From positions 225,002 through 289,001 of the forward strand of contig CAWIIB010000001.1 of the NCBI GenBank assembly GCA_963836075.1: 64,000 bases of DNA, written 5' to 3'. The position numbers were made by a program, and so were the translations under genes. The stretch is from an uncultured Acidobacteriota bacterium (lineage in GTDB: Bacteria; Acidobacteriota; JAQAZP01). Below the pieces are notes generated by a model that saw only the letters and a list, made by a program, of their open reading frames with translations, ran no database searches and was not told the DNA's origin. Of the stretch, positions 1 through 64,000 are shown one piece after another; positions within the stretch are counted from its first letter, which is position 1, and the number at the start of each line of letters is the position of its first letter.

Positions 1-300
1 CGCTCGCTGCAGACCGTGCCGGTGATCCAGGCGCTGCTGGCCAAGATGGAGGGGATCCGCCGGGAGGAGATGGACAGCTTCGGCGGCACCCTCGATCCCG
101 CTCAGCGGGACCGGGTGGAACGGTTCAGCCGCCGGCTGGTCAGCCGGATGATCCACGAACCGCTGAGCCGGATCAAGGTCTGTGACCGCAGCACCCGCAT
201 CGGCATGCTCAAGCTGGACACGGTGCTCGACATCTTTGCCCTGGCCGAAGAGGACCGTCTGGACCTGGAGCGCGAAGACCGGCAGGAGGTGAGCCGATGA
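1..300 (+). CDS. hemA: glutamyl-tRNA reductase HemA, C-terminal fragment (gene starts upstream of window)
   Basis: The ORF is in frame from base 1. Its C-terminal segment (…IHEPLSRIKVCDRSTRIGMLKLDTV…) resembles the HemA dimerisation domain, and its stop overlaps the next gene's start (ATGA). Confidence 0.6.
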   Translation, partial: RSLQTVPVIQALLAKMEGIRREEMDSFGGTLDPAQRDRVERFSRRLVSRMIHEPLSRIKVCDRSTRIGMLKLDTVLDIFALAEEDRLDLEREDRQEVSR

Positions 301-1847
301 CCGGGAGGGCCAGGGGAGAGGTGGTGCTGGTGGGTGGCGGACCTGGCGACCCCGGCCTGATCACCCGGAGGGGACTCGAATGCCTGCGCCGGGCCGAGGT
401 GGTGATCTACGACCACCTGGTGGCCGAGGACCTGTTGCGCGAAGCCCCGGAGGGGGCCGAATTGATCTTTGCCGGCAAGCAGGCCGGTGGGCCCTCCATG
501 GACCAGGAGCAGATCAATCGCCTGCTGCTGGAGCACGCCGGGCGGGGGGCCTACGTGGTGCGCCTGAAGGGCGGCGATCCCTTCGTCTTCGGCAGGGGAG
601 GGGAGGAGGCCCTGGCGCTCCATGAGGCCGGCATCGCCTTCTCGGTGGTTCCCGGTGTCACCTCCGCCGTGGCCGCGGCGGCCTATGCCGGAATCCCGGT
701 GACCCATCGCGGCCTGTCCACCTCCTTCGAAGTGGTCACCGGCCACCCGGCAAAGGGCGCCGTGGCCATGGTGGACTGGGTGCGGGTGGCCAACGGGGCC
801 GACACCCTGGCGGTGTACATGGGTGTGGGCCGGATGGCCGAGATCACCCGGATGCTGGTTGACGGCGGGCGTCCGGCGGAGATTCCGGCCGCTGTGGTGC
901 AGTCCGGGACCACCCCGGCCCAGGTGACGGTCAGCGGCACTCTCGGGGACATCGCCCAACGGGCGAAGGATGCCGGTATCCGGCCTCCGGCGGTGCTGCT
1001 GGTGGGACTGGTCACCGGCCTGCACCAGCAGCTTGCCTGGTACGAGAAGCTGCCGCTCTTTGGCCGGCGGCTGGCCGTGCTGCGCCCGGAGGCCCAGGCG
1101 GACGAACTGGCCGGCCCGCTCACCGCCCTCGGGGCCCAGGTGGTCCGCTTTCCGGTGATGACGCTGGCCGGTCCGGAGAACAGTGAGCCGCTGTCCGGGG
1201 CCATCGCCGATCTGCAGCAGTTCCACTGGCTGCTCTTCAGCAGCCCCAACGGCGTGCGGTCGTTTTTCCGCTGTCTCTGCGAGCAGGGGAAGGACGCCCG
1301 GGACCTGGGGGGGCTGCGCGTCGGCGTGGTCGGTCCGGGAACAGCGGACGAACTGCGGCGCCACGGCCTGCGGGCCGACCTGGTTCCCACCCGTTCCGTG
1401 GCCGAACAGTTTGCCGAGGAACTTGTCAACAGCGGTGAGATGGCCGGTCGGCGGGTCCTGCTGCCCCAGGCCCGGGACGCCCGGCCGGTGCTGGCGGCAC
1501 GACTGTCCCGGGCCGGCGCCGACGTGCATGCGGTGGAGGCCTACCGCATGGTCCCCACGAAAACCGACGGCCAGTGGCTGCTGGAAGAGATCGAGCAGAA
1601 AAAGGTTCACGGACTGCTTTTCACCAGTTCCTCCACCGTGACCTACCTGCTCAGCTCCCTGGGCCTCGAAGATTTCAGCGGCATCCCCGCCAGCTGTCCG
1701 CTGATCAGTATCGGACCGATAACCACCGAGACCATCACCAGAGCCGGCGGGACGCCGGCCTTTGAAGCCGACCCGCACACCATGTCCGGGTTGGTGGATG
1801 GGGCCGCCAATTTCCTGGGCCGACCCACAAACAGAAAAAAACAGTAA
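297..1847 (+). CDS. cobA/hemD: uroporphyrinogen-III C-methyltransferase / uroporphyrinogen-III synthase fusion (CobA/HemD)
   Basis: The N-terminus has the SAM-dependent tetrapyrrole methylase motifs (VVLVGGGPGDPGLIT, GGDPFVFGRGGEE). The C-terminal half is HemD-like. This fusion is typical of sulfate reducers. Confidence 0.85.
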   Translation: MTGRARGEVVLVGGGPGDPGLITRRGLECLRRAEVVIYDHLVAEDLLREAPEGAELIFAGKQAGGPSMDQEQINRLLLEHAGRGAYVVRLKGGDPFVFGRGGEEALALHEAGIAFSVVPGVTSAVAAAAYAGIPVTHRGLSTSFEVVTGHPAKGAVAMVDWVRVANGADTLAVYMGVGRMAEITRMLVDGGRPAEIPAAVVQSGTTPAQVTVSGTLGDIAQRAKDAGIRPPAVLLVGLVTGLHQQLAWYEKLPLFGRRLAVLRPEAQADELAGPLTALGAQVVRFPVMTLAGPENSEPLSGAIADLQQFHWLLFSSPNGVRSFFRCLCEQGKDARDLGGLRVGVVGPGTADELRRHGLRADLVPTRSVAEQFAEELVNSGEMAGRRVLLPQARDARPVLAARLSRAGADVHAVEAYRMVPTKTDGQWLLEEIEQKKVHGLLFTSSSTVTYLLSSLGLEDFSGIPASCPLISIGPITTETITRAGGTPAFEADPHTMSGLVDGAANFLGRPTNRKKQ

Positions 1848-1859
1848 GGAGTAGGAGCC

Positions 1860-2834
1860 ATGGCTTTTCCTGATATTCGTATGAGAAGGATGAGAAGAAC
1901 CGAACGGCTGCGCGGGTTGGCCTGCGAGACCGTTCTGCACCCGGCTGACTTCATCTACCCCCTTTTCGTCTGTCCCGGAAAAGGCGTGAAGAACGAGATC
2001 TCCTCCATGCCCGGGTGCTACCAGATGTCGGCGGACATGATCGCCAGGGAGTGCGAGGAGATCGACGAGCTGGGTATCTCCGGGGTGATTCTTTTTGGTA
2101 TCCCCAGCAAGAAGGACGCGGTGGGCTCGGAGGGCTACGCCGCCGATGGCGTGGTGCCCACGGCCATCCGGCAGATCCGCGACCGGGTTCCCGGCCTGCT
2201 GATCGTGGCCGATGTCTGCATGTGCGAGTACACCGACCACGGGCACTGCGGGATCATCAAGGACGGGGGAGTGGACAACGACTCCACCCTGGACCTGCTG
2301 GCCCGGGCTTCGCTCTGCTATGCCGAGGCCGGGGCCGACGTGGTGGCCCCTTCGGACATGATGGACGGCCGGGTGGCGCGTATCCGGAAGGTGCTGGACG
2401 AATCGGGGAAAGAGGAGACGGTGATCCTCTCCTACGCCGTGAAATACGCATCGGCTTTCTACGGCCCGTTCCGCGAGGCCGCCGAATCGGCGCCGCAGTT
2501 CGGCGACCGCCGGGCCTACCAGATGGACCCGCCAAACGTGCGGGAAGCCCTGCGCGAGGCGGCGCTGGATGTTGATGAGGGGGCGGACATGATTATGGTC
2601 AAGCCGGCGCTGCCCTATCTCGACGTGCTGCAGCGGGTGAAGCAGGAATCTCCGGTTCCGGTGGGCGCCTACAATGTCTCCGGAGAGTTCTCCATGATCC
2701 ATGCCGCGGCGGAGCGGGGCTGGCTCGACCTGAAGAAGACCTCCCAGGAGAGCCTGATTTCGATCAAGCGGGCCGGTGCTGACTTCATTCTGACCTATTT
2801 TGCCAAGGACGTGGCGCGGGACCTGCGATCCTAG
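1860..2834 (+). CDS. hemB: porphobilinogen synthase (delta-aminolevulinate dehydratase)
   Basis: 324 aa with conserved HemB motifs ([20 protein letters not shown], active-site Lys region [15 protein letters not shown]). Confidence 0.9.
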
Positions 2835-2863
2835 TGCACGCAGGGACAACAGGGGGTGGACCG

Positions 2864-4171
2864 ATGTCCGGATTGAACCTCGAAAAGAGCCGGCGGCTCT
2901 TCGAACAGAGCGGAAAACGGATCCCCGGCGGGGTCGAATTCTCCGGTTCGCGCTTTCCGTTCGGTGGGCGGTACGCCGCCATTCATCAGCCGGGGCAGCG
3001 GTGCCCGGATCTGGGACGTGGACGGCAACGAGTATGTGGACCATGTCTGTTCCTGGGGGCCGCTGCTCTTTGGTCACGCCCACCCGGCAATCCTCGAGGC
3101 GGTGAACCGCGCCGCCGCTCGGGGCACGACCTTCGGCGCCCCCACCGAGGCGCGAGTTCAGGCTGGCCGAGGCGATCCACCGCTTTGTTCCTTCGATGGA
3201 AATGGTGCGTCTGGTCAGTTCGGGCACCGAAGCCACCATGAGCGCGGTGCGGCTGGCCCGCGGGTTCACCGGCCGCGAGGCGGTGATCAAGTTCAACGGC
3301 TGTTACCACGGGCATTCGGACGGCTTTCTGGTGCAGGCCGGATCCGGGGCCACCACCCTGGGCAGTCCGGACAGCCCGGGGGTGATACCGGGAACGGTGG
3401 CTGCCACGCTCCAGGTTCCGTTCAACGACCTGGAGGCGGTGGAGGAGGTGGCGCACGAGCACAGCGACCGGCTGGCCGCGGTGATCGTGGAACCGGTGGC
3501 CGGGAATATGGGAGTGATCCCCCCGAGCCCCGGCTTTCTCGCCGGTTTGCGGAAGCTGTGCGACCGCCACGGTGCCCTGCTGATCTTTGACGAGGTGATC
3601 ACCGGGTTCCGCCTGGCCCGGGGCGGGGCCCAGGAACTGTTCGGCATCCGGCCCGACCTGACCACCCTGGGCAAGATCCTCGGCGGCGGCCTGCCCCTGG
3701 GAGCCTTTGGCGGCCGTGCGGAGGTGATGGATGCCCTGGCCCCCACCGGGCCGGTGTACCAGGCCGGGACCCTGTCCGGCAACCCGGTGGCCGTGGCTGC
3801 CGGTCTGGCCGCCCTGGGTTTGATCGAGGACGATCCGGACCTCTACCACCGCCTGGAGCGCACCACCGGCCGCGCTGGTGGAGGAACTGCAGCGGCTGGC
3901 CGCCGAAAAGGGTGTTCCCATCCGTTACCAGAGGGTGGGATCGATGTTTACCCATTTTTTCACCGGCGAGGAGCGGGTGGCCAATTACGAGGACGCCACC
4001 GCCTGCGACACCGGCGCCTTCCGGCGCTACTTCGGCGCCATGCTGGAACGGGGTGTCTACCTCGCCCCGTCGGCCTTCGAAGCCGCCTTTGTCTCGGCGG
4101 TCCACCTGGACAGCGACCTGGAGCAGACCGTCGAAGCTCACCGGGCCGTCCTGGACCTGCTGCCGGACTGA
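2864..4171 (+). pseudogene. hemL: glutamate-1-semialdehyde 2,1-aminomutase, disrupted by three +1 single-base insertions
   Basis: The HemL protein is readable across three frames: 2864→~2936, ~2937→~3162, ~3163→~3874, ~3875→4171. Each break is a single extra G (gtcGaattc, cagGctgg, cgcGctgg). Removing each G restores a full-length aminotransferase class-III protein (…[14 protein letters not shown]…, …[28 protein letters not shown]…, …[15 protein letters not shown]…). Confidence 0.8.
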
Positions 4172-4224
4172 ACCGCGACCGGCGCCGGCAGGCGCCCGCC
4201 GCACGCATTGGTGGAGGAACTGAC

Positions 4225-4710
4225 ATGGATCTCCAGGCCCGGGACCTGATGGTCAGCGAATTCGATACTGTCTCTCCGGACGCGCCGCTGGCCGATGCGG
4301 TGCGATTGATGCGCAACCCGGTGAAGGGCGGCGCCGTGCGGCGGGTGTTCGGACTGATGGTGGTGGACGAAAATGACGCGCTGGTGGGCATGATCTCCAT
4401 GTTTGACGTGCTGTTCCACTTCGACATGATGTTTCACCTGGAGGAGACTCCGGACGGGGGGCCGGCCGGGGAGGCTCAATTGGAAGAGGCATTCCACCGC
4501 GCCTGCGAAAAGGCCGGACCGATGAAGGTGGAGGACCTGATGACCAGGACCCTGGTCAAGGTTGACGAACAGGCCCACATCACTGATATCATCGACATCC
4601 TGATCAAGACCCGGCACCGCCGCCTGCCGGTCTGTCGGGGAAACACCATTTGCGGTGTGATTTACATCTCCGACGTCTTTTACGAAATCTACAAGAACCT
4701 GCTTGGCTGA
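4225..4710 (+). CDS. CBS-domain pair protein (paralog 1)
   Basis: 161 aa with two CBS motifs (ARDLMV…, [10 protein letters not shown]…). A GGAGG RBS lies 7 nt upstream. It is a paralog of the ORF at 30682..31179. Confidence 0.75.
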
Positions 4711-4967
4711 TCTGGCAGCCATTGGCAGGGTGGATCAATCCTTCTCGCCTTAAAAAACTACTGAAAAGATGGAGCTTACCGGCCCTGTCATGGGACGGTG
4801 CGGATTACCCGGTCCCTTTGCGCGTCTCTTGACAGCGGCGGAGGCGATGTGGCATAAACTGATGCATTCGATGTTGCGTTTTGTGTTGGATCGGATGAAT
4901 GGAATGTCGGCCGCCATCTTGAGGATTGAATGAACGTCTCCGTGGCAGGGGGAGGACGCAACAGACA

Positions 4968-5558
4968 ATGCTGACTGAACTCCTGCGCAGGAAGCGGTCA
5001 CGGATCCTTGCCGACTGGACCGAGATCATCTTCCGCAACTACCCCGAGCAGACCGCCACCTTTATGCGTGAACAGAAAGACCGGTTCAACAATCCGGTGG
5101 GCTATGCCGTTTCCCGCGAGGTGCCCCGGTTCCTCGACCTGCTCATCGAAGGCGCCGAACCCGGGGAGTCGGCCGCCGCCATCGACCGTTTTCTCCAGAT
5201 CAGGTCAGTGCAGGAATCCCGGGCTTCCCTGGCGCTTTCCTTCATTTTCGAGCTCAAGCAGGTGATCCGGGCGCAGACGGCCGGGGATCCCCGCTATCTC
5301 GAGGAGTTGGACAGACTGGACACCGCAATTGATCGCATCGGTCTTGCGGCCTGCGACATCTACCAGGGATACCGGGAAAAAATTCTGGAAATCAAGGCCA
5401 ACGAGATCCGCAACCGCTCGAAACTGCTGCTGGAGCGGATGAACATGTCTTACGGAGATGAACCGGGCGGAGCGGGTTGCTGCGCACCGGAGGATATTCC
5501 CGTCGAACCAGCGACCGACAAAGACGCTGGCGAACTCAAGGGAGGAAACGATAGATGA
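4968..5558 (+). CDS. RsbRD-N-like/DsrT-like conserved protein, translationally coupled to dsrM
   Basis: The ORF's stop overlaps the dsrM start (ATGA at 5555-5558). The start is uncertain, with a TTG at 4926 as the alternative. The N-terminus (MLTELLRRKRSRILADWTEI) resembles the RsbR N-terminal-like domain often found upstream of dsrMKJOP. Confidence 0.5.
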   Translation: MLTELLRRKRSRILADWTEIIFRNYPEQTATFMREQKDRFNNPVGYAVSREVPRFLDLLIEGAEPGESAAAIDRFLQIRSVQESRASLALSFIFELKQVIRAQTAGDPRYLEELDRLDTAIDRIGLAACDIYQGYREKILEIKANEIRNRSKLLLERMNMSYGDEPGGAGCCAPEDIPVEPATDKDAGELKGGNDR

Positions 5559-6556
5559 ACGTCTTGTACCCCCTTATCGCAATCATCCTGCTGGTCGTGA
5601 TTGCCACGGTGGGGGCGGGAACCGCCGGCCTGGACACGCTGTTCGGGGTCTATATCCCGTACCTGGCACTGGCGGTATTTCTGGTCGGGGTGACCTGGCG
5701 GGTCGTGCGCTGGGCCCGGGCGCCGGTGCCGTTCCGCATCACCACCACCTGCGGTCAGGCCAAGTCACTCCCCTGGCTGAAGAACAACCCGCTGGACTGC
5801 CCGGACAACGGCTGGGGCGTGGTGGGGCGGATGCTGCTGGAGGTGCTCTTCTTCCGCAGCCTCTTCCGCAACACCAAGGCCGAGCTGCGCCGTGAGCCGA
5901 AAACACGGCTGCTCTACGGGTCGGACAAGTTTCTCTGGGCCGGGTCGCTGGCCTTCCACTGGGCTTTCCTGATCATACTCCTGCGGCACTTCCGATTTTT
6001 TACCGAACCCACGCCCGCCTTTGTCGGCTGGCTGCAGATGTTTGACGGGTTCTTCCAGATTGGTGCGCCGGTGTTCCTGATGACCGACATGGTGATCCTG
6101 GCCGCGCTGTCCTATCTTTTCTTCCGCCGAATCCTCGACCCGAAGCTGCGCTACATCTCACTGCCCGCCGATTACTTCGCGCTCTTTCTCATCGCCGGGA
6201 TAGCCATCACCGGCGTGCTGATGCGCTACACCGTGGCCAAGGGCGACCTGCTGGCGGTGAAGCAGCTGGCTCTGGGTCTGTTCAGCTTCAGCCCGGTGGT
6301 CCCCCCGGGGATCAGCACCGTCTTCTTCGTCCACTTCTTCCTGGTCTGTGTACTGCTGGTCTACTTCCCGGCCAGCAAACTGATGCACATGGGCGGCGTT
6401 TTCCTCAGCCCCACCAGGAACCTGGCCAACAACAACCGGGCGAAACGGCATATCAACCCCTGGAACCCCGAGGTCAAGGTCCACACCTACGAGGAGTGGG
6501 AGGACGATTTCCGGGAGAAGATGAAGGGCTGCGGACTGCCTTTGGAGAGGGAGTGA
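5555..6556 (+). CDS. dsrM: DsrM, membrane di-heme cytochrome b subunit (NarI/HdrE-like) of the DsrMKJOP complex
   Basis: 333 aa polytopic membrane protein with NarI-like His ligands, followed immediately by dsrK. Confidence 0.9.
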   Translation: MNVLYPLIAIILLVVIATVGAGTAGLDTLFGVYIPYLALAVFLVGVTWRVVRWARAPVPFRITTTCGQAKSLPWLKNNPLDCPDNGWGVVGRMLLEVLFFRSLFRNTKAELRREPKTRLLYGSDKFLWAGSLAFHWAFLIILLRHFRFFTEPTPAFVGWLQMFDGFFQIGAPVFLMTDMVILAALSYLFFRRILDPKLRYISLPADYFALFLIAGIAITGVLMRYTVAKGDLLAVKQLALGLFSFSPVVPPGISTVFFVHFFLVCVLLVYFPASKLMHMGGVFLSPTRNLANNNRAKRHINPWNPEVKVHTYEEWEDDFREKMKGCGLPLERE

Positions 6557-6558
6557 CG

Positions 6559-8193
6559 ATGTCAGAACCTGAATACAAAATCGAAGACATAGCCCGTATC
6601 GACTACCGCCCGCCGAAGAAGGGCTGGATGGAGTCCGGCGCCGATTTCCGGGTAGGCACCTGGTGTTACAGCGCCAACGAGGAGAAGTGCCGCTATCTCG
6701 ACCTGCCCTTCCCGCACACCTGGTCGCCGTCCGACGAGGACTGGAAGCTGCCCCCGAACTGGAAGGAAATCATCCTCACCGCCCTGAGGGAGCGCAAGGA
6801 GAAATACCGTTCCTTCCAGCTGTTCATGGAGATCTGCGTCAGGTGCGGGGCCTGTGCCGACAAGTGCCACTACTTCATCGGCAGCGGCGACCCGAAGAAC
6901 ATGCCGGTGCTCCGCGGCGAGCTGCTGCGCTCGGTCTACCGCAAGGAGTTCACCACCTCGGGCAAACTGCTGGGCAAATTCGCCGGCGCCCGAGAGCTCA
7001 CCGAGGACGTAATCAAGGAGTGGTTCTACTACTTCTACCAGTGCACCGAGTGCCGGCGCTGTTCAGTCTTCTGCCCCTACGGCATCGACACCGCAGAGGT
7101 GACCATGCAGGGGCGGGAGCTGCTGGCCGAGATCGGGCTGGGGATAAACTGGATCAACGAGCCGGCGGCCAACTGCTTCCGCACCGGCAACCACCTGGGG
7201 ATCCAGCCCCACGCCTTTGTGGACAGCTTCGAGTTTGCGGTGGAAGACCTTGAGGACGTCACCGGGGTCAAGGTCGAGGCGCCGATCAACCGCAAGGGCG
7301 CCGAGATCCTGGTGGTGCCGCCCTCGGCCGACTACTTCGCTCACCCGCACTACTTCACCTTCCTCGGCTACCTGGCGCTGTTCCACGAGATCGGCCTGGA
7401 CTACACCTGGAGCGCTTACACCTCCGAGGGCGGGAACTTCGGCCTCTTCCACTCGCGGGAGATGATCAAGCGGCTCAATGCCAAGGTCTACGCCGAAGCC
7501 AAACGGCTGGGGGTCAAGTGGATTCTGGGCTGCGAGTGCGGCCACATGTGGCGGGTGATGCACCAGTACATGAACACGATGAACGGCCCGGCCGACTTCC
7601 TCGAGCAGCCGGTGTCGCCGATCACCGGGACCCGCTTCGGCAATGCCGCCTCGACCAAGATGGTGCACATCACCGAATTCACCGCGGACCTGATCCGCCA
7701 CAACAAGATCAAGCTGGACAAGAGCCGCAACGACCACATCCGGGCCACCTTCCACGACTCCTGCAACCCGGCCCGGGCCATGGGGCTGATCGATGAGCCG
7801 CGCTACGTGATCAACAACGTGTGCAACAACTTTTTCGAGATGCCGGACAACACCATCCGCGAGCAGACGTTCTGCTGCGGGTCGGGGGCCGGTCTGGGCA
7901 CCGACGAAAACATGGAGATGCGGCTGCGCGGCGGCATGCCGCGGGCCAACGCGGTGGAGTTCGTCAGGGACAAACACGGCGTGAACCACCTGCTCTGCAT
8001 CTGCGCCATCGACAAGGCCACCCTGCCGCCGCTGCTCGATTTCTGGGTGCCGGGGATCGAGGTGGCCGGAGTTCACGAGATGGTGGGCAACGCCCTGATC
8101 ATGGAGGGCTCCAATGACCGGAGCACCGACCTCCGCGGGGAGCCGTTGCCCCAGCTGGCCGCCACGGCGGAAGACAAGGGGGGTGACGACTAA
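6559..8193 (+). CDS. dsrK: DsrK, HdrD-like catalytic subunit (CCG domains, Fe-S) of DsrMKJOP
   Basis: ATG at 6559, 3 nt after the dsrM stop, with a GGAGAGGGAG RBS. The protein has CxxCxxC ferredoxin and CCG cysteine motifs (CNPARAMG…CCGSGAG). Confidence 0.9.
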   Translation: MSEPEYKIEDIARIDYRPPKKGWMESGADFRVGTWCYSANEEKCRYLDLPFPHTWSPSDEDWKLPPNWKEIILTALRERKEKYRSFQLFMEICVRCGACADKCHYFIGSGDPKNMPVLRGELLRSVYRKEFTTSGKLLGKFAGARELTEDVIKEWFYYFYQCTECRRCSVFCPYGIDTAEVTMQGRELLAEIGLGINWINEPAANCFRTGNHLGIQPHAFVDSFEFAVEDLEDVTGVKVEAPINRKGAEILVVPPSADYFAHPHYFTFLGYLALFHEIGLDYTWSAYTSEGGNFGLFHSREMIKRLNAKVYAEAKRLGVKWILGCECGHMWRVMHQYMNTMNGPADFLEQPVSPITGTRFGNAASTKMVHITEFTADLIRHNKIKLDKSRNDHIRATFHDSCNPARAMGLIDEPRYVINNVCNNFFEMPDNTIREQTFCCGSGAGLGTDENMEMRLRGGMPRANAVEFVRDKHGVNHLLCICAIDKATLPPLLDFWVPGIEVAGVHEMVGNALIMEGSNDRSTDLRGEPLPQLAATAEDKGGDD

Positions 8194-8576
8194 TGTACGA
8201 CGCTGGGAAAATCATCACCGGTCTGGTTGTCTTTCTGCTGCTGGTCACCTCGCCTGTCTGGTACAACCTGGCCAGCGGCCACTCGGCCGACGTGCCCGAG
8301 CTGGCCAAACCGGCCAACGCCGAGAACTGCGTGGCCGAAACCAGCTACATGCGGGCGGCGCACATGAACCTGCTCAATGATTGGCGCGAACAGGTGGTGC
8401 GCAACGAGAAGCGGGTCTTCGTCAGCGAGGACGGCACCGAGCACGAGATGAGCCTGACCAACACCTGCCTCGACTGCCACAAGGACAAATCGGCGTTCTG
8501 CGACCGCTGTCACGACTACACCATGGTCGATCCCTACTGCTGGGGCTGCCATATCGTGCCGGGAGGGGACAACTGA
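8193..8576 (+). CDS. dsrJ: DsrJ, periplasmic tri-heme cytochrome c
   Basis: Three CxxCH motifs (CLDCH, CDRCH, CWGCH) and an N-terminal signal/anchor. Its start overlaps the dsrK stop (TAATG). Confidence 0.9.
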   Translation: MYDAGKIITGLVVFLLLVTSPVWYNLASGHSADVPELAKPANAENCVAETSYMRAAHMNLLNDWREQVVRNEKRVFVSEDGTEHEMSLTNTCLDCHKDKSAFCDRCHDYTMVDPYCWGCHIVPGGDN

Positions 8577-9346
8577 TGGCTGTAGACCGAAGAGACTTTA
8601 TTAAAATGGCCGGGATCGGTGCCGCCCTGGGGCTGGCAGCGAAGACTCAGGCCGGTACGCTGACCAGGGAGGTCGGCAGTTACCGGGCCGGCGCGAAGGA
8701 GCGTACCGCGAAACGCTGGGCCATGGTGGTCGACCTGCGAAAAATCAGCGAGGAGACCATCGACCGCTGTGCCCGGGCCTGCCACGCGGCGCACAACGTT
8801 CCCGATTTCGGCAATCCCAAGGACGAGGTCAAGTGGATCTGGGGCGAGCCGTATCACAATGCCTTCCCGGCCCAGGAGAACCACCACACCAAGGAAGATC
8901 TGGCGCACATCATGGTCCCGGTGCTCTGCAACCACTGCGACAACCCGCCCTGTGTGCGGGTCTGCCCCACGCAGGCCACCTGGCGCCGCGAGGACGGGAT
9001 CGTGATGATGGACTGGCACCGCTGTATCGGCTGTCGCTACTGCATCACCGCCTGCCCCTACGGGTCGCGGAGCTTCAACTGGCGTGACCCCCGGCCGCAT
9101 ATCGAGAACATTGACCAGTCGTTTCCCACCCGTACCAGGGGTGTGGTGGAGAAGTGCACCTTCTGCAACGAGCGGCTGGCTCGCGGCGAGCAACCGGCAT
9201 GCGTCGAGGCCTGCGAACAGCGGGAGCTGGTGTTCGGCGACCTCGAGGACCCGCATTCCGAGGTGCGTGAGCTGCTGGCGGAGAACTTCACCATCAGGCG
9301 CAAGACGGGCCTTGGAACGCAACCCGAAATTTACTATATCGTGTAG
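8576..9346 (+). CDS. dsrO: DsrO, periplasmic ferredoxin-like Fe-S subunit (Tat signal)
   Basis: Starts at a TGATG overlap with dsrJ. The signal MAVDRRDFIKMAG is twin-arginine, and four Cys clusters of the HmcB/NrfC type are present. Confidence 0.85.
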   Translation: MAVDRRDFIKMAGIGAALGLAAKTQAGTLTREVGSYRAGAKERTAKRWAMVVDLRKISEETIDRCARACHAAHNVPDFGNPKDEVKWIWGEPYHNAFPAQENHHTKEDLAHIMVPVLCNHCDNPPCVRVCPTQATWRREDGIVMMDWHRCIGCRYCITACPYGSRSFNWRDPRPHIENIDQSFPTRTRGVVEKCTFCNERLARGEQPACVEACEQRELVFGDLEDPHSEVRELLAENFTIRRKTGLGTQPEIYYIV

Positions 9347-9355
9347 GGGCAGCAC

Positions 9356-10513
9356 ATGTTAGAAAATGCACTCTATGGTAGCCGGAAGTACTGGGGATGG
9401 ATCTTTGGCCTCCTCACGGTGATGGCGGTGGGGGCCGTCTGCTACATCTGGCAGTACAACGTGGGCCTGGGCATCACCGGGCTGAGCCGGGACGTCTCCT
9501 GGGGCTTTTACATCGCCCAGTTCACCTTCCTGGTGGGTGTCGCCGCCTCGGCGGTGATGGTGGTCCTGCCATACTATCTCCACAACTACAAGGCCTTTGC
9601 CAAGATCACCATCCTTGGCGAATTCCTCGCCATATCCGCGGTGAGCATGTGTGTCATGTTCATCTTCGTCGACATGGGTCAGCCGTTCCGGCTGATCAAC
9701 ATGTTCCTCCATCCCAGCCCGAAATCGATGATGCTCTGGGACACGGTGGCGCTCAACGGCTACCTGCTGCTCAACGTGCTCATTTCCTATGTCACCCTGC
9801 GGGCCGAGCGCAAATCGGTTGCCCCGCCCGGCTGGATCAAACCGGTGATCATCCTCTCCATTCCCTGGGCGGTGAGCATCCACACCGTCACCGCGTTCCT
9901 TTACAGCGGTCTGGGCGGGCGGCCCTTCTGGTTCACCGCCATCCTGGCCCCGCGCTTTCTGGCCTCGGCCTTTGCCTCCGGTCCTGCCCTGCTGATCATT
10001 GTCTGCCTGCTGCTCAAGCGGTTGACCCGTTTCGATGCCGGAAAGGAGCCGATCCAGAAACTGGCGATCATCGCCGCCTATGCCATGTCACTCAATGTTT
10101 TCTTCATCGCCCTGGAGTTCTTCACCGCATTCTACAGCGGCAACCCCGAGCACACCGTTCACCTGCGCTATCTCTACTTCGGGGTGGGCGGCGGCTCCAA
10201 CCTGGTGCTTTTCATGTGGGTCTCCACGGCGCTGGCCCTGGTGGCACTGGTGCTGCTGCTGGTGCCCGAGTTGCGGAAGAACGAAAAGATCCTCACCTGG
10301 GCCTGCATCGGCGTGTTCATCTCCATCTGGATCGACAAGGGGATGGGGATGGTGGTGGGCGGCTTCGTGCCCAACCCGTTGGGCAAGGTCATCGAATATA
10401 CCCCCACGCTGCCCGAGCTGCTGATCTCGGCTTCGATTTACGCCACCGGGATGCTGATCATCACCGTGCTGTACAAGATTGCGCTCTCGGTGCGCGGGCA
10501 ACTGAAATACTGA
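9356..10513 (+). CDS. dsrP: DsrP, NrfD/PsrC-like integral membrane quinone-interacting subunit
   Basis: 385 aa with about 10 predicted transmembrane segments. It is the last gene of the dsrMKJOP order. Confidence 0.9.
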   Translation: MLENALYGSRKYWGWIFGLLTVMAVGAVCYIWQYNVGLGITGLSRDVSWGFYIAQFTFLVGVAASAVMVVLPYYLHNYKAFAKITILGEFLAISAVSMCVMFIFVDMGQPFRLINMFLHPSPKSMMLWDTVALNGYLLLNVLISYVTLRAERKSVAPPGWIKPVIILSIPWAVSIHTVTAFLYSGLGGRPFWFTAILAPRFLASAFASGPALLIIVCLLLKRLTRFDAGKEPIQKLAIIAAYAMSLNVFFIALEFFTAFYSGNPEHTVHLRYLYFGVGGGSNLVLFMWVSTALALVALVLLLVPELRKNEKILTWACIGVFISIWIDKGMGMVVGGFVPNPLGKVIEYTPTLPELLISASIYATGMLIITVLYKIALSVRGQLKY

Positions 10514-10525
10514 CCGCTGGGGGAG

Positions 10526-10556
10526 GGGAGGGGCCGGTCCGGCCGCCCCCCTTTCG
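10526..10556 (+). terminator. GC-rich hairpin plus CCCTTTC after dsrP; candidate intrinsic terminator
   Basis: GGGGCCGG-T-CCGGCC(G)CCCC stem followed by ctttcg. Confidence 0.45.
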
Positions 10557-10659
10557 CAGTTCGGGTTTCCCCCTATTCACGCAGGGAATCCCTAGATATG
10601 TTATCTATTATGTGCGAACAGTAAACACTGGAACGGCAGTACTGGAGGACAGGGAAAAC

Positions 10660-11609
10660 ATGGGTATTGTTCTGATCGTCACCTGCCTGTCGCTGGTTGT
10701 CTTCGTCGCCAGCGTGCTGACCCGGTTCATCCGGCTCTCCCGGTTGCCGGTTCACCTGCGCTGGGAAGTCTACCCCGTGCCGCACGAGAAGGGGAAAGGC
10801 AAATACGGCGGTTCATATCTCGAGGAGTACGAGTGGTGGACCAAGCCGCGGCAGACGTCGAAGCTGGCCGAATTGAAGGTGATGATCCCGGAGATCATCC
10901 TGCTGGCCGGTGTCTGGGAACACAACAGGAAGCACTGGTTCCGCACCTTCCCCTTCCACTTCGGCCTCTACCTCCTGGCCGGGCTGATCGCCCTCCTCGC
11001 CGTTGGCGGCGTGGCCACGGCGGCCGGCGTCCAGGTGACGGCGGACGGGGGCCTGTTCGGTGCGCTGGTCTACTACCTGACCATGGTGCTGGGCTATGCC
11101 GGCATGGGCCTGGCCCTCTATCGGGGCGTTGGCCCTGCTGCTGCGGCGGACCTTCAACGCCGACTACCGCGAATACACCACCGGCGCCGACTTCTTCAAC
11201 CTCGCTCTTCTTCATTGCCGCCCTGGTGGTGGCCCTGGTCACCCACTTCACGGTGGACCGGCACTTCGCCAACCTGCGGGGCTTTTTCCAGGGGCTGCTG
11301 ACCTTCGACGGTTCGGCGATCCCGCAGCTGTCAGCGCTGCAAAGCCTGGAGATCGTACTGGCCTCGCTGCTGGTGGCCTATATCCCGCTGACCCACATGT
11401 CGCACTTCTTCACCAAGTGGTTCACGTACCACGACGTGCGCTGGAGCGACGAACCGAACCTCGAGGGCAGCGGGTTCGACGAGAAGATTGCCAAGCAACT
11501 TGAAGTCCACGGTGAGTTGGTCCGCCCCGCACATCCGCGGCGACGGCAAGAAGAAAAACTGGATCGACGTGGTCACGTCTTCGGGGCGGGAGGAATAGCA
11601 AGTGCATGA
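10660..11609 (+). pseudogene. second NarI/DsrM-like membrane cytochrome b (HmeC/HdrE-type, 'DsrM2'), disrupted by two +1 insertions
   Basis: Start MGIVLIVTCLSLVV with a GGAGG RBS. Frame breaks lie at ~11123-11127 (an extra G in cggggcg) and ~11212-11217 (an extra base in cttctt). The reconstructed protein keeps TM helices and a C-terminal THMSHFFTKWFTYH heme-ligand motif like the DsrM and QmoC C-termini. Its stop overlaps the next start (ATGA). Confidence 0.65.
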
Positions 11610-13224
11610 CAAAAAAACGCGTAAAATTCAGAGATATTTCGAAACCAACGGCCAGGCTGTCCGAGGAGCTGCGCAAGGAGGACTTCATGCCGCTCCCCGC
11701 GCCGCTGGACGATGCCGGAGGCTCTGCCGGACTTCCCGCCGTTGAAAGAGACAGTGGAAGAAAAGTACGAGTGCTCACTGGACGACACGGTGGCCCTCAA
11801 TCTGCCAAAGCCCGAGACCAAGGAAGAGGAGGACGAGCTGGTCGCCAAGTTCCTCTCCGGGCTGCAGAAGCTCTTCACCAAGGAGAACAACTGGACCTTT
11901 CTCCAGCCGCTGCTGCTCTCCATGGACCACTGCGCCTCCTGCCACACCTGCTCCGACTCCTGCCACATCTACGAGGGCAGCGGCAAGAACCCGATCTACC
12001 GGCCGGCCTACCGCTCGGAGGTTTTCCGCCGGCTCTACAAGAACCATGTCAAGGGTAACGGCGGCGGGATTCTGGCCGCCTGGCGCAACGGCGAGATCGA
12101 GCTCAACTGGACCACCGTGGCCCGGCTGGCCGAGCTCTCCTACCGCTGCAACCTCTGCCGGCGCTGCGCCCAGACCTGTCCCATCGGCGTGGACAACGGC
12201 CTGATCGGCCACGAGATCCGCAAGCTGTTCAGCCAGGAGATGGGCATCGCGGCCAAGGAAATCCACGAGACCGGCTCGGTGCTGCAGCTCAAGGTGGGCT
12301 CCTCCACCGGGATGAACGACCTGGTGGTCAAGGACAACATGGAGTTCATCGACGAGGACGTCACCGAGAAGACCGGGATCACCGTGGAGACGCCCTGGGA
12401 CAAGGAAGGGGCCGACATCCTGCTGATCCACAACGCCGGCGAGATCATGGCCTGGCCGCTGAACCCCGGGGCCTTCGGCGTGATCTTCGAGTCGGCCGGG
12501 CTGAGCTGGACCATGTCCAGCGAGATCGCCGGTTACGACAGCATCAACTACGGCCTCTGGTACGACGATGCCCAGTTCGCCCGGGTGGCGATCAAGCACG
12601 CCGAGGCGGCGAAGAAGCTGGGCGTGAAGAAGATCGTCCTCGGCGAGTGCGGGCACGCCCACAAGGCACTGACCGTGATCGCCGACCGGGTGCTCACCGG
12701 CGACCTGAACATCCCCCGGGAAAGCTGCCTGGTGACCCTGGAGGAGATCGTCATGTCCGGCCGGCTGAAGGTCGACCCGGAGCGCAACGACTTCCCGGTG
12801 ACCCTGCACGACCCCTGCAACCTGGTGCGACTGATGGGCATCGTCGAGCCGCAGCGCCGCATCCTGCGCAAGATCGCCCCGCGGTTCCGCGAGATGACGC
12901 CCCACGGCGTCGACAACTACTGCTGCGGCGGCGGCAGCGGGTTCGCCATCATGAGCGGCAACAACTTCGCCGACTGGCGGATCCAGGTCTCCGGGCCGCA
13001 AGAAGCTCGAGCAGGTGCTCAACGCCTTCGAGGGCGAGCTGGACCCGTCGATCAAGAAGTATGTCTGCGCCCCCTGCTCCAACTGCAAGGGCCAGCTGCG
13101 GGACATCTTCGCCTACTACGATCTGTGGGAGAAGCACTCCATCATGTATGACGGGCTGGTGGAACTGATCGTCAACTGCATGGTGGACGCCAACCCGGGC
13201 TTCATCGAGTGGGAGCAGCACTGA
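11606..13224 (+). pseudogene. second HdrD/DsrK-like CCG-domain Fe-S protein ('DsrK2'/HmeD-like), disrupted by two +1 insertions
   Basis: The N-terminus MTKKRVKFRDISKP… runs in frame 2 up to ~11716, where an extra G sits in ccggagg. The long middle ORF 11712..13151 has CxxCxxCxxxC plus CCG motifs (CNLVRLMG, CCGGGSGF). An extra C at ~12998 shifts to the C-terminal ORF ending at 13224 (…CAPCSNCKGQ…). Confidence 0.65.
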
Positions 13225-13435
13225 CCCGGACTCCGTGCCGTGACGCCGGAAGCGGACGCCCCGCGGCCCCCGATTCAGGGGGCCGGAGGTTTCCTCTCCG
13301 GCGTCACGCTGTACAGCGGAGAAGCCGCCATTCGGACAACGATACGTTGCGACAGCTGGGCCGGGTGGGGCGATTGGCTCTAAGTGCATATGGTTCAGAT
13401 GAATAGGGCTTCGCTGTCGGATTCCTTCCGATCCA

Positions 13436-13455
13436 ATGCAACAATATATGCAACA
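13436..13455 (+). promoter_or_regulatory. tandem direct repeat ATGCAACA-atat-ATGCAACA immediately upstream of the aprB promoter; candidate activator site
   Basis: An exact 8-bp direct repeat with a 4-bp spacer, ending 15 bp upstream of the -35 box. Confidence 0.4.
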
Positions 13456-13470
13456 TTTTCCCGAAACCCC

Positions 13471-13499
13471 TTGACAACCAAAATCGCTCTTGGTAGAGT
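13471..13499 (+). promoter_or_regulatory. sigma70-type promoter for aprBA (TTGACA-17-TAGAGT)
   Basis: Consensus -35 at 13471-13476, a 17-bp spacer, and -10 TAGAGT at 13494-13499. This implies a ~265-nt 5' leader. Confidence 0.5.
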
Positions 13500-13766
13500 T
13501 GGCGCTGATTTGTGTCGTGAATGATACTCGTACCAGTTCCCTCGGCTGACCGCCAGGGGAACCGGAGGATTTTCAGAGAGCTTCATTTCATATACAAGGT
13601 GTCAATCAATCGGGACGAGATTTCAGGAAAACTATGGGGCTTTTTCCCAAGGAATTCCACATTCAGGCTGAAAAGATAGCCCTGGGGAAGGGGGTGGCGC
13701 CAAAGTAGAAAAGGGTGTTTTCAGTCCATCGAATCGTTAGACTTGCAATTAAAGGAGACGCTGATA

Positions 13767-14198
13767 ATGCCAAGTTATGTCATTCCCGATAAGTGCGATG
13801 GCTGCAAGGCTCTGGACAAGACGGCCTGCCAGTATATCTGCCCCAACGACCTGATGAAGCTGGACAAGGCCACTGAGAAGGCCTACAACCAGGATCCGGA
13901 CATGTGCTGGGAGTGCCAGTGCTGTGTCAAGATCTGCCCCACCCAGGCCATCGACGTGCGCGGCTATGCCGACTTCATGCCCCTGGGCGCCAGCGTTGTG
14001 CCCATGCGGAGCACCGACTCCATCATGTGGACGATCAAGTTCCGTGACGGAAGTCTGAAGCGGTTCAAGTTCCCCATCCGCACCACCGAGGAAGGCAAAG
14101 CCGTTCCCGATGGCGGATTCGAGACGCACAGCGATCTCAACAGCCCCGAACTCTACACCGAGCCGGCCTCCGCCGGCGGGCCCATTGCCAAGCTGTAG
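13767..14198 (+). CDS. aprB: adenylylsulfate (APS) reductase beta subunit
   Basis: MPSYVIPDKCDGCK… with two [4Fe-4S] ferredoxin motifs. An AAGGAG RBS lies 10 nt upstream of the ATG at 13767, and aprA follows directly. Confidence 0.9.
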   Translation: MPSYVIPDKCDGCKALDKTACQYICPNDLMKLDKATEKAYNQDPDMCWECQCCVKICPTQAIDVRGYADFMPLGASVVPMRSTDSIMWTIKFRDGSLKRFKFPIRTTEEGKAVPDGGFETHSDLNSPELYTEPASAGGPIAKL

Positions 14199-14218
14199 CA
14201 GCAGGAGGTTACAGACCA

Positions 14219-16120
14219 ATGAATAACTGGGAAACTGTTGTTGTCGAAACCGACCTGCTCATCGCCGGCGGCGGAATGTCCGCCTGCGGAGCGGCCACCG
14301 AGGCCGCGTACTGGGCCAAGGCCAACGGCCTGAAGATCACCCTGGTGGACAAGGCCGCCATGGACCGTTCCGGCGCCGTGGCCATGGGTCTCTCCGCCAT
14401 CAACCAGTATGTGGGCATCGCCGCCGGTGACAACACCGCCAATGACTACATCAAGTATGTCCGCCAGGACCTGATGGGCGTCTGCCGCGAGGATCTGGTC
14501 TACGACATCGCCCGCCACGTCGACTCCTCGGTGCACCTCTTCGAGAAATGGGGCCTGCCCATCTGGAAGGACGACGAGGGCAACTACGTGCACGAAGGCC
14601 GCTGGCAGCTGATGATCAACGGTGAGTCGTACAAGATCATCGTGGCCGAGGCGGCCAAGAACGCCATGGCCGAGCTGGGCGACAGCGGCGAGATCTACGA
14701 ACGCGTCTTCATCACCGGCCCCCTGCTTCAGGACGGCAAATGTGTCGGCGCCGTGGGTTTCTCCACCCGTGAAGAGAAGTTCTACGTTTTTAAAGCCAAA
14801 ACCACCATCTGTGCCATGGGCGGTGCGGTGCACGTGTTCAAGCCCCGGTCCACCGGTGAAGGTTTCGGCCGTTCCTGGTATCCCCCGTTCAACACCGGTT
14901 CCAGCGCCTACTTCACCCTGGCCGCCGGCGCCGAAATGACCTGCCAGGAAGTCCGCTTCATCCCCATCCGCTTCAAGGATGCCTACGGTCCGGTGGGTGC
15001 GTGGTTCCTGCTCTTCAAGTCCCGGGCCACCAACGCCTTCGACGGCGAGTACATGGTGGAGCGGCGCCCCGAGCTGGAAAAGTGGCTCCCCTACGGCAAG
15101 GTCAAGCCCATCCCCGCCAACCTGCGGAACTGGCTCGGCATGCTGGACATCTTCGAAGGCAAGGGTCCGATCTACATGAGGACCGAAGAGGCGATGCAGC
15201 GGATCGCCGACGAGTACAAGGACGATCCCAAGGCCTTCAAGAAGAAGTCCAAGGAACTGGAGAGCGAAGCCTGGGAAGACTTCCTCGACATGACCATCTC
15301 CCAGGCCATGCTCTGGGCGGCCACCAACGTCAACCCTGAAGAGAAACCCTCCGAGATCGCTGCCTGCGAGCCGTATTTCATCGGTTCCCACTCCGGCGCC
15401 TCCGGTGCCTGGATCTCCGGTTCCGAGGATCTGCAGACCGCCGAGACCAAGGGTGAATATTTCTGGGGCGGCTACGGCCTGACCACCACTCCCGGCCTCT
15501 TCGCCATTGGCGACGCGTCCGGCGCTTCGAGCCACAAATTCTCCTCCGGCTCCCACGCCGAGGGTCGTATCGCCGGCAAGGCCGCGATCAAGTACATCCT
15601 CGAGAACAACACGGCTCCGGTGGTGGACGACGCCACCATCCAGCAGCTCCGTGAGACGGTGTTCAAGCCGATGGTGACCTTCGAAGAGCACAAGGGCGCC
15701 ACCACCGATCCCAACGTCAACCCCAACTACATTCGGCCCCGGCAGTTCATGTATCGTCTGCAGAAGATCATGGACGAGTACGCCGGCGGCGTTTCCGCGG
15801 CTTTCTCCACCAACAACAAAATGCTCGACCGGGCGATGGAGCTGCTGACCTTCCTCAAGGAAGACTCCGAGAAGCTCGCCGCCGAGGACAACTACGAGCT
15901 GGAACGTTGCTGGGAAAACCTGCACCGCGCCATGCAGGCCGAGTCTCACGTGCGGACCCTGATGTTCCGTGAAGAGACCCGCTGGCCCGGATACTATTTC
16001 CGCGCCGACATGCCGACCATGGACGAGGAAAACTGGAAGCTGTTCGTCAACTGCAAGATGGATCCGGCGTCCGGTGAGTGGGAGATGATCAAGCGGCCCA
16101 TCTACTCGATCATCGACTAG
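14219..16120 (+). CDS. aprA: adenylylsulfate (APS) reductase alpha subunit (FAD flavoprotein)
   Basis: 633 aa with an N-terminal FAD fold (DLLIAGGGMSACGAA) and an AGGAGG RBS. The length and motifs match AprA. Confidence 0.9.
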   Translation: MNNWETVVVETDLLIAGGGMSACGAATEAAYWAKANGLKITLVDKAAMDRSGAVAMGLSAINQYVGIAAGDNTANDYIKYVRQDLMGVCREDLVYDIARHVDSSVHLFEKWGLPIWKDDEGNYVHEGRWQLMINGESYKIIVAEAAKNAMAELGDSGEIYERVFITGPLLQDGKCVGAVGFSTREEKFYVFKAKTTICAMGGAVHVFKPRSTGEGFGRSWYPPFNTGSSAYFTLAAGAEMTCQEVRFIPIRFKDAYGPVGAWFLLFKSRATNAFDGEYMVERRPELEKWLPYGKVKPIPANLRNWLGMLDIFEGKGPIYMRTEEAMQRIADEYKDDPKAFKKKSKELESEAWEDFLDMTISQAMLWAATNVNPEEKPSEIAACEPYFIGSHSGASGAWISGSEDLQTAETKGEYFWGGYGLTTTPGLFAIGDASGASSHKFSSGSHAEGRIAGKAAIKYILENNTAPVVDDATIQQLRETVFKPMVTFEEHKGATTDPNVNPNYIRPRQFMYRLQKIMDEYAGGVSAAFSTNNKMLDRAMELLTFLKEDSEKLAAEDNYELERCWENLHRAMQAESHVRTLMFREETRWPGYYFRADMPTMDEENWKLFVNCKMDPASGEWEMIKRPIYSIID

Positions 16121-16142
16121 CCACACGGCCATTGCTTTTCAG

Positions 16143-16181
16143 CCCCCCGGGCGCGCCCTGCGTGCCCGGGGGGTTCTCTTT
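16143..16181 (+). terminator. intrinsic terminator after aprA (CCCCCCGGGC-N11-GCCCGGGGGG + TTCTCTTT)
   Basis: A perfect 10-bp GC stem followed by a T-rich tract. A second 7-bp inverted repeat (ACACGGCtcgGCCGTGT) lies at 16183-16199. Confidence 0.75.
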
Positions 16182-16333
16182 AACACGGCTCGGCCGTGTC
16201 CGCGGCGGTTGCGGGTGGACATCGGTGCTTCTGGCCCCGGCCAGGAGCATCGATGTTTGTTCACAACTGACCCGGACGGTGCCCAACCAGGTTCCCTGAT
16301 CCGTACCGGCGTCAGTCTGATTTCGGGTGAAGA

Positions 16334-16627
16334 ATGACAGAACAGACACCCCAGACCTGCCCCCACTGCCAATCGGCCCTGTTGCCGTTTCGCACGCCGC
16401 CCAACACTTCGTGGGGCGGCAACATCCACCTGGCCTGCTTCAACGACGAATGTCCCTACTTCGTCCGCGGCTGGAAGTGGATGGCCGAAAAATACGAAGC
16501 CCACGCCTCGTACCGTTTCATGGTCGACCCGGTGAACGGGACCACCGGACCCCTGCCGGTCTGGTCGGCCCAGGCGCTGCGCGACTTGATTCTGCAAGAG
16601 GGCGAAGAGTGGGATTCCGAGGAGTGA
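16334..16627 (+). CDS. small zinc-ribbon-like hypothetical protein (CPHC…CFNDECPYF)
   Basis: 97-aa ORF with four Cys in a CxxC…CxxxC arrangement. It lies 4 nt upstream of the next ORF, in the same operon as qmoABC. Confidence 0.55.
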   Translation: MTEQTPQTCPHCQSALLPFRTPPNTSWGGNIHLACFNDECPYFVRGWKWMAEKYEAHASYRFMVDPVNGTTGPLPVWSAQALRDLILQEGEEWDSEE

Positions 16628-16631
16628 CTGG

Positions 16632-17454
16632 ATGAACGAGGCCAGCGATTTCAAGAAAAAGATCATGTCGGATGCGCCCCGCCTGAACTACGGCGACCGT
16701 TTCCGCTTTTCCTGCAACCCCGGCGTGCCCTGCTTCAATGCCTGCTGCGCCGACATCAACATCGTCTTGACCCCCTACGACATCCTGCGGCTGAAAAACC
16801 GCCTGGGCATCAGCTCCAGCGAATTCCTCGACAGATACGCCGTGGTGCCCTTCAACAAGGAAGTCAAGCAGCCGGTGCCGCTGCTCAAGATGTCGGACCA
16901 CGAGGACAAGCGCTGCCAGTTCGTTGGCCAACAGGGCTGCACGGTTTACGAGGACCGGCCCTGGGCCTGCCGGATGTACCCCCTGGGGCTGGCCGCACCG
17001 CGTGACGAAGCCGAGCAGGGCAAGCGGTTCTACTTCCTGCTGGAAGAGTCACACTGCAAGGGCTTCGAGGAAGACAACGAATTCTCGGTGGCCGGCTGGA
17101 TCGAAGACCAGGGGATCCGCGAGTACCGATGAGGCGGGGGAACTGTTCAAGGACATTTCGCTGCACCCCTATTTTGAAAAAGGCGACCTCTCGCCGGCCA
17201 AGATGGACATGTTCTTCAACGCCTCCTATGACCTGGACCGCTTCCGCCGGTTTGTCTTCGGATCGAGTTTTCTCGAAAAGTTCGACGTGGAGCAGGAGAC
17301 GGTGGACAAGATCAGGACCGATGACGTGGCGATGATGAAATTCAGCTTCAACTTCCTGCGCTACGCGCTGTTTTACGAACCGACGATGAAGTTGAAACCG
17401 GAGTTCGAAGAGATGAAGAAACGGGAGAAGGAGTTCTTCGAGGAGAAGGACTGA
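16632..17454 (+). CDS. YkgJ/UPF0153-family putative Fe-S/zinc-chelating protein with a C-terminal charged extension (one +1 frameshift)
   Basis: Has the CxxxxCxxCC…C family signature (SCNPGVPCFNACCADINIVLTPYD…CQFVGQQGCTVYEDRPWACRMYP). The reading frame shifts at ~17126 (an extra C in tacc), after which the protein continues as …DEAGELFKDISLHPYFEKGD… to 17454. Confidence 0.6.
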
Positions 17455-17498
17455 TCCCCGAAAGGTAAGAGGCAACCCCTAACGGGAGGAACTGCGAG

Positions 17499-18767
17499 GT
17501 GAACAATCAGACGGCAGGCAACGGCAATGGCGCCATCCTGGTCATCGGGGGCGGCATCGCCGGCATCACCGCTGCGGTGGAAGCGGCGGAGGTGGGCTAC
17601 AAGGTCATCCTGGTGGAGAGGGAAGCCTCCCTCGGAGGCCGGGTGATGAGGCTTCATCAGTATTTTCCCAAACTCTGCCCGCCGACGTGCGGCATGGAAG
17701 TGAACTTCCGCCGGATCCGGAACAACCCCCGAATCGAAGTCCTGACCCTGGCCGAGGTGAACAGCATTGCCGGCAGCCGCGGGTCCTATGACGTTTCGAT
17801 CACGGTCAATCCGCGGTATGTCACCGGCAAGCAGCCGGTGAGTTCGGCCCACCTGGACGCGGTGAGCAGCGAAGTGCCCGACAGTTTCAACCTCGGCCTG
17901 CAGAAGGTCAAGGCGCTGCGCCTGCCCCACGACATGGCCTATCCGCCGCTGCACGTCCTGGACAGGGACACGCTGAGCGCCGATGAGCTGGCGGCGCTGG
18001 GAGCCGCCGAACCACAGGGTGCCGTCGACCTCGACGAGCAGCCCCGGACCGTGGAACTCAAGGTGGGGGCGGTGATCATCGCCACCGGCTGGCGGCCCTA
18101 TGACGCCTCGAACCTCGATATTCTCGGCTACAACGAGAGTCCGGATGTTATCGCCAACGTGGAAATGGAACGGCTGGCCTCGTTCACCGGACCCACCGGC
18201 GGCAAGATCCAGCGGCCCTCCGACGGCGCCGAGCCGAAAAGCGTGGCCTTTGTCCAGTGCGCCGGGTCGCGGGATGTGAACAACCTGCCGTACTGTTCCG
18301 CGGTCTGCTGTATGGGATCGCTGAAGCAGGCGCGCTACGTCCGCGAACAACTGCCTGACGCCGAGGTAACCATTTTCTACATCGATATCAGGACCATCGG
18401 CCGTCACGAGGAGTTCTACTACGACCTGCTGCAGGACGACAAGGTCCGCTTCGTCAAGGGCAAGGTGGCCAAGGTGAACGTGGAAGGGGAGAGGCTGGAA
18501 CTGCTGGTGGAAGACACCGTGGGCGGCAAGCTGCTCAAGGAGTCCTTTGACCTGGTGGTCCTGGCCACCGGCGTGGTGCCCAACAACGCCGATGCCCCGG
18601 TCCCCGGCGCCGACGTGGAAACCGATGATTACGGGTTCATCGTTCCCGGCGCCGAGCGCAACGGGATCTACGCCGTGGGCTGCGCCCGGCAGCCCACCGA
18701 GGTTTCCCGTTCGGTAAAGGATGCCACTGCGGCCGTACTGAAGGCCATCCAGGACGTGAGGAGATAG
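17499..18767 (+). CDS. qmoA: QmoA, HdrA-like flavoprotein of the quinone-interacting membrane-bound oxidoreductase complex
   Basis: GTG start with a GGGAGG RBS. The FAD fold (ILVIGGGIAGITAAVEAAE) and HdrA-like Cys residues are present, in aprBA-qmoABC synteny. Confidence 0.9.
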   Translation: MNNQTAGNGNGAILVIGGGIAGITAAVEAAEVGYKVILVEREASLGGRVMRLHQYFPKLCPPTCGMEVNFRRIRNNPRIEVLTLAEVNSIAGSRGSYDVSITVNPRYVTGKQPVSSAHLDAVSSEVPDSFNLGLQKVKALRLPHDMAYPPLHVLDRDTLSADELAALGAAEPQGAVDLDEQPRTVELKVGAVIIATGWRPYDASNLDILGYNESPDVIANVEMERLASFTGPTGGKIQRPSDGAEPKSVAFVQCAGSRDVNNLPYCSAVCCMGSLKQARYVREQLPDAEVTIFYIDIRTIGRHEEFYYDLLQDDKVRFVKGKVAKVNVEGERLELLVEDTVGGKLLKESFDLVVLATGVVPNNADAPVPGADVETDDYGFIVPGAERNGIYAVGCARQPTEVSRSVKDATAAVLKAIQDVRR

Positions 18768-18769
18768 CC

Positions 18770-21019
18770 GTGGAAGAGAAACTCGGAGTATTCATCTGCA
18801 CCGGATACGGCATCGGCGAAGCGCTGGATGTGGAGGCGCTGCAGAAGGTGGCCACCGGTGAGTACAAGGCAGCCGTCTGTGAAACCATCGATTCCTGTGC
18901 CGCGGAGGACCTGCAGAAGCTGCGGGCCGCCGCCGTTGAGCAGCAGCTGACCCATGTGGTGCTGGCCGGACGCTCCGGCCGGTCCTACGCTGCCGGCGAC
19001 CTGCCCGACGGTATCGCGGTGGAAACAGTCAACCTGCTGGAGTGGGTTGTGCTGACCCATCCCGCCGGCGACGAGGACACCCAGGCCATGGCGGAGGACT
19101 ACCTCCGCATGGGAATCGTCCGTGTGAAAAAGACCAGCCCCGCCGCGCTATTCGAGGAGCATGACCGCCTGTGCAGGACCATCATGGTGGTGGGCGGCGG
19201 CATCGCCGGCCTCACCGCGGCGCGGGAGGCCGCCGATGCCGGCTACCAGGTGGTGCTGGTGGAGAAGGAAAAGGAACTTGGCGGCTACATGAAAAAGCTG
19301 CACCGCTCCATCCCCACCCGCCCGCCGTACCGCGAGCTGGAGGAAACCGGCATCGAGGCCCTGGTGCAGGCGGTCACCGCCCACCAGAACATCACCGTGC
19401 ACAGCGGAACCACGATCAAGGAGACCCTTGGCGCCCCGGGCCTGTTCACGGTGACCCTCGACGGTGACGGCGCCGGAACGCTGGAGGTGGGCACCTTTGT
19501 CCAGGCCACCGGGTTCCGCCCGGCCGAGCCGGAAAATTTCGAGCACCTGGGGTACGGAAAACTGGCCAACGTGATCACCAACCACCAGCTGGAGGAGATG
19601 GCGGCCAACGGGGGCATCAAGCGTCCGTCGGACGGCGCCGCGGTGAAGAACGTGGCTTTTGTTCAGTGCGGCGATTCCCGAAATCCCGAGACCTTCTCCT
19701 ACGCCTCGGCGATCATGTCGCTCAACGCACTGAAGCAGGCGCTATACGTGCGCGAACAGGGCGAGGACGCCAAGGCCTACGTCTTCTTCGAGCACCTGCG
19801 CACACCCGGCCAGCTCGAAGATTTCTATCGCCGGGTCCAGGAGGACCCCGGTGTCTTCCTCACCCGCGGATCGGTGGATTCGGTGGCCGAGAGTGGCGGT
19901 GGCCTGACCCTGCAGGTCAAGGACACGATGATCGGCGAGGAGATCTCCGTCGAGGTGGACATGCTGGTCCTCAACTCCGGCATGGTCCCTGTGGCCGCCG
20001 ACGGCGAGGCGATCCGCAAGCTGGAAGACTCCAAGGCCATCGTGGCCAAGGGGCCGGAAGATGCCAAGTACAAGGACTCGGTGAAGCGGGTGGAAGAGCT
20101 GGCCAGCCACGAAGGCACGGCTATTCTCAATCTCAACTACCGCCAGGGTCCGGACATGCCGGCGCTGAAGCACGGCTACCCCGACTCGCATTTCATCTGC
20201 TTCCCCTACGAGACCCGGCGCACCGGCGTTTACGCCGCCGGGGCGGTCCGCTCGCCGATGAACGGCAACAGCGCCGCCGAGGATGGCATGGGCGCCGCGC
20301 TGAAAGCGATCCAGGCCGTGGAGATGCTCTCCCGCGGCGAGACGGTGCACCCCCGGGCCGGCGATGTGTCCTTCCCGCACTTCTCCCTCGAGCGTTGCAC
20401 ACAGTGCAAGCGTTGCACCGAGGAGTGCCCCTTCGGCGCCATCAACGAGGACGCCAAGGGAACGCCGGAATACAACGTCACCCGCTGCCGTCGCTGCGGC
20501 ATCTGTCTCGGCGCCTGCCCGGAACGGATCATCAATTTCCCCGACTACGGCGTGGCGCCGGTGGCCGAGATGATCAAGGCCGTGGAGGTGCCCGACGAGT
20601 ACGAGGAGAAGCCCCGGGTGCTGGTGCTGGCCTGCGAGAACGACGCCCTGCCGGCCCTGGAGCGGGCGGCAAACCACGGCCTGTCCTACAGCGGTTTCGT
20701 GCGGGTGATCCCGGTGCGCTGCCTCGGCAGCTGCAACGTGGTCTGGATCAAGGAAGCCATCTCGGTGGGTTTTGACGGTGTGCTGCTGCTGGGCTGCAAG
20801 TGGGGTGACGATTACCAGTGCCACTACATCAAGGGCAGCGAGCTGATGAACACCCGCGGTGACAACATCAAGGAAACCCTGCAGCAGATGTCCATGGAGA
20901 ACGAGCGCGTCCAGCTGCACCAGGTGGAAATCACCGACTACCGGAAGGTGGTCACCCTGATCGAGGAGTTCATGGAAATGATCGAAGAGATCGGCATGAA
21001 CCCCTTCAAGGGCATGTAG
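18770..21019 (+). CDS. qmoB: QmoB, HdrA-like flavoprotein with C-terminal MvhD-like/ferredoxin domains
   Basis: 749 aa with a second FAD fold (IMVVGGGIAGLTAAREAAD), 2x[4Fe-4S] (CTQCKRCTEECP, CRRCGICLGACP) and an MvhD-like C-terminus. Confidence 0.9.
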   Translation: MEEKLGVFICTGYGIGEALDVEALQKVATGEYKAAVCETIDSCAAEDLQKLRAAAVEQQLTHVVLAGRSGRSYAAGDLPDGIAVETVNLLEWVVLTHPAGDEDTQAMAEDYLRMGIVRVKKTSPAALFEEHDRLCRTIMVVGGGIAGLTAAREAADAGYQVVLVEKEKELGGYMKKLHRSIPTRPPYRELEETGIEALVQAVTAHQNITVHSGTTIKETLGAPGLFTVTLDGDGAGTLEVGTFVQATGFRPAEPENFEHLGYGKLANVITNHQLEEMAANGGIKRPSDGAAVKNVAFVQCGDSRNPETFSYASAIMSLNALKQALYVREQGEDAKAYVFFEHLRTPGQLEDFYRRVQEDPGVFLTRGSVDSVAESGGGLTLQVKDTMIGEEISVEVDMLVLNSGMVPVAADGEAIRKLEDSKAIVAKGPEDAKYKDSVKRVEELASHEGTAILNLNYRQGPDMPALKHGYPDSHFICFPYETRRTGVYAAGAVRSPMNGNSAAEDGMGAALKAIQAVEMLSRGETVHPRAGDVSFPHFSLERCTQCKRCTEECPFGAINEDAKGTPEYNVTRCRRCGICLGACPERIINFPDYGVAPVAEMIKAVEVPDEYEEKPRVLVLACENDALPALERAANHGLSYSGFVRVIPVRCLGSCNVVWIKEAISVGFDGVLLLGCKWGDDYQCHYIKGSELMNTRGDNIKETLQQMSMENERVQLHQVEITDYRKVVTLIEEFMEMIEEIGMNPFKGM

Positions 21020-21029
21020 GGCAGGGACA

Positions 21030-22145
21030 ATGAGTACCACAGCAGATCTCCAGTTCGCCAACGACGTGATCCGCGCCGGCGGGTCGGAGGTGATGAAATG
21101 CTACCAGTGCGCCACCTGCTCGGCGGTGTGCGAACTGGCGCCGGTGGACAAGCCGTTTCCGCGCAAGGAGATGATCTGGGCCCAGTGGGGGCTGCAGGAG
21201 CGGCTGATCGGCGATCCCGACGTCTGGCTCTGCCACCAGTGCAACGACTGCACCGTGCACTGCCCGCGAGGCGCCAAGCCGGCGGACGTGATGTCGGCGG
21301 TACGGCAGCTGAGCATCGAGCATTACGCGGTACCCCGGGCCCTGGCCCGGATGGTCAACAAACCCGGCATGCTGCCGCTGCTGCTGGCCATCCCGTCGCT
21401 GGTCATCGGGCTTATATTGATTCTGCTGTACGCCGGCGGGGTGATCGAGCTGGGCGGCCACGAGGTGGAATATGCCAAGATGTTTCCCCACGCCTGGCTC
21501 AACGGCAGCTTCACCATCTTCTTCTTTGTCGCCTGCGGGGCGCTGTTCGTCGGTTTGCGCCGCTTCTGGAACGACATGGACCGGCTGGCCCCGGCAACCG
21601 GGGCGGATCGCAAACCGCTGATCGGCTCGCTGATCGGGCTGCTGCTGGAGTTCATTGCGCACAGCCGTTTCGGCAAGTGCACCGACGACCACTATCGCAA
21701 ACTGTCCCACCTGGGGGTGGTTTTCGGTTTCGCCGGCCTGCTGCTGGTCACCGCCGTGGCCATCGTTTACATCCTGCTGCACCTGCCCTATCCCATGGCC
21801 CAGACCAACCCGTTCAAGATCCTCGGCAACCTCAGTGCCCTGGCCATGCTCAGCGGCCTGCTGGTGCTGATCTTCAAGCGTTTCGAAAAACGTGACACCG
21901 CCCGGGGCAGCACCTACTTTGACTGGTCCTTCCTCGTGCTGCTGCTGCTGGTGGTGGTCACAGGTCTGCTCACCGAGGCGGCCCGGCTGGTGGGCGTGGC
22001 TGCCGTGGCCTATCCGGTCTACTATGTGCACCTGGTTATCATCTGGTCACTCTTCGTCTATGCGCCCTATTCCAAAATGGCCCACCTGGCCTACCGGCTC
22101 ACCGCGCTGCTGCACGCCCGGGTCAATGGCAGGGAGGAGGTCTGA
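21030..22145 (+). CDS. qmoC: QmoC, HdrC/HdrE-fusion membrane subunit (Fe-S plus heme b)
   Basis: N-terminal 2x[4Fe-4S] (CYQCATCSAVC, CHQCNDCTVHCP) followed by a NarI-like membrane domain. Confidence 0.9.
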   Translation: MSTTADLQFANDVIRAGGSEVMKCYQCATCSAVCELAPVDKPFPRKEMIWAQWGLQERLIGDPDVWLCHQCNDCTVHCPRGAKPADVMSAVRQLSIEHYAVPRALARMVNKPGMLPLLLAIPSLVIGLILILLYAGGVIELGGHEVEYAKMFPHAWLNGSFTIFFFVACGALFVGLRRFWNDMDRLAPATGADRKPLIGSLIGLLLEFIAHSRFGKCTDDHYRKLSHLGVVFGFAGLLLVTAVAIVYILLHLPYPMAQTNPFKILGNLSALAMLSGLLVLIFKRFEKRDTARGSTYFDWSFLVLLLLVVVTGLLTEAARLVGVAAVAYPVYYVHLVIIWSLFVYAPYSKMAHLAYRLTALLHARVNGREEV

Positions 22146-22160
22146 GGACCTGAAACACCG

Positions 22161-23915
22161 ATGAAGAACAGCATCCAAGTGGAACAGCTCCGCAGCCTGG
22201 AGAAAAAACTGCGCGATTCCTTTCCTTCCCGCTCCCTCTGGGACGGCCTGGCCGACGTGATCCCCGACGCCATGTTCGTCATGGACGAGGACCGCCGGAT
22301 CATTTACTGGAGCGGAAGGGCGGAGGAGATGACCGGGTTCACCCCCGGGGACGTGCTGGGCAAGAACTGCTGTGCCGACGAGCGGTGCAACAACTGCCCC
22401 AAGGGTTGCCCGTTGTTCCAGGAGGGTTCGATGAACAACCTGGAAGGCATTTTTGCCACCAAGGACGGGCGGGTGATCCCGGTGCTGAAGAACGGTCTGC
22501 TGTTCCGCAACCGCCGGGGGCGGATCCTCGGCGCGGTGGAAACCATCCGCGACATCTCCATCGAGGAGCAGACCAGCCAGAGTCTGGCCCGGGAGCAGGT
22601 GCGTTTCGATTCGCAGAAACGTCTGTTGGAGTCGGTGATCGGCGCGGTGTCCGAAGGGGCGGTGGCCATCGACCGTGACCTGCAGATCATCAGCTTCTCC
22701 CGTCAGGCCTCGGAGATCAGCGGGGTAGCGGTGGAGGATGCCATCGGCGCCAAGTGCTGCGACATCCTGCGCAACCCGCTCTGCGAGGAGCAGTGCCCGA
22801 TGCAGCACCTGGCCGATCACCGGACCAGGCAGCCCGGGCTGCCCACCCGGATCAGCGGCGCCGGCGGCGACAGCATTCCGGTCACCGAGTCGGTGGTGCC
22901 GATCTTCATGGAGGGCAAGCTCAGCGGCGGGATCATCATCCTGCGCGACATGCGGGCCGAGGAAAAGCTGGCCCTGGAACAGATGCGCAGCGGGCAGCTG
23001 GACGAGATGATCGGCCGTTCCAGCGCGATGCAGAACATCTTCTATCTCATCGACCGGCTGGCCGAAATCGACACTCCGGTCTGTCTGGTGGGGGAGGCCG
23101 GAACCGGGCGGGATATCGTCGCCCGGACCCTGCACCGCAAGAGTGTTCGGTCCGAGGGCCAGCTGCGCAGCATCGACTGCGGCCTGCTTCCCGAGCACCT
23201 GCTGGAGAGCGAGTTTTTCGGGCATCTCAAGGGCGCCCTGCCCGGGGCGGTGCGCGACAAGGTCGGGCAGCTGGAACTGGCCCACCGGGGTACGCTGTAC
23301 GTGGCCCAGGTGGAAAAGCTGCCCCGGCCGCTGCAGAAGAAGCTCGTGCGGTTTCTCGAGACCGGGGAATTCACCAAGGTGGGCGGCAAGAACAGTATCG
23401 AAAGCGACGTGCGGATGATCTGCGCCTTCAACGAGGATTTCGAATCCCTGGTGCAAGAGGGACGCATCGGCAAGGACCTCTATGACGCCGTGTGCGGAAT
23501 CGTGATCAACATCCCGCCGCTGCGCGACCGCCGACTGGACATCGAACTGCTGGTGGTCCACTTTCTCAAGAGCCAGGACGTCTCGGGGATCGGTGAAACC
23601 CAGGCGAAGAAGATATCCGCCGGCGCCCTGCGGGCCCTGGTCCGCTACCCCTGGCCCGGCAACGTTCGAGAACTGCGTAACGTCCTCGACTACGCGGTAT
23701 CGGTCTGCTCGGGAACGACGATCAACCTCAACGATTTGCCACCGGAGATCATCAGCTCGCTGGTTCCCAGCGACGATTCCGGTGAGGACGATGAACGGAC
23801 CCGGATCCTCCGCGCCCTGGAGGAAACCCACTGGCGCCGTTCGGAAGCGGCCCAGGCCCTGGGAATGGACCGTTCCACCCTCTGGAGAAAGATGAAATCC
23901 TTCGGTCTCTGCTGA
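22161..23915 (+). CDS. sigma54-dependent Fis-family transcriptional regulator with two Cys-rich PAS-like sensor domains
   Basis: AAA+ sigma54-interaction domain (GEAGTGRD…GAFTGA-like region, ESEFFGH) and a C-terminal Fis HTH (RSEAAQALGMDRSTLWRKM). The N-terminal PAS-like region carries the Cys-rich motifs CCADERCNNCPKGCP and CCDILRNPLCEEQCP. The gene starts 16 nt after qmoC. Confidence 0.8.
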   Translation: MKNSIQVEQLRSLEKKLRDSFPSRSLWDGLADVIPDAMFVMDEDRRIIYWSGRAEEMTGFTPGDVLGKNCCADERCNNCPKGCPLFQEGSMNNLEGIFATKDGRVIPVLKNGLLFRNRRGRILGAVETIRDISIEEQTSQSLAREQVRFDSQKRLLESVIGAVSEGAVAIDRDLQIISFSRQASEISGVAVEDAIGAKCCDILRNPLCEEQCPMQHLADHRTRQPGLPTRISGAGGDSIPVTESVVPIFMEGKLSGGIIILRDMRAEEKLALEQMRSGQLDEMIGRSSAMQNIFYLIDRLAEIDTPVCLVGEAGTGRDIVARTLHRKSVRSEGQLRSIDCGLLPEHLLESEFFGHLKGALPGAVRDKVGQLELAHRGTLYVAQVEKLPRPLQKKLVRFLETGEFTKVGGKNSIESDVRMICAFNEDFESLVQEGRIGKDLYDAVCGIVINIPPLRDRRLDIELLVVHFLKSQDVSGIGETQAKKISAGALRALVRYPWPGNVRELRNVLDYAVSVCSGTTINLNDLPPEIISSLVPSDDSGEDDERTRILRALEETHWRRSEAAQALGMDRSTLWRKMKSFGLC

Positions 23916-24148
23916 AACCGGGACCGTTTCGCCCGCTGCCGGGGGACAATACCCTGCCTCTGGCCCGATTCCGGGCCACAATCAGGTCACAAGCAACGCG
24001 ATGTTGCACTTCCCTGACCCGGGCATGACTTTTTGATATAAAGCTGTAAAGTGTTACAAGTAATATTATTAAACCTCATGCCACATTGCTGCCTTTTGTG
24101 ATAACAACATATTTTGCAACAGAATATTCACCGCGTTGGTCGAAATGC

Positions 24149-24177
24149 TTGACAGGTGGTCACGCTTGGAGTATAAA
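24149..24177 (+). promoter_or_regulatory. near-consensus sigma70 promoter for dsrC (TTGACA-17-TATAAA)
   Basis: TTGACA at 24149-24154, a 17-bp spacer, and TATAAA at 24172-24177, in a locally AT-rich 360-bp intergenic region. It leaves a ~95-nt leader carrying a small hairpin (GGCGCCtcgGGCGC) before the AAAGGAG RBS. Confidence 0.6.
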
Positions 24178-24278
24178 CGGTCTCCATAGAGTTGGATTTT
24201 CATGTACCGTGTTTTGAATCGGGCATTATTTCAATCTTGGATTTGGCGCCTCGGGCGCTCATCAAAAGGAGTTTATAG

Positions 24279-24596
24279 ATGCCAGTTTTTGAATTCGATG
24301 GACAGGAGATCGAGGTCGACGAGGACGGGTTCATCCAGAATCCCGATGTCTGGAACGACGACATCGCCGCGGCGCTGGCCAAGACCGAGGGTGTCGACGA
24401 ACTGACCGAAGACCACTGGAAGCTGGTCCGCTACCTCCGGGACTACTACCTGCAGTTCGGTATCGCCCCCATGATCCGCAAGCTCTGCAAGGCCACCGGC
24501 TTCTCGCTGAAGACCGTTTACGAACTGTTCCCCAGCGGCCCGGCAAAGGGTGCCTGCAAGGTGGCTGGTCTGCCCAAGCCCACCGGCTGTGTGTAA
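24279..24596 (+). CDS. dsrC: DsrC, dissimilatory sulfite reductase-associated sulfur-carrier protein (TusE/DsrC family)
   Basis: 105 aa ending …KGACKVAGLPKPTGCV, with the two conserved C-terminal arm cysteines. An AAAGGAG RBS lies 7 nt upstream. Confidence 0.9.
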   Translation: MPVFEFDGQEIEVDEDGFIQNPDVWNDDIAAALAKTEGVDELTEDHWKLVRYLRDYYLQFGIAPMIRKLCKATGFSLKTVYELFPSGPAKGACKVAGLPKPTGCV

Positions 24597-24656
24597 ACGG
24601 CATTCAGGTATTTGACGTATTCCCGAAGATGAGAGAAAACCGAGAAGGGAGTTGTG

Positions 24657-25886
24657 ATGGCTGAACCGAAGAAATACGACACCCCCTTGCTGGACGAGCT
24701 TGAAAAGGGTGCCTTTCCCAGCTTCGTGACCGAGATCAAGCGGATGGCCGAGCGCAAGCCGATGGCCGCCGACCTGCTGGGCCAGCTGGAGAAATCGTAT
24801 CGCGACAAGATCGGCTACTGGAAGCATGGCGGCCTGGTTGGCGTGATGGGTTACGGCGGCGGCGTGATCGGCCGCTATTCCGCCCAGAACGAAGAGTTCC
24901 CTGAGGTGTCCCACTTCCACACCATCCGGGTCAACCAGCCCTCCGGCTGGTTCTACAGCACCGAGAAACTGCGCCTGCTCTGCGACATCTGGGACCGCCA
25001 CGGTTCCGGCCTGACCAACATGCACGGCTCCACCGGCGACATCGTCTTCCTCGGCACGCGCACCGAAGAGCTGGAGCCGATCTTCTCCGAGCTGACCGAG
25101 AACGGGTTCGACCTCGGCGGTTCCGGGTCCTGCATGCGGACTCCCAGCTGCTGCGTGGGACCGGGCCGCTGCGAGTGGGCGCTCTACGACACCCTGGCCC
25201 TGACCTACCAGCTGACCATGGACTTCCAGGACGAGATGCACCGTCCGCCGTTCCCCTACAAGTTCAAGTTCAAGATGGCCGGCTGCCCCAACGACTGCGT
25301 GGCCTCCATCGCCCGCGCCGACATGTCGATCATCGGCACCTGGCGGGACGAGATCAAGATCGATGCCGCCGCCCTGAAGAGCGAGTATATCGACAAGGGC
25401 AAAGACATCCAGTCCGACGTGGTCGACATGTGTCCCACCGGCTGCATGAAGTTCGACGGCGAAACCCTGGACATCGACAACGCCAACTGCACCAAGTGCA
25501 TGCACTGCATCAACGTGCTGCACCACGCACTGGCTCCCGGCGATGATCGCGGCGCCTGTATCCTGGTCGGTTCCAAGGCCCCCATCGTCGAGGGCGCGCT
25601 GCTCTCCTCGGTGATCGTGCCCTTCATCAAGCTGGAAACGCCCAAGGAGGGTGAGGATCCCTATCCCGAACTGATGGACCTCGTCGAGAGGATGTGGGAC
25701 TTCTGGGGTGAGAACGGCAAGAACCGTGAGCGGATCGGCGAGATGATCCAGCGGATCGGCCTGGGGAACTTCCTCGACGAGATCGAGGTGGACCCGATTC
25801 CGGAGATGATCGTGCATCCCCGGACCAACCCCTACATCTTCTTCGAAGAGTATTACGAGGACGATGACGAGGACGACGAGGAATAG
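24657..25886 (+). CDS. dsrA: dissimilatory sulfite reductase alpha subunit
   Basis: Siroheme/[4Fe-4S] binding Cys clusters ([31 protein letters not shown]) and an AAGGGAG RBS. Confidence 0.9.
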
Positions 25887-25955
25887 ATCGTCGCTCCACC
25901 AGGATCGACTTACGTAGGAGATTTCAGTTTAAGATAGAGCAAATGGAGGTTTTCC

Positions 25956-27041
25956 ATGGCTGACGAACCCGCCAAAAGAATTACCGATATCGGACCGCCG
26001 CACTACAGCGAGATGCTGCCGCCGATGATCAAAGAGAACCTGGGCAAGTGGAAGGATCACGAGATCGTCACCCCGGGCATCATGTATCACGTGGCCGAAT
26101 CCGGGGACAAGCTGTACACCGTGCGCGTGGCCTCTCCGCGGATCCTCTCCGTGGACCGGATCACGGACATCTGCGACCTGGCCGACAAGCACTGCGAAGG
26201 CTATCTGCGCTTCACCAGCCGCAACAATGTGGAATTCCTGGTCAGCGACGAATCGAAACTGCAGCCGCTGATCGACGACCTGAACAAGGATCCGTTCTTT
26301 GTCATCGGCGGCATGGGCAACGGTATTTCCAACATCGTCCACACCCAGGGCTGGGTGCACTGCCACTCCTCGGCCACCGATGCCTCGGGCATCGTCAAGT
26401 GCGTGATGGACGAGCTGCACGAGTACTTCAGCGAAACCAGGCTGCCGGGCAAGATCCGTATCGCCCTGGCCTGCTGTCTCAACATGTGCGGTGCGGTGCA
26501 CTGCTCGGACATCGCCATTCTCGGTGTGCACCGCCGCCCGCCGAGGATCGACAATGACAACCTGGACAAGATCTGCGAGATCCCCACAACCGTGGCCTCC
26601 TGTCCCACCGGCGCCATCCGGCCGGCCACCGTGGACGGCAAGGAGACGGTGGAGGTGGACGAGGACGCCTGCATGTTCTGCGCGAACTGCTACACCGTCT
26701 GCCCCTCGATGCCGCTCAATGACCCGCTGAACGACGGTATCTCCATCTGGGTTGGCGGCAAGGTGTCCAACGCCCGGTCCGAGCCGAAGTTCTCCAAGCT
26801 GGCCATTCCCTTCATTCCCAACAATCCGCCGCGCTGGCCCGAAGTGACCGAAGCGGTGAAGAATATCATCCAGGTCTACATCGACAACGCCAAACCCTAC
26901 GAGCGGATGGGCGAGATGATCGAGCGGATCGGCTGGCCGAAGTTCTTCGACCTCACCGGCATCGAGTTCACCAAGTATCACATCGATGACTTCAAACATG
27001 CAGGGACGACCTACAAGACGTCCACGCACCTGAGATACTAG
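25956..27041 (+). CDS. dsrB: dissimilatory sulfite reductase beta subunit
   Basis: 361 aa with ferredoxin-like ([17 protein letters not shown]) and siroheme-region motifs. It sits directly downstream of dsrA. Confidence 0.9.
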
Positions 27042-27052
27042 GGGGCAAGACC

Positions 27053-27295
27053 ATGGCTGATGTCAGCATCGAGCAGATTGCGGACGAGATGTTCAAGATG
27101 GTCGAAGACGCCTCCGGCAAGCGGAACTACAAGCCGGGCGACCTGGTCAAGGCCATGATGGCCAAGTTCGACGCGGACAAGAAGACCTGCAAGACTGCTC
27201 TGCGGACGCTGATGGACTCCGGCCGCTGTGTCTACGGATACTTCGGCGGAACTTCGGTCCAGTTGCCGCACAAGGAAGGCGCTGCGAACGACTAG
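27053..27295 (+). CDS. dsrD: DsrD (small winged-helix protein, marker of reductive-type Dsr)
   Basis: 80 aa in the conserved position after dsrB, with a lysine-rich winged-helix-like sequence (…KPGDLVKAMMAKFDADKKTCKTALRTLMDSGRCVYGYFGG…). Confidence 0.8.
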   Translation: MADVSIEQIADEMFKMVEDASGKRNYKPGDLVKAMMAKFDADKKTCKTALRTLMDSGRCVYGYFGGTSVQLPHKEGAAND

Positions 27296-27304
27296 CGTAT
27301 GCTG

Positions 27305-27346
27305 GCCGGCGGGGCTCCCGCGGGGGTCCCGCCGGCTGATTTTCCC
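27305..27346 (+). terminator. GC-rich hairpin followed by TGATTTTCC after dsrD; candidate intrinsic terminator
   Basis: GCCGGCGGG…CCCGCCGGC stem with a nested CCCGCGGG palindrome, then a T-run. Confidence 0.5.
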
Positions 27347-27438
27347 TCCGCTCCTGCAGGGGTGTGGGCCCACCTTCGCCGTTGCCCGCGCGGGTTTGCG
27401 GAGGGCCCGGGACCACGGGCCCGGCGCCGGAGCCGGAG

Positions 27439-28848
27439 ATGCGAGAACACTGCCCACGAGTTATGATCGCCGGAATGGGCGGTGATTCGGGTAAGACACT
27501 TCTCTCCCTCGGCCTTCTTTCCTCCTGGCGCCGTGACGGCCTGCGCATCGCTCCGTTTAAAAAAGGTCCCGACTATATCGACGCGGCATGGCTGGCCCGG
27601 CTGTCCGGTGCGGCCTGTCGCAATCTCGATACGTTCCTGATGGGTGACGCTGAGGTGCGTTCCGCCTTTTTCACCCATTCCCGGGGCGTGGATGCGGCCC
27701 TGGTGGAAGGAAACAGGGGACTGTTCGACGGGATCGACGCCGGCGGGCGGCACAGCAGCGCCGAACTGGCCAAGCTGCTGGACACGCCGGTGCTGCTGGT
27801 GGTTGGTGTGCGGAAGGTGACCCGTACCGTGGCCGCCTGGCTGCTGGGGTGCCGGGCGCTGGATCCCGAGCTGAAGATCGCCGGGGTGGTGCTCAACCGG
27901 GTGGCCGGGACGCGTCACGAAAGGGTGGTCAGGGAATCGATCGAATCGATATGTGACCTGCCGGTTGTGGGGGCACTGCCGGTTTTGCCCGAGGGCAGCC
28001 TGCTCCCCGATCGTCATCTGGGGCTGGTCACCCCGGCGGAAAACGACCGTGTTGTGGAGATGGAGGAGCGGCTGGCCGGCATCATCGGCCGCTATGTCGA
28101 TTGCGCCGCCGCCCTGGACCTGGCCCGCCAGGCGCTTCCGCTGGACCTGCCGGAGCGATCAGGGCCTGGAGAGACGACGAGCAGTGGGGAAGGGGTCCGG
28201 ATTGCCTACTTCAGCGATTCGGCCTTCACCTTCTACTACCCGGAGAACCTCGAAGCCCTGGAGAAGCTGGGGGCGGAACTGCTGCCGCTGTCGAGCCTGG
28301 AGTCCACCCGGCTACCCCGGTCCGTGGATGCGCTCTATATCGGCGGAGGGTTTCCGGAGACCCACGCTTCACGCATCGCCGGCAACCGGGGGCTGTTCCA
28401 GTCCCTGGAGCAAGAGGTCGGGCTGGGGCTGCCGGTCTATGCCGAGTGCGGCGGGCTGATTTACCTCGCCCGTGCACTGCGCTGGCAGGGCCGGGAGTAT
28501 CCCATGGCCGGTGTGCTGCCGGTGACCGTGGAACTGGAGCAGCGACCGGCCGGGCACGGATATTGCCGGGTGGGGGTGGACCGCGACAACCCGTTCTTCC
28601 CGGTGGGCACCGAGCTCACCGGACACGAGTTTCACTACTCTCGCGTAGTGGAACAGGGAGTCGACCCCCGGACGGTGTTCAAGGTGCTTCGAGGCTCCGG
28701 AGCGGTGAGCGGGCGGGACGGGCTGGTCAGGGACAACGTGCTGGCCACCTATCTTCACCTGCACGCCCGGGGCACGCCGGCCTGGGCGGCGGGACTGGTT
28801 GGCGCTGCCCGGCGGTTCAGAAAAGAGAGTACGGTGATTAACGAGTAG
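27439..28848 (+). CDS. dsrN: DsrN, cobyrinic acid a,c-diamide synthase homolog (putative siroheme amidase)
   Basis: CbiA/CobB family: an N-terminal P-loop (IAGMGGDSGKT) and a C-terminal glutamine amidotransferase domain (YAECGGLIYL). It sits after dsrABD, as in other sulfate reducers. The start is uncertain, with alternatives at 27364 and 27463. Confidence 0.75.
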   Translation: MREHCPRVMIAGMGGDSGKTLLSLGLLSSWRRDGLRIAPFKKGPDYIDAAWLARLSGAACRNLDTFLMGDAEVRSAFFTHSRGVDAALVEGNRGLFDGIDAGGRHSSAELAKLLDTPVLLVVGVRKVTRTVAAWLLGCRALDPELKIAGVVLNRVAGTRHERVVRESIESICDLPVVGALPVLPEGSLLPDRHLGLVTPAENDRVVEMEERLAGIIGRYVDCAAALDLARQALPLDLPERSGPGETTSSGEGVRIAYFSDSAFTFYYPENLEALEKLGAELLPLSSLESTRLPRSVDALYIGGGFPETHASRIAGNRGLFQSLEQEVGLGLPVYAECGGLIYLARALRWQGREYPMAGVLPVTVELEQRPAGHGYCRVGVDRDNPFFPVGTELTGHEFHYSRVVEQGVDPRTVFKVLRGSGAVSGRDGLVRDNVLATYLHLHARGTPAWAAGLVGAARRFRKESTVINE

Positions 28849-28929
28849 CGAGTTGTTGACCGAGCAGGGCCGGGGCGGGCGCTACCCGCTGCCGGCGCTT
28901 ACACGAACAGAAACTGAGGTGACCTGCAA

Positions 28930-30639
28930 ATGGCGAAGATGGTCAAGAAAAAGAAAAAGAAGAAGTACGGCGCATCGAGATTCGGCGGCGGTTCGGCCGG
29001 CGGATCGGGGGGCGGCAAATCCGACCTCAGGCCCAAATTCGTGGAGAAGACCCCGCCCTGTACCGACAAGTGCCCGAACAACAACAATATCCGCGAAGCG
29101 CTGCGGGTGGTCGCCTCGTCAGAAAAGCAGGGCCGCACCTACGAGCAGTCGCTGGAAGCCGCCTGGTTCACCTTCACCGAGACCTCGCCCTTTCCCTCCG
29201 TCTGCGGACGGGTCTGTCCCCACCCCTGTGAGGGTGCCTGCAACCGCACCGAAGTTGACGGTGCAGTGGGGATCAACGCCTTCGAGCGCGCCGTGGGCGA
29301 CTACGGCATCGAGCAGGGTCTGAAACTGACCCGGCTCACCGAAGAAAAGAGGGAGGAGAAGGTTGCAGTGGTGGGTGCCGGTCCGGCCGGCATGTCCTGT
29401 GCGTTCCACCTGGCGCGACGCGGATACCCGGTGACCGTCTTCGAGGGTTTTCCCCGGGCCGGCGGCATGCTGCGCTACGGCATCCCTCCCTACCGGCTGC
29501 CCCGCAACATCATCGACGCTGAAGTGGCGAAGATCCTCGAACTGGGGGTCGATTTGAAGTGCGACACCGCGGTGGGCACCGATATCAGCTACGATGAGCT
29601 GAAGAACGATTACAAGGCCGTGTTCATGGGCATCGGGGCCCACAAGGGCCGGCAGCTGCGGGTGGAAGGGGAGGAGGCGGCAAATGTCTGGACGGGCGCC
29701 GACTTCCTGCACCGCCTGAACTCCGGGGAGAAGGTCGAGGTGGGGGACAAGGTGATCGTCATCGGCGGCGGCGACAGCGCCATCGATGCCGCCCGGGCTT
29801 CCAGGCGCCTCGGTGCAGATGTCCGGATCATCTACCGGCGGACCATCGAGGAGATGCCGGCCATATCCCACGAGGTGACCGCGGCCCAGGACGAGGGGAT
29901 CCAGATCGATTTCCTCGCCGCACCCGCGGGCATCCAGCTGGACGACAACGGCAAGGCCGTGGCCATGACCTGCATCCGCATGGAGCTGGGCGAGCCTGAC
30001 GAATCGGGCCGCCGCCGCCCGGTGCCGCAGGAGGGGTCGGAGTTTTCAGTGGAGACCACCACCATCATCGCCGCCATCAGCCAGGAACCGGACTTTGACA
30101 ATCTGGAGTTCCTGCGCGAAGGCCGCGACTGGCTCAAGGTGGACCAGCACCAGAAAATGCTCAAATTCGACGACATCTATGCCGGTGGCGATGCCCTGGA
30201 CCTGGCCACGGTGATCCAGGCCATCGCTCACGGCAAGGAGGCGGCGATCACCATCGACGCCAACCTGCGCGCTGAGGAGCGGCCCCGCGGACCGTGGGCC
30301 GACTATGCGGTGATCAAGCACGAGAAGATGAAACTCAGTTTTTACGAGAAGCTGGAGCGTCACGAAGTGCCTGAGCTGCCGGTGGCGGAGCGGTTCGAAA
30401 ACGGGATGGAGAAGGAGGTGGCGCTGGGGCTGAGCCGCGAGGACGGCATCGAGGAGGCCAAGCGCTGTATGAGCTGCGGCCATTGCATGGACTGTGAGAG
30501 CTGCTGGATGTACTGCACCCCGGCGGCGGTGGTCAAACCGGACCAGCCCGGCGGTGACTACGCCTTCAAGCTGGAACTGTGCGACGGCTGCAAGAAGTGC
30601 GCCGAGGAATGTCCCTGTGGCTACATCGAGATGTTCTGA
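28930..30639 (+). CDS. DsrL-like NAD(P)H oxidoreductase (GltD family plus C-terminal 2x[4Fe-4S] ferredoxin domain)
   Basis: GltD-type N-terminal Fe-S motifs (CTDKCP, CGRVCPHPCEGAC), FAD and NAD(P) Rossmann folds (VAVVGAGPAGMSCA; VIVIGGGDSAIDAA) and an extra C-terminal ferredoxin domain (CMSCGHCMDCESC…CDGCKKCAEEC). The N-terminus has a K8 tract. Confidence 0.65.
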   Translation: MAKMVKKKKKKKYGASRFGGGSAGGSGGGKSDLRPKFVEKTPPCTDKCPNNNNIREALRVVASSEKQGRTYEQSLEAAWFTFTETSPFPSVCGRVCPHPCEGACNRTEVDGAVGINAFERAVGDYGIEQGLKLTRLTEEKREEKVAVVGAGPAGMSCAFHLARRGYPVTVFEGFPRAGGMLRYGIPPYRLPRNIIDAEVAKILELGVDLKCDTAVGTDISYDELKNDYKAVFMGIGAHKGRQLRVEGEEAANVWTGADFLHRLNSGEKVEVGDKVIVIGGGDSAIDAARASRRLGADVRIIYRRTIEEMPAISHEVTAAQDEGIQIDFLAAPAGIQLDDNGKAVAMTCIRMELGEPDESGRRRPVPQEGSEFSVETTTIIAAISQEPDFDNLEFLREGRDWLKVDQHQKMLKFDDIYAGGDALDLATVIQAIAHGKEAAITIDANLRAEERPRGPWADYAVIKHEKMKLSFYEKLERHEVPELPVAERFENGMEKEVALGLSREDGIEEAKRCMSCGHCMDCESCWMYCTPAAVVKPDQPGGDYAFKLELCDGCKKCAEECPCGYIEMF

Positions 30640-30681
30640 CCACGGGTCCCTGAACCCGCAGCCCTGGTGGAGATCTGAGCG

Positions 30682-31179
30682 ATGACCATGCTGGCCAGAG
30701 ACCTGATGGTGGATGAGTACGAGACCATCCGCCCCGAGGCCACCGTTCAGGAAGCGATCCGACTGATGCGTTTCACCCGCCACGGGCAGCAGGGGCGGCG
30801 AATTTTCGGCCTGCTGGTTCTGGACGCCCGGGACAAGCTGGCCGGGATGATCTCGATGAGCGACATCCTGCACCATGTCCGGCCCCCGTTCAAGAAAATG
30901 TGGGCCGACACGGTGGGGCTGGCCTGGAGCGGCCAGTTCCAGGCCGCTTGCGAGCGGGCGAAAAAGATGCAGGTCAAGGAGATCATGAACCCCGCGGTAA
31001 TCACCGTGGAGCCGGAGAGCAACATTGCTGAAATAATCGACCTGATGACCAAGCACCACATTCGCCGGATACCGGTGATCTGCGGTCAGCGGGTCTGCGG
31101 AATGGTCTATATATCCGATGTCTTTCACCGTCTTCACCCGTGCCTGCTGGGCACCACCGGCAAGGCCCGTCAGGGCTGA
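30682..31179 (+). CDS. CBS-domain pair protein (paralog 2)
   Basis: Paralogous to 4225..4710 (ARDLMV…GMISMSDIL…VYISDVFHRL). It lies between the dsrL-like gene and sat. Confidence 0.75.
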   Translation: MTMLARDLMVDEYETIRPEATVQEAIRLMRFTRHGQQGRRIFGLLVLDARDKLAGMISMSDILHHVRPPFKKMWADTVGLAWSGQFQAACERAKKMQVKEIMNPAVITVEPESNIAEIIDLMTKHHIRRIPVICGQRVCGMVYISDVFHRLHPCLLGTTGKARQG

Positions 31180-31303
31180 CCGGGGGCGCCGGCACGGGCG
31201 CTGACATGTCTATCTGTCGAGGATTTCAAGGTCTCTGGGAACGCTGCCTGTGATACGCACAGGCAACACGTGAGTTATTTACTCATCAGTGAGGAGCAAG
31301 TGC

Positions 31304-32488
31304 ATGATCAAGCCCCATGGTTCGGAAAAGCTCAACCCGTTGTACGTGGCGGATGACGCCAAAAGAGCGGAACTGCTGGCCGAAGCTGAAGGACTCCCAA
31401 CGGTGGTGGTCTGTTCGGCCGCGGCGGCCAACGCCGTGATGCTGGGCGGTGGCTACTTCAACCCGCTCACCGGCTACATGAACGCCGCCGATGCGCTGGC
31501 GGTGGCGGACAAGATGGTTACCACCGGCGGCCTCTTCTTCCCGGTGCCGGTGCTCAACATGCTGGAGGACGTCTCGGCCATCCAGGGCGCCAAGCGGATC
31601 GCCCTGCGCGACCCCAACGTTGACGGCAACCCGGTGATCGCCATCCAGGACGTGGAAGCCATCGAGGAGTTCACCGACCAGCAGATGGCGCAGATGACCG
31701 AGAAGATTTTCCGCACCGACGATATGGAGCACCCCGGCGTGGCCGCTTTCAACAGCGTGGGCAAGTTCGCCGTATCCGGTCCGATCCAGGTGCTCAGCTT
31801 CTCCTATTTCGCCACCGAGTTCCCCGAAACATTCCGCACCGCCGTCCAGATCCGCGAGGAGATGGCGGCCCTGGGCTGGGAAAAGATTGTCGCCTTCCAG
31901 ACCCGCAACCCGATGCACCGGGCCCATGAAGAACTGTGCCGGATGGCTTACGAGCAGCTGGACGCCGACGGCATCCTGATCCACATGCTGCTGGGCAAGC
32001 TGAAGAAGGGCGACATTCCCGCCGACGTCCGTGACGCTGCCATCCGCAAGATGGTGGAGATCTACTTCCCGCCCAACACCGTTCTGGTCACCGGCTACGG
32101 GTACGACATGCTCTATGCCGGCCCCCGGGAGGCGGTGCTCCACGCCGTGTTCCGCCAGAACTGCGGCTGCACCCATCTCATCGTCGGCCGGGACCACGCC
32201 GGTGTTGGTTCTTACTACGGCGGTTTCGACGCCCAGGCCATCTTCCACGACGAGGTTCCCGAGGGGGCCCTGGAGCTGCAGGTCTTCGAGGCCGACCACA
32301 CCGCCTACTCCAAGAAACTGAACAAGGTGGTGATGATGCGGGACCATCCGGACCACACCAAGGAAGACTACGTTTTCCTCTCCGGCACCAAGGTCCGCGA
32401 GATGCTTTCCAATGGCGAGGACCTGCCGGGTGAGTTCTCACGTCCCGAAGTGGCCAAGATCCTGATGGCCCATTACATGTCGGAGTAG
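31304..32488 (+). CDS. sat: sulfate adenylyltransferase (ATP sulfurylase)
   Basis: Carries the QTRNPMHRAHEEL and GRDHAGVG ATP-sulfurylase motifs, with a GAGGAG RBS 7 nt upstream of the ATG at 31304. Confidence 0.9.
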   Translation: MIKPHGSEKLNPLYVADDAKRAELLAEAEGLPTVVVCSAAAANAVMLGGGYFNPLTGYMNAADALAVADKMVTTGGLFFPVPVLNMLEDVSAIQGAKRIALRDPNVDGNPVIAIQDVEAIEEFTDQQMAQMTEKIFRTDDMEHPGVAAFNSVGKFAVSGPIQVLSFSYFATEFPETFRTAVQIREEMAALGWEKIVAFQTRNPMHRAHEELCRMAYEQLDADGILIHMLLGKLKKGDIPADVRDAAIRKMVEIYFPPNTVLVTGYGYDMLYAGPREAVLHAVFRQNCGCTHLIVGRDHAGVGSYYGGFDAQAIFHDEVPEGALELQVFEADHTAYSKKLNKVVMMRDHPDHTKEDYVFLSGTKVREMLSNGEDLPGEFSRPEVAKILMAHYMSE

Positions 32489-32520
32489 CAAGGCCGCCAG
32501 GCCTGCGCTTGAGACCCATC

Positions 32521-32562
32521 GAGGGCCCTTCCCCGGAGACCGGGGAAGGGCCCTCGTTTTTA
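32521..32562. terminator. strong bidirectional intrinsic terminator between convergent sat and lpxB
   Basis: 16-bp stem GAGGGCCCTTCCCCGG-aga-CCGGGGAAGGGCCCTC followed by GTTTTTA on the + strand and an A-run on the other side. Confidence 0.8.
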
Positions 32563-33744
32563 TGTACCCGGGGCGCCGGGAGCGGGAGGATTTGACAGCA
32601 GGTCCAGCACCTGCTCCGCGCAGCGGCGGTAGGCCCCGGGGGAGCCGAGGCGCTGGCGCACGTCACGCAGGTCGGAACGGATACCGGCGGCGGTGGCCGG
32701 GTCCAGCAGTCGTGAAAGTTCGGACTCCAGCCGTCGGGGTGTGAGGTCGCCCTGGATCAGTTCCACGGCCACCTGGCGCCGGGCGATAAGGTTGACCATG
32801 GCGAAGTGCTCCAGGCGGACCAGGGCCCGGCCCAGGAGGTAGGTCAGCGGGCTCACCCGGTAGACCACGGTCAGCGGTACCAGGTGGAGCGCCGTTTCCA
32901 GGGTCACGGTGCCCGAGGCCACCAGCGCCGCGTCGGCCGCCCGGAGCACCGTGTAGAGCTCACCTTCACTGCGCAACATCAGCCCGGGAACCGAGCGGTG
33001 AGCCAACAGGCGGTCCATGGCCTGGTCATCCTTCAGGTGCTCGGCCCGCACCAGTACCGGACGCAGGCGGCGCTGGGCCGCAGCCATGGTGACCGCCTCG
33101 AGGATGGTGGGCAGGATGCGGCGCACCTCGTTCTTCCGGCTGCCGGGGAGCAGGGCCACCACCGTGTCACCGGGATCCAGTCCCAGGTCCATCCGGGCCT
33201 GCCGGCGTTCCGCGTCGGTCGGTTCGCTACCCACCACATCCAGCAGCGGGTGGCCGACAAAGACGGTATCGATGCCGCCGGCCCGGAACAGTTCCTCCTC
33301 GAAGGGGAAGATCACCATCATCCGGTCCACCATCCTGGCCAGGGTCTTGATTCTCCCCCGGCGCCAGGCCCAGACCTGGGGACTGATGAAGTAGACCACC
33401 GGTATGCCCAGGCGCCGGGCCTCGCGGCAGAGACGGAAATTGAAATCGGGGAAATCCACGGCGATGAACAGTTGCGGAGGGTCGTCGCGCATGGCGCTCT
33501 TCAACGCCCGGAGGCAGGAAAACACGTCACCGAGGCGGGAGAGCACTTCCACCAGTCCGGCGGTGCCGAAGACTCCCGCACCGGAATGGCTGGGCTGGAG
33601 CCCGGCCTCCACCATGCGGCGGCCGCCCATGCCGCTGAAGCGCACACCGGGGGCGAGGCGGCTGAGCTGGCGCAGCAGGCCGGCGCCGTGCAGGTCACCG
33701 GACGATTCGCCGGCTACGATCATGATGCTGGGCTGCTGGACCAT
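32560..33744 (-). CDS. lpxB: lipid-A-disaccharide synthase
   Basis: N-terminal IMIVAGESSGDLHGA motif. The length and overall similarity match LpxB. Confidence 0.85.
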   Translation of the reverse strand: MVQQPSIMIVAGESSGDLHGAGLLRQLSRLAPGVRFSGMGGRRMVEAGLQPSHSGAGVFGTAGLVEVLSRLGDVFSCLRALKSAMRDDPPQLFIAVDFPDFNFRLCREARRLGIPVVYFISPQVWAWRRGRIKTLARMVDRMMVIFPFEEELFRAGGIDTVFVGHPLLDVVGSEPTDAERRQARMDLGLDPGDTVVALLPGSRKNEVRRILPTILEAVTMAAAQRRLRPVLVRAEHLKDDQAMDRLLAHRSVPGLMLRSEGELYTVLRAADAALVASGTVTLETALHLVPLTVVYRVSPLTYLLGRALVRLEHFAMVNLIARRQVAVELIQGDLTPRRLESELSRLLDPATAAGIRSDLRDVRQRLGSPGAYRRCAEQVLDLLSNPPAPGAPGT

Positions 33745-33767
33745 CGATGCTCCCGTTCCCCGGGCGG

Positions 33768-36173
33768 TCAGGTGCGCAGGGTCAGTATCAGGTAGCCTCC
33801 GCCGATGCCGAAGAATATATTCGGCGCCCAGGCCGCCAGCAGGGGTGGCAGGGCGCCGAGATCACCCAACTGCTGGCTGAAGGCGATAAAGATCCAGTAG
33901 AGGATGCCGAGGCTGATGCTGAGTCCGATGCCGTAGAGGCTGCCCCTCTTTCCCATGTTGAAGGCGAAGGCGATGCCCAACAGGGCCATGACCAGCGGCA
34001 CAACCGGCATGGCCAGCTTGGAGTGCAAATCCACCAGCAGTTCCGGTTCCACCTGGTAGCCGCTGGCCTTCAATTCTTCGATATAGGAACGCAGTTCGCC
34101 CCAGCTCATCTGCTCCGTTTCCTTCCACTCCTTCTTGAAGTAGAGCGGTGGCTCGTGGAAGGGAAAGGACTGGGATTTGAAGGCTTCGTAGGACACCTCC
34201 TCACCCCGGGAAAACTCCTTGGACCAGCCATTCTTCATCACCCAGCAGTCATCGCTGTACACGGCGTGGCGGGCATAGGTCCAGCGCTTGAGCGAGAAAT
34301 CTTCCGGCGAGAACTCAAAGACCGAGAGGCCGGCGATCACCTCGCGGTCGAAGTTGATGTTCTCATAGTTGTAGATCCTGTTCTCTTCCTCGCCGAACAT
34401 CCATTTGCGGATGCGGTAGCGGGAACTCACCGGCCGGCCCTTGATCACGTCCCTCAACCGGTCGTATTCGGCGTTGGAGGTGGGCAGTATCCGCTCCTCG
34501 AGGTAGAAGTTGAAGACCGAGGTGAGGGCCGCCACCATGAATACGGAGAGCGATATGCGGTAGAGGCTGATCCCGCCGCCCTTGATCGCCGTCACCTCGT
34601 TGTGTTTGGAGAAGATGCCGAAGGTGACCAGCGTGCTCACCAGGTTGATGATCAGCAGGACAAAGAAAATGATCTGCGGCAGGTAAAACTGGTAGTAGCC
34701 CAGCACCGTGCCCAGGGGGATCTCGTTCTTGACGATGTGGTCGAACATCTGGAAGAAGTCGACGATGATAAACAGGGAGAGAAAGCCGATGAAGACCATG
34801 AAGAAGACGCGGAAATACTGGGAGAGGATGTAGCGGTCCAGCAGGTTGGGGAAGGGGATGTGGATGCGGTGCGAGTTGTGCTGCCGGCGGTCCGTATCGC
34901 GGAAGGGCAGTGGGAGCTGGCCGGTATCGGGGGTGTCCCGGCGCTCCGGGAGGGCCGTGGTGCCGACCGGGGGCCGGGTTTTGGGGGAGAGCCGCAGCAC
35001 CAGCCACTGCCACAGCTTGATCATCAGTGCCGAGAGGTCGAAGTTGACGTTGCGGCTGCGCAGGTTGAGCAGCAGCAGCCCGGCACAGCCCAGCAAAATG
35101 TTGGGCAACCACATGCCCAGCAGTGGTGGAAGTTTCTCCTGGATCGCCATCGCTTCTCCGGTATCGATCATGATCCAGTAGATGATGATCACACCGATGG
35201 CCATGGCGAATCCCGAGGACTTTCCTCCGCGGGAGTTGGTGATGCCCAGACTGATGCCGATGATCGCCAGGACGATGCAGCTGAAGGGAATGGAAAATTT
35301 CTTGTGGATATTGATCCAGGCGAGGTTGTATCTCGATCGCAACTCCGGGGTGCGGCTCTGCCTGGCAATCTCCAGCAGTTCCATGCTGGTTTTGGCCCGC
35401 AGTTTCGGGTCGTGGACCTGGTCCCGCCGGGTTTTCAAGCGGTTTTCCCGCAGCAGGCCGTCCTTGAGCAGCACCCGCATCTCTCCGAACTTGCTGAACT
35501 GGAACTTTTCCGGATCCTTGGGGTCACTGGAATTTATGGTGCCGTTGAAGAATTTGAGCCACAGCCGGTCCGCCTGGTCGTCGTAGCGCAGCTGGGCCCG
35601 GCGAGCATTGATCAGCCGCCGGCCTTCCTCCACCGACGATTCAGCTAGAAACACACCCTCCCAGTCATGTCCTTCAGTGGTGTAATCGTTGAAATATATG
35701 ACCTTATTAGGAAACTCCTCATAGAATGTGCGTGGTTCAACGGTGCTCGACATGGCCAGTGAGAATATTTCCTCCTCCAGGCGGAGCAGTGTCTTGTTGC
35801 CCCAGGGGAGGAAAAATACCATCAGGTAGAGGGTGAGCAGAAACGCGCCGGTGGCAAAAACCAGGGTGGGGCCCAGAAGCCTCTGCAGGCTGATCCCGGC
35901 GGAGCGGAAAGCGATGATCTCACTGTCGGCGGAGAGCCGGCTGAAGGCAACAATAATCCCCAGCAGCACGGACATGGGAATGGTGAGCACGATGATGTGG
36001 GGCAGATTGAGCAGAAAAAGCTTTGTTACCAGCACCAGGCCCAGATTCCTTTTCAGGGCCAGTTCGGCGATATCAAAGATGATATCCATCACCATGACAA
36101 AGGTGAAAATGAGCAGGCTGATCAGCGTGGGGGGGAACATCTCGCGGATCAGATATTTTCGAATGGTTTTCAT
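33768..36173 (-). CDS. lptFG: LPS export ABC permease, LptF-LptG fusion (two YjgP/YjgQ permease modules in one polypeptide)
   Basis: ~800-aa ORF. Both halves start with the family signature (MKTIRKYLIREMF…; …LDRYILSQYFRVFF…) and each has 6 TM segments plus a periplasmic beta-jellyroll region. Confidence 0.75.
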   Translation of the reverse strand: MKTIRKYLIREMFPPTLISLLIFTFVMVMDIIFDIAELALKRNLGLVLVTKLFLLNLPHIIVLTIPMSVLLGIIVAFSRLSADSEIIAFRSAGISLQRLLGPTLVFATGAFLLTLYLMVFFLPWGNKTLLRLEEEIFSLAMSSTVEPRTFYEEFPNKVIYFNDYTTEGHDWEGVFLAESSVEEGRRLINARRAQLRYDDQADRLWLKFFNGTINSSDPKDPEKFQFSKFGEMRVLLKDGLLRENRLKTRRDQVHDPKLRAKTSMELLEIARQSRTPELRSRYNLAWINIHKKFSIPFSCIVLAIIGISLGITNSRGGKSSGFAMAIGVIIIYWIMIDTGEAMAIQEKLPPLLGMWLPNILLGCAGLLLLNLRSRNVNFDLSALMIKLWQWLVLRLSPKTRPPVGTTALPERRDTPDTGQLPLPFRDTDRRQHNSHRIHIPFPNLLDRYILSQYFRVFFMVFIGFLSLFIIVDFFQMFDHIVKNEIPLGTVLGYYQFYLPQIIFFVLLIINLVSTLVTFGIFSKHNEVTAIKGGGISLYRISLSVFMVAALTSVFNFYLEERILPTSNAEYDRLRDVIKGRPVSSRYRIRKWMFGEEENRIYNYENINFDREVIAGLSVFEFSPEDFSLKRWTYARHAVYSDDCWVMKNGWSKEFSRGEEVSYEAFKSQSFPFHEPPLYFKKEWKETEQMSWGELRSYIEELKASGYQVEPELLVDLHSKLAMPVVPLVMALLGIAFAFNMGKRGSLYGIGLSISLGILYWIFIAFSQQLGDLGALPPLLAAWAPNIFFGIGGGYLILTLRT

Positions 36174-36580
36174 CTGGGATCTGGACCGCAAAACGCTGTT
36201 GCTGGGATTCTGGGACAGCCAGCTGTAATAAGGGAATTCATTTACCTCGAAAAGATAGCACAGTTGACGGACGCCTTCAAGAAGTCAGTTCTACGGAAGT
36301 CCTGTTTTTCCAAAGGGATTGGATTGCTCAATGGGGGGGGGAAGGCCGGCGGCGGGGGATCGCCCGCGGAATCCTTGAGCTTCCGGTCAACTCAAAATAC
36401 ATTACGTCCGATAAGATATATTATGTAAACTAATACGCGCGGCAGTGTACAGTCGTAGAGCCAGACAGCTTACTGCAAGCCCCTATATTTTAGATGGTTG
36501 TCCTTCTTTTGGTGCCCCCAAAAGCGGTTTCGTGGTAGTGACCCGATGCGGTCAGGACCATTGATGAGTTGGGGTGTCGA

Positions 36581-37486
36581 TCAACTGAGGGGCGCTGAAT
36601 CCAATTCGGATGGCAGCGCAGCCGGAAGCGATGCTGCAGCCGAACCGCTATCTTCTTCGCCGTTACCGACCTGGGTTCGCAGTTCCCTGATGATCTCCTC
36701 CAGGCTGTTGATGATCTCTCGGGGATCAACGTCCTTTTTTCTGAAAGACATGTTCAGGGTGAAGGATTTGTTTTGCGGTTGGAACTTGAATGAGAAGTTT
36801 CTCGGGCGTCCGGCCTTTTTTTTGTCCCGGTCGGACTTCAGGCTGTCCCTCTTGGAACCGCCCTTAAGTATTTGTTCAAAGATTTCCCACATATTTTCCG
36901 GTGTTCCGCCTCTAACTATTTGCAATAACAGTCTTTTAGAGGAAATGTCGGCGCTCCGACATGCCGTTCTCAGATCATCGGGCATTTCAGAGATGTTTAT
37001 GGCCTCGGTGATGGTTGAGCGGGACTTTGAAATCATCATGGCCAATTGTTCATGTGAATGGTCATATTTTCGAGCAAGTTCGCGCAGGGCATCACCCTCT
37101 TCAAAGGGGTGCAGATCCTTACGCTGGAGGTTTTCGATCAGGGAGATTTCGACGATCTCGTGATCCTTGAGCTTCATCTCGATACAGGGGATTTCGGTCA
37201 GTCCGGCCAGAATGGATGCTCGGTAGCGCCTCTCCCCCGCTATGATCCTGAACCGTTCTCCAACCGGCTTGACCAGTATTGGTTCCAGCACGCCCTTCTG
37301 CTTGATCGATTTGGAGAGTTCCGCAAGATCACCGAAGTCCTTGCGTGGCTGCTTTGGATTTGGCTCGATAAGATCGGCCTTGATCAGCCGGCCCACAGAT
37401 TTCCCCTTGCCCGTCAACTCCTCCACAAGGTGGGCTGAAGTCCGGATCCGGGTCTTGCTAGGCAGGCCTTTTTTTCTTTTTTCCAC
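36581..37486 (-). CDS. parB: chromosome partitioning protein ParB
   Basis: ParB boxes (IEPNPKQPRKDF; ILVKPVGERFRIIAGERRYRAS) and an HTH. The start is uncertain: a GTG at 37486 overlaps parA by 29 nt. Confidence 0.7.
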   Translation of the reverse strand: MEKRKKGLPSKTRIRTSAHLVEELTGKGKSVGRLIKADLIEPNPKQPRKDFGDLAELSKSIKQKGVLEPILVKPVGERFRIIAGERRYRASILAGLTEIPCIEMKLKDHEIVEISLIENLQRKDLHPFEEGDALRELARKYDHSHEQLAMMISKSRSTITEAINISEMPDDLRTACRSADISSKRLLLQIVRGGTPENMWEIFEQILKGGSKRDSLKSDRDKKKAGRPRNFSFKFQPQNKSFTLNMSFRKKDVDPREIINSLEEIIRELRTQVGNGEEDSGSAAASLPAALPSELDSAPLS

Positions 37487-38234
37487 GCTTGATAACCTCC
37501 TCGCAGAGTTTGCTGTATTCAGCCGCTCCACTTGAGCGCGGGGCGAAGGTGAAAATGGGTTCCTTGTAGGCCGGGCTCTCCTCAAGTCGCACGCTCTTGC
37601 TGATGCAGGTGGCGAACACCTTGTCTCCGAACACCTGTTCAACCTGCTCCTTGATATCCCGGGCCAACAGGGTCCGTTTGTCGTGAATGGTGATCAGAAC
37701 GCCGAGAACTTCGAGGTCGGGGTTCGGCCGGTCCTTGATCTTTCCCAGGGTCTCAAGCAGATCCTCGGTGCCCTCCAGGGCAAAATAGGAGGACTGAATC
37801 GGGATGAGCACGTGGGTCGCCGCCACCAGCCCGTTGACCGTGATGATACCCAGTGTGGGCGGTGTGTCGATGATGATGTATTCGAACTGGTCGGCAATCT
37901 CCTCCAGCCGATCCTTTAGGCGGAAGATGGAATCGAGTTCGCCGATCAGGCGGCTTTCCAGTTTGGCCAGTGAAATCTTGGACGGGGCCAGGAAAAGGTG
38001 CTCAAAGGCCGTGGGGACGATGATGTTGGATAACGGCTCCCGGGCATTGGTCAGCACCTCGAAAACCGATTTCTCCAGTGGGTGGACATCCACAAAGGAG
38101 ACAGAACTGTTGGACTGGGGATCCATGTCCACCAGCAGAGTTTTGTGCCCCCTCATGGCCAGAGCGGCTGAAAGGTTGATGGCTGTGGTGGTCTTACCGA
38201 CGCCACCCTTTTGGTTGGTGACCGTAATAATCAA
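37458..38234 (-). CDS. parA: chromosome partitioning ATPase ParA/Soj
   Basis: Deviant Walker A motif (KGGVGKTTTAINLSAALA). Confidence 0.85.
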   Translation of the reverse strand: MIITVTNQKGGVGKTTTAINLSAALAMRGHKTLLVDMDPQSNSSVSFVDVHPLEKSVFEVLTNAREPLSNIIVPTAFEHLFLAPSKISLAKLESRLIGELDSIFRLKDRLEEIADQFEYIIIDTPPTLGIITVNGLVAATHVLIPIQSSYFALEGTEDLLETLGKIKDRPNPDLEVLGVLITIHDKRTLLARDIKEQVEQVFGDKVFATCISKSVRLEESPAYKEPIFTFAPRSSGAAEYSKLCEEVIKRGKKKKRPA

Positions 38235-38444
38235 CGTATTGCCCTTTCAGATAACGCGGTTCCGGTTCGGCTGTCCGCAAACTGCCACGAGGTCAGGATG
38301 GATCACACGATTCTTGATAATGAGAAATGATAAATCAGCATTGAACAGCCAGTCAAGCAGATGATGGCTTCCATGATGCTCCAGAGGTGGCCTGACGGGT
38401 AAGAAGAAAGGACATTCGATTGCAGGGCCTTACTTTTAAAGGAG

Positions 38445-38930
38445 TTACATTTCGTATTGCCCGAGATCATCGCCGGAGAGGTTTTCCAGAAGTTTTTTCA
38501 ATCGAACAGTCTCGCCGGTGTCACTGGTCAGGTCGATGCTTTTGGCCTGCTCCACCACCGACTCCTCAACGAAGATCGAGGCTTTGGTTCTCAGGGCCAG
38601 GGCGATGGCGTCGCTGGGACGGGAATCTATCTTGATCGTCTTGCCGTTCCGCTGGAGGTAGATATTGGCGTAGAACGTGCTGTCCTTCAACTCGCAAATC
38701 ACGACCTTCTGCAGGGTCGCGTCGAGATCGTCGAGAATCGACTTTATCAGGTCGTGGGTCATTGGCCGGGGAGTGCTGATGTTTTCCACCTGCAGTGCGA
38801 TGGCATTGGCTTCAAAAATGCCGACCCAGATGGGAAGCACACTCTCGCCGCTGATGTTCTTGAGGATGACGATCGGCATATTGGTTATGGGATCGATCAT
38901 CAAGCCCTTGATCTTCATTTCTATGGCCAT
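38445..38930 (-). CDS. bifunctional nuclease (BFN/DUF151) domain protein
   Basis: Conserved BFN-family core (…PIVILK…PIWVG…EAxAIAL…RPxTHDL…DAIALA). The start may be 38954. Confidence 0.6.
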   Translation of the reverse strand: MAIEMKIKGLMIDPITNMPIVILKNISGESVLPIWVGIFEANAIALQVENISTPRPMTHDLIKSILDDLDATLQKVVICELKDSTFYANIYLQRNGKTIKIDSRPSDAIALALRTKASIFVEESVVEQAKSIDLTSDTGETVRLKKLLENLSGDDLGQYEM

Positions 38931-39079
38931 GGATATACGTACCTCTCGTATCACACCGGGTGGCCGGCACGATCAGATCTGACGCAATGGAAGGGCTGAA
39001 TCTACCCTTCACGAACCTGCTGGTTGGTGAATACTGTTACAGCCTTCACTGAAATATATAAGGACTTACATGAACTCTG

Positions 39080-40447
39080 TCAAGGCATATCTTCAACACT
39101 CAGCAACTCACCGAACAAAGAGTTGGGATGGGGGCGGCTCACCTTCACCCGGACCAGCCGGCCGCGGGGATCGGCGGGCCGCATGGATGGTCCGGGGGAT
39201 GGAGAATAGTCAAAGTTCACCACACGGTTTCCGCTGTCCCGACCAAAAAACTGGCCCCCGCCCTTCCGGCTCTCCCCTTCCACCAGGACCTCCAGTTCCG
39301 TTCCCACCAGTGCCTGGTGGATTTCCATCTGGATCGATTTCTGCAGATCCTGGAGCCGGGCAAGGCGATGACGTTTAATTTCGTCGCTGACATCGTCCGG
39401 CAGGCGAAAGGCGCGGGTTCCCGGACGGGGATTGTAGATGAAGGAGAAGGTGGCGTCATAGCGCACCTGCTCCATGGCCGAAAGCGTCTGCTGAAAATCC
39501 TCTTCTGATTCCCCCGGAAAGCCGACGATCAGGTCGGTGGAAATGGCGATGTCCGGGATCAACGATTTCAGGAGTTCTGTTTTCTCCAGATACTCCTTCC
39601 TGGAATAGCCCCGGCCCATGGCCTTCAGGACCCTGTTGGAGCCGGACTGCAGGGGCAGATGCAGGTGGCGGCAGACCACACCCCGGTTTTCCGCCATCAA
39701 CCGGGCAAGACGGGGAGTGAAATCACGGGGGTGGGAGACGGTAAACCTCAGCCGGTCCAGCCCGGGACGTGCCGCCGTCTTTTTCAGCAGGGTGGAAAAG
39801 TCGTTACCGCCACTGTCAAGGTAGGAGTTTACATTCTGTCCCAGAAATTCGATTTCCCGCACTCCTCCGGCCAGCAGCAGATCCACCTCCTCGAGGATCT
39901 GTCCCAGCTCACGGCTTTTCTCTCGCCCCCTGACCAGCGGGACGATACAGTAGGCGCAGAAGTTGTCGCAGCCCTCGATTATGGTGACATAGGCTTTCCA
40001 GGGCGAGAGTCGATGAATCGGTTCGTCCACCCTCCCCGGACTCCCGCGGTCCAGGTCCGTGGAGACCAGCGGGCCCTCGCTGTTCCAGATCCGCTCCAGC
40101 AATGCACCGATCTCACCGGCCCTCCTCGTTCCCAAAACAAGGTCCACTGCGGGAATCCGTTCCAGGATCTCTTCCCCTTCCTGTTGGGCCACGCAGCCGG
40201 CAACGCAGATCAGGGGAGTGGCAACGGGTCCGGGCACCTTCAGAGCGGCCAGGCGGCCCAGCCGGGTAAAGACCTTCTGTGCGGCCTTGTCCCGCACGGA
40301 GCAGGTATTGAGGACGATGACCGAGGCCGATTCAGGCTCTGCCGCCCTGCGGTAGCCGCTGCGCTGAAGGCTGTCGGCCAACTGTTCAGAGTCGTGAACG
40401 TTCATCTGACAGCCCCAGGTTTCGATATGGTAGGTCAGCTCTCTCAT
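39080..40447 (-). CDS. miaB: tRNA-2-methylthio-N6-dimethylallyladenosine synthase (radical SAM methylthiotransferase)
   Basis: UPF0004 N-terminal Cys residues, the radical-SAM motif CDNFCAYC, and a TRAM domain. Confidence 0.85.
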   Translation of the reverse strand: MRELTYHIETWGCQMNVHDSEQLADSLQRSGYRRAAEPESASVIVLNTCSVRDKAAQKVFTRLGRLAALKVPGPVATPLICVAGCVAQQEGEEILERIPAVDLVLGTRRAGEIGALLERIWNSEGPLVSTDLDRGSPGRVDEPIHRLSPWKAYVTIIEGCDNFCAYCIVPLVRGREKSRELGQILEEVDLLLAGGVREIEFLGQNVNSYLDSGGNDFSTLLKKTAARPGLDRLRFTVSHPRDFTPRLARLMAENRGVVCRHLHLPLQSGSNRVLKAMGRGYSRKEYLEKTELLKSLIPDIAISTDLIVGFPGESEEDFQQTLSAMEQVRYDATFSFIYNPRPGTRAFRLPDDVSDEIKRHRLARLQDLQKSIQMEIHQALVGTELEVLVEGESRKGGGQFFGRDSGNRVVNFDYSPSPGPSMRPADPRGRLVRVKVSRPHPNSLFGELLSVEDMP

Positions 40448-40484
40448 CTTCCTGCATGGGGGATGTGGCGGCCCTGTGGTCGGC

Positions 40485-42242
40485 TCAGTGCAGCTGGCAG
40501 ATCAGGCCCTTGGGAAATTTGTAGATCATGGTCTCCAGAACATATTCCCTGATTTCCTGCTCGGTGGTAAATCCCATGATCTTGTTGACCAGCGACCGTG
40601 CTTCACGGATGCGGATTGAGCGGATGACGTTTTTGATGATCGGAATTGCCGTGGGGTGCATGCTCAACTCGCGAAGTCCCAGGCCCAGCAGGATCAAGGC
40701 GTGAAGCGGATCGGAAGCCATCTCACCGCACATGGAGACATCGATGTGACAGGCGTTGGCCGACTCCACCACGAACTTCAGCGTCCGCAGAATTGCCGGG
40801 TGAAGCGGAGTGTAGAGATGGGCGATGCTGTCGTTTCCCCGGTCCGTGGCCAGGCAATACTGAATCAGGTCATTGGTCCCGATACTGAAAAAATCGACTT
40901 CCCGGGCCAGCAGGTCGGCTATGGTGGCCGCAGAGGGAACCTCGATCATGATTCCCAGTTTCATCTGCTCGTCGAATGGCTGGCCTTCACGATGCAAGTC
41001 CTCCTTCACTCCATCGAGGACCATTTTAGCCACCCGCAGTTCCCGCACGCCGGATATCAGGGGGAACATCAGCCGCAGTTTGCCGTGCAATCCGGCTCGA
41101 AGAATTGCCCGCAGCTGTGTCCGGAAGAGATCCTTGCGCTTGAGGCAGAGGCGTATGGCACGCAGTCCCATAACCGGGTTCATCTCGTCGCTCTCCAGCA
41201 CCTCGTGGAAGAATTTCTCTCCACCCAGATCGAGGGTGCGGATCACGGCGAAGTGCGGCTTGCTCTTCTCGGCCAGTGAGCGGTAGACCTGAAAATGCTC
41301 CTCCTCGGTGGGCAGCTGGGGAGAGCACTTTAGAAAGAGGAATTCGGAGCGATAGAGCCCCACCCCCTCGGCCCCGGACATGCTGTTGTTCTCCATTTCT
41401 TCCACCAGCTCGATGTTGGCGCGCAGGTGGATCTGGTGCCCGTCCAGGGTTTCAGCCGGAACGTCCTTGAGACGCAACAGCTCCTCGGCATAGTCGCTGT
41501 ATTTCCGGGCCTTGTTGCGCGCTTCGCTGATCAGTGTGGCACTGGGGTTGATCAGTATGGTTCCCTCGTTCCCGTCCAGGACGATCATGTCACCGGTCTT
41601 GATCCGGCCCACAATATCCTGAAATCCGACAGCGGCAGGGATCCTGAGGGATTTGGCGATGATGGCGCTGTGTGAAGTGGGGCCGCCGACTTCCACGACA
41701 AAACCCACCACCGGCCTGTTTCTGAACGACACGGTCTGCGATGGCGACAGAGCGTGCGCCACCACGATGGTGTCCTCCTTGAGATCCGGCAGATGATCGG
41801 GTTTGAAGTCGGGATCGAGAAGGTGCCGCAGAATGCGGTCCCGAATGTCCTCAAGGTCGATGATCCGTTCCCGGAGGTAATGGTCACCAACACCGCTCAG
41901 AGCGATCACCGTTTCCTGGAAGACTTCCTGGACCGCCCATTCGGCCACCACCAGCTGTTTCCTGATATTGCTGCAGACCTGTTCGATAATGGTCCGGTCG
42001 TGGAGCAACAGAATGTGGGCCTCGAAGATACCGGCGTTATCGTCACCAACTGAACGGCGCACATCGCTTTTCAGATTTTTCAGGTCTCTGCTGGCATTTT
42101 TCAGGGCGGTGCGGAAACGGGAGATTTCAGCGGGCACATGGGATTTGGCTATGCTCTTCCTGGTCAGGACAAATTTCTGCGGATCGAGGACCAGTGCCCT
42201 GCCATAGGCTATCCCTGCTGAGACACCTAGACCTCTAAACAT
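40485..42242 (-). CDS. ptsI: phosphoenolpyruvate-protein phosphotransferase (PTS enzyme I)
   Basis: 585 aa with the active-site His region (GGPTSHSAIIAKSL) and a C-terminal PEP-utilising domain. Confidence 0.85.
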   Translation of the reverse strand: MFRGLGVSAGIAYGRALVLDPQKFVLTRKSIAKSHVPAEISRFRTALKNASRDLKNLKSDVRRSVGDDNAGIFEAHILLLHDRTIIEQVCSNIRKQLVVAEWAVQEVFQETVIALSGVGDHYLRERIIDLEDIRDRILRHLLDPDFKPDHLPDLKEDTIVVAHALSPSQTVSFRNRPVVGFVVEVGGPTSHSAIIAKSLRIPAAVGFQDIVGRIKTGDMIVLDGNEGTILINPSATLISEARNKARKYSDYAEELLRLKDVPAETLDGHQIHLRANIELVEEMENNSMSGAEGVGLYRSEFLFLKCSPQLPTEEEHFQVYRSLAEKSKPHFAVIRTLDLGGEKFFHEVLESDEMNPVMGLRAIRLCLKRKDLFRTQLRAILRAGLHGKLRLMFPLISGVRELRVAKMVLDGVKEDLHREGQPFDEQMKLGIMIEVPSAATIADLLAREVDFFSIGTNDLIQYCLATDRGNDSIAHLYTPLHPAILRTLKFVVESANACHIDVSMCGEMASDPLHALILLGLGLRELSMHPTAIPIIKNVIRSIRIREARSLVNKIMGFTTEQEIREYVLETMIYKFPKGLICQLH

Positions 42243-42254
42243 AAAATTATTACC

Positions 42255-42560
42255 CTATCCGGTAATCTGCTGTTGATGAGCCTCCGGCAGCTCGCCAAAA
42301 CCGTTGGCCACCAGAGCTTTCAACGTGTCCAGCGCGGTCTGCTGGTCCTCACCCGCTACCCGGATGATGATCCGGGTTCCGATGGAGGCCGCCAGGAGCA
42401 GCACACCAAGGATGCTCTTGCCGTCGACCTCGTCTCCCGGCTTGTCCTCCCGGCTCAGTTTGACCTGGCTCTGGAAACCGCTGGCGGTATTGACAAACTT
42501 GGAGGCCGCCCGGGCGTGAAGCCCCAGCTCGTTGATAATCTCGACAGTCTCCTCGATCAT
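42255..42560 (-). CDS. ptsH: phosphocarrier protein HPr
   Basis: …LGLHARAAS… active-site His15 region and the Ser46 region (GKSILGV). The start is taken at the internal Met. Confidence 0.75.
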   Translation of the reverse strand: MIEETVEIINELGLHARAASKFVNTASGFQSQVKLSREDKPGDEVDGKSILGVLLLAASIGTRIIIRVAGEDQQTALDTLKALVANGFGELPEAHQQQITG

Positions 42561-42678
42561 ACTGTCCTCGAGATCCGGGCGCGGCCCGGGGCCGCGGTCT
42601 GCTGCCATATTCTTCAGTACACTGTCGCAGAGTGAAGATGTCTTCTTTCAGCCGGTCGGCCGCTGAGAGAGCGGGACG

Positions 42679-43086
42679 TCAATTGCGGTTGAGAATGTCG
42701 CTGGCCACATGGATGCTCTTCTGCCCCTGGGCCCGGATTTTCTGCGCCGCTTCCACCAGATTCCACTTCTCTTTCCTGAGACTGAACAGCTTGATCAGCA
42801 TCGGCAAATTGACGCCGGTAATGATTTCCACCTTGTCGGCTTCCAGGAAGGAAAGGCTCAGATTGGTCGGCGTACCGCCGAACATATCGGTGAGGATCAG
42901 GACACCGTAGCCCTCGCTCACTGTTTCAATTCCCTCCAGGATCGCCCTGCGGGCCTTGCCCACCTCATCATTCCAACCGATGGAGATGGCCTGGATTCCC
43001 TGAAAGTCCTCGCCGATGATCATTCGAGCGGCTTTCACCAGCTCGTCGGCCAGGTTGCCGTGGGTCACAACAAGAATTCCAAACAT
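42679..43086 (-). CDS. PTS EIIA component (mannose/fructose-family IIA domain)
   Basis: 135 aa with the EIIA-Man fold signature (ILVVTHGNLA…LILTDMFGGTP). Confidence 0.7.
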   Translation of the reverse strand: MFGILVVTHGNLADELVKAARMIIGEDFQGIQAISIGWNDEVGKARRAILEGIETVSEGYGVLILTDMFGGTPTNLSLSFLEADKVEIITGVNLPMLIKLFSLRKEKWNLVEAAQKIRAQGQKSIHVASDILNRN

Positions 43087-43225
43087 GATCTTACATCCCC
43101 GGCCTGCCGCCCGGCGGCGCGGACCGTTCTTGACTCTGCCTGTCGGGGAGCTATTCTACCGTCTTCAGGCGGGATGCCGCAAATCATTTCATGCCGCGGT
43201 TCCATCCGCAGAACGGCTTGGCGTC

Positions 43226-44197
43226 TCAACTCCTTTGTCCCCGGCGCAACAGGTTCTCGTCCAGGCGGTCCACAAGTTCACGGGCCCGGTTCACGCCCTT
43301 GAGCTTGAGCAGATGGTTGCGCACCCCCACCTCGATGAGATTGGAGATGTTGCGTCCTGGTGCCACCGGCATCAGCAGCACCGGGATGTCGACGCCCATG
43401 ATCTCCCGGCGAAACTCCTCGACGCCCAGCCGGTCGTAGGCCTGCCCGGCTTTCCATTTGTCCAGGGAAACCATCAGCTCCACCGTCTTGGAACGGCGCA
43501 CCGAGGTCACGCCGAACAGTTCCTCGATGTTGATCACCCCCATCCCCCGGACCTCCATCAGGTGGCGCAGCGGTGCAGGGCTGGTGCCTTCCAGCACGGA
43601 ATCAGGCCTCCGCTTGATCAGGATGATGTCGTCGGCGATCAGGCGGTGGCCACGGGAGATCAGGTCCAGTGCGCTCTCGCTCTTGCCGATGCCGCTCTCC
43701 CCCACCAGCAACACTCCCAGGCCGAATATTTCCAGCAGCACGCCGTGGATCTGGGCCGTGGGCGCCAGACGGTCTTCGAGGAAATCGGTGAGCCGCCTGA
43801 TACACACCGAACTGACCAGGCGGCTCTTGATCACCGGCACGTTGTGCTCGTCGGCAAGGCGGAGAAACAGGTCGCAGGCCCGGGAACGGTGGGTCAGGAC
43901 AAAGACGGTGATCTCTTCCGAAAAGACCTGGCGCAGCGTCTCCTCCCAGACCTCGCTCCGCTCTTCCAGGGTCTGCAGGAATTCGGACTCGCTGCGGGCC
44001 AGGATCTGGACCCGGCCCTTGCGGATGTAATCCTGCTTCCCGGCAAAGGAGAGGCCCGGCTTTTGAATCCGGCTGTCGGTGATCAGGTTGGACAGCCCGC
44101 CGCGGCCGGCCAGCAAGCTGGCCTCGATGCCCGGTCGCCCTTCGTCGAGGAGGGCCTGGACCGGGATGCTCTTTTTTTCCAGCGTGTTGTCGGTCAT
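43226..44197 (-). CDS. hprK: HPr kinase/phosphorylase
   Basis: Walker A motif GESGIGKSE and the HprK C-terminal signature (MEVRGMGVINI). Confidence 0.85.
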   Translation of the reverse strand: MTDNTLEKKSIPVQALLDEGRPGIEASLLAGRGGLSNLITDSRIQKPGLSFAGKQDYIRKGRVQILARSESEFLQTLEERSEVWEETLRQVFSEEITVFVLTHRSRACDLFLRLADEHNVPVIKSRLVSSVCIRRLTDFLEDRLAPTAQIHGVLLEIFGLGVLLVGESGIGKSESALDLISRGHRLIADDIILIKRRPDSVLEGTSPAPLRHLMEVRGMGVINIEELFGVTSVRRSKTVELMVSLDKWKAGQAYDRLGVEEFRREIMGVDIPVLLMPVAPGRNISNLIEVGVRNHLLKLKGVNRARELVDRLDENLLRRGQRS

Positions 44198-44214
44198 CTG
44201 TGGGGCGCCACGAG

Positions 44215-44829
44215 TTACCGGTCGGGATCGATGAGCCCGAAGTTTCCGTCACTGGACTTGTACATCACATTGATGCGCGAGGAGTCCGCGTCGCGATAGA
44301 CGATGAAGGACATGGGCGAATCGGACAGCCGCAGGGCCGCCTCTTCAACGGTGAGCGGCTTGGCCTCATAGCTGCTGGAGCGGACCACCCGCGGTTGTGT
44401 TTCCGCCTCCCCGTCCAGGTCTCCCCCCTCCTCGTCGCTTGAACCGTCGGCCTCCGCGCCTTCGCCGCCTTCCTCTCCGGCCGCATAGGCGTTCATTTTC
44501 TCCAGCATGGCTTCCTTGCCGCCGCGCATTTTCTTGCGGTCCCGGACCTTTTCTTTCTGCTTCTTGGCCTGCCGTTCAAGTTTTTCCACCACCGCGCCAA
44601 CCGAGGCGTACATGTCGCTGGTCACTTCCTCGCCGTTGAGGGAGAACGGTTTGCCGGTGACGCCGATTTCGGCGATGTGCCGGTATTTTTCAACGCTGAG
44701 CGTGACATTGATGTCCTGGATCGATGTCCAGTACTTGGTGATCTTCTCCAGTTTCTCAGTGACGAATTGCTTCATCGCGTTGCTGACGTCCATCTGCCTT
44801 CCGGTGAAATGGATTCGCACGTCTTTCAT
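44215..44829 (-). CDS. hpf: ribosome hibernation-promoting factor (long HPF/RaiA)
   Basis: N-terminal sigma54-modulation/S30EA domain, an acidic linker, and a C-terminal dimerisation domain. It sits downstream of rpoN. Confidence 0.8.
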   Translation of the reverse strand: MKDVRIHFTGRQMDVSNAMKQFVTEKLEKITKYWTSIQDINVTLSVEKYRHIAEIGVTGKPFSLNGEEVTSDMYASVGAVVEKLERQAKKQKEKVRDRKKMRGGKEAMLEKMNAYAAGEEGGEGAEADGSSDEEGGDLDGEAETQPRVVRSSSYEAKPLTVEEAALRLSDSPMSFIVYRDADSSRINVMYKSSDGNFGLIDPDR

Positions 44830-44950
44830 GTTTTCCCCCGTTGCCTGATCTTGGGACTCCCTGGGGCGTCCACAACAAAAAGGGGCACGTCATGCCGCTG
44901 CCAAACTCCGGCACTCCCTACCCCGCGGAAACAGGACCTGGATACACTGA

Positions 44951-46405
44951 TTACAAGAGCTGTCGACGATGAGTGGATGATGGTATTTTCATCTCCTCCC
45001 GATACTTGGCCACGGTTCTGCGGGCGATTTCAAGCCCTTCCTGTTTGAGCAGTTTGACGATCGCCGAATCGCTCAGCGGCTTTTCAGCGTTTTCCCCGCT
45101 GACAAAGTCCTTGATCTTCCCCTTGACGCTGAGCGACGACACATCACTGCCGCCATCCGAACTGATGCCGCTGTGGAAGAAGTAGCGCATCTCGAACACG
45201 CCGCGGGGCGTGTGCATATACTTGTTGGAGACCACCCGGCTCACCGTGGACTCGTGCATCTGGATGTCTTCGGCCACATCGCGCAGCACCAGGGGCTTCA
45301 TGTGGTGGATGCCGTGGTCCAGAAAGGCCCGCTGGTGCTTGACCACACTCTGGGCCACCTTGTAGATGGTGCGCTGCCGCTGTTCGAGACTCTTGATCAG
45401 CCACAGTGCCGAACGGAACTTGTCCCGGATGTAGTTCTTGGTGTCGGCACTGTTTTCCTTGCCCTTCTCCAGCATCTTCCGGTAGTAGGGGCTCAGTTTG
45501 AGCCGGGGCAGCCCGTCCTCGTTGAGCAGCACCACATACTCGTCGTCCACCTTGACCACGTGGATGTCGGGCACCACGTATTGCGAATTGACATTGTTGT
45601 ATTTCAGCCCCGGCCGCGGGTCCAGCTGCCGGATGATGTCGAGGTAGCGTCCCACCTCCTCCAGCGAACAGTCCAGCACGGTGGCGATCTCCTTGTAGCG
45701 CCGCTTCTGCAGCAGGTCCAGGTGGTCCCGGACGATCACCTCCACCTCGGTGCCCAGCGCGTCCACCGCCTTGAGTTGCAGCAGCAGGCACTCCTTGAGG
45801 TTCCGCGCAGCGACGCCGGCCGGGTCAAAGGACTGCACCAGGTCGATGGCCCGGGCGACGGTTTCCAGCCCATACCCGCCCATGGTCTGCAACTCATCGT
45901 CGCTGGCCATCAACATTCCGTCTTCGTTGAGATTGCCGATCACCGCTTCGGCAGCCTCGCGCAGGGATTCGTCGGACTGGGACACTCCAAGCTGCCACTG
46001 CAGGTGGTCGGTGAGGTTGGGCGGTTTCTGCAGAAAGTTCTCATACGAAGGCAGTTCACGGACTTCGGACATTCCCTGGAAGGTGCGCGGTCCGATGGCC
46101 GGGTCGAGGTATTCCTGAAAATAGGAATCCATGTCGATTTCGCTGAATGAATCCTCCTTGACCTCCGGCTCGGTCTTTTCCACGGGAGGGCTTTCGGCTT
46201 CCGGCTGCTCCGCGGCGCCCGGTTCGGTGGGCGGCTCCACCGCGGTCTCCTCCAGCACCGGGTTCTCCACCAGTTCCTGGGTCAGCACGTCCTGCAGTTC
46301 CAGGCGGTTCAACTGCAGCAGTTTGATCGCCTGCTGCAGCGACGGAGTCATGATCAGCTTCTGGGTCAGCTTGAGGGACAAGCTGAGTCGTTGGTCGAAC
46401 GCCAT
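44951..46405 (-). CDS. rpoN: RNA polymerase sigma-54 factor
   Basis: N-terminus MAFDQRLSLSLKLTQKL, the RpoN box (ARRTVAKYRE) and an HTH. It is flanked by lptB and hpf, as is canonical. Confidence 0.9.
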   Translation of the reverse strand: MAFDQRLSLSLKLTQKLIMTPSLQQAIKLLQLNRLELQDVLTQELVENPVLEETAVEPPTEPGAAEQPEAESPPVEKTEPEVKEDSFSEIDMDSYFQEYLDPAIGPRTFQGMSEVRELPSYENFLQKPPNLTDHLQWQLGVSQSDESLREAAEAVIGNLNEDGMLMASDDELQTMGGYGLETVARAIDLVQSFDPAGVAARNLKECLLLQLKAVDALGTEVEVIVRDHLDLLQKRRYKEIATVLDCSLEEVGRYLDIIRQLDPRPGLKYNNVNSQYVVPDIHVVKVDDEYVVLLNEDGLPRLKLSPYYRKMLEKGKENSADTKNYIRDKFRSALWLIKSLEQRQRTIYKVAQSVVKHQRAFLDHGIHHMKPLVLRDVAEDIQMHESTVSRVVSNKYMHTPRGVFEMRYFFHSGISSDGGSDVSSLSVKGKIKDFVSGENAEKPLSDSAIVKLLKQEGLEIARRTVAKYREEMKIPSSTHRRQLL

Positions 46406-46528
46406 CTGGTATCGCCTCAAAAACCTTTCATGGTCTGGTCAACACTTCTGCTCGGGGCACCGGCTTCCGCTGTAATCCGTTTCGGCCGATTGGGCCCCGA
46501 GGATTACCCCCGGTTGCCGTTTGGGCTG

Positions 46529-47272
46529 TCAGTTCAAGCGAAAATGTTCGCCGAGATAGATTCTCCGGACCTCTTCGTCCTCCGCCAGATCGGACGGGGA
46601 CCCGGTGCGGAAAATCTCGCCCTCCTTGATGATGTAGGCCCGATCGGTAATCTGCAGGGTTTCCCGCACGTTGTGGTCGGTGATCAGAATCCCGATGCCC
46701 TTGTCACGCAGATGAAGTATCAGCTTTTGAATCTCCAGCACGGCCTTGGGGTCGATGCCGGCGAAAGGTTCGTCGAGCAGGATGAAAAAGGGGGAGATCA
46801 CCAGTGAACGGCTGATTTCCACCCGACGCCGCTCACCGCCGGAGAGCGAATAGGCCTTGTGCTTGGCCAGGTGCTCCACACCGAGTTCCCGCAGCAGTTC
46901 TCCCAGCCGCCTGGTCCGCTCGGCTGAGGTCATGCGCATCGACTCCAGGATCGCCAGCAGGTTCTCCTCCACGGTCAATTTGCGGAAGATCGACGCCTCC
47001 TGGGGCAGGTAGCTGATGCCGCTCTTGGCCCGGAGATACATCGGCAGGGTGGTGATGTCCCGGCCATCCAGGAACACCTGCCCGCTGTTCGGTCTGATCA
47101 GGCCGAGGATCATGTAGAAGGTGGTGGTCTTCCCGGCGCCGTTGGGCCCCAGCAGGCCGACGATCTCGCCTTTGCGCACTTCCACCGAGACGCGGTTCAC
47201 CACCTGGCGGCCCCGGTAGGACTTGACCAGCTTGTCCGTACTCAGGCAATGCTCGGAACCGTTGGTGGACAT
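46529..47272 (-). CDS. lptB: LPS export ABC transporter ATP-binding protein
   Basis: Walker A motif GPNGAGKTT, the [11 protein letters not shown] signature and Walker B. It sits immediately upstream of rpoN. Confidence 0.85.
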
Positions 47273-49876
47273 CTACCGGGTACTGCTCCTGCCGACAGAA
47301 CCGCTCCCCGCGGTCCCGCTGGAACGGGCACTGCCGCCACGGCTCACGCCGTTTGCAGCATCACCGCCGCCGGCAATCACCGGTGGGGGCGCGCCGGAAT
47401 GCAACAGAATAAGGGTCACTTCGTTATCGTTTGCGCGATTCAAAATTTTACCATCGGCCAGATAGTAAGTCAAAGATGTGCCTTGTGCTGAGCCACTTCG
47501 CGGGTCAACGATGGTGGCGATGGTATCGATGCCCACCAGTACCGCCACCTGTTCCCCGGGGTAGTAGAGGACCCGCTCGCCGGTGGCCGTCCGGCCCCCC
47601 GGCTGGCTCAGCGTCACCTGGGGCACCTGAGGACGCCGGGATGGGCCGGCCGTTTCCTGTTCCGCCCCCCCGCCGGAGAGGCTTTTTGCACCGCTCTCCG
47701 CCCCTGCGGAAGGGGAGGAACTGCCCGGGGCCGCGGTCCGGTCGTCAATGCCGGCGGCAACGGTTTCGGTGCCGCGCTGGCGGCTGGCCTGCCGGTCAAA
47801 ACCGGTCACCAGCAGATCCTGGCCGGCGAGCTCCGGAGGGACCGGATCCAGCGTCTTCGCAGCGGCGGCGGAGGCAATAATGTGCAGGATCCGGTTGTCC
47901 GCCCGGGCCAGCTGCACCTCCATGTGGTCGGCGGCAAGCCTGGTCCTGTGTTTGCGGACGGTGACCTTGTCGTTGAGGATGATGTAGCGTGCCAGGTCAT
48001 CATAGACCAGCTCCCGGCAGGTGATCTGCAGCGGCGCCGACATGTCAAGCGCTTCGGGCTCCGTCGCCGATTCTTCAGCGGGCCCCAGATCGTCCGCAAT
48101 TCTGCCGAGCGGCGCCACCTCACCGCTGGAGAGACCTTCGGCCAGCTGCTCCACGGCGGGAAGGACCTCTTCCGCCTCGTCCGCCACCCGGGCCTCCTCG
48201 CCCCTGGCCGGGGGGTGGATGACCAGCAGGACGCTTTCCAGAGCCTCCATGCGCCGGTCCTCGTGGTGCAGCCACAGGTTGCGCGCCGAGAGGACGTTTT
48301 CACCGTTGAGCACGCGAACCGTTCCCCGGAAGCTGGAGACACCCGCTTCCAGGTCGCTCTCCAGGCGGTCGGCATGGATATAGACCGGTTCGTTGCCGCT
48401 CCCCTGGCTGAACAGGGCCACGTCGAGACCCGTCTCTTCCCCACCCTCTCCCTCGACCTTGACCCAGACGTCCTGCTCCGCCACCAGCAGTTGGCCATCC
48501 ACCGAGTAGGTGAGGTGCACGGCTTCCATCTGCACTTTGTCGTTCCACATCCGGGGCAGCCGACCGTTCTCTTCTCCTGATATATGGAGCAGCCCTTTGG
48601 CGGCATCGAAGGTCGCTTGCCGGCCCCGTATTCGATCCTCTCCGCGGCTGAAGAGGATACCCCCGGCCACTTCGGCGGCCTCCAGTTCCTGGGCTTGTCC
48701 ATCGAAACGTGCGGTCAGTGTCTCTCCGCTGAGCCGGGCTTCTTCAGGCCCGCCGTCAGCCATGCGCAGCAGGCAGCCGCCCTCGGCGTGGAAACTGTCC
48801 AGCCGGTTCGCCGGACCGTCGGGACGAAAACGGAAGATCAGCCGCTGGCCTTCCAGCTGCCGGAGCTCACTCCCCGTTGCGCCCTCCCCGGGTGCGGGAA
48901 AAACCCTGATGACCGCCTTTTCCGCTACGCTGCCCCGGGCCACCAGATACTGCAGGCGGGCCGTTTCATCGGCCTCCTGGTCAAAGAAGATTTCCAGCTG
49001 GCTTGCGCGGAGCGTCTTGCGGCCCGGATCGGAGCCCAGGCTGTCCAGCCCCTGCCCCTCTTCGCCGGGCTCCACCTCTTCGGCTCCGTTCCCCTCGGCC
49101 AGCTCCAGGACCACGTCGCCGAAAGCGGAGACGTGGCGGATCCGGCGATTCGCTTCGTCAAACTCGATGCGCAGGGTCCGGCTGCTGAGGCTCAGCCGGT
49201 CCTGCTCCAGGCGGACGCCCCGGGCCAGGTAGGCGATACCCGATTCCTTGATCAACTTGAGAAAACCGGCGCGCACCGAGACCGGCTCGTCCACGGAGCC
49301 TTCACTGTTGTGGATGGTCAGGTCCACCTGGGCCGGGAGCTGGAGTTCGCGGGTCTCGATGTCGTAGATCACGCCGTGGGAACTGCCGGAGAGCCGGGGG
49401 TCGAAAAACTCCACCAGGCTGTCGCTGACCACCATTGACGACTCCCGTCCCTGCTCATCCAGCTCCGTGTGGTGCAGGGCGGCTGCCGTACGGATGGTCA
49501 TCCCCTGCCCGTCACTGATGATGACGTTGTCCCAGAGAAAGGAATCGCCACTCTCCTGGTCGTGGCGGCCGAAGTCGCTGCGGACATCCATCCCGTCGGC
49601 CCCGCGGGTGAAGTGGAAGTCCTCCAGGATAATGCCCCCGTCCTGGTAGTTGACCATCTCCCGGGCCCGGATCTCGCTTTCCAGCTGCTCTTTCTGGTAG
49701 TTTTTCTGGCTGAATTCCTTCTGGATGACCTTTTCACCGTCCACCAGTTTGCGGAGATCCTCGTCGGCGGTGGAATCGGAGATGGTTTTGCCGGTGCGGT
49801 AACTGGTGATCACCACCCCGGAAAAAATCACCAGAGTGAGAAGCATCAGTATTCGCAGCAATTTGACTCGTTGCAT
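47273..49876 (-). CDS. large LptC/LptA (OstA-like) family protein with an N-terminal TM anchor and Gly/Ser/Glu-rich low-complexity segments; possible LptC-LptA fusion
   Basis: 867-aa ORF abutting lptB. It has an N-terminal membrane anchor and several OstA-like beta-jellyroll stretches, with low-complexity linker and tail (…GGGDAANGVSRGGSARSSGTAGSGSVGRSSTR). Confidence 0.55.
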   Translation of the reverse strand: MQRVKLLRILMLLTLVIFSGVVITSYRTGKTISDSTADEDLRKLVDGEKVIQKEFSQKNYQKEQLESEIRAREMVNYQDGGIILEDFHFTRGADGMDVRSDFGRHDQESGDSFLWDNVIISDGQGMTIRTAAALHHTELDEQGRESSMVVSDSLVEFFDPRLSGSSHGVIYDIETRELQLPAQVDLTIHNSEGSVDEPVSVRAGFLKLIKESGIAYLARGVRLEQDRLSLSSRTLRIEFDEANRRIRHVSAFGDVVLELAEGNGAEEVEPGEEGQGLDSLGSDPGRKTLRASQLEIFFDQEADETARLQYLVARGSVAEKAVIRVFPAPGEGATGSELRQLEGQRLIFRFRPDGPANRLDSFHAEGGCLLRMADGGPEEARLSGETLTARFDGQAQELEAAEVAGGILFSRGEDRIRGRQATFDAAKGLLHISGEENGRLPRMWNDKVQMEAVHLTYSVDGQLLVAEQDVWVKVEGEGGEETGLDVALFSQGSGNEPVYIHADRLESDLEAGVSSFRGTVRVLNGENVLSARNLWLHHEDRRMEALESVLLVIHPPARGEEARVADEAEEVLPAVEQLAEGLSSGEVAPLGRIADDLGPAEESATEPEALDMSAPLQITCRELVYDDLARYIILNDKVTVRKHRTRLAADHMEVQLARADNRILHIIASAAAAKTLDPVPPELAGQDLLVTGFDRQASRQRGTETVAAGIDDRTAAPGSSSPSAGAESGAKSLSGGGAEQETAGPSRRPQVPQVTLSQPGGRTATGERVLYYPGEQVAVLVGIDTIATIVDPRSGSAQGTSLTYYLADGKILNRANDNEVTLILLHSGAPPPVIAGGGDAANGVSRGGSARSSGTAGSGSVGRSSTR

Positions 49877-50002
49877 GGAGCGTATCCGCCACCGGGGCCG
49901 CCAGAACGGCCAGGTTGATTCAAAACCCGTACCACTTTCGCTATTGTACTATTATTGATTCACCGGGGGCTGTCAATCTTTAATAAAAAGCAGCGGTCAC
50001 CG

Positions 50003-51745
50003 TCAATTGCGGTCCGTTGTGGACTGACGGATATCGGCGATGCTCAGCCGTACGGTTTCCCTTCCGCCCCAGCGGTTCAGTTCCAGACGGCCCAGCACGT
50101 CCACGGTGCCGGTGCTGTCCAGCCGCATATTTCCGGACCTCCACCAGACAGCCTCCATGGTCAGTCCGCCACCCCGCAGCATCATTTTGAGGTGCTTGCC
50201 CTTGAGTGGCACCGGCGCGCCGTCCAGCTGCAGGCCGCGGACCAGGAACAGTGGCCGGGGATTGCCCATGCCGAACGGTTCCAGGCGCTCCAGCTGGTCC
50301 AGCAGCTGCCGGTCCAGCTGGTCCAGGCTCGCCTCGACGTCGGCGCGGGCCCGGGGGACCAGCAGGTCGTGGTCCAGCTCCCGGCGGCAATGGCGGTACA
50401 GGCTGTCCCGCAGCTGGTCCACCTTGCCGGTTTCAAGGCTGAGACCGGCGGCCATGGCGTGCCCGCCGAAACGACGGAGGATACCGCCGCCGGCCTGTTC
50501 CAGGGCGGCAGTGATGTTGAACCCCGAAACCGAGCGGCACGACCCGTGGGCCTCCTCGCCGTCATGGGAAATGACCACTGCTGGACGACCAAAGGTCTCC
50601 ACCAGCCTTGAGGCGGCGATGCCGATGACCCCCCGGGGCCACCCGGCACCGTCCAGCACCAGGATCCGCTCCTCCAGCATCCGCGGTGCGGATTCCACCC
50701 TGCTCAACAACAGCTCCACCAGCTCGCTTTCCTGATGGCGGCGGCGACTGTTCAGCAGATCGAGCTGTCTGGCGATCTGCCGCGCTTCGTCATCGTCGCT
50801 GGTCAGAAAGAGCCGCGCCGCCAGCTCCGCCGATCCCAGACGTCCGGCGGCATTGATTCGGGGCCCCAGGTGAAAGGCCACCTGGCCGGCAGTGGGCGCC
50901 TGGCCGTCTTCGATCCCGCTGACCCGCAAAAGTTCGCGCATCCCCGGGCTGGCCGGCAAACTGAGGTGCGGCAACCCCAGCCGTACCAGCAGCCGGTTCT
51001 CATCGCGGAGCGGCACCAGGTCGGCCACCGTGCCCAACGCCGCCATGGAGGCATAGGCGGCAGCGTTGAAGCGGCGGCCCAGACTGAGGTGCAGGGCCTG
51101 GGAGAGCTTGAACGCCAGTCCGGCGCTGCACAACTCCTTGAACGGGTAGTCGCATCCCTGCTGTTTGGGGTTGACCATGGCATGGGCCGCGGGCAGTTCA
51201 GAGCCCGGCAGGTGGTGGTCCAGAATCAACACGTCCACGCCACTCTCGTTGAGCAGGCGCACCGCCTCGATGTCGCTGGTGCCGCAGTCCACCGCGATAA
51301 GCAGACCGTACCCCTCCTCCACCGCTCGCCGGGCCGTGGTGCTGGTCAGGCCGTAGCCGTCATCGATCCGGTGCGGGATGAAAATGCTGACGTTGATGAA
51401 TCCGGTCAGGTCGAGGCTCCGTTTGGTCAGCACGGCGGCGGTCACCCCGTCCACGTCGTAATCCCCGTGAACGAGAATCCTCTCCCCCGTTTCCCGCGCC
51501 CGGAGCAGCCGCTGCACCGCCCGCTCCATTCCGGCCAGAAACCACGGGTCATACAGGTCGCCGGGGAGCGGCTCGGCCAGAACGTCGAGGATCGACGCTT
51601 CGGTGAGAAAGCCCCGAGCCTGGAGTATGGAGGCCAGCAGAGGGTGGAGCCCGGTGCCACGGGCCAGCAGGGCGGCATCACCGCTTCCCGCCGTGGTCCG
51701 AACCTGCCATAATTTTCCGGTGAGCGATAGGGTCTGGTCGCACAT
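50003..51745 (-). CDS. recJ: single-stranded-DNA-specific exonuclease RecJ
   Basis: DHH and DHHA1 motifs (ILVHGDYDVDGVTAA; DHH…). Confidence 0.85.
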   Translation of the reverse strand: MCDQTLSLTGKLWQVRTTAGSGDAALLARGTGLHPLLASILQARGFLTEASILDVLAEPLPGDLYDPWFLAGMERAVQRLLRARETGERILVHGDYDVDGVTAAVLTKRSLDLTGFINVSIFIPHRIDDGYGLTSTTARRAVEEGYGLLIAVDCGTSDIEAVRLLNESGVDVLILDHHLPGSELPAAHAMVNPKQQGCDYPFKELCSAGLAFKLSQALHLSLGRRFNAAAYASMAALGTVADLVPLRDENRLLVRLGLPHLSLPASPGMRELLRVSGIEDGQAPTAGQVAFHLGPRINAAGRLGSAELAARLFLTSDDDEARQIARQLDLLNSRRRHQESELVELLLSRVESAPRMLEERILVLDGAGWPRGVIGIAASRLVETFGRPAVVISHDGEEAHGSCRSVSGFNITAALEQAGGGILRRFGGHAMAAGLSLETGKVDQLRDSLYRHCRRELDHDLLVPRARADVEASLDQLDRQLLDQLERLEPFGMGNPRPLFLVRGLQLDGAPVPLKGKHLKMMLRGGGLTMEAVWWRSGNMRLDSTGTVDVLGRLELNRWGGRETVRLSIADIRQSTTDRN

Positions 51746-51832
51746 CTCAGATGATCCTCTCCGCCGGCCGGGTGCGGCGAACCGGAGTTCTGCGGGGGGC
51801 GGGTTCAGGGAGGGAGGCCGCGGCGCGGTTGG

Positions 51833-52783
51833 TCACTCCATGTTCAGGAAGGCGCCCATCTGCCGGAACTTCTCGTAGCGCTGCTGGAGAAGCTCTTCGG
51901 GCGGCAGTCCGTCCAGGCGGAGGAGATCCTCTTCCAGCTGGTGCCGCAGAGTGGCGCCCATCAGGCTCGGATCGGCGTGGGCGCCGCCCGACGGTTCGGG
52001 AATCACGGTATCCACAATACCCAAACCCTTGAGGTCGGATGAGGTGAACCGCAGGTTCTCGGCCGCTTCCTGGGTCTTGGTCTGGTCCGACCAGAGGATG
52101 GCGGCGCACCCTTCCGGGGAGATCACCGAGTAGATGGCAAAGTCTAGAATGTTCACCACGTTGCCCACACCCAGGCCCAGCGCCCCACCGCTGCCGCCTT
52201 CGCCGGTGACGGTGACGATGATCGGCACCTTGATCTCCGCCATTTCGCGGAGGTTGAAGGCGATGGCTTCTGCCTGTCCCCGCTCTTCGGCCCCGATTCC
52301 GGGATAGGCGCCGGGGGTGTCGATGAAGGTGAATATGGGACGACCGAACTTTTCGGCCATGCGCATGAGGCGCAGCGCCTTGCGGTAGCCCTCGGGGCAG
52401 GCCATGCCGAAGTTGCGGTGAATGTTCTCCTTGGTGCTCCGGCCCTTCTGGTGGCCCACTACGGCAACCGGACGGCCGTTGAAGGAGGCAAAACCCCCGA
52501 CGATGGCCGGGTCGTCGGCAAACCGCCGGTCACCGTGCAACTCCACAAAGTCGTCGAAGATCATCCCCACGTATTCCAGGGTGTTGGGCCGCATGGGATG
52601 GCGGGCCACCAGCGCCTTCTGCCAGCGGGTGAGCCGGCCGAAAACCTCCTCGCGGGTTTTCTTCAGCTTCTGCTGCAGCCGTTCCAGCTCCCGCGAACTC
52701 TCCTTGCCGGAAAAACTTGAATGCTCTTCGATCTCCCGGAGAATGTCCCGGATCGGCGCTTCAAAATCGATGGAGTCTTTCAT
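51833..52783 (-). CDS. accA: acetyl-CoA carboxylase carboxyltransferase alpha subunit
   Basis: Carries the FIDTPGAYPG and GEGGSGGALG motifs. Confidence 0.85.
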   Translation of the reverse strand: MKDSIDFEAPIRDILREIEEHSSFSGKESSRELERLQQKLKKTREEVFGRLTRWQKALVARHPMRPNTLEYVGMIFDDFVELHGDRRFADDPAIVGGFASFNGRPVAVVGHQKGRSTKENIHRNFGMACPEGYRKALRLMRMAEKFGRPIFTFIDTPGAYPGIGAEERGQAEAIAFNLREMAEIKVPIIVTVTGEGGSGGALGLGVGNVVNILDFAIYSVISPEGCAAILWSDQTKTQEAAENLRFTSSDLKGLGIVDTVIPEPSGGAHADPSLMGATLRHQLEEDLLRLDGLPPEELLQQRYEKFRQMGAFLNME

Positions 52784-52912
52784 CTTGACAACCGCTGCAC
52801 CGCACCGCATCCCGCAGTGGGCTGTTCAATACACTTTGTTTCAGACTGTTGAAGCAAAACCACTTGCGCGGCAGGAGGGTACTTGATGGTCCATGCTTTT
52901 GTCAAGGAAGGC

Positions 52913-55900
52913 TCAGCCCCAGTTATGTCCCCCGTTCTGTCCGAACCGTCCCCCGTTGCCCCGCGCGCCGCTGGTCTGTTGCCAGTCGCTGAGGCGAATC
53001 TGCCCCGGGTGGTAGTGCACCGAACCCTGCCCCAGGAGGGCCTCCAACTGCCTGGTGGCTTCGGCGGACGGCTTGAGGAAATAGCCGGTGGCCGGCCGCA
53101 GGGTCACCCGGACGCCGCCGGATCGCCGGAAGACGAACTGCAGCGGGACCTTGCCACTGTACCCGGCCAGCATCAACCGCAACCGTTCCAGCACGTTCTC
53201 GCTCAAACCGTCCAGATCGATGGAGACTGACACTGCTCCGGCCAGCTGTTCCGGGGAGGTTTCCAGGGGAAAGATCTTCACCGCCAGCAGCCGGATGTTC
53301 TCCTCCTCGGCGTCCTCCCGCACGGTTTCCCGGGGCGAAGCTGGCCTGCTCTCCGATCGTTCCAGCCGGGCCAGCACCATCACCGCTCGGTCCTTGACCA
53401 GGCTGGCCTTGCAGTCCTCGAACACTTTGGGGAAGACCACCACCTCGTTTCGGCCCTCCAGATCCTCGAGGACGAAGGTGGCCATGGTGTCCCCCTTGCG
53501 GGTTTTCTTCAAGCTCAGGGCGGAGACGATTCCGCCCATGGCCACGGCTTCTTCGGTATCGGCCACCGCCGGCAGGCGCCTGCTGTCGGCGGTGGCAAAA
53601 CGGGAGATGATGTCGGCAAAGTGGGTCAGCGGGTGCCCGGTGACAAAGTAGCCCAACAGCTCCTTCTCGTAGCCCAGCACTTCGGAATCGGGCCACTCCT
53701 CCACCTCGGGCATCTGTTCGGCTTCTTCGGGCCAGCCCGATTCCGGCTGGCCGGCGGTCTCGAACAGCGAGTCCTGTCCCTGTTGCCGGTCGGTCTGCCG
53801 GCGCTGCCCGGCCTCCATGGCCCGGTCGAGCACCGCCCACAACTGGGCCCGCCGGTAGCCGAAGGAATCGAACCCGCCGCAGCGGATCAGACTCTCCAGC
53901 ACCCGCCGGTTGTTCAGCCGCAGATCCACCACCTCGAAGAACTGGAAGAAGGAGCTGAACCGGCCGCCCTCCTGCCGGCGGGCCTCGAGGATCGATTCGA
54001 TGGCGCTCTCCCCCACATTCTTCACCGCGGAGAGGCCGAAGCGGATCTTGTCACCGGCCACCGAAAAGTTCATTCCGCTCTCGTTGATGTCCGGCGGCAG
54101 GATCTGGATCCCCATGTCGCGGCACTCGGCGAGATACTCCACCATCTTGTCCGGGGCGTTTCTCTCACTGGTCAGCAGGGCGGCCATGAAGGGCACCGCA
54201 TAGTGCGCCTTGAGGTAGGCCGTCTGGTAGGCCAGCAGCGCGTAAGCCGTGGAGTGCGACTTGTTGAAGCCGTATTCCCCGAATTTGGCGATCAGGTTCC
54301 AGATGGTCTGGGCCTTGGATCGGTTGATTTTCAGTTCGGCCGCGCCCTTTTGAAAATCGAGGGCGATCTTCTCCATTTTCGCCTGCCGCTTCTTCGACAT
54401 CGCCTTGCGCAGGTCGTCGGCCTCCCCCATGGAAAAACCGGCCACCGCCCGGGCGATACGCATCACCTGTTCCTGGTAGACCACGATGCCGTAAGTCTCC
54501 TGGAGGATCTCATCGATCTGGGGCAGCAACGACTTGCTGCGCTTGCCGTGGCGCCGTTCGATGAAGTCGTCCACCATGCCGCCCTGCAGCGGGCCGGGCC
54601 GGTTGAGCGCGTTCACCGCGATGAGATCCTCGAAGCAGTCGGGGCGCAGCCGGCGCAGAATGTCCTGGGCACCCCCCTTCTCGAACTGGAACACGCCGCC
54701 GGTGCGCGCCTCGCAGAGCAACTGGTAGGTCTCCGGGTCGTCGAGGGTCAGTGTGGAGAGGTCGGGGGGAGTCAGCCCGGCCAGCCGGATGTTGTCCAGG
54801 GTGTCCTCGATGACGGTCAGGGTGCGCAGGCCGAGAAAATCCATCTTGAGCAGGCCGATGGCCTCGGCATGGTTCATGGTGAACTGGGTCAGCACGTCTC
54901 CGTTGGTCATGCGGTAGAGCGGGCAGAACTCGGTGATCTCCCGCGGTGCGATAACCACGCCGGCAGCGTGTTTCGAGGCGTGGCGGGCCAGACCCTCCAG
55001 GCGTTGGGCCACGTCCACCAGCCGCTTCACCCGGTCGTCGCTGCGGTAGAGTTTCTTGAATTCCGGCTCGTCGAAACCGTCCTTCACCGTGGCCTTGAGG
55101 TCCAGCGGGATCATCTTGGCGATGCGGTCCACTTCCACGTAGGGGATCTCCAGCACGCGGCCCACGTCGCGGATGGTCTGCCGCGCCTTGAGGGTGCCGA
55201 AGGTGATGATCTGGGCCACGTTGGCGCTGCCGTACTTGGTGCGCACGTGCTCGATGGCCTCGTCGCGCCGCCGCTGGCAGAAGTCGATGTCGATGTCCGG
55301 CATGGAGACCCGTTCGGGGTTGAGGAACCGTTCGAACAGCAGGTTGTACTCCAGCGGATCGAGATCGGTGATCTCCAGGCAGTAGGAGACCAGGCTGCCC
55401 ACCGCCGACCCCCTGCCGGGGCCCACGGAGATGCCCTTGAGCCGCGCCTGGTGGATCACGTCCCAGGTGATCAGGAAGTAGCCCGAGAACCCCATCCGCT
55501 TGATCACGCCCACCTCGAGCTGCAGGCGTTCGCGGTATTCGTCGAGACCGTTGCCGTTCCCCACCCGTTTCAGCCGCGCCTCGATGGCAGGCAGGCGCCT
55601 CTGGAACCCCTCGCGCACCCGCTCCTCGAAGTGGCCGTCGATGTCCTGCCCTTCCGGAACGTCGAAGACCGGCAGGTGGTAGGTGTCGTAGTCGAAATCG
55701 AACCCGCAGCGCTCGGCGATCCGGCCGGTGTTCTCCAGGGCCTCGGGCATTTCGGCGAAGAGCAGTCGCATCTCCTCGGGAGACTTGAAATAGAATTCGG
55801 GACTGGGGAAGCGCAGCCGGTCCGTTTCGCTGGCCACCTTGCCGGTCTGGATACAGAGCAGGATGTCGTGAGCCTTGGCGTCGTCGCGGGTCAGGTAGTG

Positions 55901-56545
55901 GCAGTCGTTGGTGGCCACCAGGGGAATGTCCAGCTCGCGGGAAAGTTTGATGAGTCCGGGGTTGGACTCCGCCTCCTCGGGCATCCCATGGTCCTGCAGT
56001 TCGAGGAAGAAGCTGTCGGCGCCGAATATTTCGCGGTAGCGGCCGGCAATCTCCGCGGCCTTTTTCGGGTCGCCCTGGATGATGTGATTGGGCACTTCCC
56101 CGCCGATGCAGGCGCTGAGCGCGATCAGCCCGCCGGAATACTGCTGGAGCAGCTCGTGGTCCACTCGCGGGCGGTAGTGGAACCCCTCGAGGTAGGCCAG
56201 CGAGACCAGTTTGACCAGATTGCTGTAGCCCGCGGCGTTCTCCGCCAGCAGGATAAGGTGGTAAGCCCGCTCCCCGTGAATACGGATGCCGCGGGCGTCC
56301 TGCTTGTCCAGCCGGCTGTGCGGCGAGACGTAGACCTCGCAGCCGATGATCGGCTTCACGCCAGCCGCCGAGGCCGCCTTGTGGAACTCCACCGCGCCGA
56401 AGAGGTTGCCGTGGTCGGTGATCGCCACCGCCGGCTGGCCGAACTTCCGGGCGGTTTCCACCATTTCGTTGATCTTGCAGGCCCCGTCCAGCAAGGAATA
56501 CTGGGTGTGATTGTGGAGGTGGACGAAATTCGACTGCTGGCTCAT
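52913..56545 (-). CDS. dnaE: DNA polymerase III alpha subunit
   Basis: PHP domain (FVHLHNHTQYSLLDG) and polymerase core. ~1210 aa from the internal Met. Confidence 0.9.
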   Translation of the reverse strand: MSQQSNFVHLHNHTQYSLLDGACKINEMVETARKFGQPAVAITDHGNLFGAVEFHKAASAAGVKPIIGCEVYVSPHSRLDKQDARGIRIHGERAYHLILLAENAAGYSNLVKLVSLAYLEGFHYRPRVDHELLQQYSGGLIALSACIGGEVPNHIIQGDPKKAAEIAGRYREIFGADSFFLELQDHGMPEEAESNPGLIKLSRELDIPLVATNDCHYLTRDDAKAHDILLCIQTGKVASETDRLRFPSPEFYFKSPEEMRLLFAEMPEALENTGRIAERCGFDFDYDTYHLPVFDVPEGQDIDGHFEERVREGFQRRLPAIEARLKRVGNGNGLDEYRERLQLEVGVIKRMGFSGYFLITWDVIHQARLKGISVGPGRGSAVGSLVSYCLEITDLDPLEYNLLFERFLNPERVSMPDIDIDFCQRRRDEAIEHVRTKYGSANVAQIITFGTLKARQTIRDVGRVLEIPYVEVDRIAKMIPLDLKATVKDGFDEPEFKKLYRSDDRVKRLVDVAQRLEGLARHASKHAAGVVIAPREITEFCPLYRMTNGDVLTQFTMNHAEAIGLLKMDFLGLRTLTVIEDTLDNIRLAGLTPPDLSTLTLDDPETYQLLCEARTGGVFQFEKGGAQDILRRLRPDCFEDLIAVNALNRPGPLQGGMVDDFIERRHGKRSKSLLPQIDEILQETYGIVVYQEQVMRIARAVAGFSMGEADDLRKAMSKKRQAKMEKIALDFQKGAAELKINRSKAQTIWNLIAKFGEYGFNKSHSTAYALLAYQTAYLKAHYAVPFMAALLTSERNAPDKMVEYLAECRDMGIQILPPDINESGMNFSVAGDKIRFGLSAVKNVGESAIESILEARRQEGGRFSSFFQFFEVVDLRLNNRRVLESLIRCGGFDSFGYRRAQLWAVLDRAMEAGQRRQTDRQQGQDSLFETAGQPESGWPEEAEQMPEVEEWPDSEVLGYEKELLGYFVTGHPLTHFADIISRFATADSRRLPAVADTEEAVAMGGIVSALSLKKTRKGDTMATFVLEDLEGRNEVVVFPKVFEDCKASLVKDRAVMVLARLERSESRPASPRETVREDAEEENIRLLAVKIFPLETSPEQLAGAVSVSIDLDGLSENVLERLRLMLAGYSGKVPLQFVFRRSGGVRVTLRPATGYFLKPSAEATRQLEALLGQGSVHYHPGQIRLSDWQQTSGARGNGGRFGQNGGHNWG

Positions 56546-56645
56546 CGCGGCACTGCCCCGTGTCTGTTGCTGGTTGTCTGCTTTCAGGCTCGTTCCCACT
56601 TTACCGCAACGGGGCACGGGAAGTAAATCCACCGGCCGGGTCATC

Positions 56646-56674
56646 CTTGACATCACCGGGCGGGCATGGTGAAA
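56646..56674 (+). promoter_or_regulatory. candidate sigma70 promoter (TTGACA-17-TGAAAT) for the PQQ-repeat lipoprotein gene
   Basis: Seen in the divergent dnaE / lipoprotein intergenic region. Confidence 0.4.
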
Positions 56675-56725
56675 TCGCCGCCAGTTCGGTCACCCGAAAG
56701 AACCCGACCACCCGAGGAGTGGGAA

Positions 56726-58039
56726 ATGAGATTGGGATCCGCGGCCCTGCTGGTGCTCCTGTTGCTGTCCGGACTGACGTCCGGGTGCCGGCTGTTCATC
56801 CGCTTGCCTGACGAGATCACCGATCCCCGGATCCGCGAAATTCACGGGCTGGGGGAGATACCCGAAGAGGAGACCTGGTGGCAGACCCGCGATCGGCTGA
56901 AAAAAGAGCAGCAGAAGCTGCTCTTCCGCTTTCCCCTGGACCAGATCTGGAAGCATGAGTTCAACCCCGACCGGGCTCTCTCCTGCGCGCCATTGATCGA
57001 CGGCCGGCGGATCTACCTCACCGAGGCCAAAGAGGGGCTGGTGCTGCTTAACGAGAGGGACGGCATCCCGGTCTGGTCCTATGCCCCGCTCCCCGGTGAA
57101 TCCTGCGGCCCCCTGGTGGCCGCCGACAACCTGCTGGTCTTCGGCACCAGCACCGGCCGCGTCCTGGCCGTGGACCCGGCGGGCCCGCGGCTGGCCTGGG
57201 AATCGGTGCTGGATGAGCCGGCCCCCGGGGCACCGGCCGCGGCGGCAGGCACGGTCTTTTTTCCCACCCCGGGCGGCACACTGCTCGCCCTGCGGTCGTC
57301 CGACGGTTCGCTGCTCTGGCGCTACCGCACCGGCGAACCGATGACCGCCGCTCCCCTGGCCGACGAGACCGGCGGCCGGGTCTTCTGCGGTTCGCTGGAC
57401 GGCACCATGTTCTGTCTCGACGCCGGGAGCGGCGTGGTGCGCTGGCATTATGCGGCCGGCGCACCGATATACGGCGCACCGCTGCTCAGCGAGGGCCTGC
57501 TCTTCTTTGGCGACGACAACGGCCGTTTCCACTGCCTGAAAGCTGAAGACGGGGCGCCTCGCTGGGTCAAGCCCACCGGCGCCGCCATCCGCACCCCGCC
57601 GGCGGTTTTCGAGAAGCGGGTCATTTTCGGCTCGTGGAACGGGTTCCTCTACGTCCTGGACAGCCGCAACGGGCGCACGCGGTGGAAGGCCCAGCTGCCC
57701 AACCGGATCGATATCCCCCCGGTGTGCGTCGATGACCTGGTCCTCGCCGCCTGCCTCCGCTCCCCGGAACTGACCGCCCTCAACCTGAAGGACGGCCGGT
57801 CGGCGGGAAGCTTCAAACTGGAGCACCTGGACGCCTGGTTCACCACTCCGCCCGTGCTCTCCGACGACTACATCCTCTTTGCCGGCACCAGCCGGGGCAA
57901 GCTTCTTGCGCTGCAGGAAATCATCGAGGAGGAGATGTCCGAAGAGGAGGCGTCACGGGCCAGGTTCGAGGAACTGTTGGGGGGGCGGCGCGAGGAGGAA
58001 CAGGGCCCGGGCGATGGTCCCGCCGGGGGCGCCCGCTGA
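56726..58039 (+). CDS. PQQ-like beta-propeller repeat lipoprotein (BamB-like)
   Basis: Signal peptide with a lipobox (LLLLSGLTSGC) and repeated PQQ-type propeller blades (…DGSLLWRY…, …GVVRWHY…, …APRWV…, …RTRWK…). Confidence 0.7.
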   Translation: MRLGSAALLVLLLLSGLTSGCRLFIRLPDEITDPRIREIHGLGEIPEEETWWQTRDRLKKEQQKLLFRFPLDQIWKHEFNPDRALSCAPLIDGRRIYLTEAKEGLVLLNERDGIPVWSYAPLPGESCGPLVAADNLLVFGTSTGRVLAVDPAGPRLAWESVLDEPAPGAPAAAAGTVFFPTPGGTLLALRSSDGSLLWRYRTGEPMTAAPLADETGGRVFCGSLDGTMFCLDAGSGVVRWHYAAGAPIYGAPLLSEGLLFFGDDNGRFHCLKAEDGAPRWVKPTGAAIRTPPAVFEKRVIFGSWNGFLYVLDSRNGRTRWKAQLPNRIDIPPVCVDDLVLAACLRSPELTALNLKDGRSAGSFKLEHLDAWFTTPPVLSDDYILFAGTSRGKLLALQEIIEEEMSEEEASRARFEELLGGRREEEQGPGDGPAGGAR

Positions 58040-58056
58040 GCCCAATAAGATTCAGG

Positions 58057-58863
58057 TCAGTGGGCGAGGGGGCCGGCCAGCAACTGGTCGAGATCGGTCT
58101 GCCGCAGCAGGATCACATCGGGGTCGTCCGGCTCGAGGGCGATGTTTTCCGGTTGGCCGTCGTCGCGCACGAAGTGGAAGACCCACATCGATTCCGACTC
58201 GCTGTCCCCCTTGCGCCAGATTTTCTGACCCCGGTACGGCTCGGTCCCGGTCACCAGGTAGAGCTTCCGCGGAGTCATCATCATCTCCCGGGGAATGGGA
58301 TTCAGCAGCTGGAGGGCGAACACATCCCGCGGTGACACCTCGTCCAGGCAGAGCATATCCTCCCCCCGCTCCAGGCCGGGTATTTCGCCTTCCGCCGAGG
58401 TCACTTCACCTTCGGCGTCCACCATCTCGAACCAGCGGTCGCTCTCCAGATACCAGGTGATGGGAAAGGAATTGCCCACCAGCGGCCACTCGGCGCCATG
58501 CAGGTGGACATGCTCCCCTTCCAGCGTTGCCTGGGAAAGCATCTCCAGTATTCTGGCCACGTATACCAGCCCGGCCCGGTTGCCGCTGATCACCATTCCC
58601 AGTTCCGGCGTGTAGTCCATGTGGATCTTCTCGTCGCCGGACCCCGGCACCAGATCCCGCACCACCTCGGCGAAGACCATCTCCTGACCCAGGATGTTGG
58701 AGGCCCGGGAGATGAAGGCGTTACGGTCCAGCGACAGTTTGAGGTTGATGTCGGCGTAGTCGAGGCAGCACTGGTAGGCGTCCTTCCGCGCTGTCGGGTC
58801 CTCCAGGTCATACCCGGAAAGCAGGTCGTGGAGCAGCCCTTCAATATCGATGCGTTCTTCCAT
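58057..58863 (-). CDS. hypothetical acidic protein
   Basis: 268-aa ORF with a long intact frame and good codon usage. I recognise no family. Confidence 0.45.
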   Translation of the reverse strand: MEERIDIEGLLHDLLSGYDLEDPTARKDAYQCCLDYADINLKLSLDRNAFISRASNILGQEMVFAEVVRDLVPGSGDEKIHMDYTPELGMVISGNRAGLVYVARILEMLSQATLEGEHVHLHGAEWPLVGNSFPITWYLESDRWFEMVDAEGEVTSAEGEIPGLERGEDMLCLDEVSPRDVFALQLLNPIPREMMMTPRKLYLVTGTEPYRGQKIWRKGDSESESMWVFHFVRDDGQPENIALEPDDPDVILLRQTDLDQLLAGPLAH

Positions 58864-58969
58864 CTGGAACCCGTTTGATGAGATGGTGCGGTGGCCTGAT
58901 GACCGCCCGCTGTTGCCGATGCAGCGGAATCGCGCCCAATATAGACTCCAGCCCCGGGGCTGTCAACAA

Positions 58970-59743
58970 TCAGCTGCTCAGGCTGCGGTCTATTTCCCTG
59001 CGGTAATCCTGGCCGTCCATGCGGACGACGTGGCACATCTCGAAGAGCCGTGACCGGAGCCGGTAGCCGATCCTCTCGGCCAGGGTTTCGCCGCCGCCGG
59101 GCCCCGGTTCGTCGAGGTAGTTGGTGGTGATCAGCGTGGTCAGCCGGCGCAGGTAGCGCTGGTTGATGACGAAGTGCAGCGTGTCCAGGACCCAGGGCGA
59201 GGGTTTTTCCGCCCCGAGGTCGTCCAGTACCAGCAGGTCCACGCCCACCACAGGCTGGAGCAGGTCCATCTCCGACGTGCCGGATACCGGATTGTAGCTG
59301 TTCTTGATTTGCCGCAGAAGTTCATGGAAATCGCAGAACCTTCCCCGGGCTGCCTTGCGCAAGGCCAGCTCCTTGAGTAGCGCCACCGCCAGGTGGGTCT
59401 TGCCCACCCCGCAACGGCCCATGAAGAGCAGGCCTTGCTCGATGTCGGGATAGCTCTGGACGAAGCGGCTGGCAATGCCCTTCGCTATCTCCAGCGTCTC
59501 ATGGGTGTGGGTATGGAATCCACGTTCCGTGCGGTTTTCCTCGATGGCACAGTCATGGAACCGCGGCGGGATGCCGAGGGACCCCAGCCGGTCGTTGTTC
59601 GGCCGCAGCCGGCAGGAACAACGTGCCGCCCGCTCGAAGCCGTTCTCTTCCACGTAGATATAGCCGGTGCCGCCACAGCGGCTGCAGAGCCCCCCCCCGG
59701 GGGCGCCGCCGGCCCCGCCAACTGCATCCTGTTGATCGTTCAA
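58970..59743 (-). CDS. DnaC/IstB-family AAA+ ATPase with an N-terminal CxxC zinc-ribbon
   Basis: Walker A motif GRCGVGKTHLA, Walker B LLVLDDLG, and N-terminal CSRCGGTG…CSC. Its start overlaps the stop of the upstream sigma-factor gene (ATGA). Confidence 0.65.
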   Translation of the reverse strand: MNDQQDAVGGAGGAPGGGLCSRCGGTGYIYVEENGFERAARCSCRLRPNNDRLGSLGIPPRFHDCAIEENRTERGFHTHTHETLEIAKGIASRFVQSYPDIEQGLLFMGRCGVGKTHLAVALLKELALRKAARGRFCDFHELLRQIKNSYNPVSGTSEMDLLQPVVGVDLLVLDDLGAEKPSPWVLDTLHFVINQRYLRRLTTLITTNYLDEPGPGGGETLAERIGYRLRSRLFEMCHVVRMDGQDYRREIDRSLSS

Positions 59744-60597
59744 TTGAGAAATCCTCGCAAAATCTGGCAGCGATGTGACCGGCGCAGTTTCTCCATGGCC
59801 TTGAACTCGATCTGGCGGATCCGCTCACGGGACAGGTCGAGCTGCTGGCCGATCTCCTTCAGCGTCTGGGGCTCACCACCGCTGAGGCCGAACCTCAGGC
59901 GGATGACCATGGCTTCTTTTTCGCCCAGCTCGCCGAGAAGGCTGAGGATGTGCTGCTCGAGGGATGATTTTATCACCTGGAGGTGTGCGGAAGGAATGGT
60001 GTCCTGCTCGATGCGCTGCCAGAGCTGGAAATCGTGGTTCTCGTCGACGATGGTGTTCAAAGAGATGTTTTCGCGGGAGAAACTCTGGAGGAAGAGGACC
60101 TCGTCCTCGGTGATGTTCATGCGGTCGGCAATCTCGTCGGCGGTGGGTTTGCGCCGCAGTTTCAGGGCCAGGTCCGATACGTTCTTCCCCAGTTTGTAGA
60201 GCAGGTTTGCCTGTTTCTGGGGCAGACGGAACGAGCCGCCCTTTTCAGCGATGGCGGAGATGATCGACTGGCGGATCCACCACACGGCATAGGTGACGAA
60301 CTTGACCTTGCGGCCGGGGTCGAATCGTTTGGCCGCCTCGATCAGCCCCAGGTTGCCTTCGTTGATCAGATCGAGAAAAGAGAGGCCGGCGCCGCGGTAG
60401 CGCTTGGCAAAGCTGACCACGAACCGCAGGTTGGCTTCCACCATGTGGGTCAGCGCCTCTTCGTCACCCTGCTGGATCCGCAACCCCAGTTCAACTTCTT
60501 CTTCGGCGGTGAGTTTGGCAATGCGGGAAATTTCACGCAGGTAGCGCTTGAGGATCTCTGATTGCGAATCGTACTTCTTGACCTGCTTGTCGTTCAT
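59740..60597 (-). CDS. RNA polymerase sigma factor, sigma-70 family (regions 2-4)
   Basis: Region 2 (FLDLINEGNLGLIEAAKRFD, YAVWWIRQSI) and a region 4 HTH (LKEIGQQLDLSRERIRQIE). 285 aa. Confidence 0.8.
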   Translation of the reverse strand: MNDKQVKKYDSQSEILKRYLREISRIAKLTAEEEVELGLRIQQGDEEALTHMVEANLRFVVSFAKRYRGAGLSFLDLINEGNLGLIEAAKRFDPGRKVKFVTYAVWWIRQSIISAIAEKGGSFRLPQKQANLLYKLGKNVSDLALKLRRKPTADEIADRMNITEDEVLFLQSFSRENISLNTIVDENHDFQLWQRIEQDTIPSAHLQVIKSSLEQHILSLLGELGEKEAMVIRLRFGLSGGEPQTLKEIGQQLDLSRERIRQIEFKAMEKLRRSHRCQILRGFLN

Positions 60598-60645
60598 CTG
60601 GTCCCGTTCCGCACTGCTGCGCCGCCCGGGACGATACTCTCCGGG

Positions 60646-61038
60646 CTACCGTCCCGTCCGCCTGATCAGCTTCGCCGGAGGTACGCGTATCAAGGCGTTT
60701 TCGACTTTCTTTTCCAGACCCTCATACTTCCTTTCGAGTTCTGACTGGAGATACTTGAGCAGTTCAAGCATTTCACCCTGCAAAGACTCCATTTTTTCTT
60801 TCATGTTCAGGATAACATCAACCCCGGCGAGGTTGACCCCCATCTCCCTGGTCAAATTGAGGATCAGCTCCAGACGTTCCAGGTCGTCATCGGTGTAGAC
60901 CCGGGTGTTCCCCTCCGTGCGGGACGGTGTTATTAAACCTTCCCGTTCGTATAAGCGCAGGGTTTGCGGGTGTACATCGAATCGTTCGGCCACAGCGCTG
61001 ATGAGGTAGACGGTCTGCTTATGCTTTTTTCTGGGCAT
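60646..61038 (-). CDS. hspR: MerR-family heat-shock regulator HspR
   Basis: MerR HTH (YLISAVAERFDVHPQTLRLYEREGLI) and a position downstream of cbpA-dnaK. Confidence 0.75.
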   Translation of the reverse strand: MPRKKHKQTVYLISAVAERFDVHPQTLRLYEREGLITPSRTEGNTRVYTDDDLERLELILNLTREMGVNLAGVDVILNMKEKMESLQGEMLELLKYLQSELERKYEGLEKKVENALIRVPPAKLIRRTGR

Positions 61039-61119
61039 CGGACTCCACTCCGTACTCCGGCCCGTCGCCGCCAGGATGGAGGCTATCATACCGAGCGGTA
61101 GGATGGCCAGCCAGCCGGC

Positions 61120-62043
61120 TCAGGGGATGTCTTTCCGGATCCCGTCCTGGGGGTTGAGACGGGAAAATTCACGGACGATTTCCTTGGACCTCTCGTCGCT
61201 CAGTGCGGGGAGTACGATGCGCACCTCAACATACTGCTGCCCGCGGACACTGCCCCGCAGCGACGGCGCCCCCTTGCCGGCCAGTTTGAATTTCTGACCG
61301 GACTGGGTTCCCGGCGGCACCTTGAAGGTGGTCACACCGTCCACGGTGGGAACCTCCACCCGTGCCCCCAGCAGGGCTTCCTCCAGGGTGATGGGGAGGA
61401 CACAGTAAATATTGTCGCCCCGCCGTTCGAAGAACCGGTGTGCGGCCACCCTGGTGATGATGAACAGGTCTCCGGGCGGTCCGTTGTTCAGGCCGGGCTC
61501 ACCCTTGCCGGCCACCCGGACCTTCGAGCCGTCGCTGACCCCCGCCGGTATGCGCACCCGGATCTTTTCGCTGCTCGCGCCACGATTGAGGCTTACCTGG
61601 GAGGAGAGGCCCTTGATGGAATCCTCGAAGGTGATGCTCATGGTGTACTGCAGGTCACTGCCCCGGCGCGGTCCGGTGCGCGGACCGCCGCGGCCGGCCG
61701 CCGAACGGCCGCCGAAGAGCTCCTCGAAGATGTCGCCGAAGCCGCCCTCGCGACCCATGTTGGAAAAGTCGAAGTTGTCGAAAATGGTGCCGTCGAAATC
61801 GCCGCCCGGGGAAAAGCCGCCCTCGGCGAAACGAGGGCCCAGCGTGTCGTACTTCTTGCGCTTCTCGGGGTCGGAAAGAACGGCGTAGGCCGCGGATATC
61901 TTCTTGAACCGGCGTTCGGACTCCTTGTCCCCGGGGTTGAGGTCGGGATGGTGCTTGCGGGCCAGCTTGCGGTAGGCCTGCTTGATCTCCGAAGCCGGAG
62001 CGCCCTTTTTCACACCGAGAATGGTGTACAGATCTTCACTCAT
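61120..62043 (-). CDS. cbpA: DnaJ-family co-chaperone lacking the zinc-finger (CbpA-like)
   Basis: J-domain (DLYTILGV…HPD), a G/F region and C-terminal substrate-binding domains, with no CxxCxGxG repeats. Confidence 0.8.
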   Translation of the reverse strand: MSEDLYTILGVKKGAPASEIKQAYRKLARKHHPDLNPGDKESERRFKKISAAYAVLSDPEKRKKYDTLGPRFAEGGFSPGGDFDGTIFDNFDFSNMGREGGFGDIFEELFGGRSAAGRGGPRTGPRRGSDLQYTMSITFEDSIKGLSSQVSLNRGASSEKIRVRIPAGVSDGSKVRVAGKGEPGLNNGPPGDLFIITRVAAHRFFERRGDNIYCVLPITLEEALLGARVEVPTVDGVTTFKVPPGTQSGQKFKLAGKGAPSLRGSVRGQQYVEVRIVLPALSDERSKEIVREFSRLNPQDGIRKDIP

Positions 62044-62077
62044 TCCGCTTCCCCACCTGCCACCCCGGTCCGGGCAA

Positions 62078-63997
62078 TCAGTTGGACCCCTGTTTGTTGT
62101 CCATGTCCTCGTACTCGGCGTCGATCACGTCCTCCTCAGACGGTGCGCTATCCGCCTGCTGGCCCGCCGCTGAGCCGGCCTGGTCAGCAGCACCGGCATC
62201 GGTGCTGGCCTGCTGATACATCACTTCGGCCAGCTTGTGCGAAGCGGCGGTGAGCTGCTCGATGCCCTGTTCCATGGCCGTGGTGTCACCGGCCTCGACG
62301 GCCTTTTTCAGCGATTCAACGGCGTCATCGATATTCCTGGCCTCAGCCTCATCCACCTTGTCACGGTGCTCCTTGAGCGTCTTCTCCGTGCTGTAGATCA
62401 GGGTGTCGGCGCGGTTCTTCAGTTCCACCTCGTGCTGTTTGGCCTTGTCCTCATCAGCATGCATTTCGGCTTCGTTGACCATGTTGTCGATCTCGTCCTT
62501 GCTCAGGCCCGAGGAAGAGGTGATGGTGATCTTCTGCTCCTTGCCGGTGCCCATGTCCTTGGCCGAGACATTGACGATGCCGTTGGCGTCGATATCAAAG
62601 GTCACCTCGATCTGCGGCACCCCGCGTGGCGCGGCCGGGATGCCAACCAGGTGGAACACGCCCAGGGTCCGGTTGCCTTCGGCCATGGGCCGCTCACCCT
62701 GGAGCACCCTGATTTCGACGCTGGTCTGGCTGTCCGCCGCGGTGGAGAAAATCTCGCTCTTCCGCGTGGGGATGGTGGTGTTCTTCTCGATCAGCCTGGT
62801 GCAGACACCGCCGAGGGTCTCGATCCCCAAAGAAAGCGGGGTGACGTCCAGCAGCAGCACGTCCTTGACGTCGCCGGAAAGCACGCCGGCCTGGACGGCG
62901 GCGCCGATGGCCACCACCTCGTCGGGGTTGACGCCCTTGTGCGGCTCCTTGCCGAAGAACTCCTGGACCAGCTCCTGAACCTTGGGGATCCGTGTGGACC
63001 CGCCCACCATCACCACCTCGTCAACCGACTGCATCCCCGCGTCCTTCATCGCCATGCGGCAGGGACCCATGGTCCGCTGGAGCAGGTCCTCCACCAAAGA
63101 TTCGAACTTGGCCCGGCTGAGCTTGAGCACCAGGTGTTTGGGGCCCGAAGCATCGGCGGTGATGAACGGCAGGTTGATCTCCGTCTCCATGGCCGAAGAG
63201 AGCTCGATCTTCGCCTTCTCCGCGGCTTCCTTCAGCCGCTGCAGGGCCATCTTGTCCTTGCTCAGGTCGATGCCCTGGTCCTTGACAAAGGAATCGACGA
63301 TCCAGTCAATGACCCGCTGGTCGATGTCATCGCCGCCCAGGTGGGTGTCGCCGTTGGTGGATTTCACCTCCACCACTCCATCGCCAACCTCGAGGATCGA
63401 AATGTCGAAGGTGCCACCGCCAAAGTCGTAGACGGCGATGGTCTCGTCTTTCTTCTTGTCCAGGCCGTAGGCCAGCGCCGCCGCGGTGGGCTCATTGACG
63501 ATCCGCTCCACGGTGAGGCCGGCGATCTGGCCGGCATCCTTGGTGGCCTGGCGCTGCGAATCGTTGAAGTAGGCCGGGACGGTGATCACCGCCCGTTCCA
63601 CCTTCTCACCGAGGTAGGCCTCGGCTGCAGACCGCATTTTCTGCAGGATCATCGCCGAAATCTCGGGCGGGGAATAGAGTTTGTCGTCAATCCGCACCCT
63701 GGCGTCACCGCTCTCCGATTTTTCCACCTTGTAGGGCACCAGCTTGATTTCCTCGCTCACCTCATTGTAGCGGCGGCCCATGAACCGTTTGATTGAAGAG
63801 ACCGTGTTCTCCGGGTTGGTGATCGCCTGCCGTTTGGCGGCCATGCCCACCAGTCGCTCGTCGTTCTTGGTGAACGCCACCACCGACGGCGTTGTCCGCC
63901 CACCCTCGGGGTTGACGATGACCGTTGGCGCGCTGCCTTCCATTACTGAAACCACGGAGTTGGTGGTTCCGAGGTCGATTCCAATGATTTTGCTCAT
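62078..63997 (-). CDS. dnaK: molecular chaperone DnaK (Hsp70)
   Basis: Starts [13 protein letters not shown] and carries the DLGGGTFD motif. The full 639 aa fits in the window, with the start codon 3 nt from the window end. Confidence 0.9.
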
Positions 63998-64000
63998 TAC

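What the first reader, a model, noticed from the sequence alone, without database searches (positions are those of the whole stretch)
23916..24657. dsrC sits directly upstream of dsrAB under its own near-consensus promoter
In most sulfate reducers dsrC is at a separate locus. Here it immediately precedes dsrA, in a C-A-B-D-N-L order reminiscent of the N-C-A-B-L order of some sulfur oxidisers. It is driven by a TTGACA-17-TATAAA promoter in a locally AT-rich 360-bp region, consistent with very high DsrC expression. A 7-bp hairpin (TGGCCCGattcCGGGCCA, 23961-23978) follows the upstream regulator gene. The ~95-nt leader contains a small GC hairpin next to the RBS.
Basis: partly seen in the sequence, partly recalled or inferred. 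Interest (0 to 1): 0.55.

Follow-up and report, generated by a model that had tools for sequence, protein, structure and literature searches.

The report
dsrC-led sulfite reductase operon promoter
The sulfur-carrier gene dsrC does sit directly in front of the sulfite reductase genes behind a conserved ordinary-type promoter, but that promoter serves a four-gene dsrCABD operon, the layout is shared by the whole lineage, and the more interesting lead is a neighbouring degenerate regulator gene whose likely DNA sites flank this promoter and the aprBA promoter.

Summary
dsrC (24279-24596, both functional C-terminal cysteines) lies 60 nt upstream of dsrA. TTGACA-17-TATAAA (24149-24177) is unique in the window and sits in a 40-42% GC island.

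The interpretation needs correcting.
- The promoter is the operon promoter. There is no terminator or promoter between dsrC and dsrA. A strong conserved intrinsic terminator follows the dsrD-like gene (27303-27338), so the unit is dsrCABD, with dsrNL beyond it.
- The dsrC-first order is a lineage trait. It occurs in every close relative and in a Schekmanbacteria genome. It is rare overall: 1 of 74 metagenomic DsrC relatives and 3 of 47 genomic DsrA relatives. Most relatives carry dsrC at the end of dsrAB(D)NL, not at a separate locus.
- The hairpin after the regulator gene has no U-tail and is not conserved.

New findings:
- Footprinting across five orthologues shows invariant -35, -10, a CGCT spacer element, a distal palindrome (23993-24007) and a proximal TGCAACA box exactly 34 bp from the -35.
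- The same module precedes aprBA.
- The upstream "sigma-54 activator" has lost its Walker A lysine, Walker B and GAFTGA. It probably acts at these sigma-70-type promoters.

The parts
22161..23915 (+). Atypical enhancer-binding-protein-like regulator: two Cys-rich PAS domains, a degenerate AAA+ domain and a Fis-type HTH.
   Evidence: Pfam finds PAS, Sigma54_activat, AAA_lid_14 and HTH_8. Alignment to NtrC-family structures and to generic EBPs shows Walker A GTGRD (Lys to Arg), GAFTGA replaced by GALPGA, and Walker B DE replaced by AQ. These changes are present in all orthologues, including Schekmanbacteria P0250.
23961..23978 (+). GC hairpin after the regulator gene (TGGCCCG-ATTC-CGGGCCA). Terminator function is doubtful.
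   Evidence: z = -2.36 in the window and z = -3.19 for a different hairpin in L058. L001, L002 and L054 have none. No copy has a U-tail.
23993..24007 (.). Distal palindrome GCAACGCGATGTTGC (core CAAC[G/A]-N3-[C/T]GTTG). Candidate operator or upstream binding site, centred about -184.
   Evidence: 16 of 20 columns are invariant across 5 orthologues, with 0.92 pairwise identity against 0.29-0.36 in the flanks. The core pattern occurs only here and upstream of aprB in the window.
24011..24102 (.). AT-rich linker between the distal and proximal sites. Its sequence is not conserved.
   Evidence: GC about 0.40. Pairwise identity 0.36. Length is nearly constant: palindrome to box is 121-122 bp in 5 of 6 orthologues and 130 bp in L054.
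24105..24132 (+). Proximal box: CAACA-N5-TGCAACA-N5-TTCACC, three CAAC-like half-sites at 12-bp spacing, centred about -61.
   Evidence: 20 of 31 columns are invariant. The distance from TGCAACA to TTGACA is exactly 34 bp in all six dsrC promoters and both aprB promoters examined.
24149..24177 (+). Sigma-70-type promoter: TTGACA, 17-nt spacer, TATAAA, with a conserved CGCT(TGGAG) element in the 3' half of the spacer.
   Evidence: Unique in the window. The -35 and -10 are invariant (TATATA in L054) and the 17-bp spacing is fixed, while the 5' half of the spacer is fully diverged at 0.20 identity.
24184..24278 (+). Predicted 5' leader of about 95 nt. It contains the GC hairpin at 24245-24259 and the ribosome-binding site AAAGGAG at 24265-24271.
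   Evidence: The start is inferred from the -10. The hairpin GCGCC-N3-GGCGC is kept in 5 of 5 orthologues with different loops and one G-U pair. The whole leader does not fold better than shuffles (z = 0.14). There is no Rfam match.
24279..24596 (+). dsrC, the first gene of the operon.
   Evidence: PF04358 E=1.8e-39 and TIGR03342 E=2.3e-36. Both C-terminal cysteines are present.
24597..24656 (+). dsrC-dsrA spacer of 60 nt, carrying only the dsrA ribosome-binding site (GAAGGGAG).
   Evidence: No terminator-like or promoter-like site on the + strand. Weak fold, z = +1.16. Only the ribosome-binding site and start are conserved.
24657..27041 (+). dsrA (24657-25886) and dsrB (25956-27041).
   Evidence: TIGR02064 E=5.5e-169 and TIGR02066 E=4.9e-154.
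27053..27295 (+). 80-aa DsrD-like gene, assigned by position and by a predicted winged-helix fold.
   Evidence: No PF08679 hit and no PDB DsrD hit. tblastn matches small ORFs downstream of dsrB in other lineages. The AF2 model has three helices and a beta-hairpin, pLDDT 68.8. Foldseek gives only weak winged-helix matches.
27303..27348 (+). Intrinsic terminator that ends the dsrCABD unit: 16-bp stem with 12 GC pairs, then AUUUUCCCUC.
   Evidence: It is the top terminator-like site in 12600-32500. It is conserved in L001, L002 and L058 with changed upper stem and loop. Analogous hairpins with U-rich tails follow the gene in L143 and L057.
27364..30639 (+). dsrN-like (27364-28848) and dsrL-like (28930-30639), downstream of the terminator.
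   Evidence: NF002204/TIGR00379 and NF009410 hits.
13336..13499 (+). Paralogous regulatory module upstream of aprBA. It comprises the palindrome ACAACGATACGTTGC (13336-13350), TGCAACA repeated twice (13437, 13449), TTGACA (13471-13476), a 17-nt spacer and TAGAGT (13494-13499).
   Evidence: locate the elements. It is the only + strand sigma-70 hit in the tool's scan of 12600-32500. The boxes are conserved in orthologue L144 while the middle region has diverged. The 34-bp box-to-(-35) spacing is the same as at dsrC.

Best explanation
The 360-bp AT-rich region is the regulatory region of a dsrC-dsrA-dsrB-dsrD operon.

Promoter and transcript. A housekeeping (sigma-70-type) promoter, TTGACA-17-TATAAA at 24149-24177, starts transcription near 24184. 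The transcript has a leader of about 95 nt with a small GC hairpin just before a strong ribosome-binding site. It runs through dsrC, a 60-nt spacer, dsrA, dsrB and the small dsrD-like gene, and ends at a strong intrinsic terminator at 27303-27338. Placing dsrC first lets it be made from the same message as its partner enzyme. Any excess of DsrC over DsrAB would have to come from translation or RNA processing, not from a private promoter.

Upstream control (inferred). Two conserved DNA elements lie upstream of the promoter. One is a proximal array of CAAC-type half-sites centred near -61 and locked at 34 bp from the -35. The other is a distal palindrome about 120 bp further upstream. The same two elements, with the same 34-bp spacing, precede the aprBA promoter.

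The likely factor (inferred). It is the product of the adjacent gene, a PAS-PAS-AAA+-HTH protein descended from sigma-54 activators. It has lost the ATPase motifs and the GAFTGA sigma-54 contact, so it must work without sigma-54. VpsR and FleQ do this at sigma-70 promoters. Its two Cys-rich PAS domains probably sense redox state or a sulfur or metal signal.

Shown: gene identities, conservation of each element, the spacing, the terminator, motif degeneracy, and co-occurrence of regulator and sites.

Inferred: the start site, co-transcription, who binds the sites, and whether control is positive or negative.
For: Promoter:
- It is unique in the window, with 0 matches in shuffles.
- In five orthologues with 74-94% regulator identity, the background intergenic identity is 0.20-0.36. 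The -35 scores 0.91, the -10 0.93 and CGCTTGGAG 0.96. The spacing is fixed at 17 bp.
- Sister lineages use comparable TTGACA-17-TAGAAT and TTGCCA-17-TACAAT promoters.

Operon extent:
- There is no terminator or promoter in the 60-nt dsrC-dsrA spacer.
- A conserved terminator follows the dsrD-like gene in the window, L001, L002, L058, L143 and L057.

Shared cis module:
- The palindrome core CAAC[AG]N3[CT]GTTG occurs in the window only at 13337 and 23994.
- Four of the seven TGCAACA copies in 64 kb fall in these two regions.
- The box-to-(-35) distance is 34 bp in 8 of 8 promoters.
- The aprB boxes are conserved in L144.

Link to the regulator:
- The exact palindrome GCAAC-N5-GTTGC was found upstream of dsrC only in loci that carry the regulator.
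- Lineages without it (L139-L142, L053, L057) lack the boxes in their promoters.
- Ca. Schekmanbacteria L143 has the regulator at 54% identity with a near-identical HTH. It shows the same qmo-regulator-dsrC-dsrABD synteny, and palindromes upstream of aprB, dsrC and dsrT.

Sigma-54 independence:
- No -24/-12 site lies in the region at up to 2 mismatches.
- Walker A Lys, Walker B DE and GAFTGA are all lost, whereas the nearest generic EBPs keep them.
Against: - No transcript data exist. The start site, co-transcription and terminator efficiency are all predictions.
- The -10 lacks the usually critical T at its last position, in all orthologues, so the tool's sigma-70 scan rejects the site.
- A consensus -35 and near-consensus -10 would not obviously need an activator, so the direction of regulation is open.
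- All genes from aprB to sat are co-oriented, so read-through from the qmo-regulator unit cannot be excluded.
- The regulator-site link rests on co-occurrence in a small family, about 10 sequence clusters in two phyla. Another factor could bind the boxes.
- In L143 the dsrC promoter is partly masked by Ns, and its TGCAACA repeats upstream of aprB lie at a different position relative to the best local TTGACA.
- The GC hairpin stem shows no compensatory changes, so it could equally be a DNA palindrome.
Confidence: 0.62

Rival explanations
1. dsrC has a private, very strong promoter that mainly drives a monocistronic dsrC message to high levels, and dsrAB is expressed separately.
For: In classical sulfate reducers dsrC is a separate, highly expressed gene (general knowledge). 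dsrC was among the top ten expressed genes in one acidobacterial MAG (Hausmann 2018). The promoter is close to consensus.
Against: The 60-nt dsrC-dsrA spacer has no terminator-like hairpin (z = +1.16) and no promoter-like site. Only the dsrA ribosome-binding site is conserved there. The first conserved terminator comes after the dsrD-like gene.
Confidence: 0.15
2. The conserved upstream boxes are bound by some other transcription factor, such as a global redox regulator. The neighbouring degenerate EBP gene would then have an unrelated target or be a decaying gene.
For: No binding data exist. Co-occurrence comes from few lineages. Sister lineages carry Rrf2-family regulators next to sat, which shows that other regulators are used in this pathway.
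Against: The regulator is under strong purifying selection: 74-94% identity among orthologues, with an invariant HTH and invariant PAS cysteines. Its gene keeps its position next to the sites across two phyla. The boxes are absent from promoters of lineages that lack it.
Confidence: 0.2
3. dsrC is transcribed from a sigma-54 promoter activated by the upstream enhancer-binding protein. The TTGACA/TATAAA match would then be incidental.
For: The neighbour is annotated by Pfam and NCBIfam as sigma-54-interacting. A distal palindrome about 180 bp upstream, followed by an AT-rich linker, resembles an enhancer with a bending region.
Against: No TGGCAC-N5-TTGCW site with up to 2 mismatches lies between 22401 and 28552. 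The protein lacks GAFTGA, the Walker A lysine and the Walker B acidic pair. The -35 and -10 hexamers and their spacing are precisely conserved.
Confidence: 0.03
4. The promoter-like motif is a chance match in AT-rich spacer DNA, and dsrC is expressed by read-through from the qmoABC-regulator unit.
For: All genes are co-oriented. The hairpin after the regulator has no U-tail. AT-rich DNA yields promoter-like hexamers easily.
Against: There are 0 matches in 100 shuffles. The hexamers and their spacing are invariant in orthologues, while the surrounding AT-rich DNA has diverged to background.
Confidence: 0.05

Closest known systems
dsrCABLEFH / dsrNCABL... clusters of green sulfur bacteria (Chlorobaculum tepidum)
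   Same: dsrC immediately precedes dsrAB. The cluster is one transcription unit from a mapped RpoD-type start upstream of dsrC. A conserved operator motif (PSOS-2) lies at the promoter and is shared with other sulfur operons (bioRxiv 10.1101/172254).
   Different: That system is oxidative-type with dsrEFH and no dsrD. Its operator overlaps the -10/+1 region and its sequence is unrelated. No EBP-like gene is adjacent. Here DsrAB is the reductive type, with a dsrD-like gene and a terminator after it.
dsrAB(D)(N)LC clusters of peatland Acidobacteria and other DsrL-2 lineages (Zixibacteria, Ignavibacteria and others)
   Same: The gene set is the same (dsrA, B, D-like, N, L, C), and it is linked to apr, qmo and sat in one region (Hausmann 2018, PMC6018796; Anantharaman 2018, PMC6018805).
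   Different: In those clusters dsrC is last, paired with dsrL. Here dsrC is first, the whole dsr block sits between qmoC and sat, and a regulator gene has been added.
Desulfovibrio-type organisation (dsrABD operon, dsrC elsewhere)
   Same: dsrABD are co-transcribed, and DsrC is the partner protein (general knowledge; Santos 2015 as cited).
   Different: dsrC is unlinked there and has its own promoter. Here it is the first cistron of the dsrABD message.
Atypical bacterial enhancer-binding proteins that act at sigma-70 promoters (VpsR, FleQ at pel, TyrR, HupR)
   Same: They have an EBP domain architecture with a Fis-type HTH. They have lost or do not use the GAFTGA contact. They bind several sites upstream of a sigma-70 promoter. 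VpsR and FleQ structures are among the sequence matches. Their mode of action is recalled from general knowledge, not tested here.
   Different: The sensory module differs: two PAS domains each with a CC-x4-C-x2-C-x3-C-like motif, rather than receiver or FleQ domains. Walker A and Walker B are both degenerate, so even nucleotide binding is doubtful. The target genes are those of sulfate respiration.

Membership tests
DsrC (functional sulfite-reductase partner, as opposed to TusE/RspA-like) | Match to the DsrC/TusE family models above their cut-offs | tested here: met
   PF04358 134.9 bits (cut-off 24.9). TIGR03342 124.4 bits (cut-off 53.5)..
DsrC (functional sulfite-reductase partner, as opposed to TusE/RspA-like) | Two conserved cysteines in the flexible C-terminal arm: a penultimate Cys, and a second Cys 11 residues upstream | tested here: met
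   The C-terminus is ...GACKVAGLPKPTGCV.
Sigma-70-type promoter | -35 and -10 hexamers close to TTGACA/TATAAT at 16-18 bp spacing | tested here: inconclusive
   The -35 matches 6 of 6, the spacer is 17 nt and the -10 matches 5 of 6. The last base of the -10 is A rather than the highly conserved T, so the tool's scan excludes it.
Sigma-70-type promoter | Hexamers and spacing conserved in orthologous regions while flanks diverge | tested here: met
   six orthologues, identical 17-bp spacing, hexamer identity 0.91-0.93 against 0.20-0.36 background.
Sigma-70-type promoter | Mapped transcription start 6-8 nt downstream of the -10 | not testable with these tools
   No transcript data are available.
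Sigma-54-dependent promoter | -24 GG / -12 GC element (TGGCAC-N5-TTGCW) | tested here: not met
   No match with up to 2 mismatches in 22402-28551.
Bacterial enhancer-binding protein (sigma-54 activator) | Sigma54_activat AAA+ domain plus HTH_8 | tested here: met
   PF00158 E=7.4e-48 and PF02954 E=5.3e-13.
Bacterial enhancer-binding protein (sigma-54 activator) | GAFTGA loop that contacts sigma-54 | tested here: not met
   GALPGA in the window, GSLSGA in L002, GAIAGA in L054 and ECVPGA in P0250. Aligned NtrC-family, ZraR and generic EBPs have GAFTGA.
Bacterial enhancer-binding protein (sigma-54 activator) | Intact Walker A (GxxGxGK) and Walker B (hhhhDE) motifs for ATP hydrolysis | tested here: not met
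   Walker A reads GTGRD (Lys to Arg). Walker B reads LYVAQV, LLVLRS or LYLINI in place of LFLDE.
Intrinsic terminator (hairpin 23961-23978) | GC-rich stem followed by a U-tract, conserved in position | tested here: not met
   The stem is present, but there is no U-tract and no equivalent in L001, L002 or L054.
Intrinsic terminator (27303-27348) | GC-rich stem followed by a U-rich tail, conserved in orthologues | tested here: met
DsrD | Match to the DsrD family model (PF08679) or to solved DsrD | tested here: not met
   No hit at E up to 5. No DsrD among the PDB sequence hits or the fold hits.
DsrD | Small winged-helix protein encoded directly after dsrB | tested here: inconclusive
   The position fits. 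The model has three helices and a beta-hairpin, but pLDDT is only 68.8 and the wHTH matches are weak.

The most novel reading that the evidence does not exclude
The gene upstream of dsrC encodes a dedicated transcription factor for dissimilatory sulfate reduction. It is an ATPase-dead, sigma-54-independent descendant of enhancer-binding proteins, with two cysteine-rich PAS sensor domains. It would bind CAAC-type sites at fixed positions upstream of the sigma-70-type promoters of dsrCABD and aprBA, and of dsrT-MK in Schekmanbacteria. In this way it would switch the whole pathway in response to redox, oxygen or a sulfur signal. The regulator, its sites and the dsrC-first rearrangement would have travelled together between Acidobacteriota and Schekmanbacteria.
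Probability: 0.35. Interest if true: 0.65.

Novelty: new variant of a known kind. Interest (0 to 1): 0.42.

Why it matters
How sulfate reducers outside the classical Desulfobacterota control their respiration genes is essentially unknown. Acidobacterial sulfate reducers are reported to alternate between oxygen and sulfate respiration (Dyksma and Pester 2023, as summarised in PMC10591310).

The gene-order variant is a modest observation. It shows that DsrC and DsrAB can be produced from one message in a reductive-type system. It also defines a compact dsrCABD unit with clear start and stop signals.

The practical value is a short list of precise, testable cis elements and one candidate regulator shared by the dsr and apr promoters. 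These could be tested directly by EMSA or DAP-seq and by re-analysis of existing metatranscriptomes, without needing a cultured isolate.

Tried and rejected
- **Sigma-54 promoter search.** TGGCAC-N5-TTGCW at up to 2 mismatches gave nothing in the region, and the window total was below the shuffle mean.
- **Known RNA elements.** An Rfam scan of 23800-24800 at E up to 1 gave only two sub-threshold chance hits: Atu_L1 at 19.9 bits against a gathering score of 60, and HgcF at 14.4 against 70.
- **Structured leader.** The whole-leader fold is no better than shuffles (z = 0.14). Only the small GC hairpin is conserved.
- **Leader peptide.** ORF 24202-24405 overlaps dsrC out of frame. Single-base indels in L001 and L002 break the frame. 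Rejected.
- **Hairpin 23961-23978 as a terminator.** Not conserved, and there is no U-tail.
- **Internal promoter or terminator between dsrC and dsrA.** None found.
- **Source contig.** Exact-sequence look-ups with the window's DsrC and DsrA returned "not on record".
- **DsrD identity of the 80-aa ORF.** Pfam, PDB sequence search and a structure search were all inconclusive.
- **A third regulator site at 36188-36202.** This one-mismatch palindrome lies at the start of an unrelated minus-strand gene and was not pursued.
- **Literature on the arrangement or the regulator.** "dsrCAB" appears only in the Chlorobaculum preprint. No paper holds both GAFTGA and dissimilatory sulfite reductase.
- **Helical phasing of the distal palindrome.** The distances to the -35 are 155/156/164 bp at dsrC and 134 bp at aprB. 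The 21-bp difference is suggestive, but L054's +9 does not fit cleanly. No weight is placed on this.
Full report
**What is there.** The window carries, all on the + strand, a complete dissimilatory sulfate-reduction island.
- Sirohaem and tetrapyrrole genes lie at 297-4710.
- dsrT-like (4926), dsrM-like, dsrK-like, dsrO-like and dsrP-like genes span 5555-10513, followed by a second DsrMK-like pair.
- aprB (about 13768-14198) and aprA (14219-16120) come next.
- A small Zn-ribbon gene, a CxxCxxCC gene and qmoABC (17499-22145) follow.
- A PAS-PAS-AAA+-HTH regulator gene lies at 22161-23915.
- Then come dsrC (24279-24596), dsrA (24657-25886), dsrB (25956-27041), an 80-aa ORF (27053-27295), dsrN-like (27364-28848) and dsrL-like (28930-30639).
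- A CBS-pair gene and sat (31289-32488) close the island.

DsrC is a full-function type. It passes both family models and ends ...GACKVAGLPKPTGCV, with both arm cysteines.

**The observation.**
- *Promoter.* TTGACA (24149-24154), 17 nt, TATAAA (24172-24177) is present. It is the only TTGACA-N16-18-TATAAW in 64 kb, with none in 100 shuffles. The built-in sigma-70 scan did not report it, because that scan requires T as the last base of the -10 and this site has A.
- *Composition.* GC falls to 0.405-0.42 across 24000-24300, against about 0.62 in the flanks.
- *Hairpins.* The hairpin at 23961-23978 and the small GC hairpin at 24246-24258 are as described.

**Is the promoter real?** I collected orthologous regions:
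- L001 and L002 came from a genome scan with DsrA.
- L058 came from a metagenome scan with DsrC.
- L054, L144 and L146 came from exact-protein look-ups.

Regulator identity to the window is 74-94%. In a five-way alignment most of the intergenic DNA has diverged to background, at 0.20-0.36 pairwise identity. Discrete blocks remain nearly invariant:

| Block | Pairwise identity |
|---|---|
| CTTGACA (-35) | 0.91 |
| CGCTTGGAG (3' half of the spacer) | 0.96 |
| TATA(A/T)A (-10) | 0.93 |

The 5' half of the spacer scores only 0.20, yet its length is constant, and the spacer is 17 bp in all six orthologues. This is the signature of a working promoter. Related lineages use TTGACA-17-TAGAAT before aprB and TTGCCA-17-TACAAT before dsrA, so an E. 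coli-like consensus is appropriate here. The terminal A of the -10 is itself conserved. The start near 24184 remains an inference.

**What does it transcribe?** The dsrC-dsrA spacer is 60 nt.
- It has no terminator-like or promoter-like site on the + strand.
- It folds worse than shuffles (z = +1.16).
- It conserves only the dsrA ribosome-binding site and start.

The strongest terminator-like structure in 12600-32500 lies directly after the 80-aa gene. It is a 16-bp stem with 12 GC pairs at 27303-27338, followed by AUUUUCCCUC. L001, L002 and L058 keep it, with different upper-stem and loop sequences. Ca. Schekmanbacteria (L143) and L057 have their own hairpin plus U-tail at the same place.

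The best reading is therefore a dsrCABD unit of about 3.15 kb, with dsrN and dsrL beyond the terminator. The promoter is the operon's, not dsrC's own.

By contrast, the hairpin after the regulator gene lacks a U-tail and has no counterpart in L001, L002 or L054. Canonical U-tailed terminators are clearly used in this genome, also after aprA at about 16141-16178. That hairpin is therefore weak evidence for termination.

**How unusual is dsrC-first?** Three surveys bear on this.
- *DsrA-anchored genome loci.* Of 47 assessable loci, 3 have dsrC immediately upstream (L001, L002, L053). Sixteen have it downstream in the same cluster, and 28 have none within about 7 kb.
- *DsrC-anchored metagenome loci (64-89% identity).* Of 74 assessable loci, only L058 is followed by dsrA. 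The usual upstream neighbours of dsrC are dsrN (21), dsrL (21), dsrB (7) and sat (5).
- *Lineages closest by AprA (83-84%).* These have dsrABDNLC-sirohaem-aprBA-...-qmoABC-sat.

The dsrC-first order is thus a rare variant. But it is fixed in this lineage (window, L001, L002, L054, L058, L144, L146). It recurs in L053 and in L057 (an Acidobacteriota assembly), both without the regulator gene. It recurs with the regulator in Ca. Schekmanbacteria RBG_13_48_7 (L143).

The contrast with "most sulfate reducers" holds only for classical cultured taxa. The Chlorobi parallel is apt: in C. tepidum, dsrCABLEFH is one unit from a mapped RpoD start upstream of dsrC, with a shared operator. Anantharaman et al. 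already noted that these new lineages often encode the entire dsr pathway in one region (PMC6018805). I found no text describing the dsrC-first order outside Chlorobi.

**The upstream elements.** Two further blocks are conserved upstream of the promoter.
- *Distal palindrome.* GCAACGC(G/C)ATGTTGC lies at 23993-24007, with 16 of 20 columns invariant.
- *Proximal array.* CAACA-N5-TGCAACA-N5-TTCACC lies at 24105-24132, with 20 of 31 columns invariant.

The core CAAC[AG]N3[CT]GTTG occurs exactly twice in the window, at 23994 and at 13337. The latter is in the aprB upstream region. That region also has TGCAACA twice (13437, 13449) and TTGACA-17-TAGAGT at 13471-13499. This promoter is the only + strand sigma-70 hit in the tool's scan of 12600-32500. 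Four of the seven TGCAACA copies in the window lie in these two short regions.

The distance from TGCAACA to TTGACA is exactly 34 bp in all six dsrC promoters and both aprB promoters examined, although the bases between are unconserved. Both promoters also share CGCT at spacer positions 9-12. The aprB boxes are conserved in L144 while the DNA between them has diverged. With a start at about 24184, the proximal array is centred near -61. By general knowledge this is a classic position for an activator that contacts RNA polymerase. The direction of control is not established.

**The neighbouring regulator.** Databases label it a sigma-54 activator. Aligned to NtrC-family and ZraR structures and to the nearest generic EBPs, it differs at three defining motifs:
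- Walker A reads GTGRD instead of GTGKE.
- The GAFTGA loop reads GALPGA, GSLSGA, GAIAGA or ECVPGA.
- Walker B reads LYVAQV, LLVLRS or LYLINI instead of LFLDE.

These changes are found in every orthologue, including the Schekmanbacteria protein at 54% identity. The next-best homologues, at 40% identity or less, keep all three motifs. No -24/-12 element exists in the region.

The HTH segment is identical among the acidobacterial orthologues and nearly so in Schekmanbacteria. Both PAS domains carry invariant cysteine clusters: NCCADERCNNCxKGC and CCxxLxNPLCEEQCP.

The exact GCAAC-N5-GTTGC palindrome upstream of dsrC was found only in loci that carry this gene. Lineages lacking it have no such boxes in their apr or dsr promoters. 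L143 has core palindromes upstream of aprB (269), dsrC (10815) and dsrT (20133), and an AATGCAACA-N5-TGCAACAT repeat upstream of aprB.

My inference, at moderate confidence, is that this protein is an ATPase-dead, sigma-54-independent EBP derivative that binds these sites and co-regulates dsrCABD and aprBA. This would be analogous to VpsR, or to FleQ at sigma-70 promoters (general knowledge; both appear among the structural sequence matches). The gene abuts qmoC with a 15-bp gap, so it is probably co-transcribed with qmoABC.

**Leader.** The leader as a whole is not unusually structured and matches no Rfam family. The ORF starting at 24202 is not conserved in frame. The GCGCC-N3-GGCGC hairpin, eight nt upstream of AAAGGAG, is kept in all five orthologues with four different loops and one G-U substitution, but without compensatory changes. 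It may stabilise the message or tune translation, or it may be a DNA-level palindrome. This is unresolved.

**Verdict.** The arrangement is a lineage-wide, cross-phylum variant of the known clustered dsr organisation, and the promoter serves dsrCABD.

The added value of this follow-up is a precisely delimited transcription unit and a candidate regulator-operator system for sulfate-respiration genes. That system is not described in the papers I could search. Its function remains inferred.

Noticed in passing
window 16632-17454 (near 17127): The CxxCxxCC (YkgJ-like) gene between aprA and qmoA is split into two frames by a single extra C relative to orthologue L144, where the gene encodes an intact 273-aa protein. 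This is either a real frameshift (pseudogene) or an assembly error.
   Followed up: yes
window 27053-27295: The 80-aa gene in the dsrD position is not recognised by Pfam DsrD (PF08679) or by PDB DsrD sequences. Its counterparts in Nitrospirota loci reach only E of about 0.07-0.09. A single-sequence AF2 model (pLDDT 68.8) gives three helices and a beta-hairpin. The DsrD family model seems too narrow for these lineages.
   Followed up: partly
window 16141-16178: A strong GC hairpin (CCCCCCGGGC...GCCCGGGGGG) followed by TTCTCTTT lies directly after aprA. aprBA is therefore probably its own unit, separate from the Zn-ribbon/CxxCxxCC/qmoABC/regulator genes.
   Followed up: partly
window 4829-4858 and 4868-4880: Upstream of the dsrT-like gene there is another TTGACA-18-CATAAA promoter-like site. 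It is followed by GATGTTGCG, a half of the palindrome motif. In Schekmanbacteria L143 a full palindrome lies upstream of dsrT (20133).
   Followed up: partly
window 13337-13499 compared with 23994-24177: The palindrome-to-(-35) distance differs by 21 bp between the aprB (134) and dsrC (155) promoters. This equals two helical turns and might indicate face-of-helix constraints, but L054 (164) does not fit neatly.
   Followed up: partly
window 22161-23915; L139-L142: Compared with the nearest lineages by AprA, which have dsrABDNLC-sirohaem-aprBA-...-qmoABC-sat-Rrf2, the whole dsr block here sits between qmoC and sat. dsrC has moved to the front and a regulator gene has been added. The same derived layout in Schekmanbacteria suggests transfer of the island between phyla.
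   Followed up: partly
window 24177 (last base of the -10): The A at the last position of the -10 hexamer, where T is normally strongly preferred, is conserved in all six orthologous dsrC promoters. The dsrT-upstream site also ends in A (CATAAA).
   Followed up: no
window 3196-4710: A class-III aminotransferase (HemL-like) ORF carries a C-terminal CBS-domain pair. A separate stand-alone CBS-pair gene lies between dsrL and sat (30682-31179) and is conserved in orthologues.
   Followed up: no
L053 6276-6384: In this low-GC relative, dsrC follows qmoC after only about 45 bp. The 110-bp dsrC-dsrA spacer contains a long inverted repeat (CAGTCTTC...GAAGACTG), a possible attenuator or processing site that the window's lineage lacks.
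   Followed up: no
L143 10841-10884: The Schekmanbacteria dsrC upstream region has a run of N exactly where the -35 and the proximal box would be. Cross-phylum conservation of the promoter core therefore could not be checked. A TATAAA followed by GG is visible right after the gap.
   Followed up: partly

Follow-up and report, generated by a model that had tools for sequence, protein, structure and literature searches.

A DsrL-2-type oxidoreductase gene linked to reductive-type dsrAB and its proposed role in NADPH-dependent electron delivery

Introduction

DsrL proteins are described as partners of DsrAB that move electrons between NAD(P)H and sulfite, with reduction of the DsrC trisulfide assigned to DsrMK(JOP) (PMC7596348, PMC10591310). 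For A. vinosum, NADH-driven sulfite reduction by rDsrAB and DsrL is reported (PMC7596348). The only characterized DsrL-2, that of D. amilsii, contains FAD and [4Fe-4S] clusters and is strictly NADP(H)-dependent (kcat/KM of 870 s-1 mM-1 with NADPH; inactive with NAD(H)). In the published tree, this enzyme and the Schekmanbacteria/Zixibacteria/Acidobacteria cluster occupy separate branches of DsrL-2 (Loffler et al. 2020). For the electron donor to DsrAB in sulfate reducers, DsrL-2 is the one documented candidate, and its candidacy is limited to lineages in which it occurs.

The subcluster DsrL-2C is characterized by proximity to reductive bacterial-type dsrAB, in genomes with dsrD and without the oxidative rdsrAB (Diao et al. 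2023, PMC10591310); in the literature examined, we found no report of biochemical characterization of its members. DsrL-2 genes beside reductive dsrAB and dsrD were described between 2018 and 2023 in Acidobacteriota, Zixibacteria, Actinomycetota, and others (Loffler et al. 2020; Diao et al. 2023). The description of DsrL as best known from sulfur oxidizers, used in the original prediction for the present locus, is outdated.

Results

The dsrL gene and its cluster

The window (the whole 64-kb stretch of DNA analyzed) carries the gene order dsrC-dsrA-dsrB-(80-aa DsrD-like ORF)-dsrN-dsrL-CBS-sat, and all features given below are on the + strand. The dsrL gene (28,930–30,639, stop codon included) is a single intact ORF with an ATG start, encoding 569 aa. 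Its codon-position GC contents (0.63/0.44/0.84) are typical for coding regions of the window, a Shine-Dalgarno sequence read from the DNA, GAGGTGA (28,916–28,922), lies 7 nt 5′ of the ATG, and the alignment with homologs begins at residue 1. The top NCBIfam match of the product is NF009410 (PRK12771, "NAD(P)-binding protein" subfamily; score of 586.9 bits, above the cutoff of 516; model positions 36–562 of 566), a generic subfamily that is uninformative about function. We call the gene DsrL type because of its phylogeny, its signature residues, and its conserved synteny. These support the reading, already made in the original prediction, that the gene 3′ of dsrN would encode a DsrL-type enzyme within a reductive-type dsr cluster. 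More specifically, we regard it as highly probable that the product is a DsrL-2 accompanying reductive DsrAB, of the kind termed "DsrL-2C" by Diao et al. (2023), for which we propose electron delivery from NADPH to DsrAB.

Both dsrA (24,654–25,886; TIGR02064, 562 bits) and dsrB (25,956–27,041; TIGR02066, 512 bits) are of the reductive bacterial type, and they are preceded by dsrC (24,279–24,596; TIGR03342, 124 bits). Loffler et al. (2020) use gene completeness and dsrAB as criteria for dsrL; the gene here is complete, with dsrA and dsrB 1.9–4.3 kb 5′ of it on the same strand. The encoded DsrA is 55%–70% identical to the DsrA of loci with a DsrD-like ORF and 47%–50% identical to the rDsrA of Desulforhopalus IMCC35007 and of four other rdsrAB-L loci.

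The 80-aa ORF that follows dsrB (27,053–27,295) is a DsrD-like winged-helix ORF solely by position, size, fold, and a weak motif; it has no DsrD match in Pfam or NCBIfam, and a PDB sequence profile likewise gave no detection. The earlier view that DsrD marks the cluster as reductive needs this qualification. Of the features of DsrL-2C, adjacency to reductive-type dsrAB is present, the putative dsrD is the divergent 80-aa ORF, and the scan for rdsrAB covered the 64-kb window.

A 16-bp GC-rich hairpin with a weak T tract (27,303–27,338), found by pattern matching only, lies in the gap between the DsrD-like ORF and dsrN and is a possible attenuator or partial terminator. The next gene (27,364–28,848; CbiA and GATase_3 domains; NF002204, 425 bits) encodes a CobB-like siroheme amidase homolog, and its context suggests the name dsrN. 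Downstream of dsrL are a gene for a 165-aa CBS-pair protein (30,682–31,179; two PF00571 matches), which L001, the closest relative, is alone in having at this place, and the sulfate adenylyltransferase gene sat (31,289–32,488; PUA_2 and ATP-sulfurylase; TIGR00339, 387 bits). A 17-bp hairpin followed by a T-run (32,520–32,556), recognized by its pattern, is the likely operon terminator after sat. Pfam matches further identify a dsrT-like gene (RsbRD_N) with dsrMKJOP (4926–10,513), an order that adjoins dsrL in related loci, and a segment with aprB, aprA, two small Cys-rich ORFs, and qmoA-, qmoB-, and qmoC-like genes (13,743–22,145).

Domains and cluster ligands

The protein had been predicted to be a GltD-like flavoprotein with Fe-S, FAD, and NAD(P) parts and a C-terminal ferredoxin domain, and the Pfam matches and conserved cysteines agree with this. 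After a probably disordered N-terminal stretch (aa 1–30; 28,930–29,019; pLDDT ~30), consisting of the basic tail MAKMVKKKKKKK and a Gly/Ser-rich segment, comes the N-terminal Fe-S domain (aa 31–129; 29,020–29,316), recognized by Fer4_20 (aa 40–129), alignment to NfnI-L, NfnA, and StnC, and column conservation. The FAD-binding fold with its embedded NAD(P)-binding Rossmann fold (aa 144–446; 29,359–30,267) matches Pyr_redox_2 (aa 144–435), Pyr_redox, and NAD_binding_8, and contains the NADP phosphate motif Y302-R303-R304 (29,833–29,841), a YRR that is invariant in the family alignment. A linker of ~66 aa (aa 447–512; 30,268–30,465), helical at low confidence (pLDDT 47–79), leads to the C-terminal 2x[4Fe-4S] ferredoxin-like domain (aa 513–569; 30,466–30,636). 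This order of 2x[4Fe-4S] domain, FAD domain with embedded NAD(P) domain, linker, and ferredoxin domain is that given by Loffler et al. (2020).

The C-terminal domain is recognized by its 11 conserved Cys columns and by sub-threshold Fer4 matches: The isolated C terminus matches Fer4_9 (E = 8.8e-5), Fer4_21, and Fer4_7, with E-values from 9e-5 to 6e-4, all under the Pfam gathering scores. The motifs are C519-x2-C522-x2-C525-x3-C529 and C551-x2-C554-x2-C557-x3-C561-P. Among dsrAB(D)-linked sequences whose C terminus is complete, the window's included, 29 of 30 keep the Cys columns (L025 ends early). The domain has every cysteine conserved across DsrLs, as a DsrL-like ferredoxin domain should; the AF2 model of this region is of low confidence (pLDDT 43–63).

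We mapped the N-terminal cluster ligands following PMC7596348, by way of NfnI-L, as the N terminus of T. maritima NfnB did not align directly. The predicted ligands are S31, R34, C44, and C104 for the distal cluster and C48, C96, C100, and E119 for the proximal one. In DsrL, Cys39 of NfnB is replaced by Ser or Thr, with NfnB residues C47, C51, C90, C96, C100, and E117 conserved (PMC7596348); the window's protein shows this pattern (S31, C44, C48, C96, C100, C104, and E119). DsrL-2 proteins that occur with reductive DsrA have Arg rather than Cys at NfnB position 42 (PMC7596348). The corresponding R34 is invariant in the dsrAB(D)-linked sequences (29 out of 29, the window's included) and is Cys, in an S-x2-C motif, in all five rdsrAB-linked sequences. 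We cross-checked the column mapping against PMC7596348 on Desulforhopalus (Cys) and on Lambdaproteobacteria (Leu); the Leu found in Lambdaproteobacteria agrees with that paper and so validates the mapping.

The combination of S31, R34, and YRR is common to the window's protein, 28 other dsrAB(D)-linked loci, and nine database matches. Since Nfn-like and PFOR-linked homologs have YRR too, the motif is necessary but not sufficient and is undiagnostic alone. The insertions of DsrL-1A (~32 aa in the NAD(P) domain and ~30 aa in the linker; PMC7596348) are absent, as judged by that published description: The NAD-domain segment of 75 aa and the linker of ~66–67 aa are as in other DsrL-2 proteins (63–67 aa in relatives), although the linker is shorter than the roughly 100 aa given for DsrL (PMC7596348).

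Relatives and gene context

A neighbor-joining distance tree of 62 sequences (550 columns, 100 bootstraps) places all dsr-linked proteins in one clade with 100% bootstrap support and 16 non-dsr homologs outside it. The clade is separate from four non-dsr homologs of the same architecture and from Nfn-like and fused homologs; one of the non-dsr homologs (L042) has a PFOR alpha-subunit gene directly 3′. The window's DsrL lies outside the Nfn-like, fused, and PFOR-linked paralogs, so the kind of placement that the original prediction had named as a refutation did not come about. It pairs with L001 (100%) in a subclade (86%) of dsrAB-linked loci and close database matches, and the rdsrAB-linked proteins form a separate clade (89%).

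Three published DsrLs, listed by Loffler et al. (2020), fall inside the dsr-linked clade: A2161_21820 (OGL46692; P0092) of Ca. Schekmanbacteria RBG_13_48_7, 59% identical to the window's protein; that of Desulforhopalus IMCC35007 (L019); and that of Lambdaproteobacteria RIFOXYD2_FULL_50_16 (L034). Since the DsrL-1 proteins of A. vinosum and C. tepidum, the DsrL-2 of D. amilsii, and the NfnB of T. maritima are outside the tree, subtype placement draws on motifs, these three published anchors, and gene context. The relatives of the window's protein sit in the Schekmanbacteria/Zixibacteria/Acidobacteria cluster of the published DsrL-2 tree.

Gene context follows the tree. Among reductive-group relatives, 30 out of 31 adjoin dsrA, dsrB, a DsrD-like ORF, or dsrN, and 26 out of 31 have the 80-aa ORF; outside the DsrL clade, dsr adjacency occurs in 0 of 44 loci (L039–L082 except L063). 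An 89%-identical relative shares the order D-N-L-CBS-sat-lpxB-lptFG, and a 62%-identical relative has qmoAB-dsrABDN-L-dsrC-dsrT-dsrMKJOP. The host itself belongs to a deep-branching lineage, its DnaE being only ~50% identical to that of any named relative.

Three other identities were considered and rejected. A glutamate synthase small subunit (GltD) would be expected to score above the equivalog cutoffs, but the protein falls far below them (TIGR01318, 275 vs. 483 bits; TIGR01317, 193 vs. 448; TIGR01316, 328 vs. 472), and there is no GltB-like neighbor. For an NfnB or SudA type, the neighbors (dsrN and the CBS gene), the distal ligands Ser31 and Arg34 in place of Cys, and the position outside the Nfn-like clade do not fit. 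A homolog linked to PFOR or ketoisovalerate:ferredoxin oxidoreductase is set aside by the flanks, which are dsrN on one side and the CBS-pair gene then sat on the other, consistent with the non-linkage that Loffler et al. (2020) use as a criterion.

The basic N-terminal tail

A poly-lysine N-terminal tail is conserved in, and specific to, the reductive-type DsrL-2 subgroup. The mean net charge of the first 15 aa is +5.8 among 30 reductive-linked homologs, compared with −1.2 in the rdsrAB-linked ones, and the basic tail together with Arg at the distal cluster occurs in essentially all dsrAB-D-linked DsrLs and is absent from the rdsrAB-linked ones. We found no mention of an N-terminal Lys tail in the DsrL literature searched. 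As a tentative idea, to which we give rather less than even credence, the tail, its Gly/Ser spacer, and the adjoining Cys-to-Arg ligand change might form a subgroup-specific docking or tuning device. If so, electrostatic attraction could let the tail anchor DsrL at DsrAB/DsrC, or at the membrane in the vicinity of DsrMKJOP, and the tail could contribute to setting the direction of electron flow.

Proposed function and direction of electron flow

By analogy with the D. amilsii enzyme, the likely role of DsrL here is NADPH-dependent electron delivery to DsrAB. NADPH would bind the embedded Rossmann fold, with Y302-R303-R304 accommodating its 2′-phosphate, and would reduce FAD. Electrons would then pass to the two N-terminal [4Fe-4S] clusters, the distal one with its unusual Ser31 and Arg34 and the proximal one with the predicted ligand Glu119, and, in a putative relay, would reach the ferredoxin domain at the C terminus, which is joined by a flexible linker and would have two further [4Fe-4S] clusters. 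This domain may dock on DsrAB and so feed siroheme-catalyzed sulfite reduction; DsrC would take the partly reduced sulfur as a trisulfide, which the membrane complex DsrMKJOP encoded in the window would reduce. We infer NADPH specificity, the DsrAB partner, and the reductive direction from the literature on related enzymes. Strict NADP(H) dependence is predicted because it is a property of D. amilsii DsrL-2, and since that enzyme is on a separate branch, the predictions of NADPH specificity and of DsrAB as partner are both carried over from one DsrL-2 branch to another.

A true DsrL-2 could also work mainly or additionally in the oxidative direction or in disproportionation, passing electrons from DsrAB-bound sulfur to NADP+, and the cluster would then point to a sulfur metabolism that is reversible or disproportionating; the original prediction had likewise raised a pathway running both ways. 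In vitro, DsrL-2 enzymes do work in either direction, oxidizing NADPH and reducing NADP+; disproportionation of sulfur compounds occurs in some organisms that possess DsrD and DsrL along with reductive DsrAB (Ferreira 2022); and Loffler et al. caution that direction is not readable from genes alone (PMC7596348). We nevertheless consider this unlikely here, as the window gives no sign of a pathway that runs both ways. The 64-kb window has neither dsrEFH nor a second, oxidative rdsrAB, despite holding the whole sat-apr-qmo-dsr set; it includes a gene for a DsrD-like activator; the Arg34 variant is the one found with reductive DsrA, the Cys variant going with rDsrA; and exactly such a gene combination is proposed as a reductive indicator by Diao et al. 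(PMC10591310).

Very improbable is a direct use of NAD(P)H by DsrL to reduce the DsrC trisulfide (or disulfide), which would make the enzyme a soluble bypass of DsrMKJOP. Although dsrC is in the same cluster, and directly 3′ of dsrL in many relatives, and the DsrL family descends from pyridine nucleotide:disulfide-type oxidoreductases, the published biochemistry pairs DsrL with DsrAB, and no DsrC-trisulfide reductase activity is reported in the literature examined. The window and most relatives also keep a complete dsrMKJOP, contrary to a bypass. The NAD(P)H:DsrC-trisulfide activity first suggested for this protein, as a route to DsrC alongside DsrMKJOP, accordingly gives way to the documented assignment of DsrAB to DsrL and of the trisulfide to DsrMK(JOP) (PMC7596348, PMC10591310).

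A further alternative is that the protein belongs to the generic NADPH:ferredoxin-type oxidoreductases (GltD, NfnB, SudA, or PFOR-associated) and lies in the cluster by chance. Its generic NCBIfam match, its nearest solved structures (NfnA and StnC modules of NfnABC/StnABC, then NfnI-L and NfnB), and the identical architecture of PFOR-linked proteins might suggest this, but it is scarcely credible and largely refuted by the fully supported split in the tree, the dsr adjacency confined to the DsrL clade, the GltD/GltA equivalog scores, and the lack of any NfnA, GltB, SudB, or PFOR gene beside dsrL.

Discussion

The core of the original prediction is correct, while its further suggestions of the DsrC trisulfide as partner and of a pathway running both ways are weaker. 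The locus is an ordinary instance of an arrangement already described in many uncultured sulfate reducers. It leaves the current picture unchanged, since DsrL-2 beside reductive DsrAB and DsrD already serves in genomes to indicate that sulfur metabolism is reductive. What the locus offers is a cleanly assembled case, from a lineage that is deep-branching and of Gram-negative type, in which sat, aprBA, qmoABC, dsrC, dsrAB, a DsrD-like ORF, dsrN, dsrL, and dsrT-MKJOP lie within 30 kb, and this complete set makes it a convenient source for expressing cognate DsrAB, DsrC, DsrD-like protein, and DsrL-2.

Among known systems, the closest solved structures are NfnA of NfnABC (9bov_A and 9n5u_A), StnC of StnABC (8oh5_C), NfnI-L (5jca_L), and T. 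maritima NfnB (4ylf_B), which are 36%–38% identical to the window's protein; in Foldseek, NfnA, StnC, NfnI-L, and NfnB are matched with E-values from 1e-31 to 1e-43. These NfnB-type modules share the N-terminal two-cluster domain, the FAD and NADP folds, and YRR. However, their partners are different (NfnA/NfnBC or Stn subunits) and their function is flavin-based electron bifurcation; the C-terminal ferredoxin module of DsrL is missing from them or replaced by a formate-dehydrogenase-like extension; and their first two distal-cluster ligands are Cys where the window's protein has Ser and Arg.

The DsrL-1A/1B proteins of A. vinosum and C. tepidum and the rDsrAB-linked DsrL-2 proteins have the same four-domain architecture and partner enzyme family. 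By the published description used for comparison here, DsrL-1 works with NAD(H) and is devoid of YRR, and both the substrate domain and the linker are longer in DsrL-1A (PMC7596348). The rDsrAB-linked DsrL-2 proteins (for example, those of Desulforhopalus sp. IMCC35007, Magnetococcales, and Nitrospinota) are 43%–50% identical to the window's protein and differ from it in having Cys in place of Arg34, acidic rather than basic N termini, a 36- to 51-aa insertion in the NAD(P) domain (in four out of five), and no adjoining DsrD-like ORF. The D. amilsii DsrL-2, also compared by description, is alike in domain order, in having YRR, and in going with reductive DsrAB. The window encodes the full sulfate-reduction pathway, whereas sat and apr are missing from D. 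amilsii (Ferreira 2022).

The closest likeness is to the major DsrL-2 cluster, or DsrL-2C, found for example in Ca. Schekmanbacteria RBG_13_48_7 (OGL46692), Zixibacteria, the acidobacteriotal "Ca. Sulfopaludibacter," and Ignavibacteria (Loffler et al. 2020; Diao et al. 2023), with 57%–62% identity over the full length of ~560 aa. The two have in common S-x2-R, YRR, the Glu ligand, the C-terminal Cys pattern, and the Lys-rich N terminus, as well as a position within dsrAB-D-(N)-L clusters that have dsrC and dsrMKJOP close by. Differences are at the lineage level only: In the window, dsrL is followed by the CBS-pair gene and sat, and in the others by dsrC and dsrT-MKJOP.

The gene, its domains, and its cluster

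The dsrL-type gene (window 28930–30639, + strand) is one open reading frame of 569 codons with an ATG start and GAGGTGA 7 nt upstream. Its codon-position GC content (0.63/0.44/0.84) is the coding signature found elsewhere in this 62% GC window, and the protein is alignable with its homologs from residue 1 onward. Pfam assigns residues 40–129 to Fer4_20 (the DPD/GltD-type Fe-S domain) and residues 144–435 to the pyridine-nucleotide-disulfide oxidoreductase fold. The final 57 residues hold 11 family-conserved cysteines, including two canonical CxxCxxCxxxC motifs, and when scanned alone give sub-threshold matches to Fer4_9, Fer4_21, and Fer4_7. On the same strand, dsrC, dsrA, dsrB, an 80-aa ORF, and a CobB-like dsrN lie 5′ of the gene; a CBS-pair gene, sat, and a strong hairpin terminator follow it in that order. 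The original prediction's description of the gene is therefore accurate. The AF2 model (pLDDT 71; low in the N-terminal tail and C-terminal domain) best matches the solved structures of NfnA of NfnABC, StnC of StnABC, NfnI-L, NfnB, and GltD, in keeping with the kinship of DsrL to NfnB described in the literature.

Nearly the entire dissimilatory sulfate-reduction toolkit occupies one strand over ∼32 kb (297–32556). Sirohaem and tetrapyrrole genes (a cobA/hemD fusion, 297–1847; hemB, 1860–2834; an aminotransferase-III + CBS fusion, 3196–4710) are followed by dsrT-MKJOP (dsrT-like), aprBA, qmoABC (qmoABC-like), a PAS/sigma-54 activator, dsrC-ABD-N-L, CBS, and sat. Extra redox or Cys-rich genes interrupt the cluster at two places: an HdrD/DsrK-like protein (Fer4_8 + CCG) between dsrP and aprB (11712–13151), and a 97-aa Ogr/Delta-type zinc-finger ORF with a 166-aa CxxCxxCC (YkgJ-type) protein between aprA and qmoA (16334–17132). 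Directly 3′ of the 80-aa ORF and 25 nt 5′ of dsrN, a GC-rich hairpin of 16 bp and its weak T tract (27303–27338) could act as a transcription attenuator, setting dsrN-dsrL-CBS-sat apart from a highly expressed dsrC-A-B-D unit. Outside the cluster, LptF and LptG appear fused in a single LPS-export permease gene (33768–36191, − strand), since both families match one 807-aa ORF (residues 10–375 and 450–803, respectively); its counterpart in the closest relative (89% identity) has 802 aa.

Relatives and gene context

A handful of metagenomic relatives match the protein at 77%–93%. Beyond them are hundreds of ∼560-aa proteins at 57%–62% identity from Zixibacteria, Omnitrophota, Schekmanbacteria, and others, one labeled by JGI "dissimilatory sulfite reductase flavoprotein subunit." Another of these proteins (P0092) is locus tag A2161_21820 of Ca. 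Schekmanbacteria RBG_13_48_7; the same entry, OGL46692, is listed as DsrL and placed in the DsrL-2 cluster (Loffler et al. 2020, PMC7596348).

A scan of GTDB species genomes gave 80 loci, for whose annotation the Dsr proteins of the window served as tblastn queries; the counts below also take in two loci obtained by exact look-up. The gene adjoins dsrA, dsrB, the small ORF, or dsrN at 30 of 31 loci of the reductive group (48%–89% identity; DsrA 55%–70% identical to the window's), and the 80-aa ORF follows dsrB in 26. Five rdsrAB-linked loci (43%–50% identity) have a neighboring DsrA only 47%–50% identical to the window's, and none has the small ORF beside dsrAB. Desulforhopalus IMCC35007, a member of this group, is documented as rdsrAB-L2 (Loffler et al. 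2020, PMC7596348). Dsr linkage was found at none of 44 loci outside the DsrL clade (L039–L082 except L063; 33%–47% identity), and the fetched stretches of three DsrL-clade loci (Lambdaproteobacteria, SAR324, and one Gemmatimonadota) contain no dsr genes. The closest relative (L001, 89%) has an order identical to the window (D-N-L-CBS-sat-lpxB-lptFG), and a 62% relative reads qmoAB-dsrABDN-L-dsrC-dsrT-dsrMKJOP.

The sole reductive-group DsrL-2 gene with no dsrAB within 7 kb (L038:7001–8677, Acidobacteriota bin48 chromosome CP070717.1) is divergent and lies beside sat and aprBA. The window's DnaE (52913–56656, − strand) has five close metagenomic relatives at 81%–87%; its best other matches reach only ∼50%, with labels scattered over Acidobacteriota, Deltaproteobacteria/Thermodesulfobacteriota, and Nitrospirota. 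The lineage of the host seems deep and poorly named.

Phylogeny and signature residues

In a neighbor-joining tree (62 sequences, 550 trimmed columns, Kimura distances, 100 bootstraps), a single clade with 100% support holds all dsr-linked proteins, the target included. Outside it fall the fused and Nfn-like homologs and also four proteins that share the architecture but are not dsr-linked. One of the four (L042) has a PFOR alpha-subunit gene directly 3′; criterion 3 of Loffler et al. (2020, PMC7596348) excludes this PFOR-linked class from DsrL. Within the clade, the rdsrAB-linked proteins group separately (89%), and the target pairs with L001 (100%) in a subclade of dsrAB-linked loci and close database matches (86%). 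The four non-dsr proteins (L042:66–3091, L046, L053, and L075; ∼550–600 aa) form a sister clade with the same four domains, YRR, and the Glu ligand. They have W-R-x-x-R-P where reductive DsrL-2 has S-x-x-R-P, so Arg34-Pro35 is common to reductive DsrL-2 and the PFOR-associated group.

According to Loffler et al. (2020, PMC7596348), NfnB Cys39 is replaced by Ser or Thr in all DsrL; Cys42 becomes Arg in DsrL-2 with reductive DsrA, remains Cys in DsrL with oxidative rDsrA, and is Leu in two Lambdaproteobacteria; YRR marks DsrL-2. The target has S31-x2-R34 and Y302-R303-R304. The S/R pair and YRR occur in all 29 dsrAB(D)-linked sequences, the window included, and S/C in all five rdsrAB-linked ones. 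S/L is found in a SAR324 relative and in the Lambdaproteobacterium, which agrees with the published residue and thus independently confirms the column mapping. The other inferred cluster ligands (C44, C48, C96, C100, C104, and E119; mapped via NfnI-L, NfnA, and StnC alignments) are conserved. The target's NAD domain and linker contain no DsrL-1A-type insertion. Four rdsrAB-linked proteins (L029, L030, L033, and L035; 609–627 aa) have an NAD(P)-domain insertion of 36–51 aa, larger than the ∼32 aa described for DsrL-1A.

Residues 1–30 (28930–29019) form a conserved N-terminal tail, MAKMVKKKKKKK followed by a Gly/Ser spacer, which is probably disordered. Over the first 15 residues, net charge averages +5.8 in 30 reductive-dsrAB-linked DsrLs and −1.2 in rdsrAB-linked DsrLs; among the 120 top database matches, 115 have +4 or more. 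The Lys-rich tail is specific to the reductive-linked subgroup and covaries with the change of the ligand from Cys to Arg. Loffler et al. (2020) use neither "lysine" nor "N-terminus," and none of the papers searched has "DsrL" together with "lysine-rich"; the tail is the only detail here that may be unreported.

The DsrD-like ORF

The 80-aa ORF (27053–27295, + strand), called DsrD in the original prediction, recurs at 26 loci with its position and sequence conserved; the database entries of its homologs are mostly labeled "hypothetical." AF2 models it as a winged helix with three helices (pLDDT 87), and hhalign aligns it weakly with DsrD (E = 0.075) in the expected register, its Y-x-Y-F-G-G-S opposite the Desulfobacterota YWSSGSTT motif. 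Position, fold, and this match favor the name, whereas the Pfam DsrD model and a sequence profile search against PDB DsrD were both negative. Cys59 (GRCVY) is nearly invariant in the family and Cys46 frequent; the DsrD of Desulfobacterota, by contrast, is described as having no cysteine. Following the literature on such phyla, we regard the ORF as a divergent DsrD, the homology being putative.

Function and comparison with known systems

Synteny, the neighbor-joining clade, and the signature residues uphold the DsrL assignment. The DsrL-2 of D. amilsii carries [4Fe-4S] clusters along with FAD and depends strictly on NADP(H); A. vinosum DsrL and rDsrAB form a functional unit coupling NADH to sulfite, for which the Fe-S clusters are dispensable in vitro; and the authors conclude that NADPH is the donor for sulfite reduction by reductive DsrAB-L2 (Loffler et al. 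2020, PMC7596348). By analogy with this biochemistry, electrons in the target would pass from NADPH to FAD, on to the N-terminal clusters, then to the C-terminal ferredoxin domain and DsrAB, with the cycle to be completed by DsrC and DsrMKJOP. The proposed DsrC-trisulfide partner is unsupported; DsrAB is the documented partner of DsrL. Operation in both directions, also suggested originally, is likewise unsupported: The window contains neither dsrEFH nor rdsrAB, and reductive DsrAB with DsrD and DsrL-2C is defined as a reductive indicator (Diao et al. 2023, PMC10591310).

The characterized D. amilsii protein and the relatives of the target sit on separate DsrL-2 branches. The reductive DsrAB/DsrD/DsrL-2C combination itself is reported from Acidobacteriota, Zixibacteria, Bdellovibrionota, Armatimonadota, Actinomycetota, Myxococcota, and several candidate phyla (PMC10591310). 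The gene was correctly identified; both its type and its arrangement are known, and its lineage is one without close named relatives.
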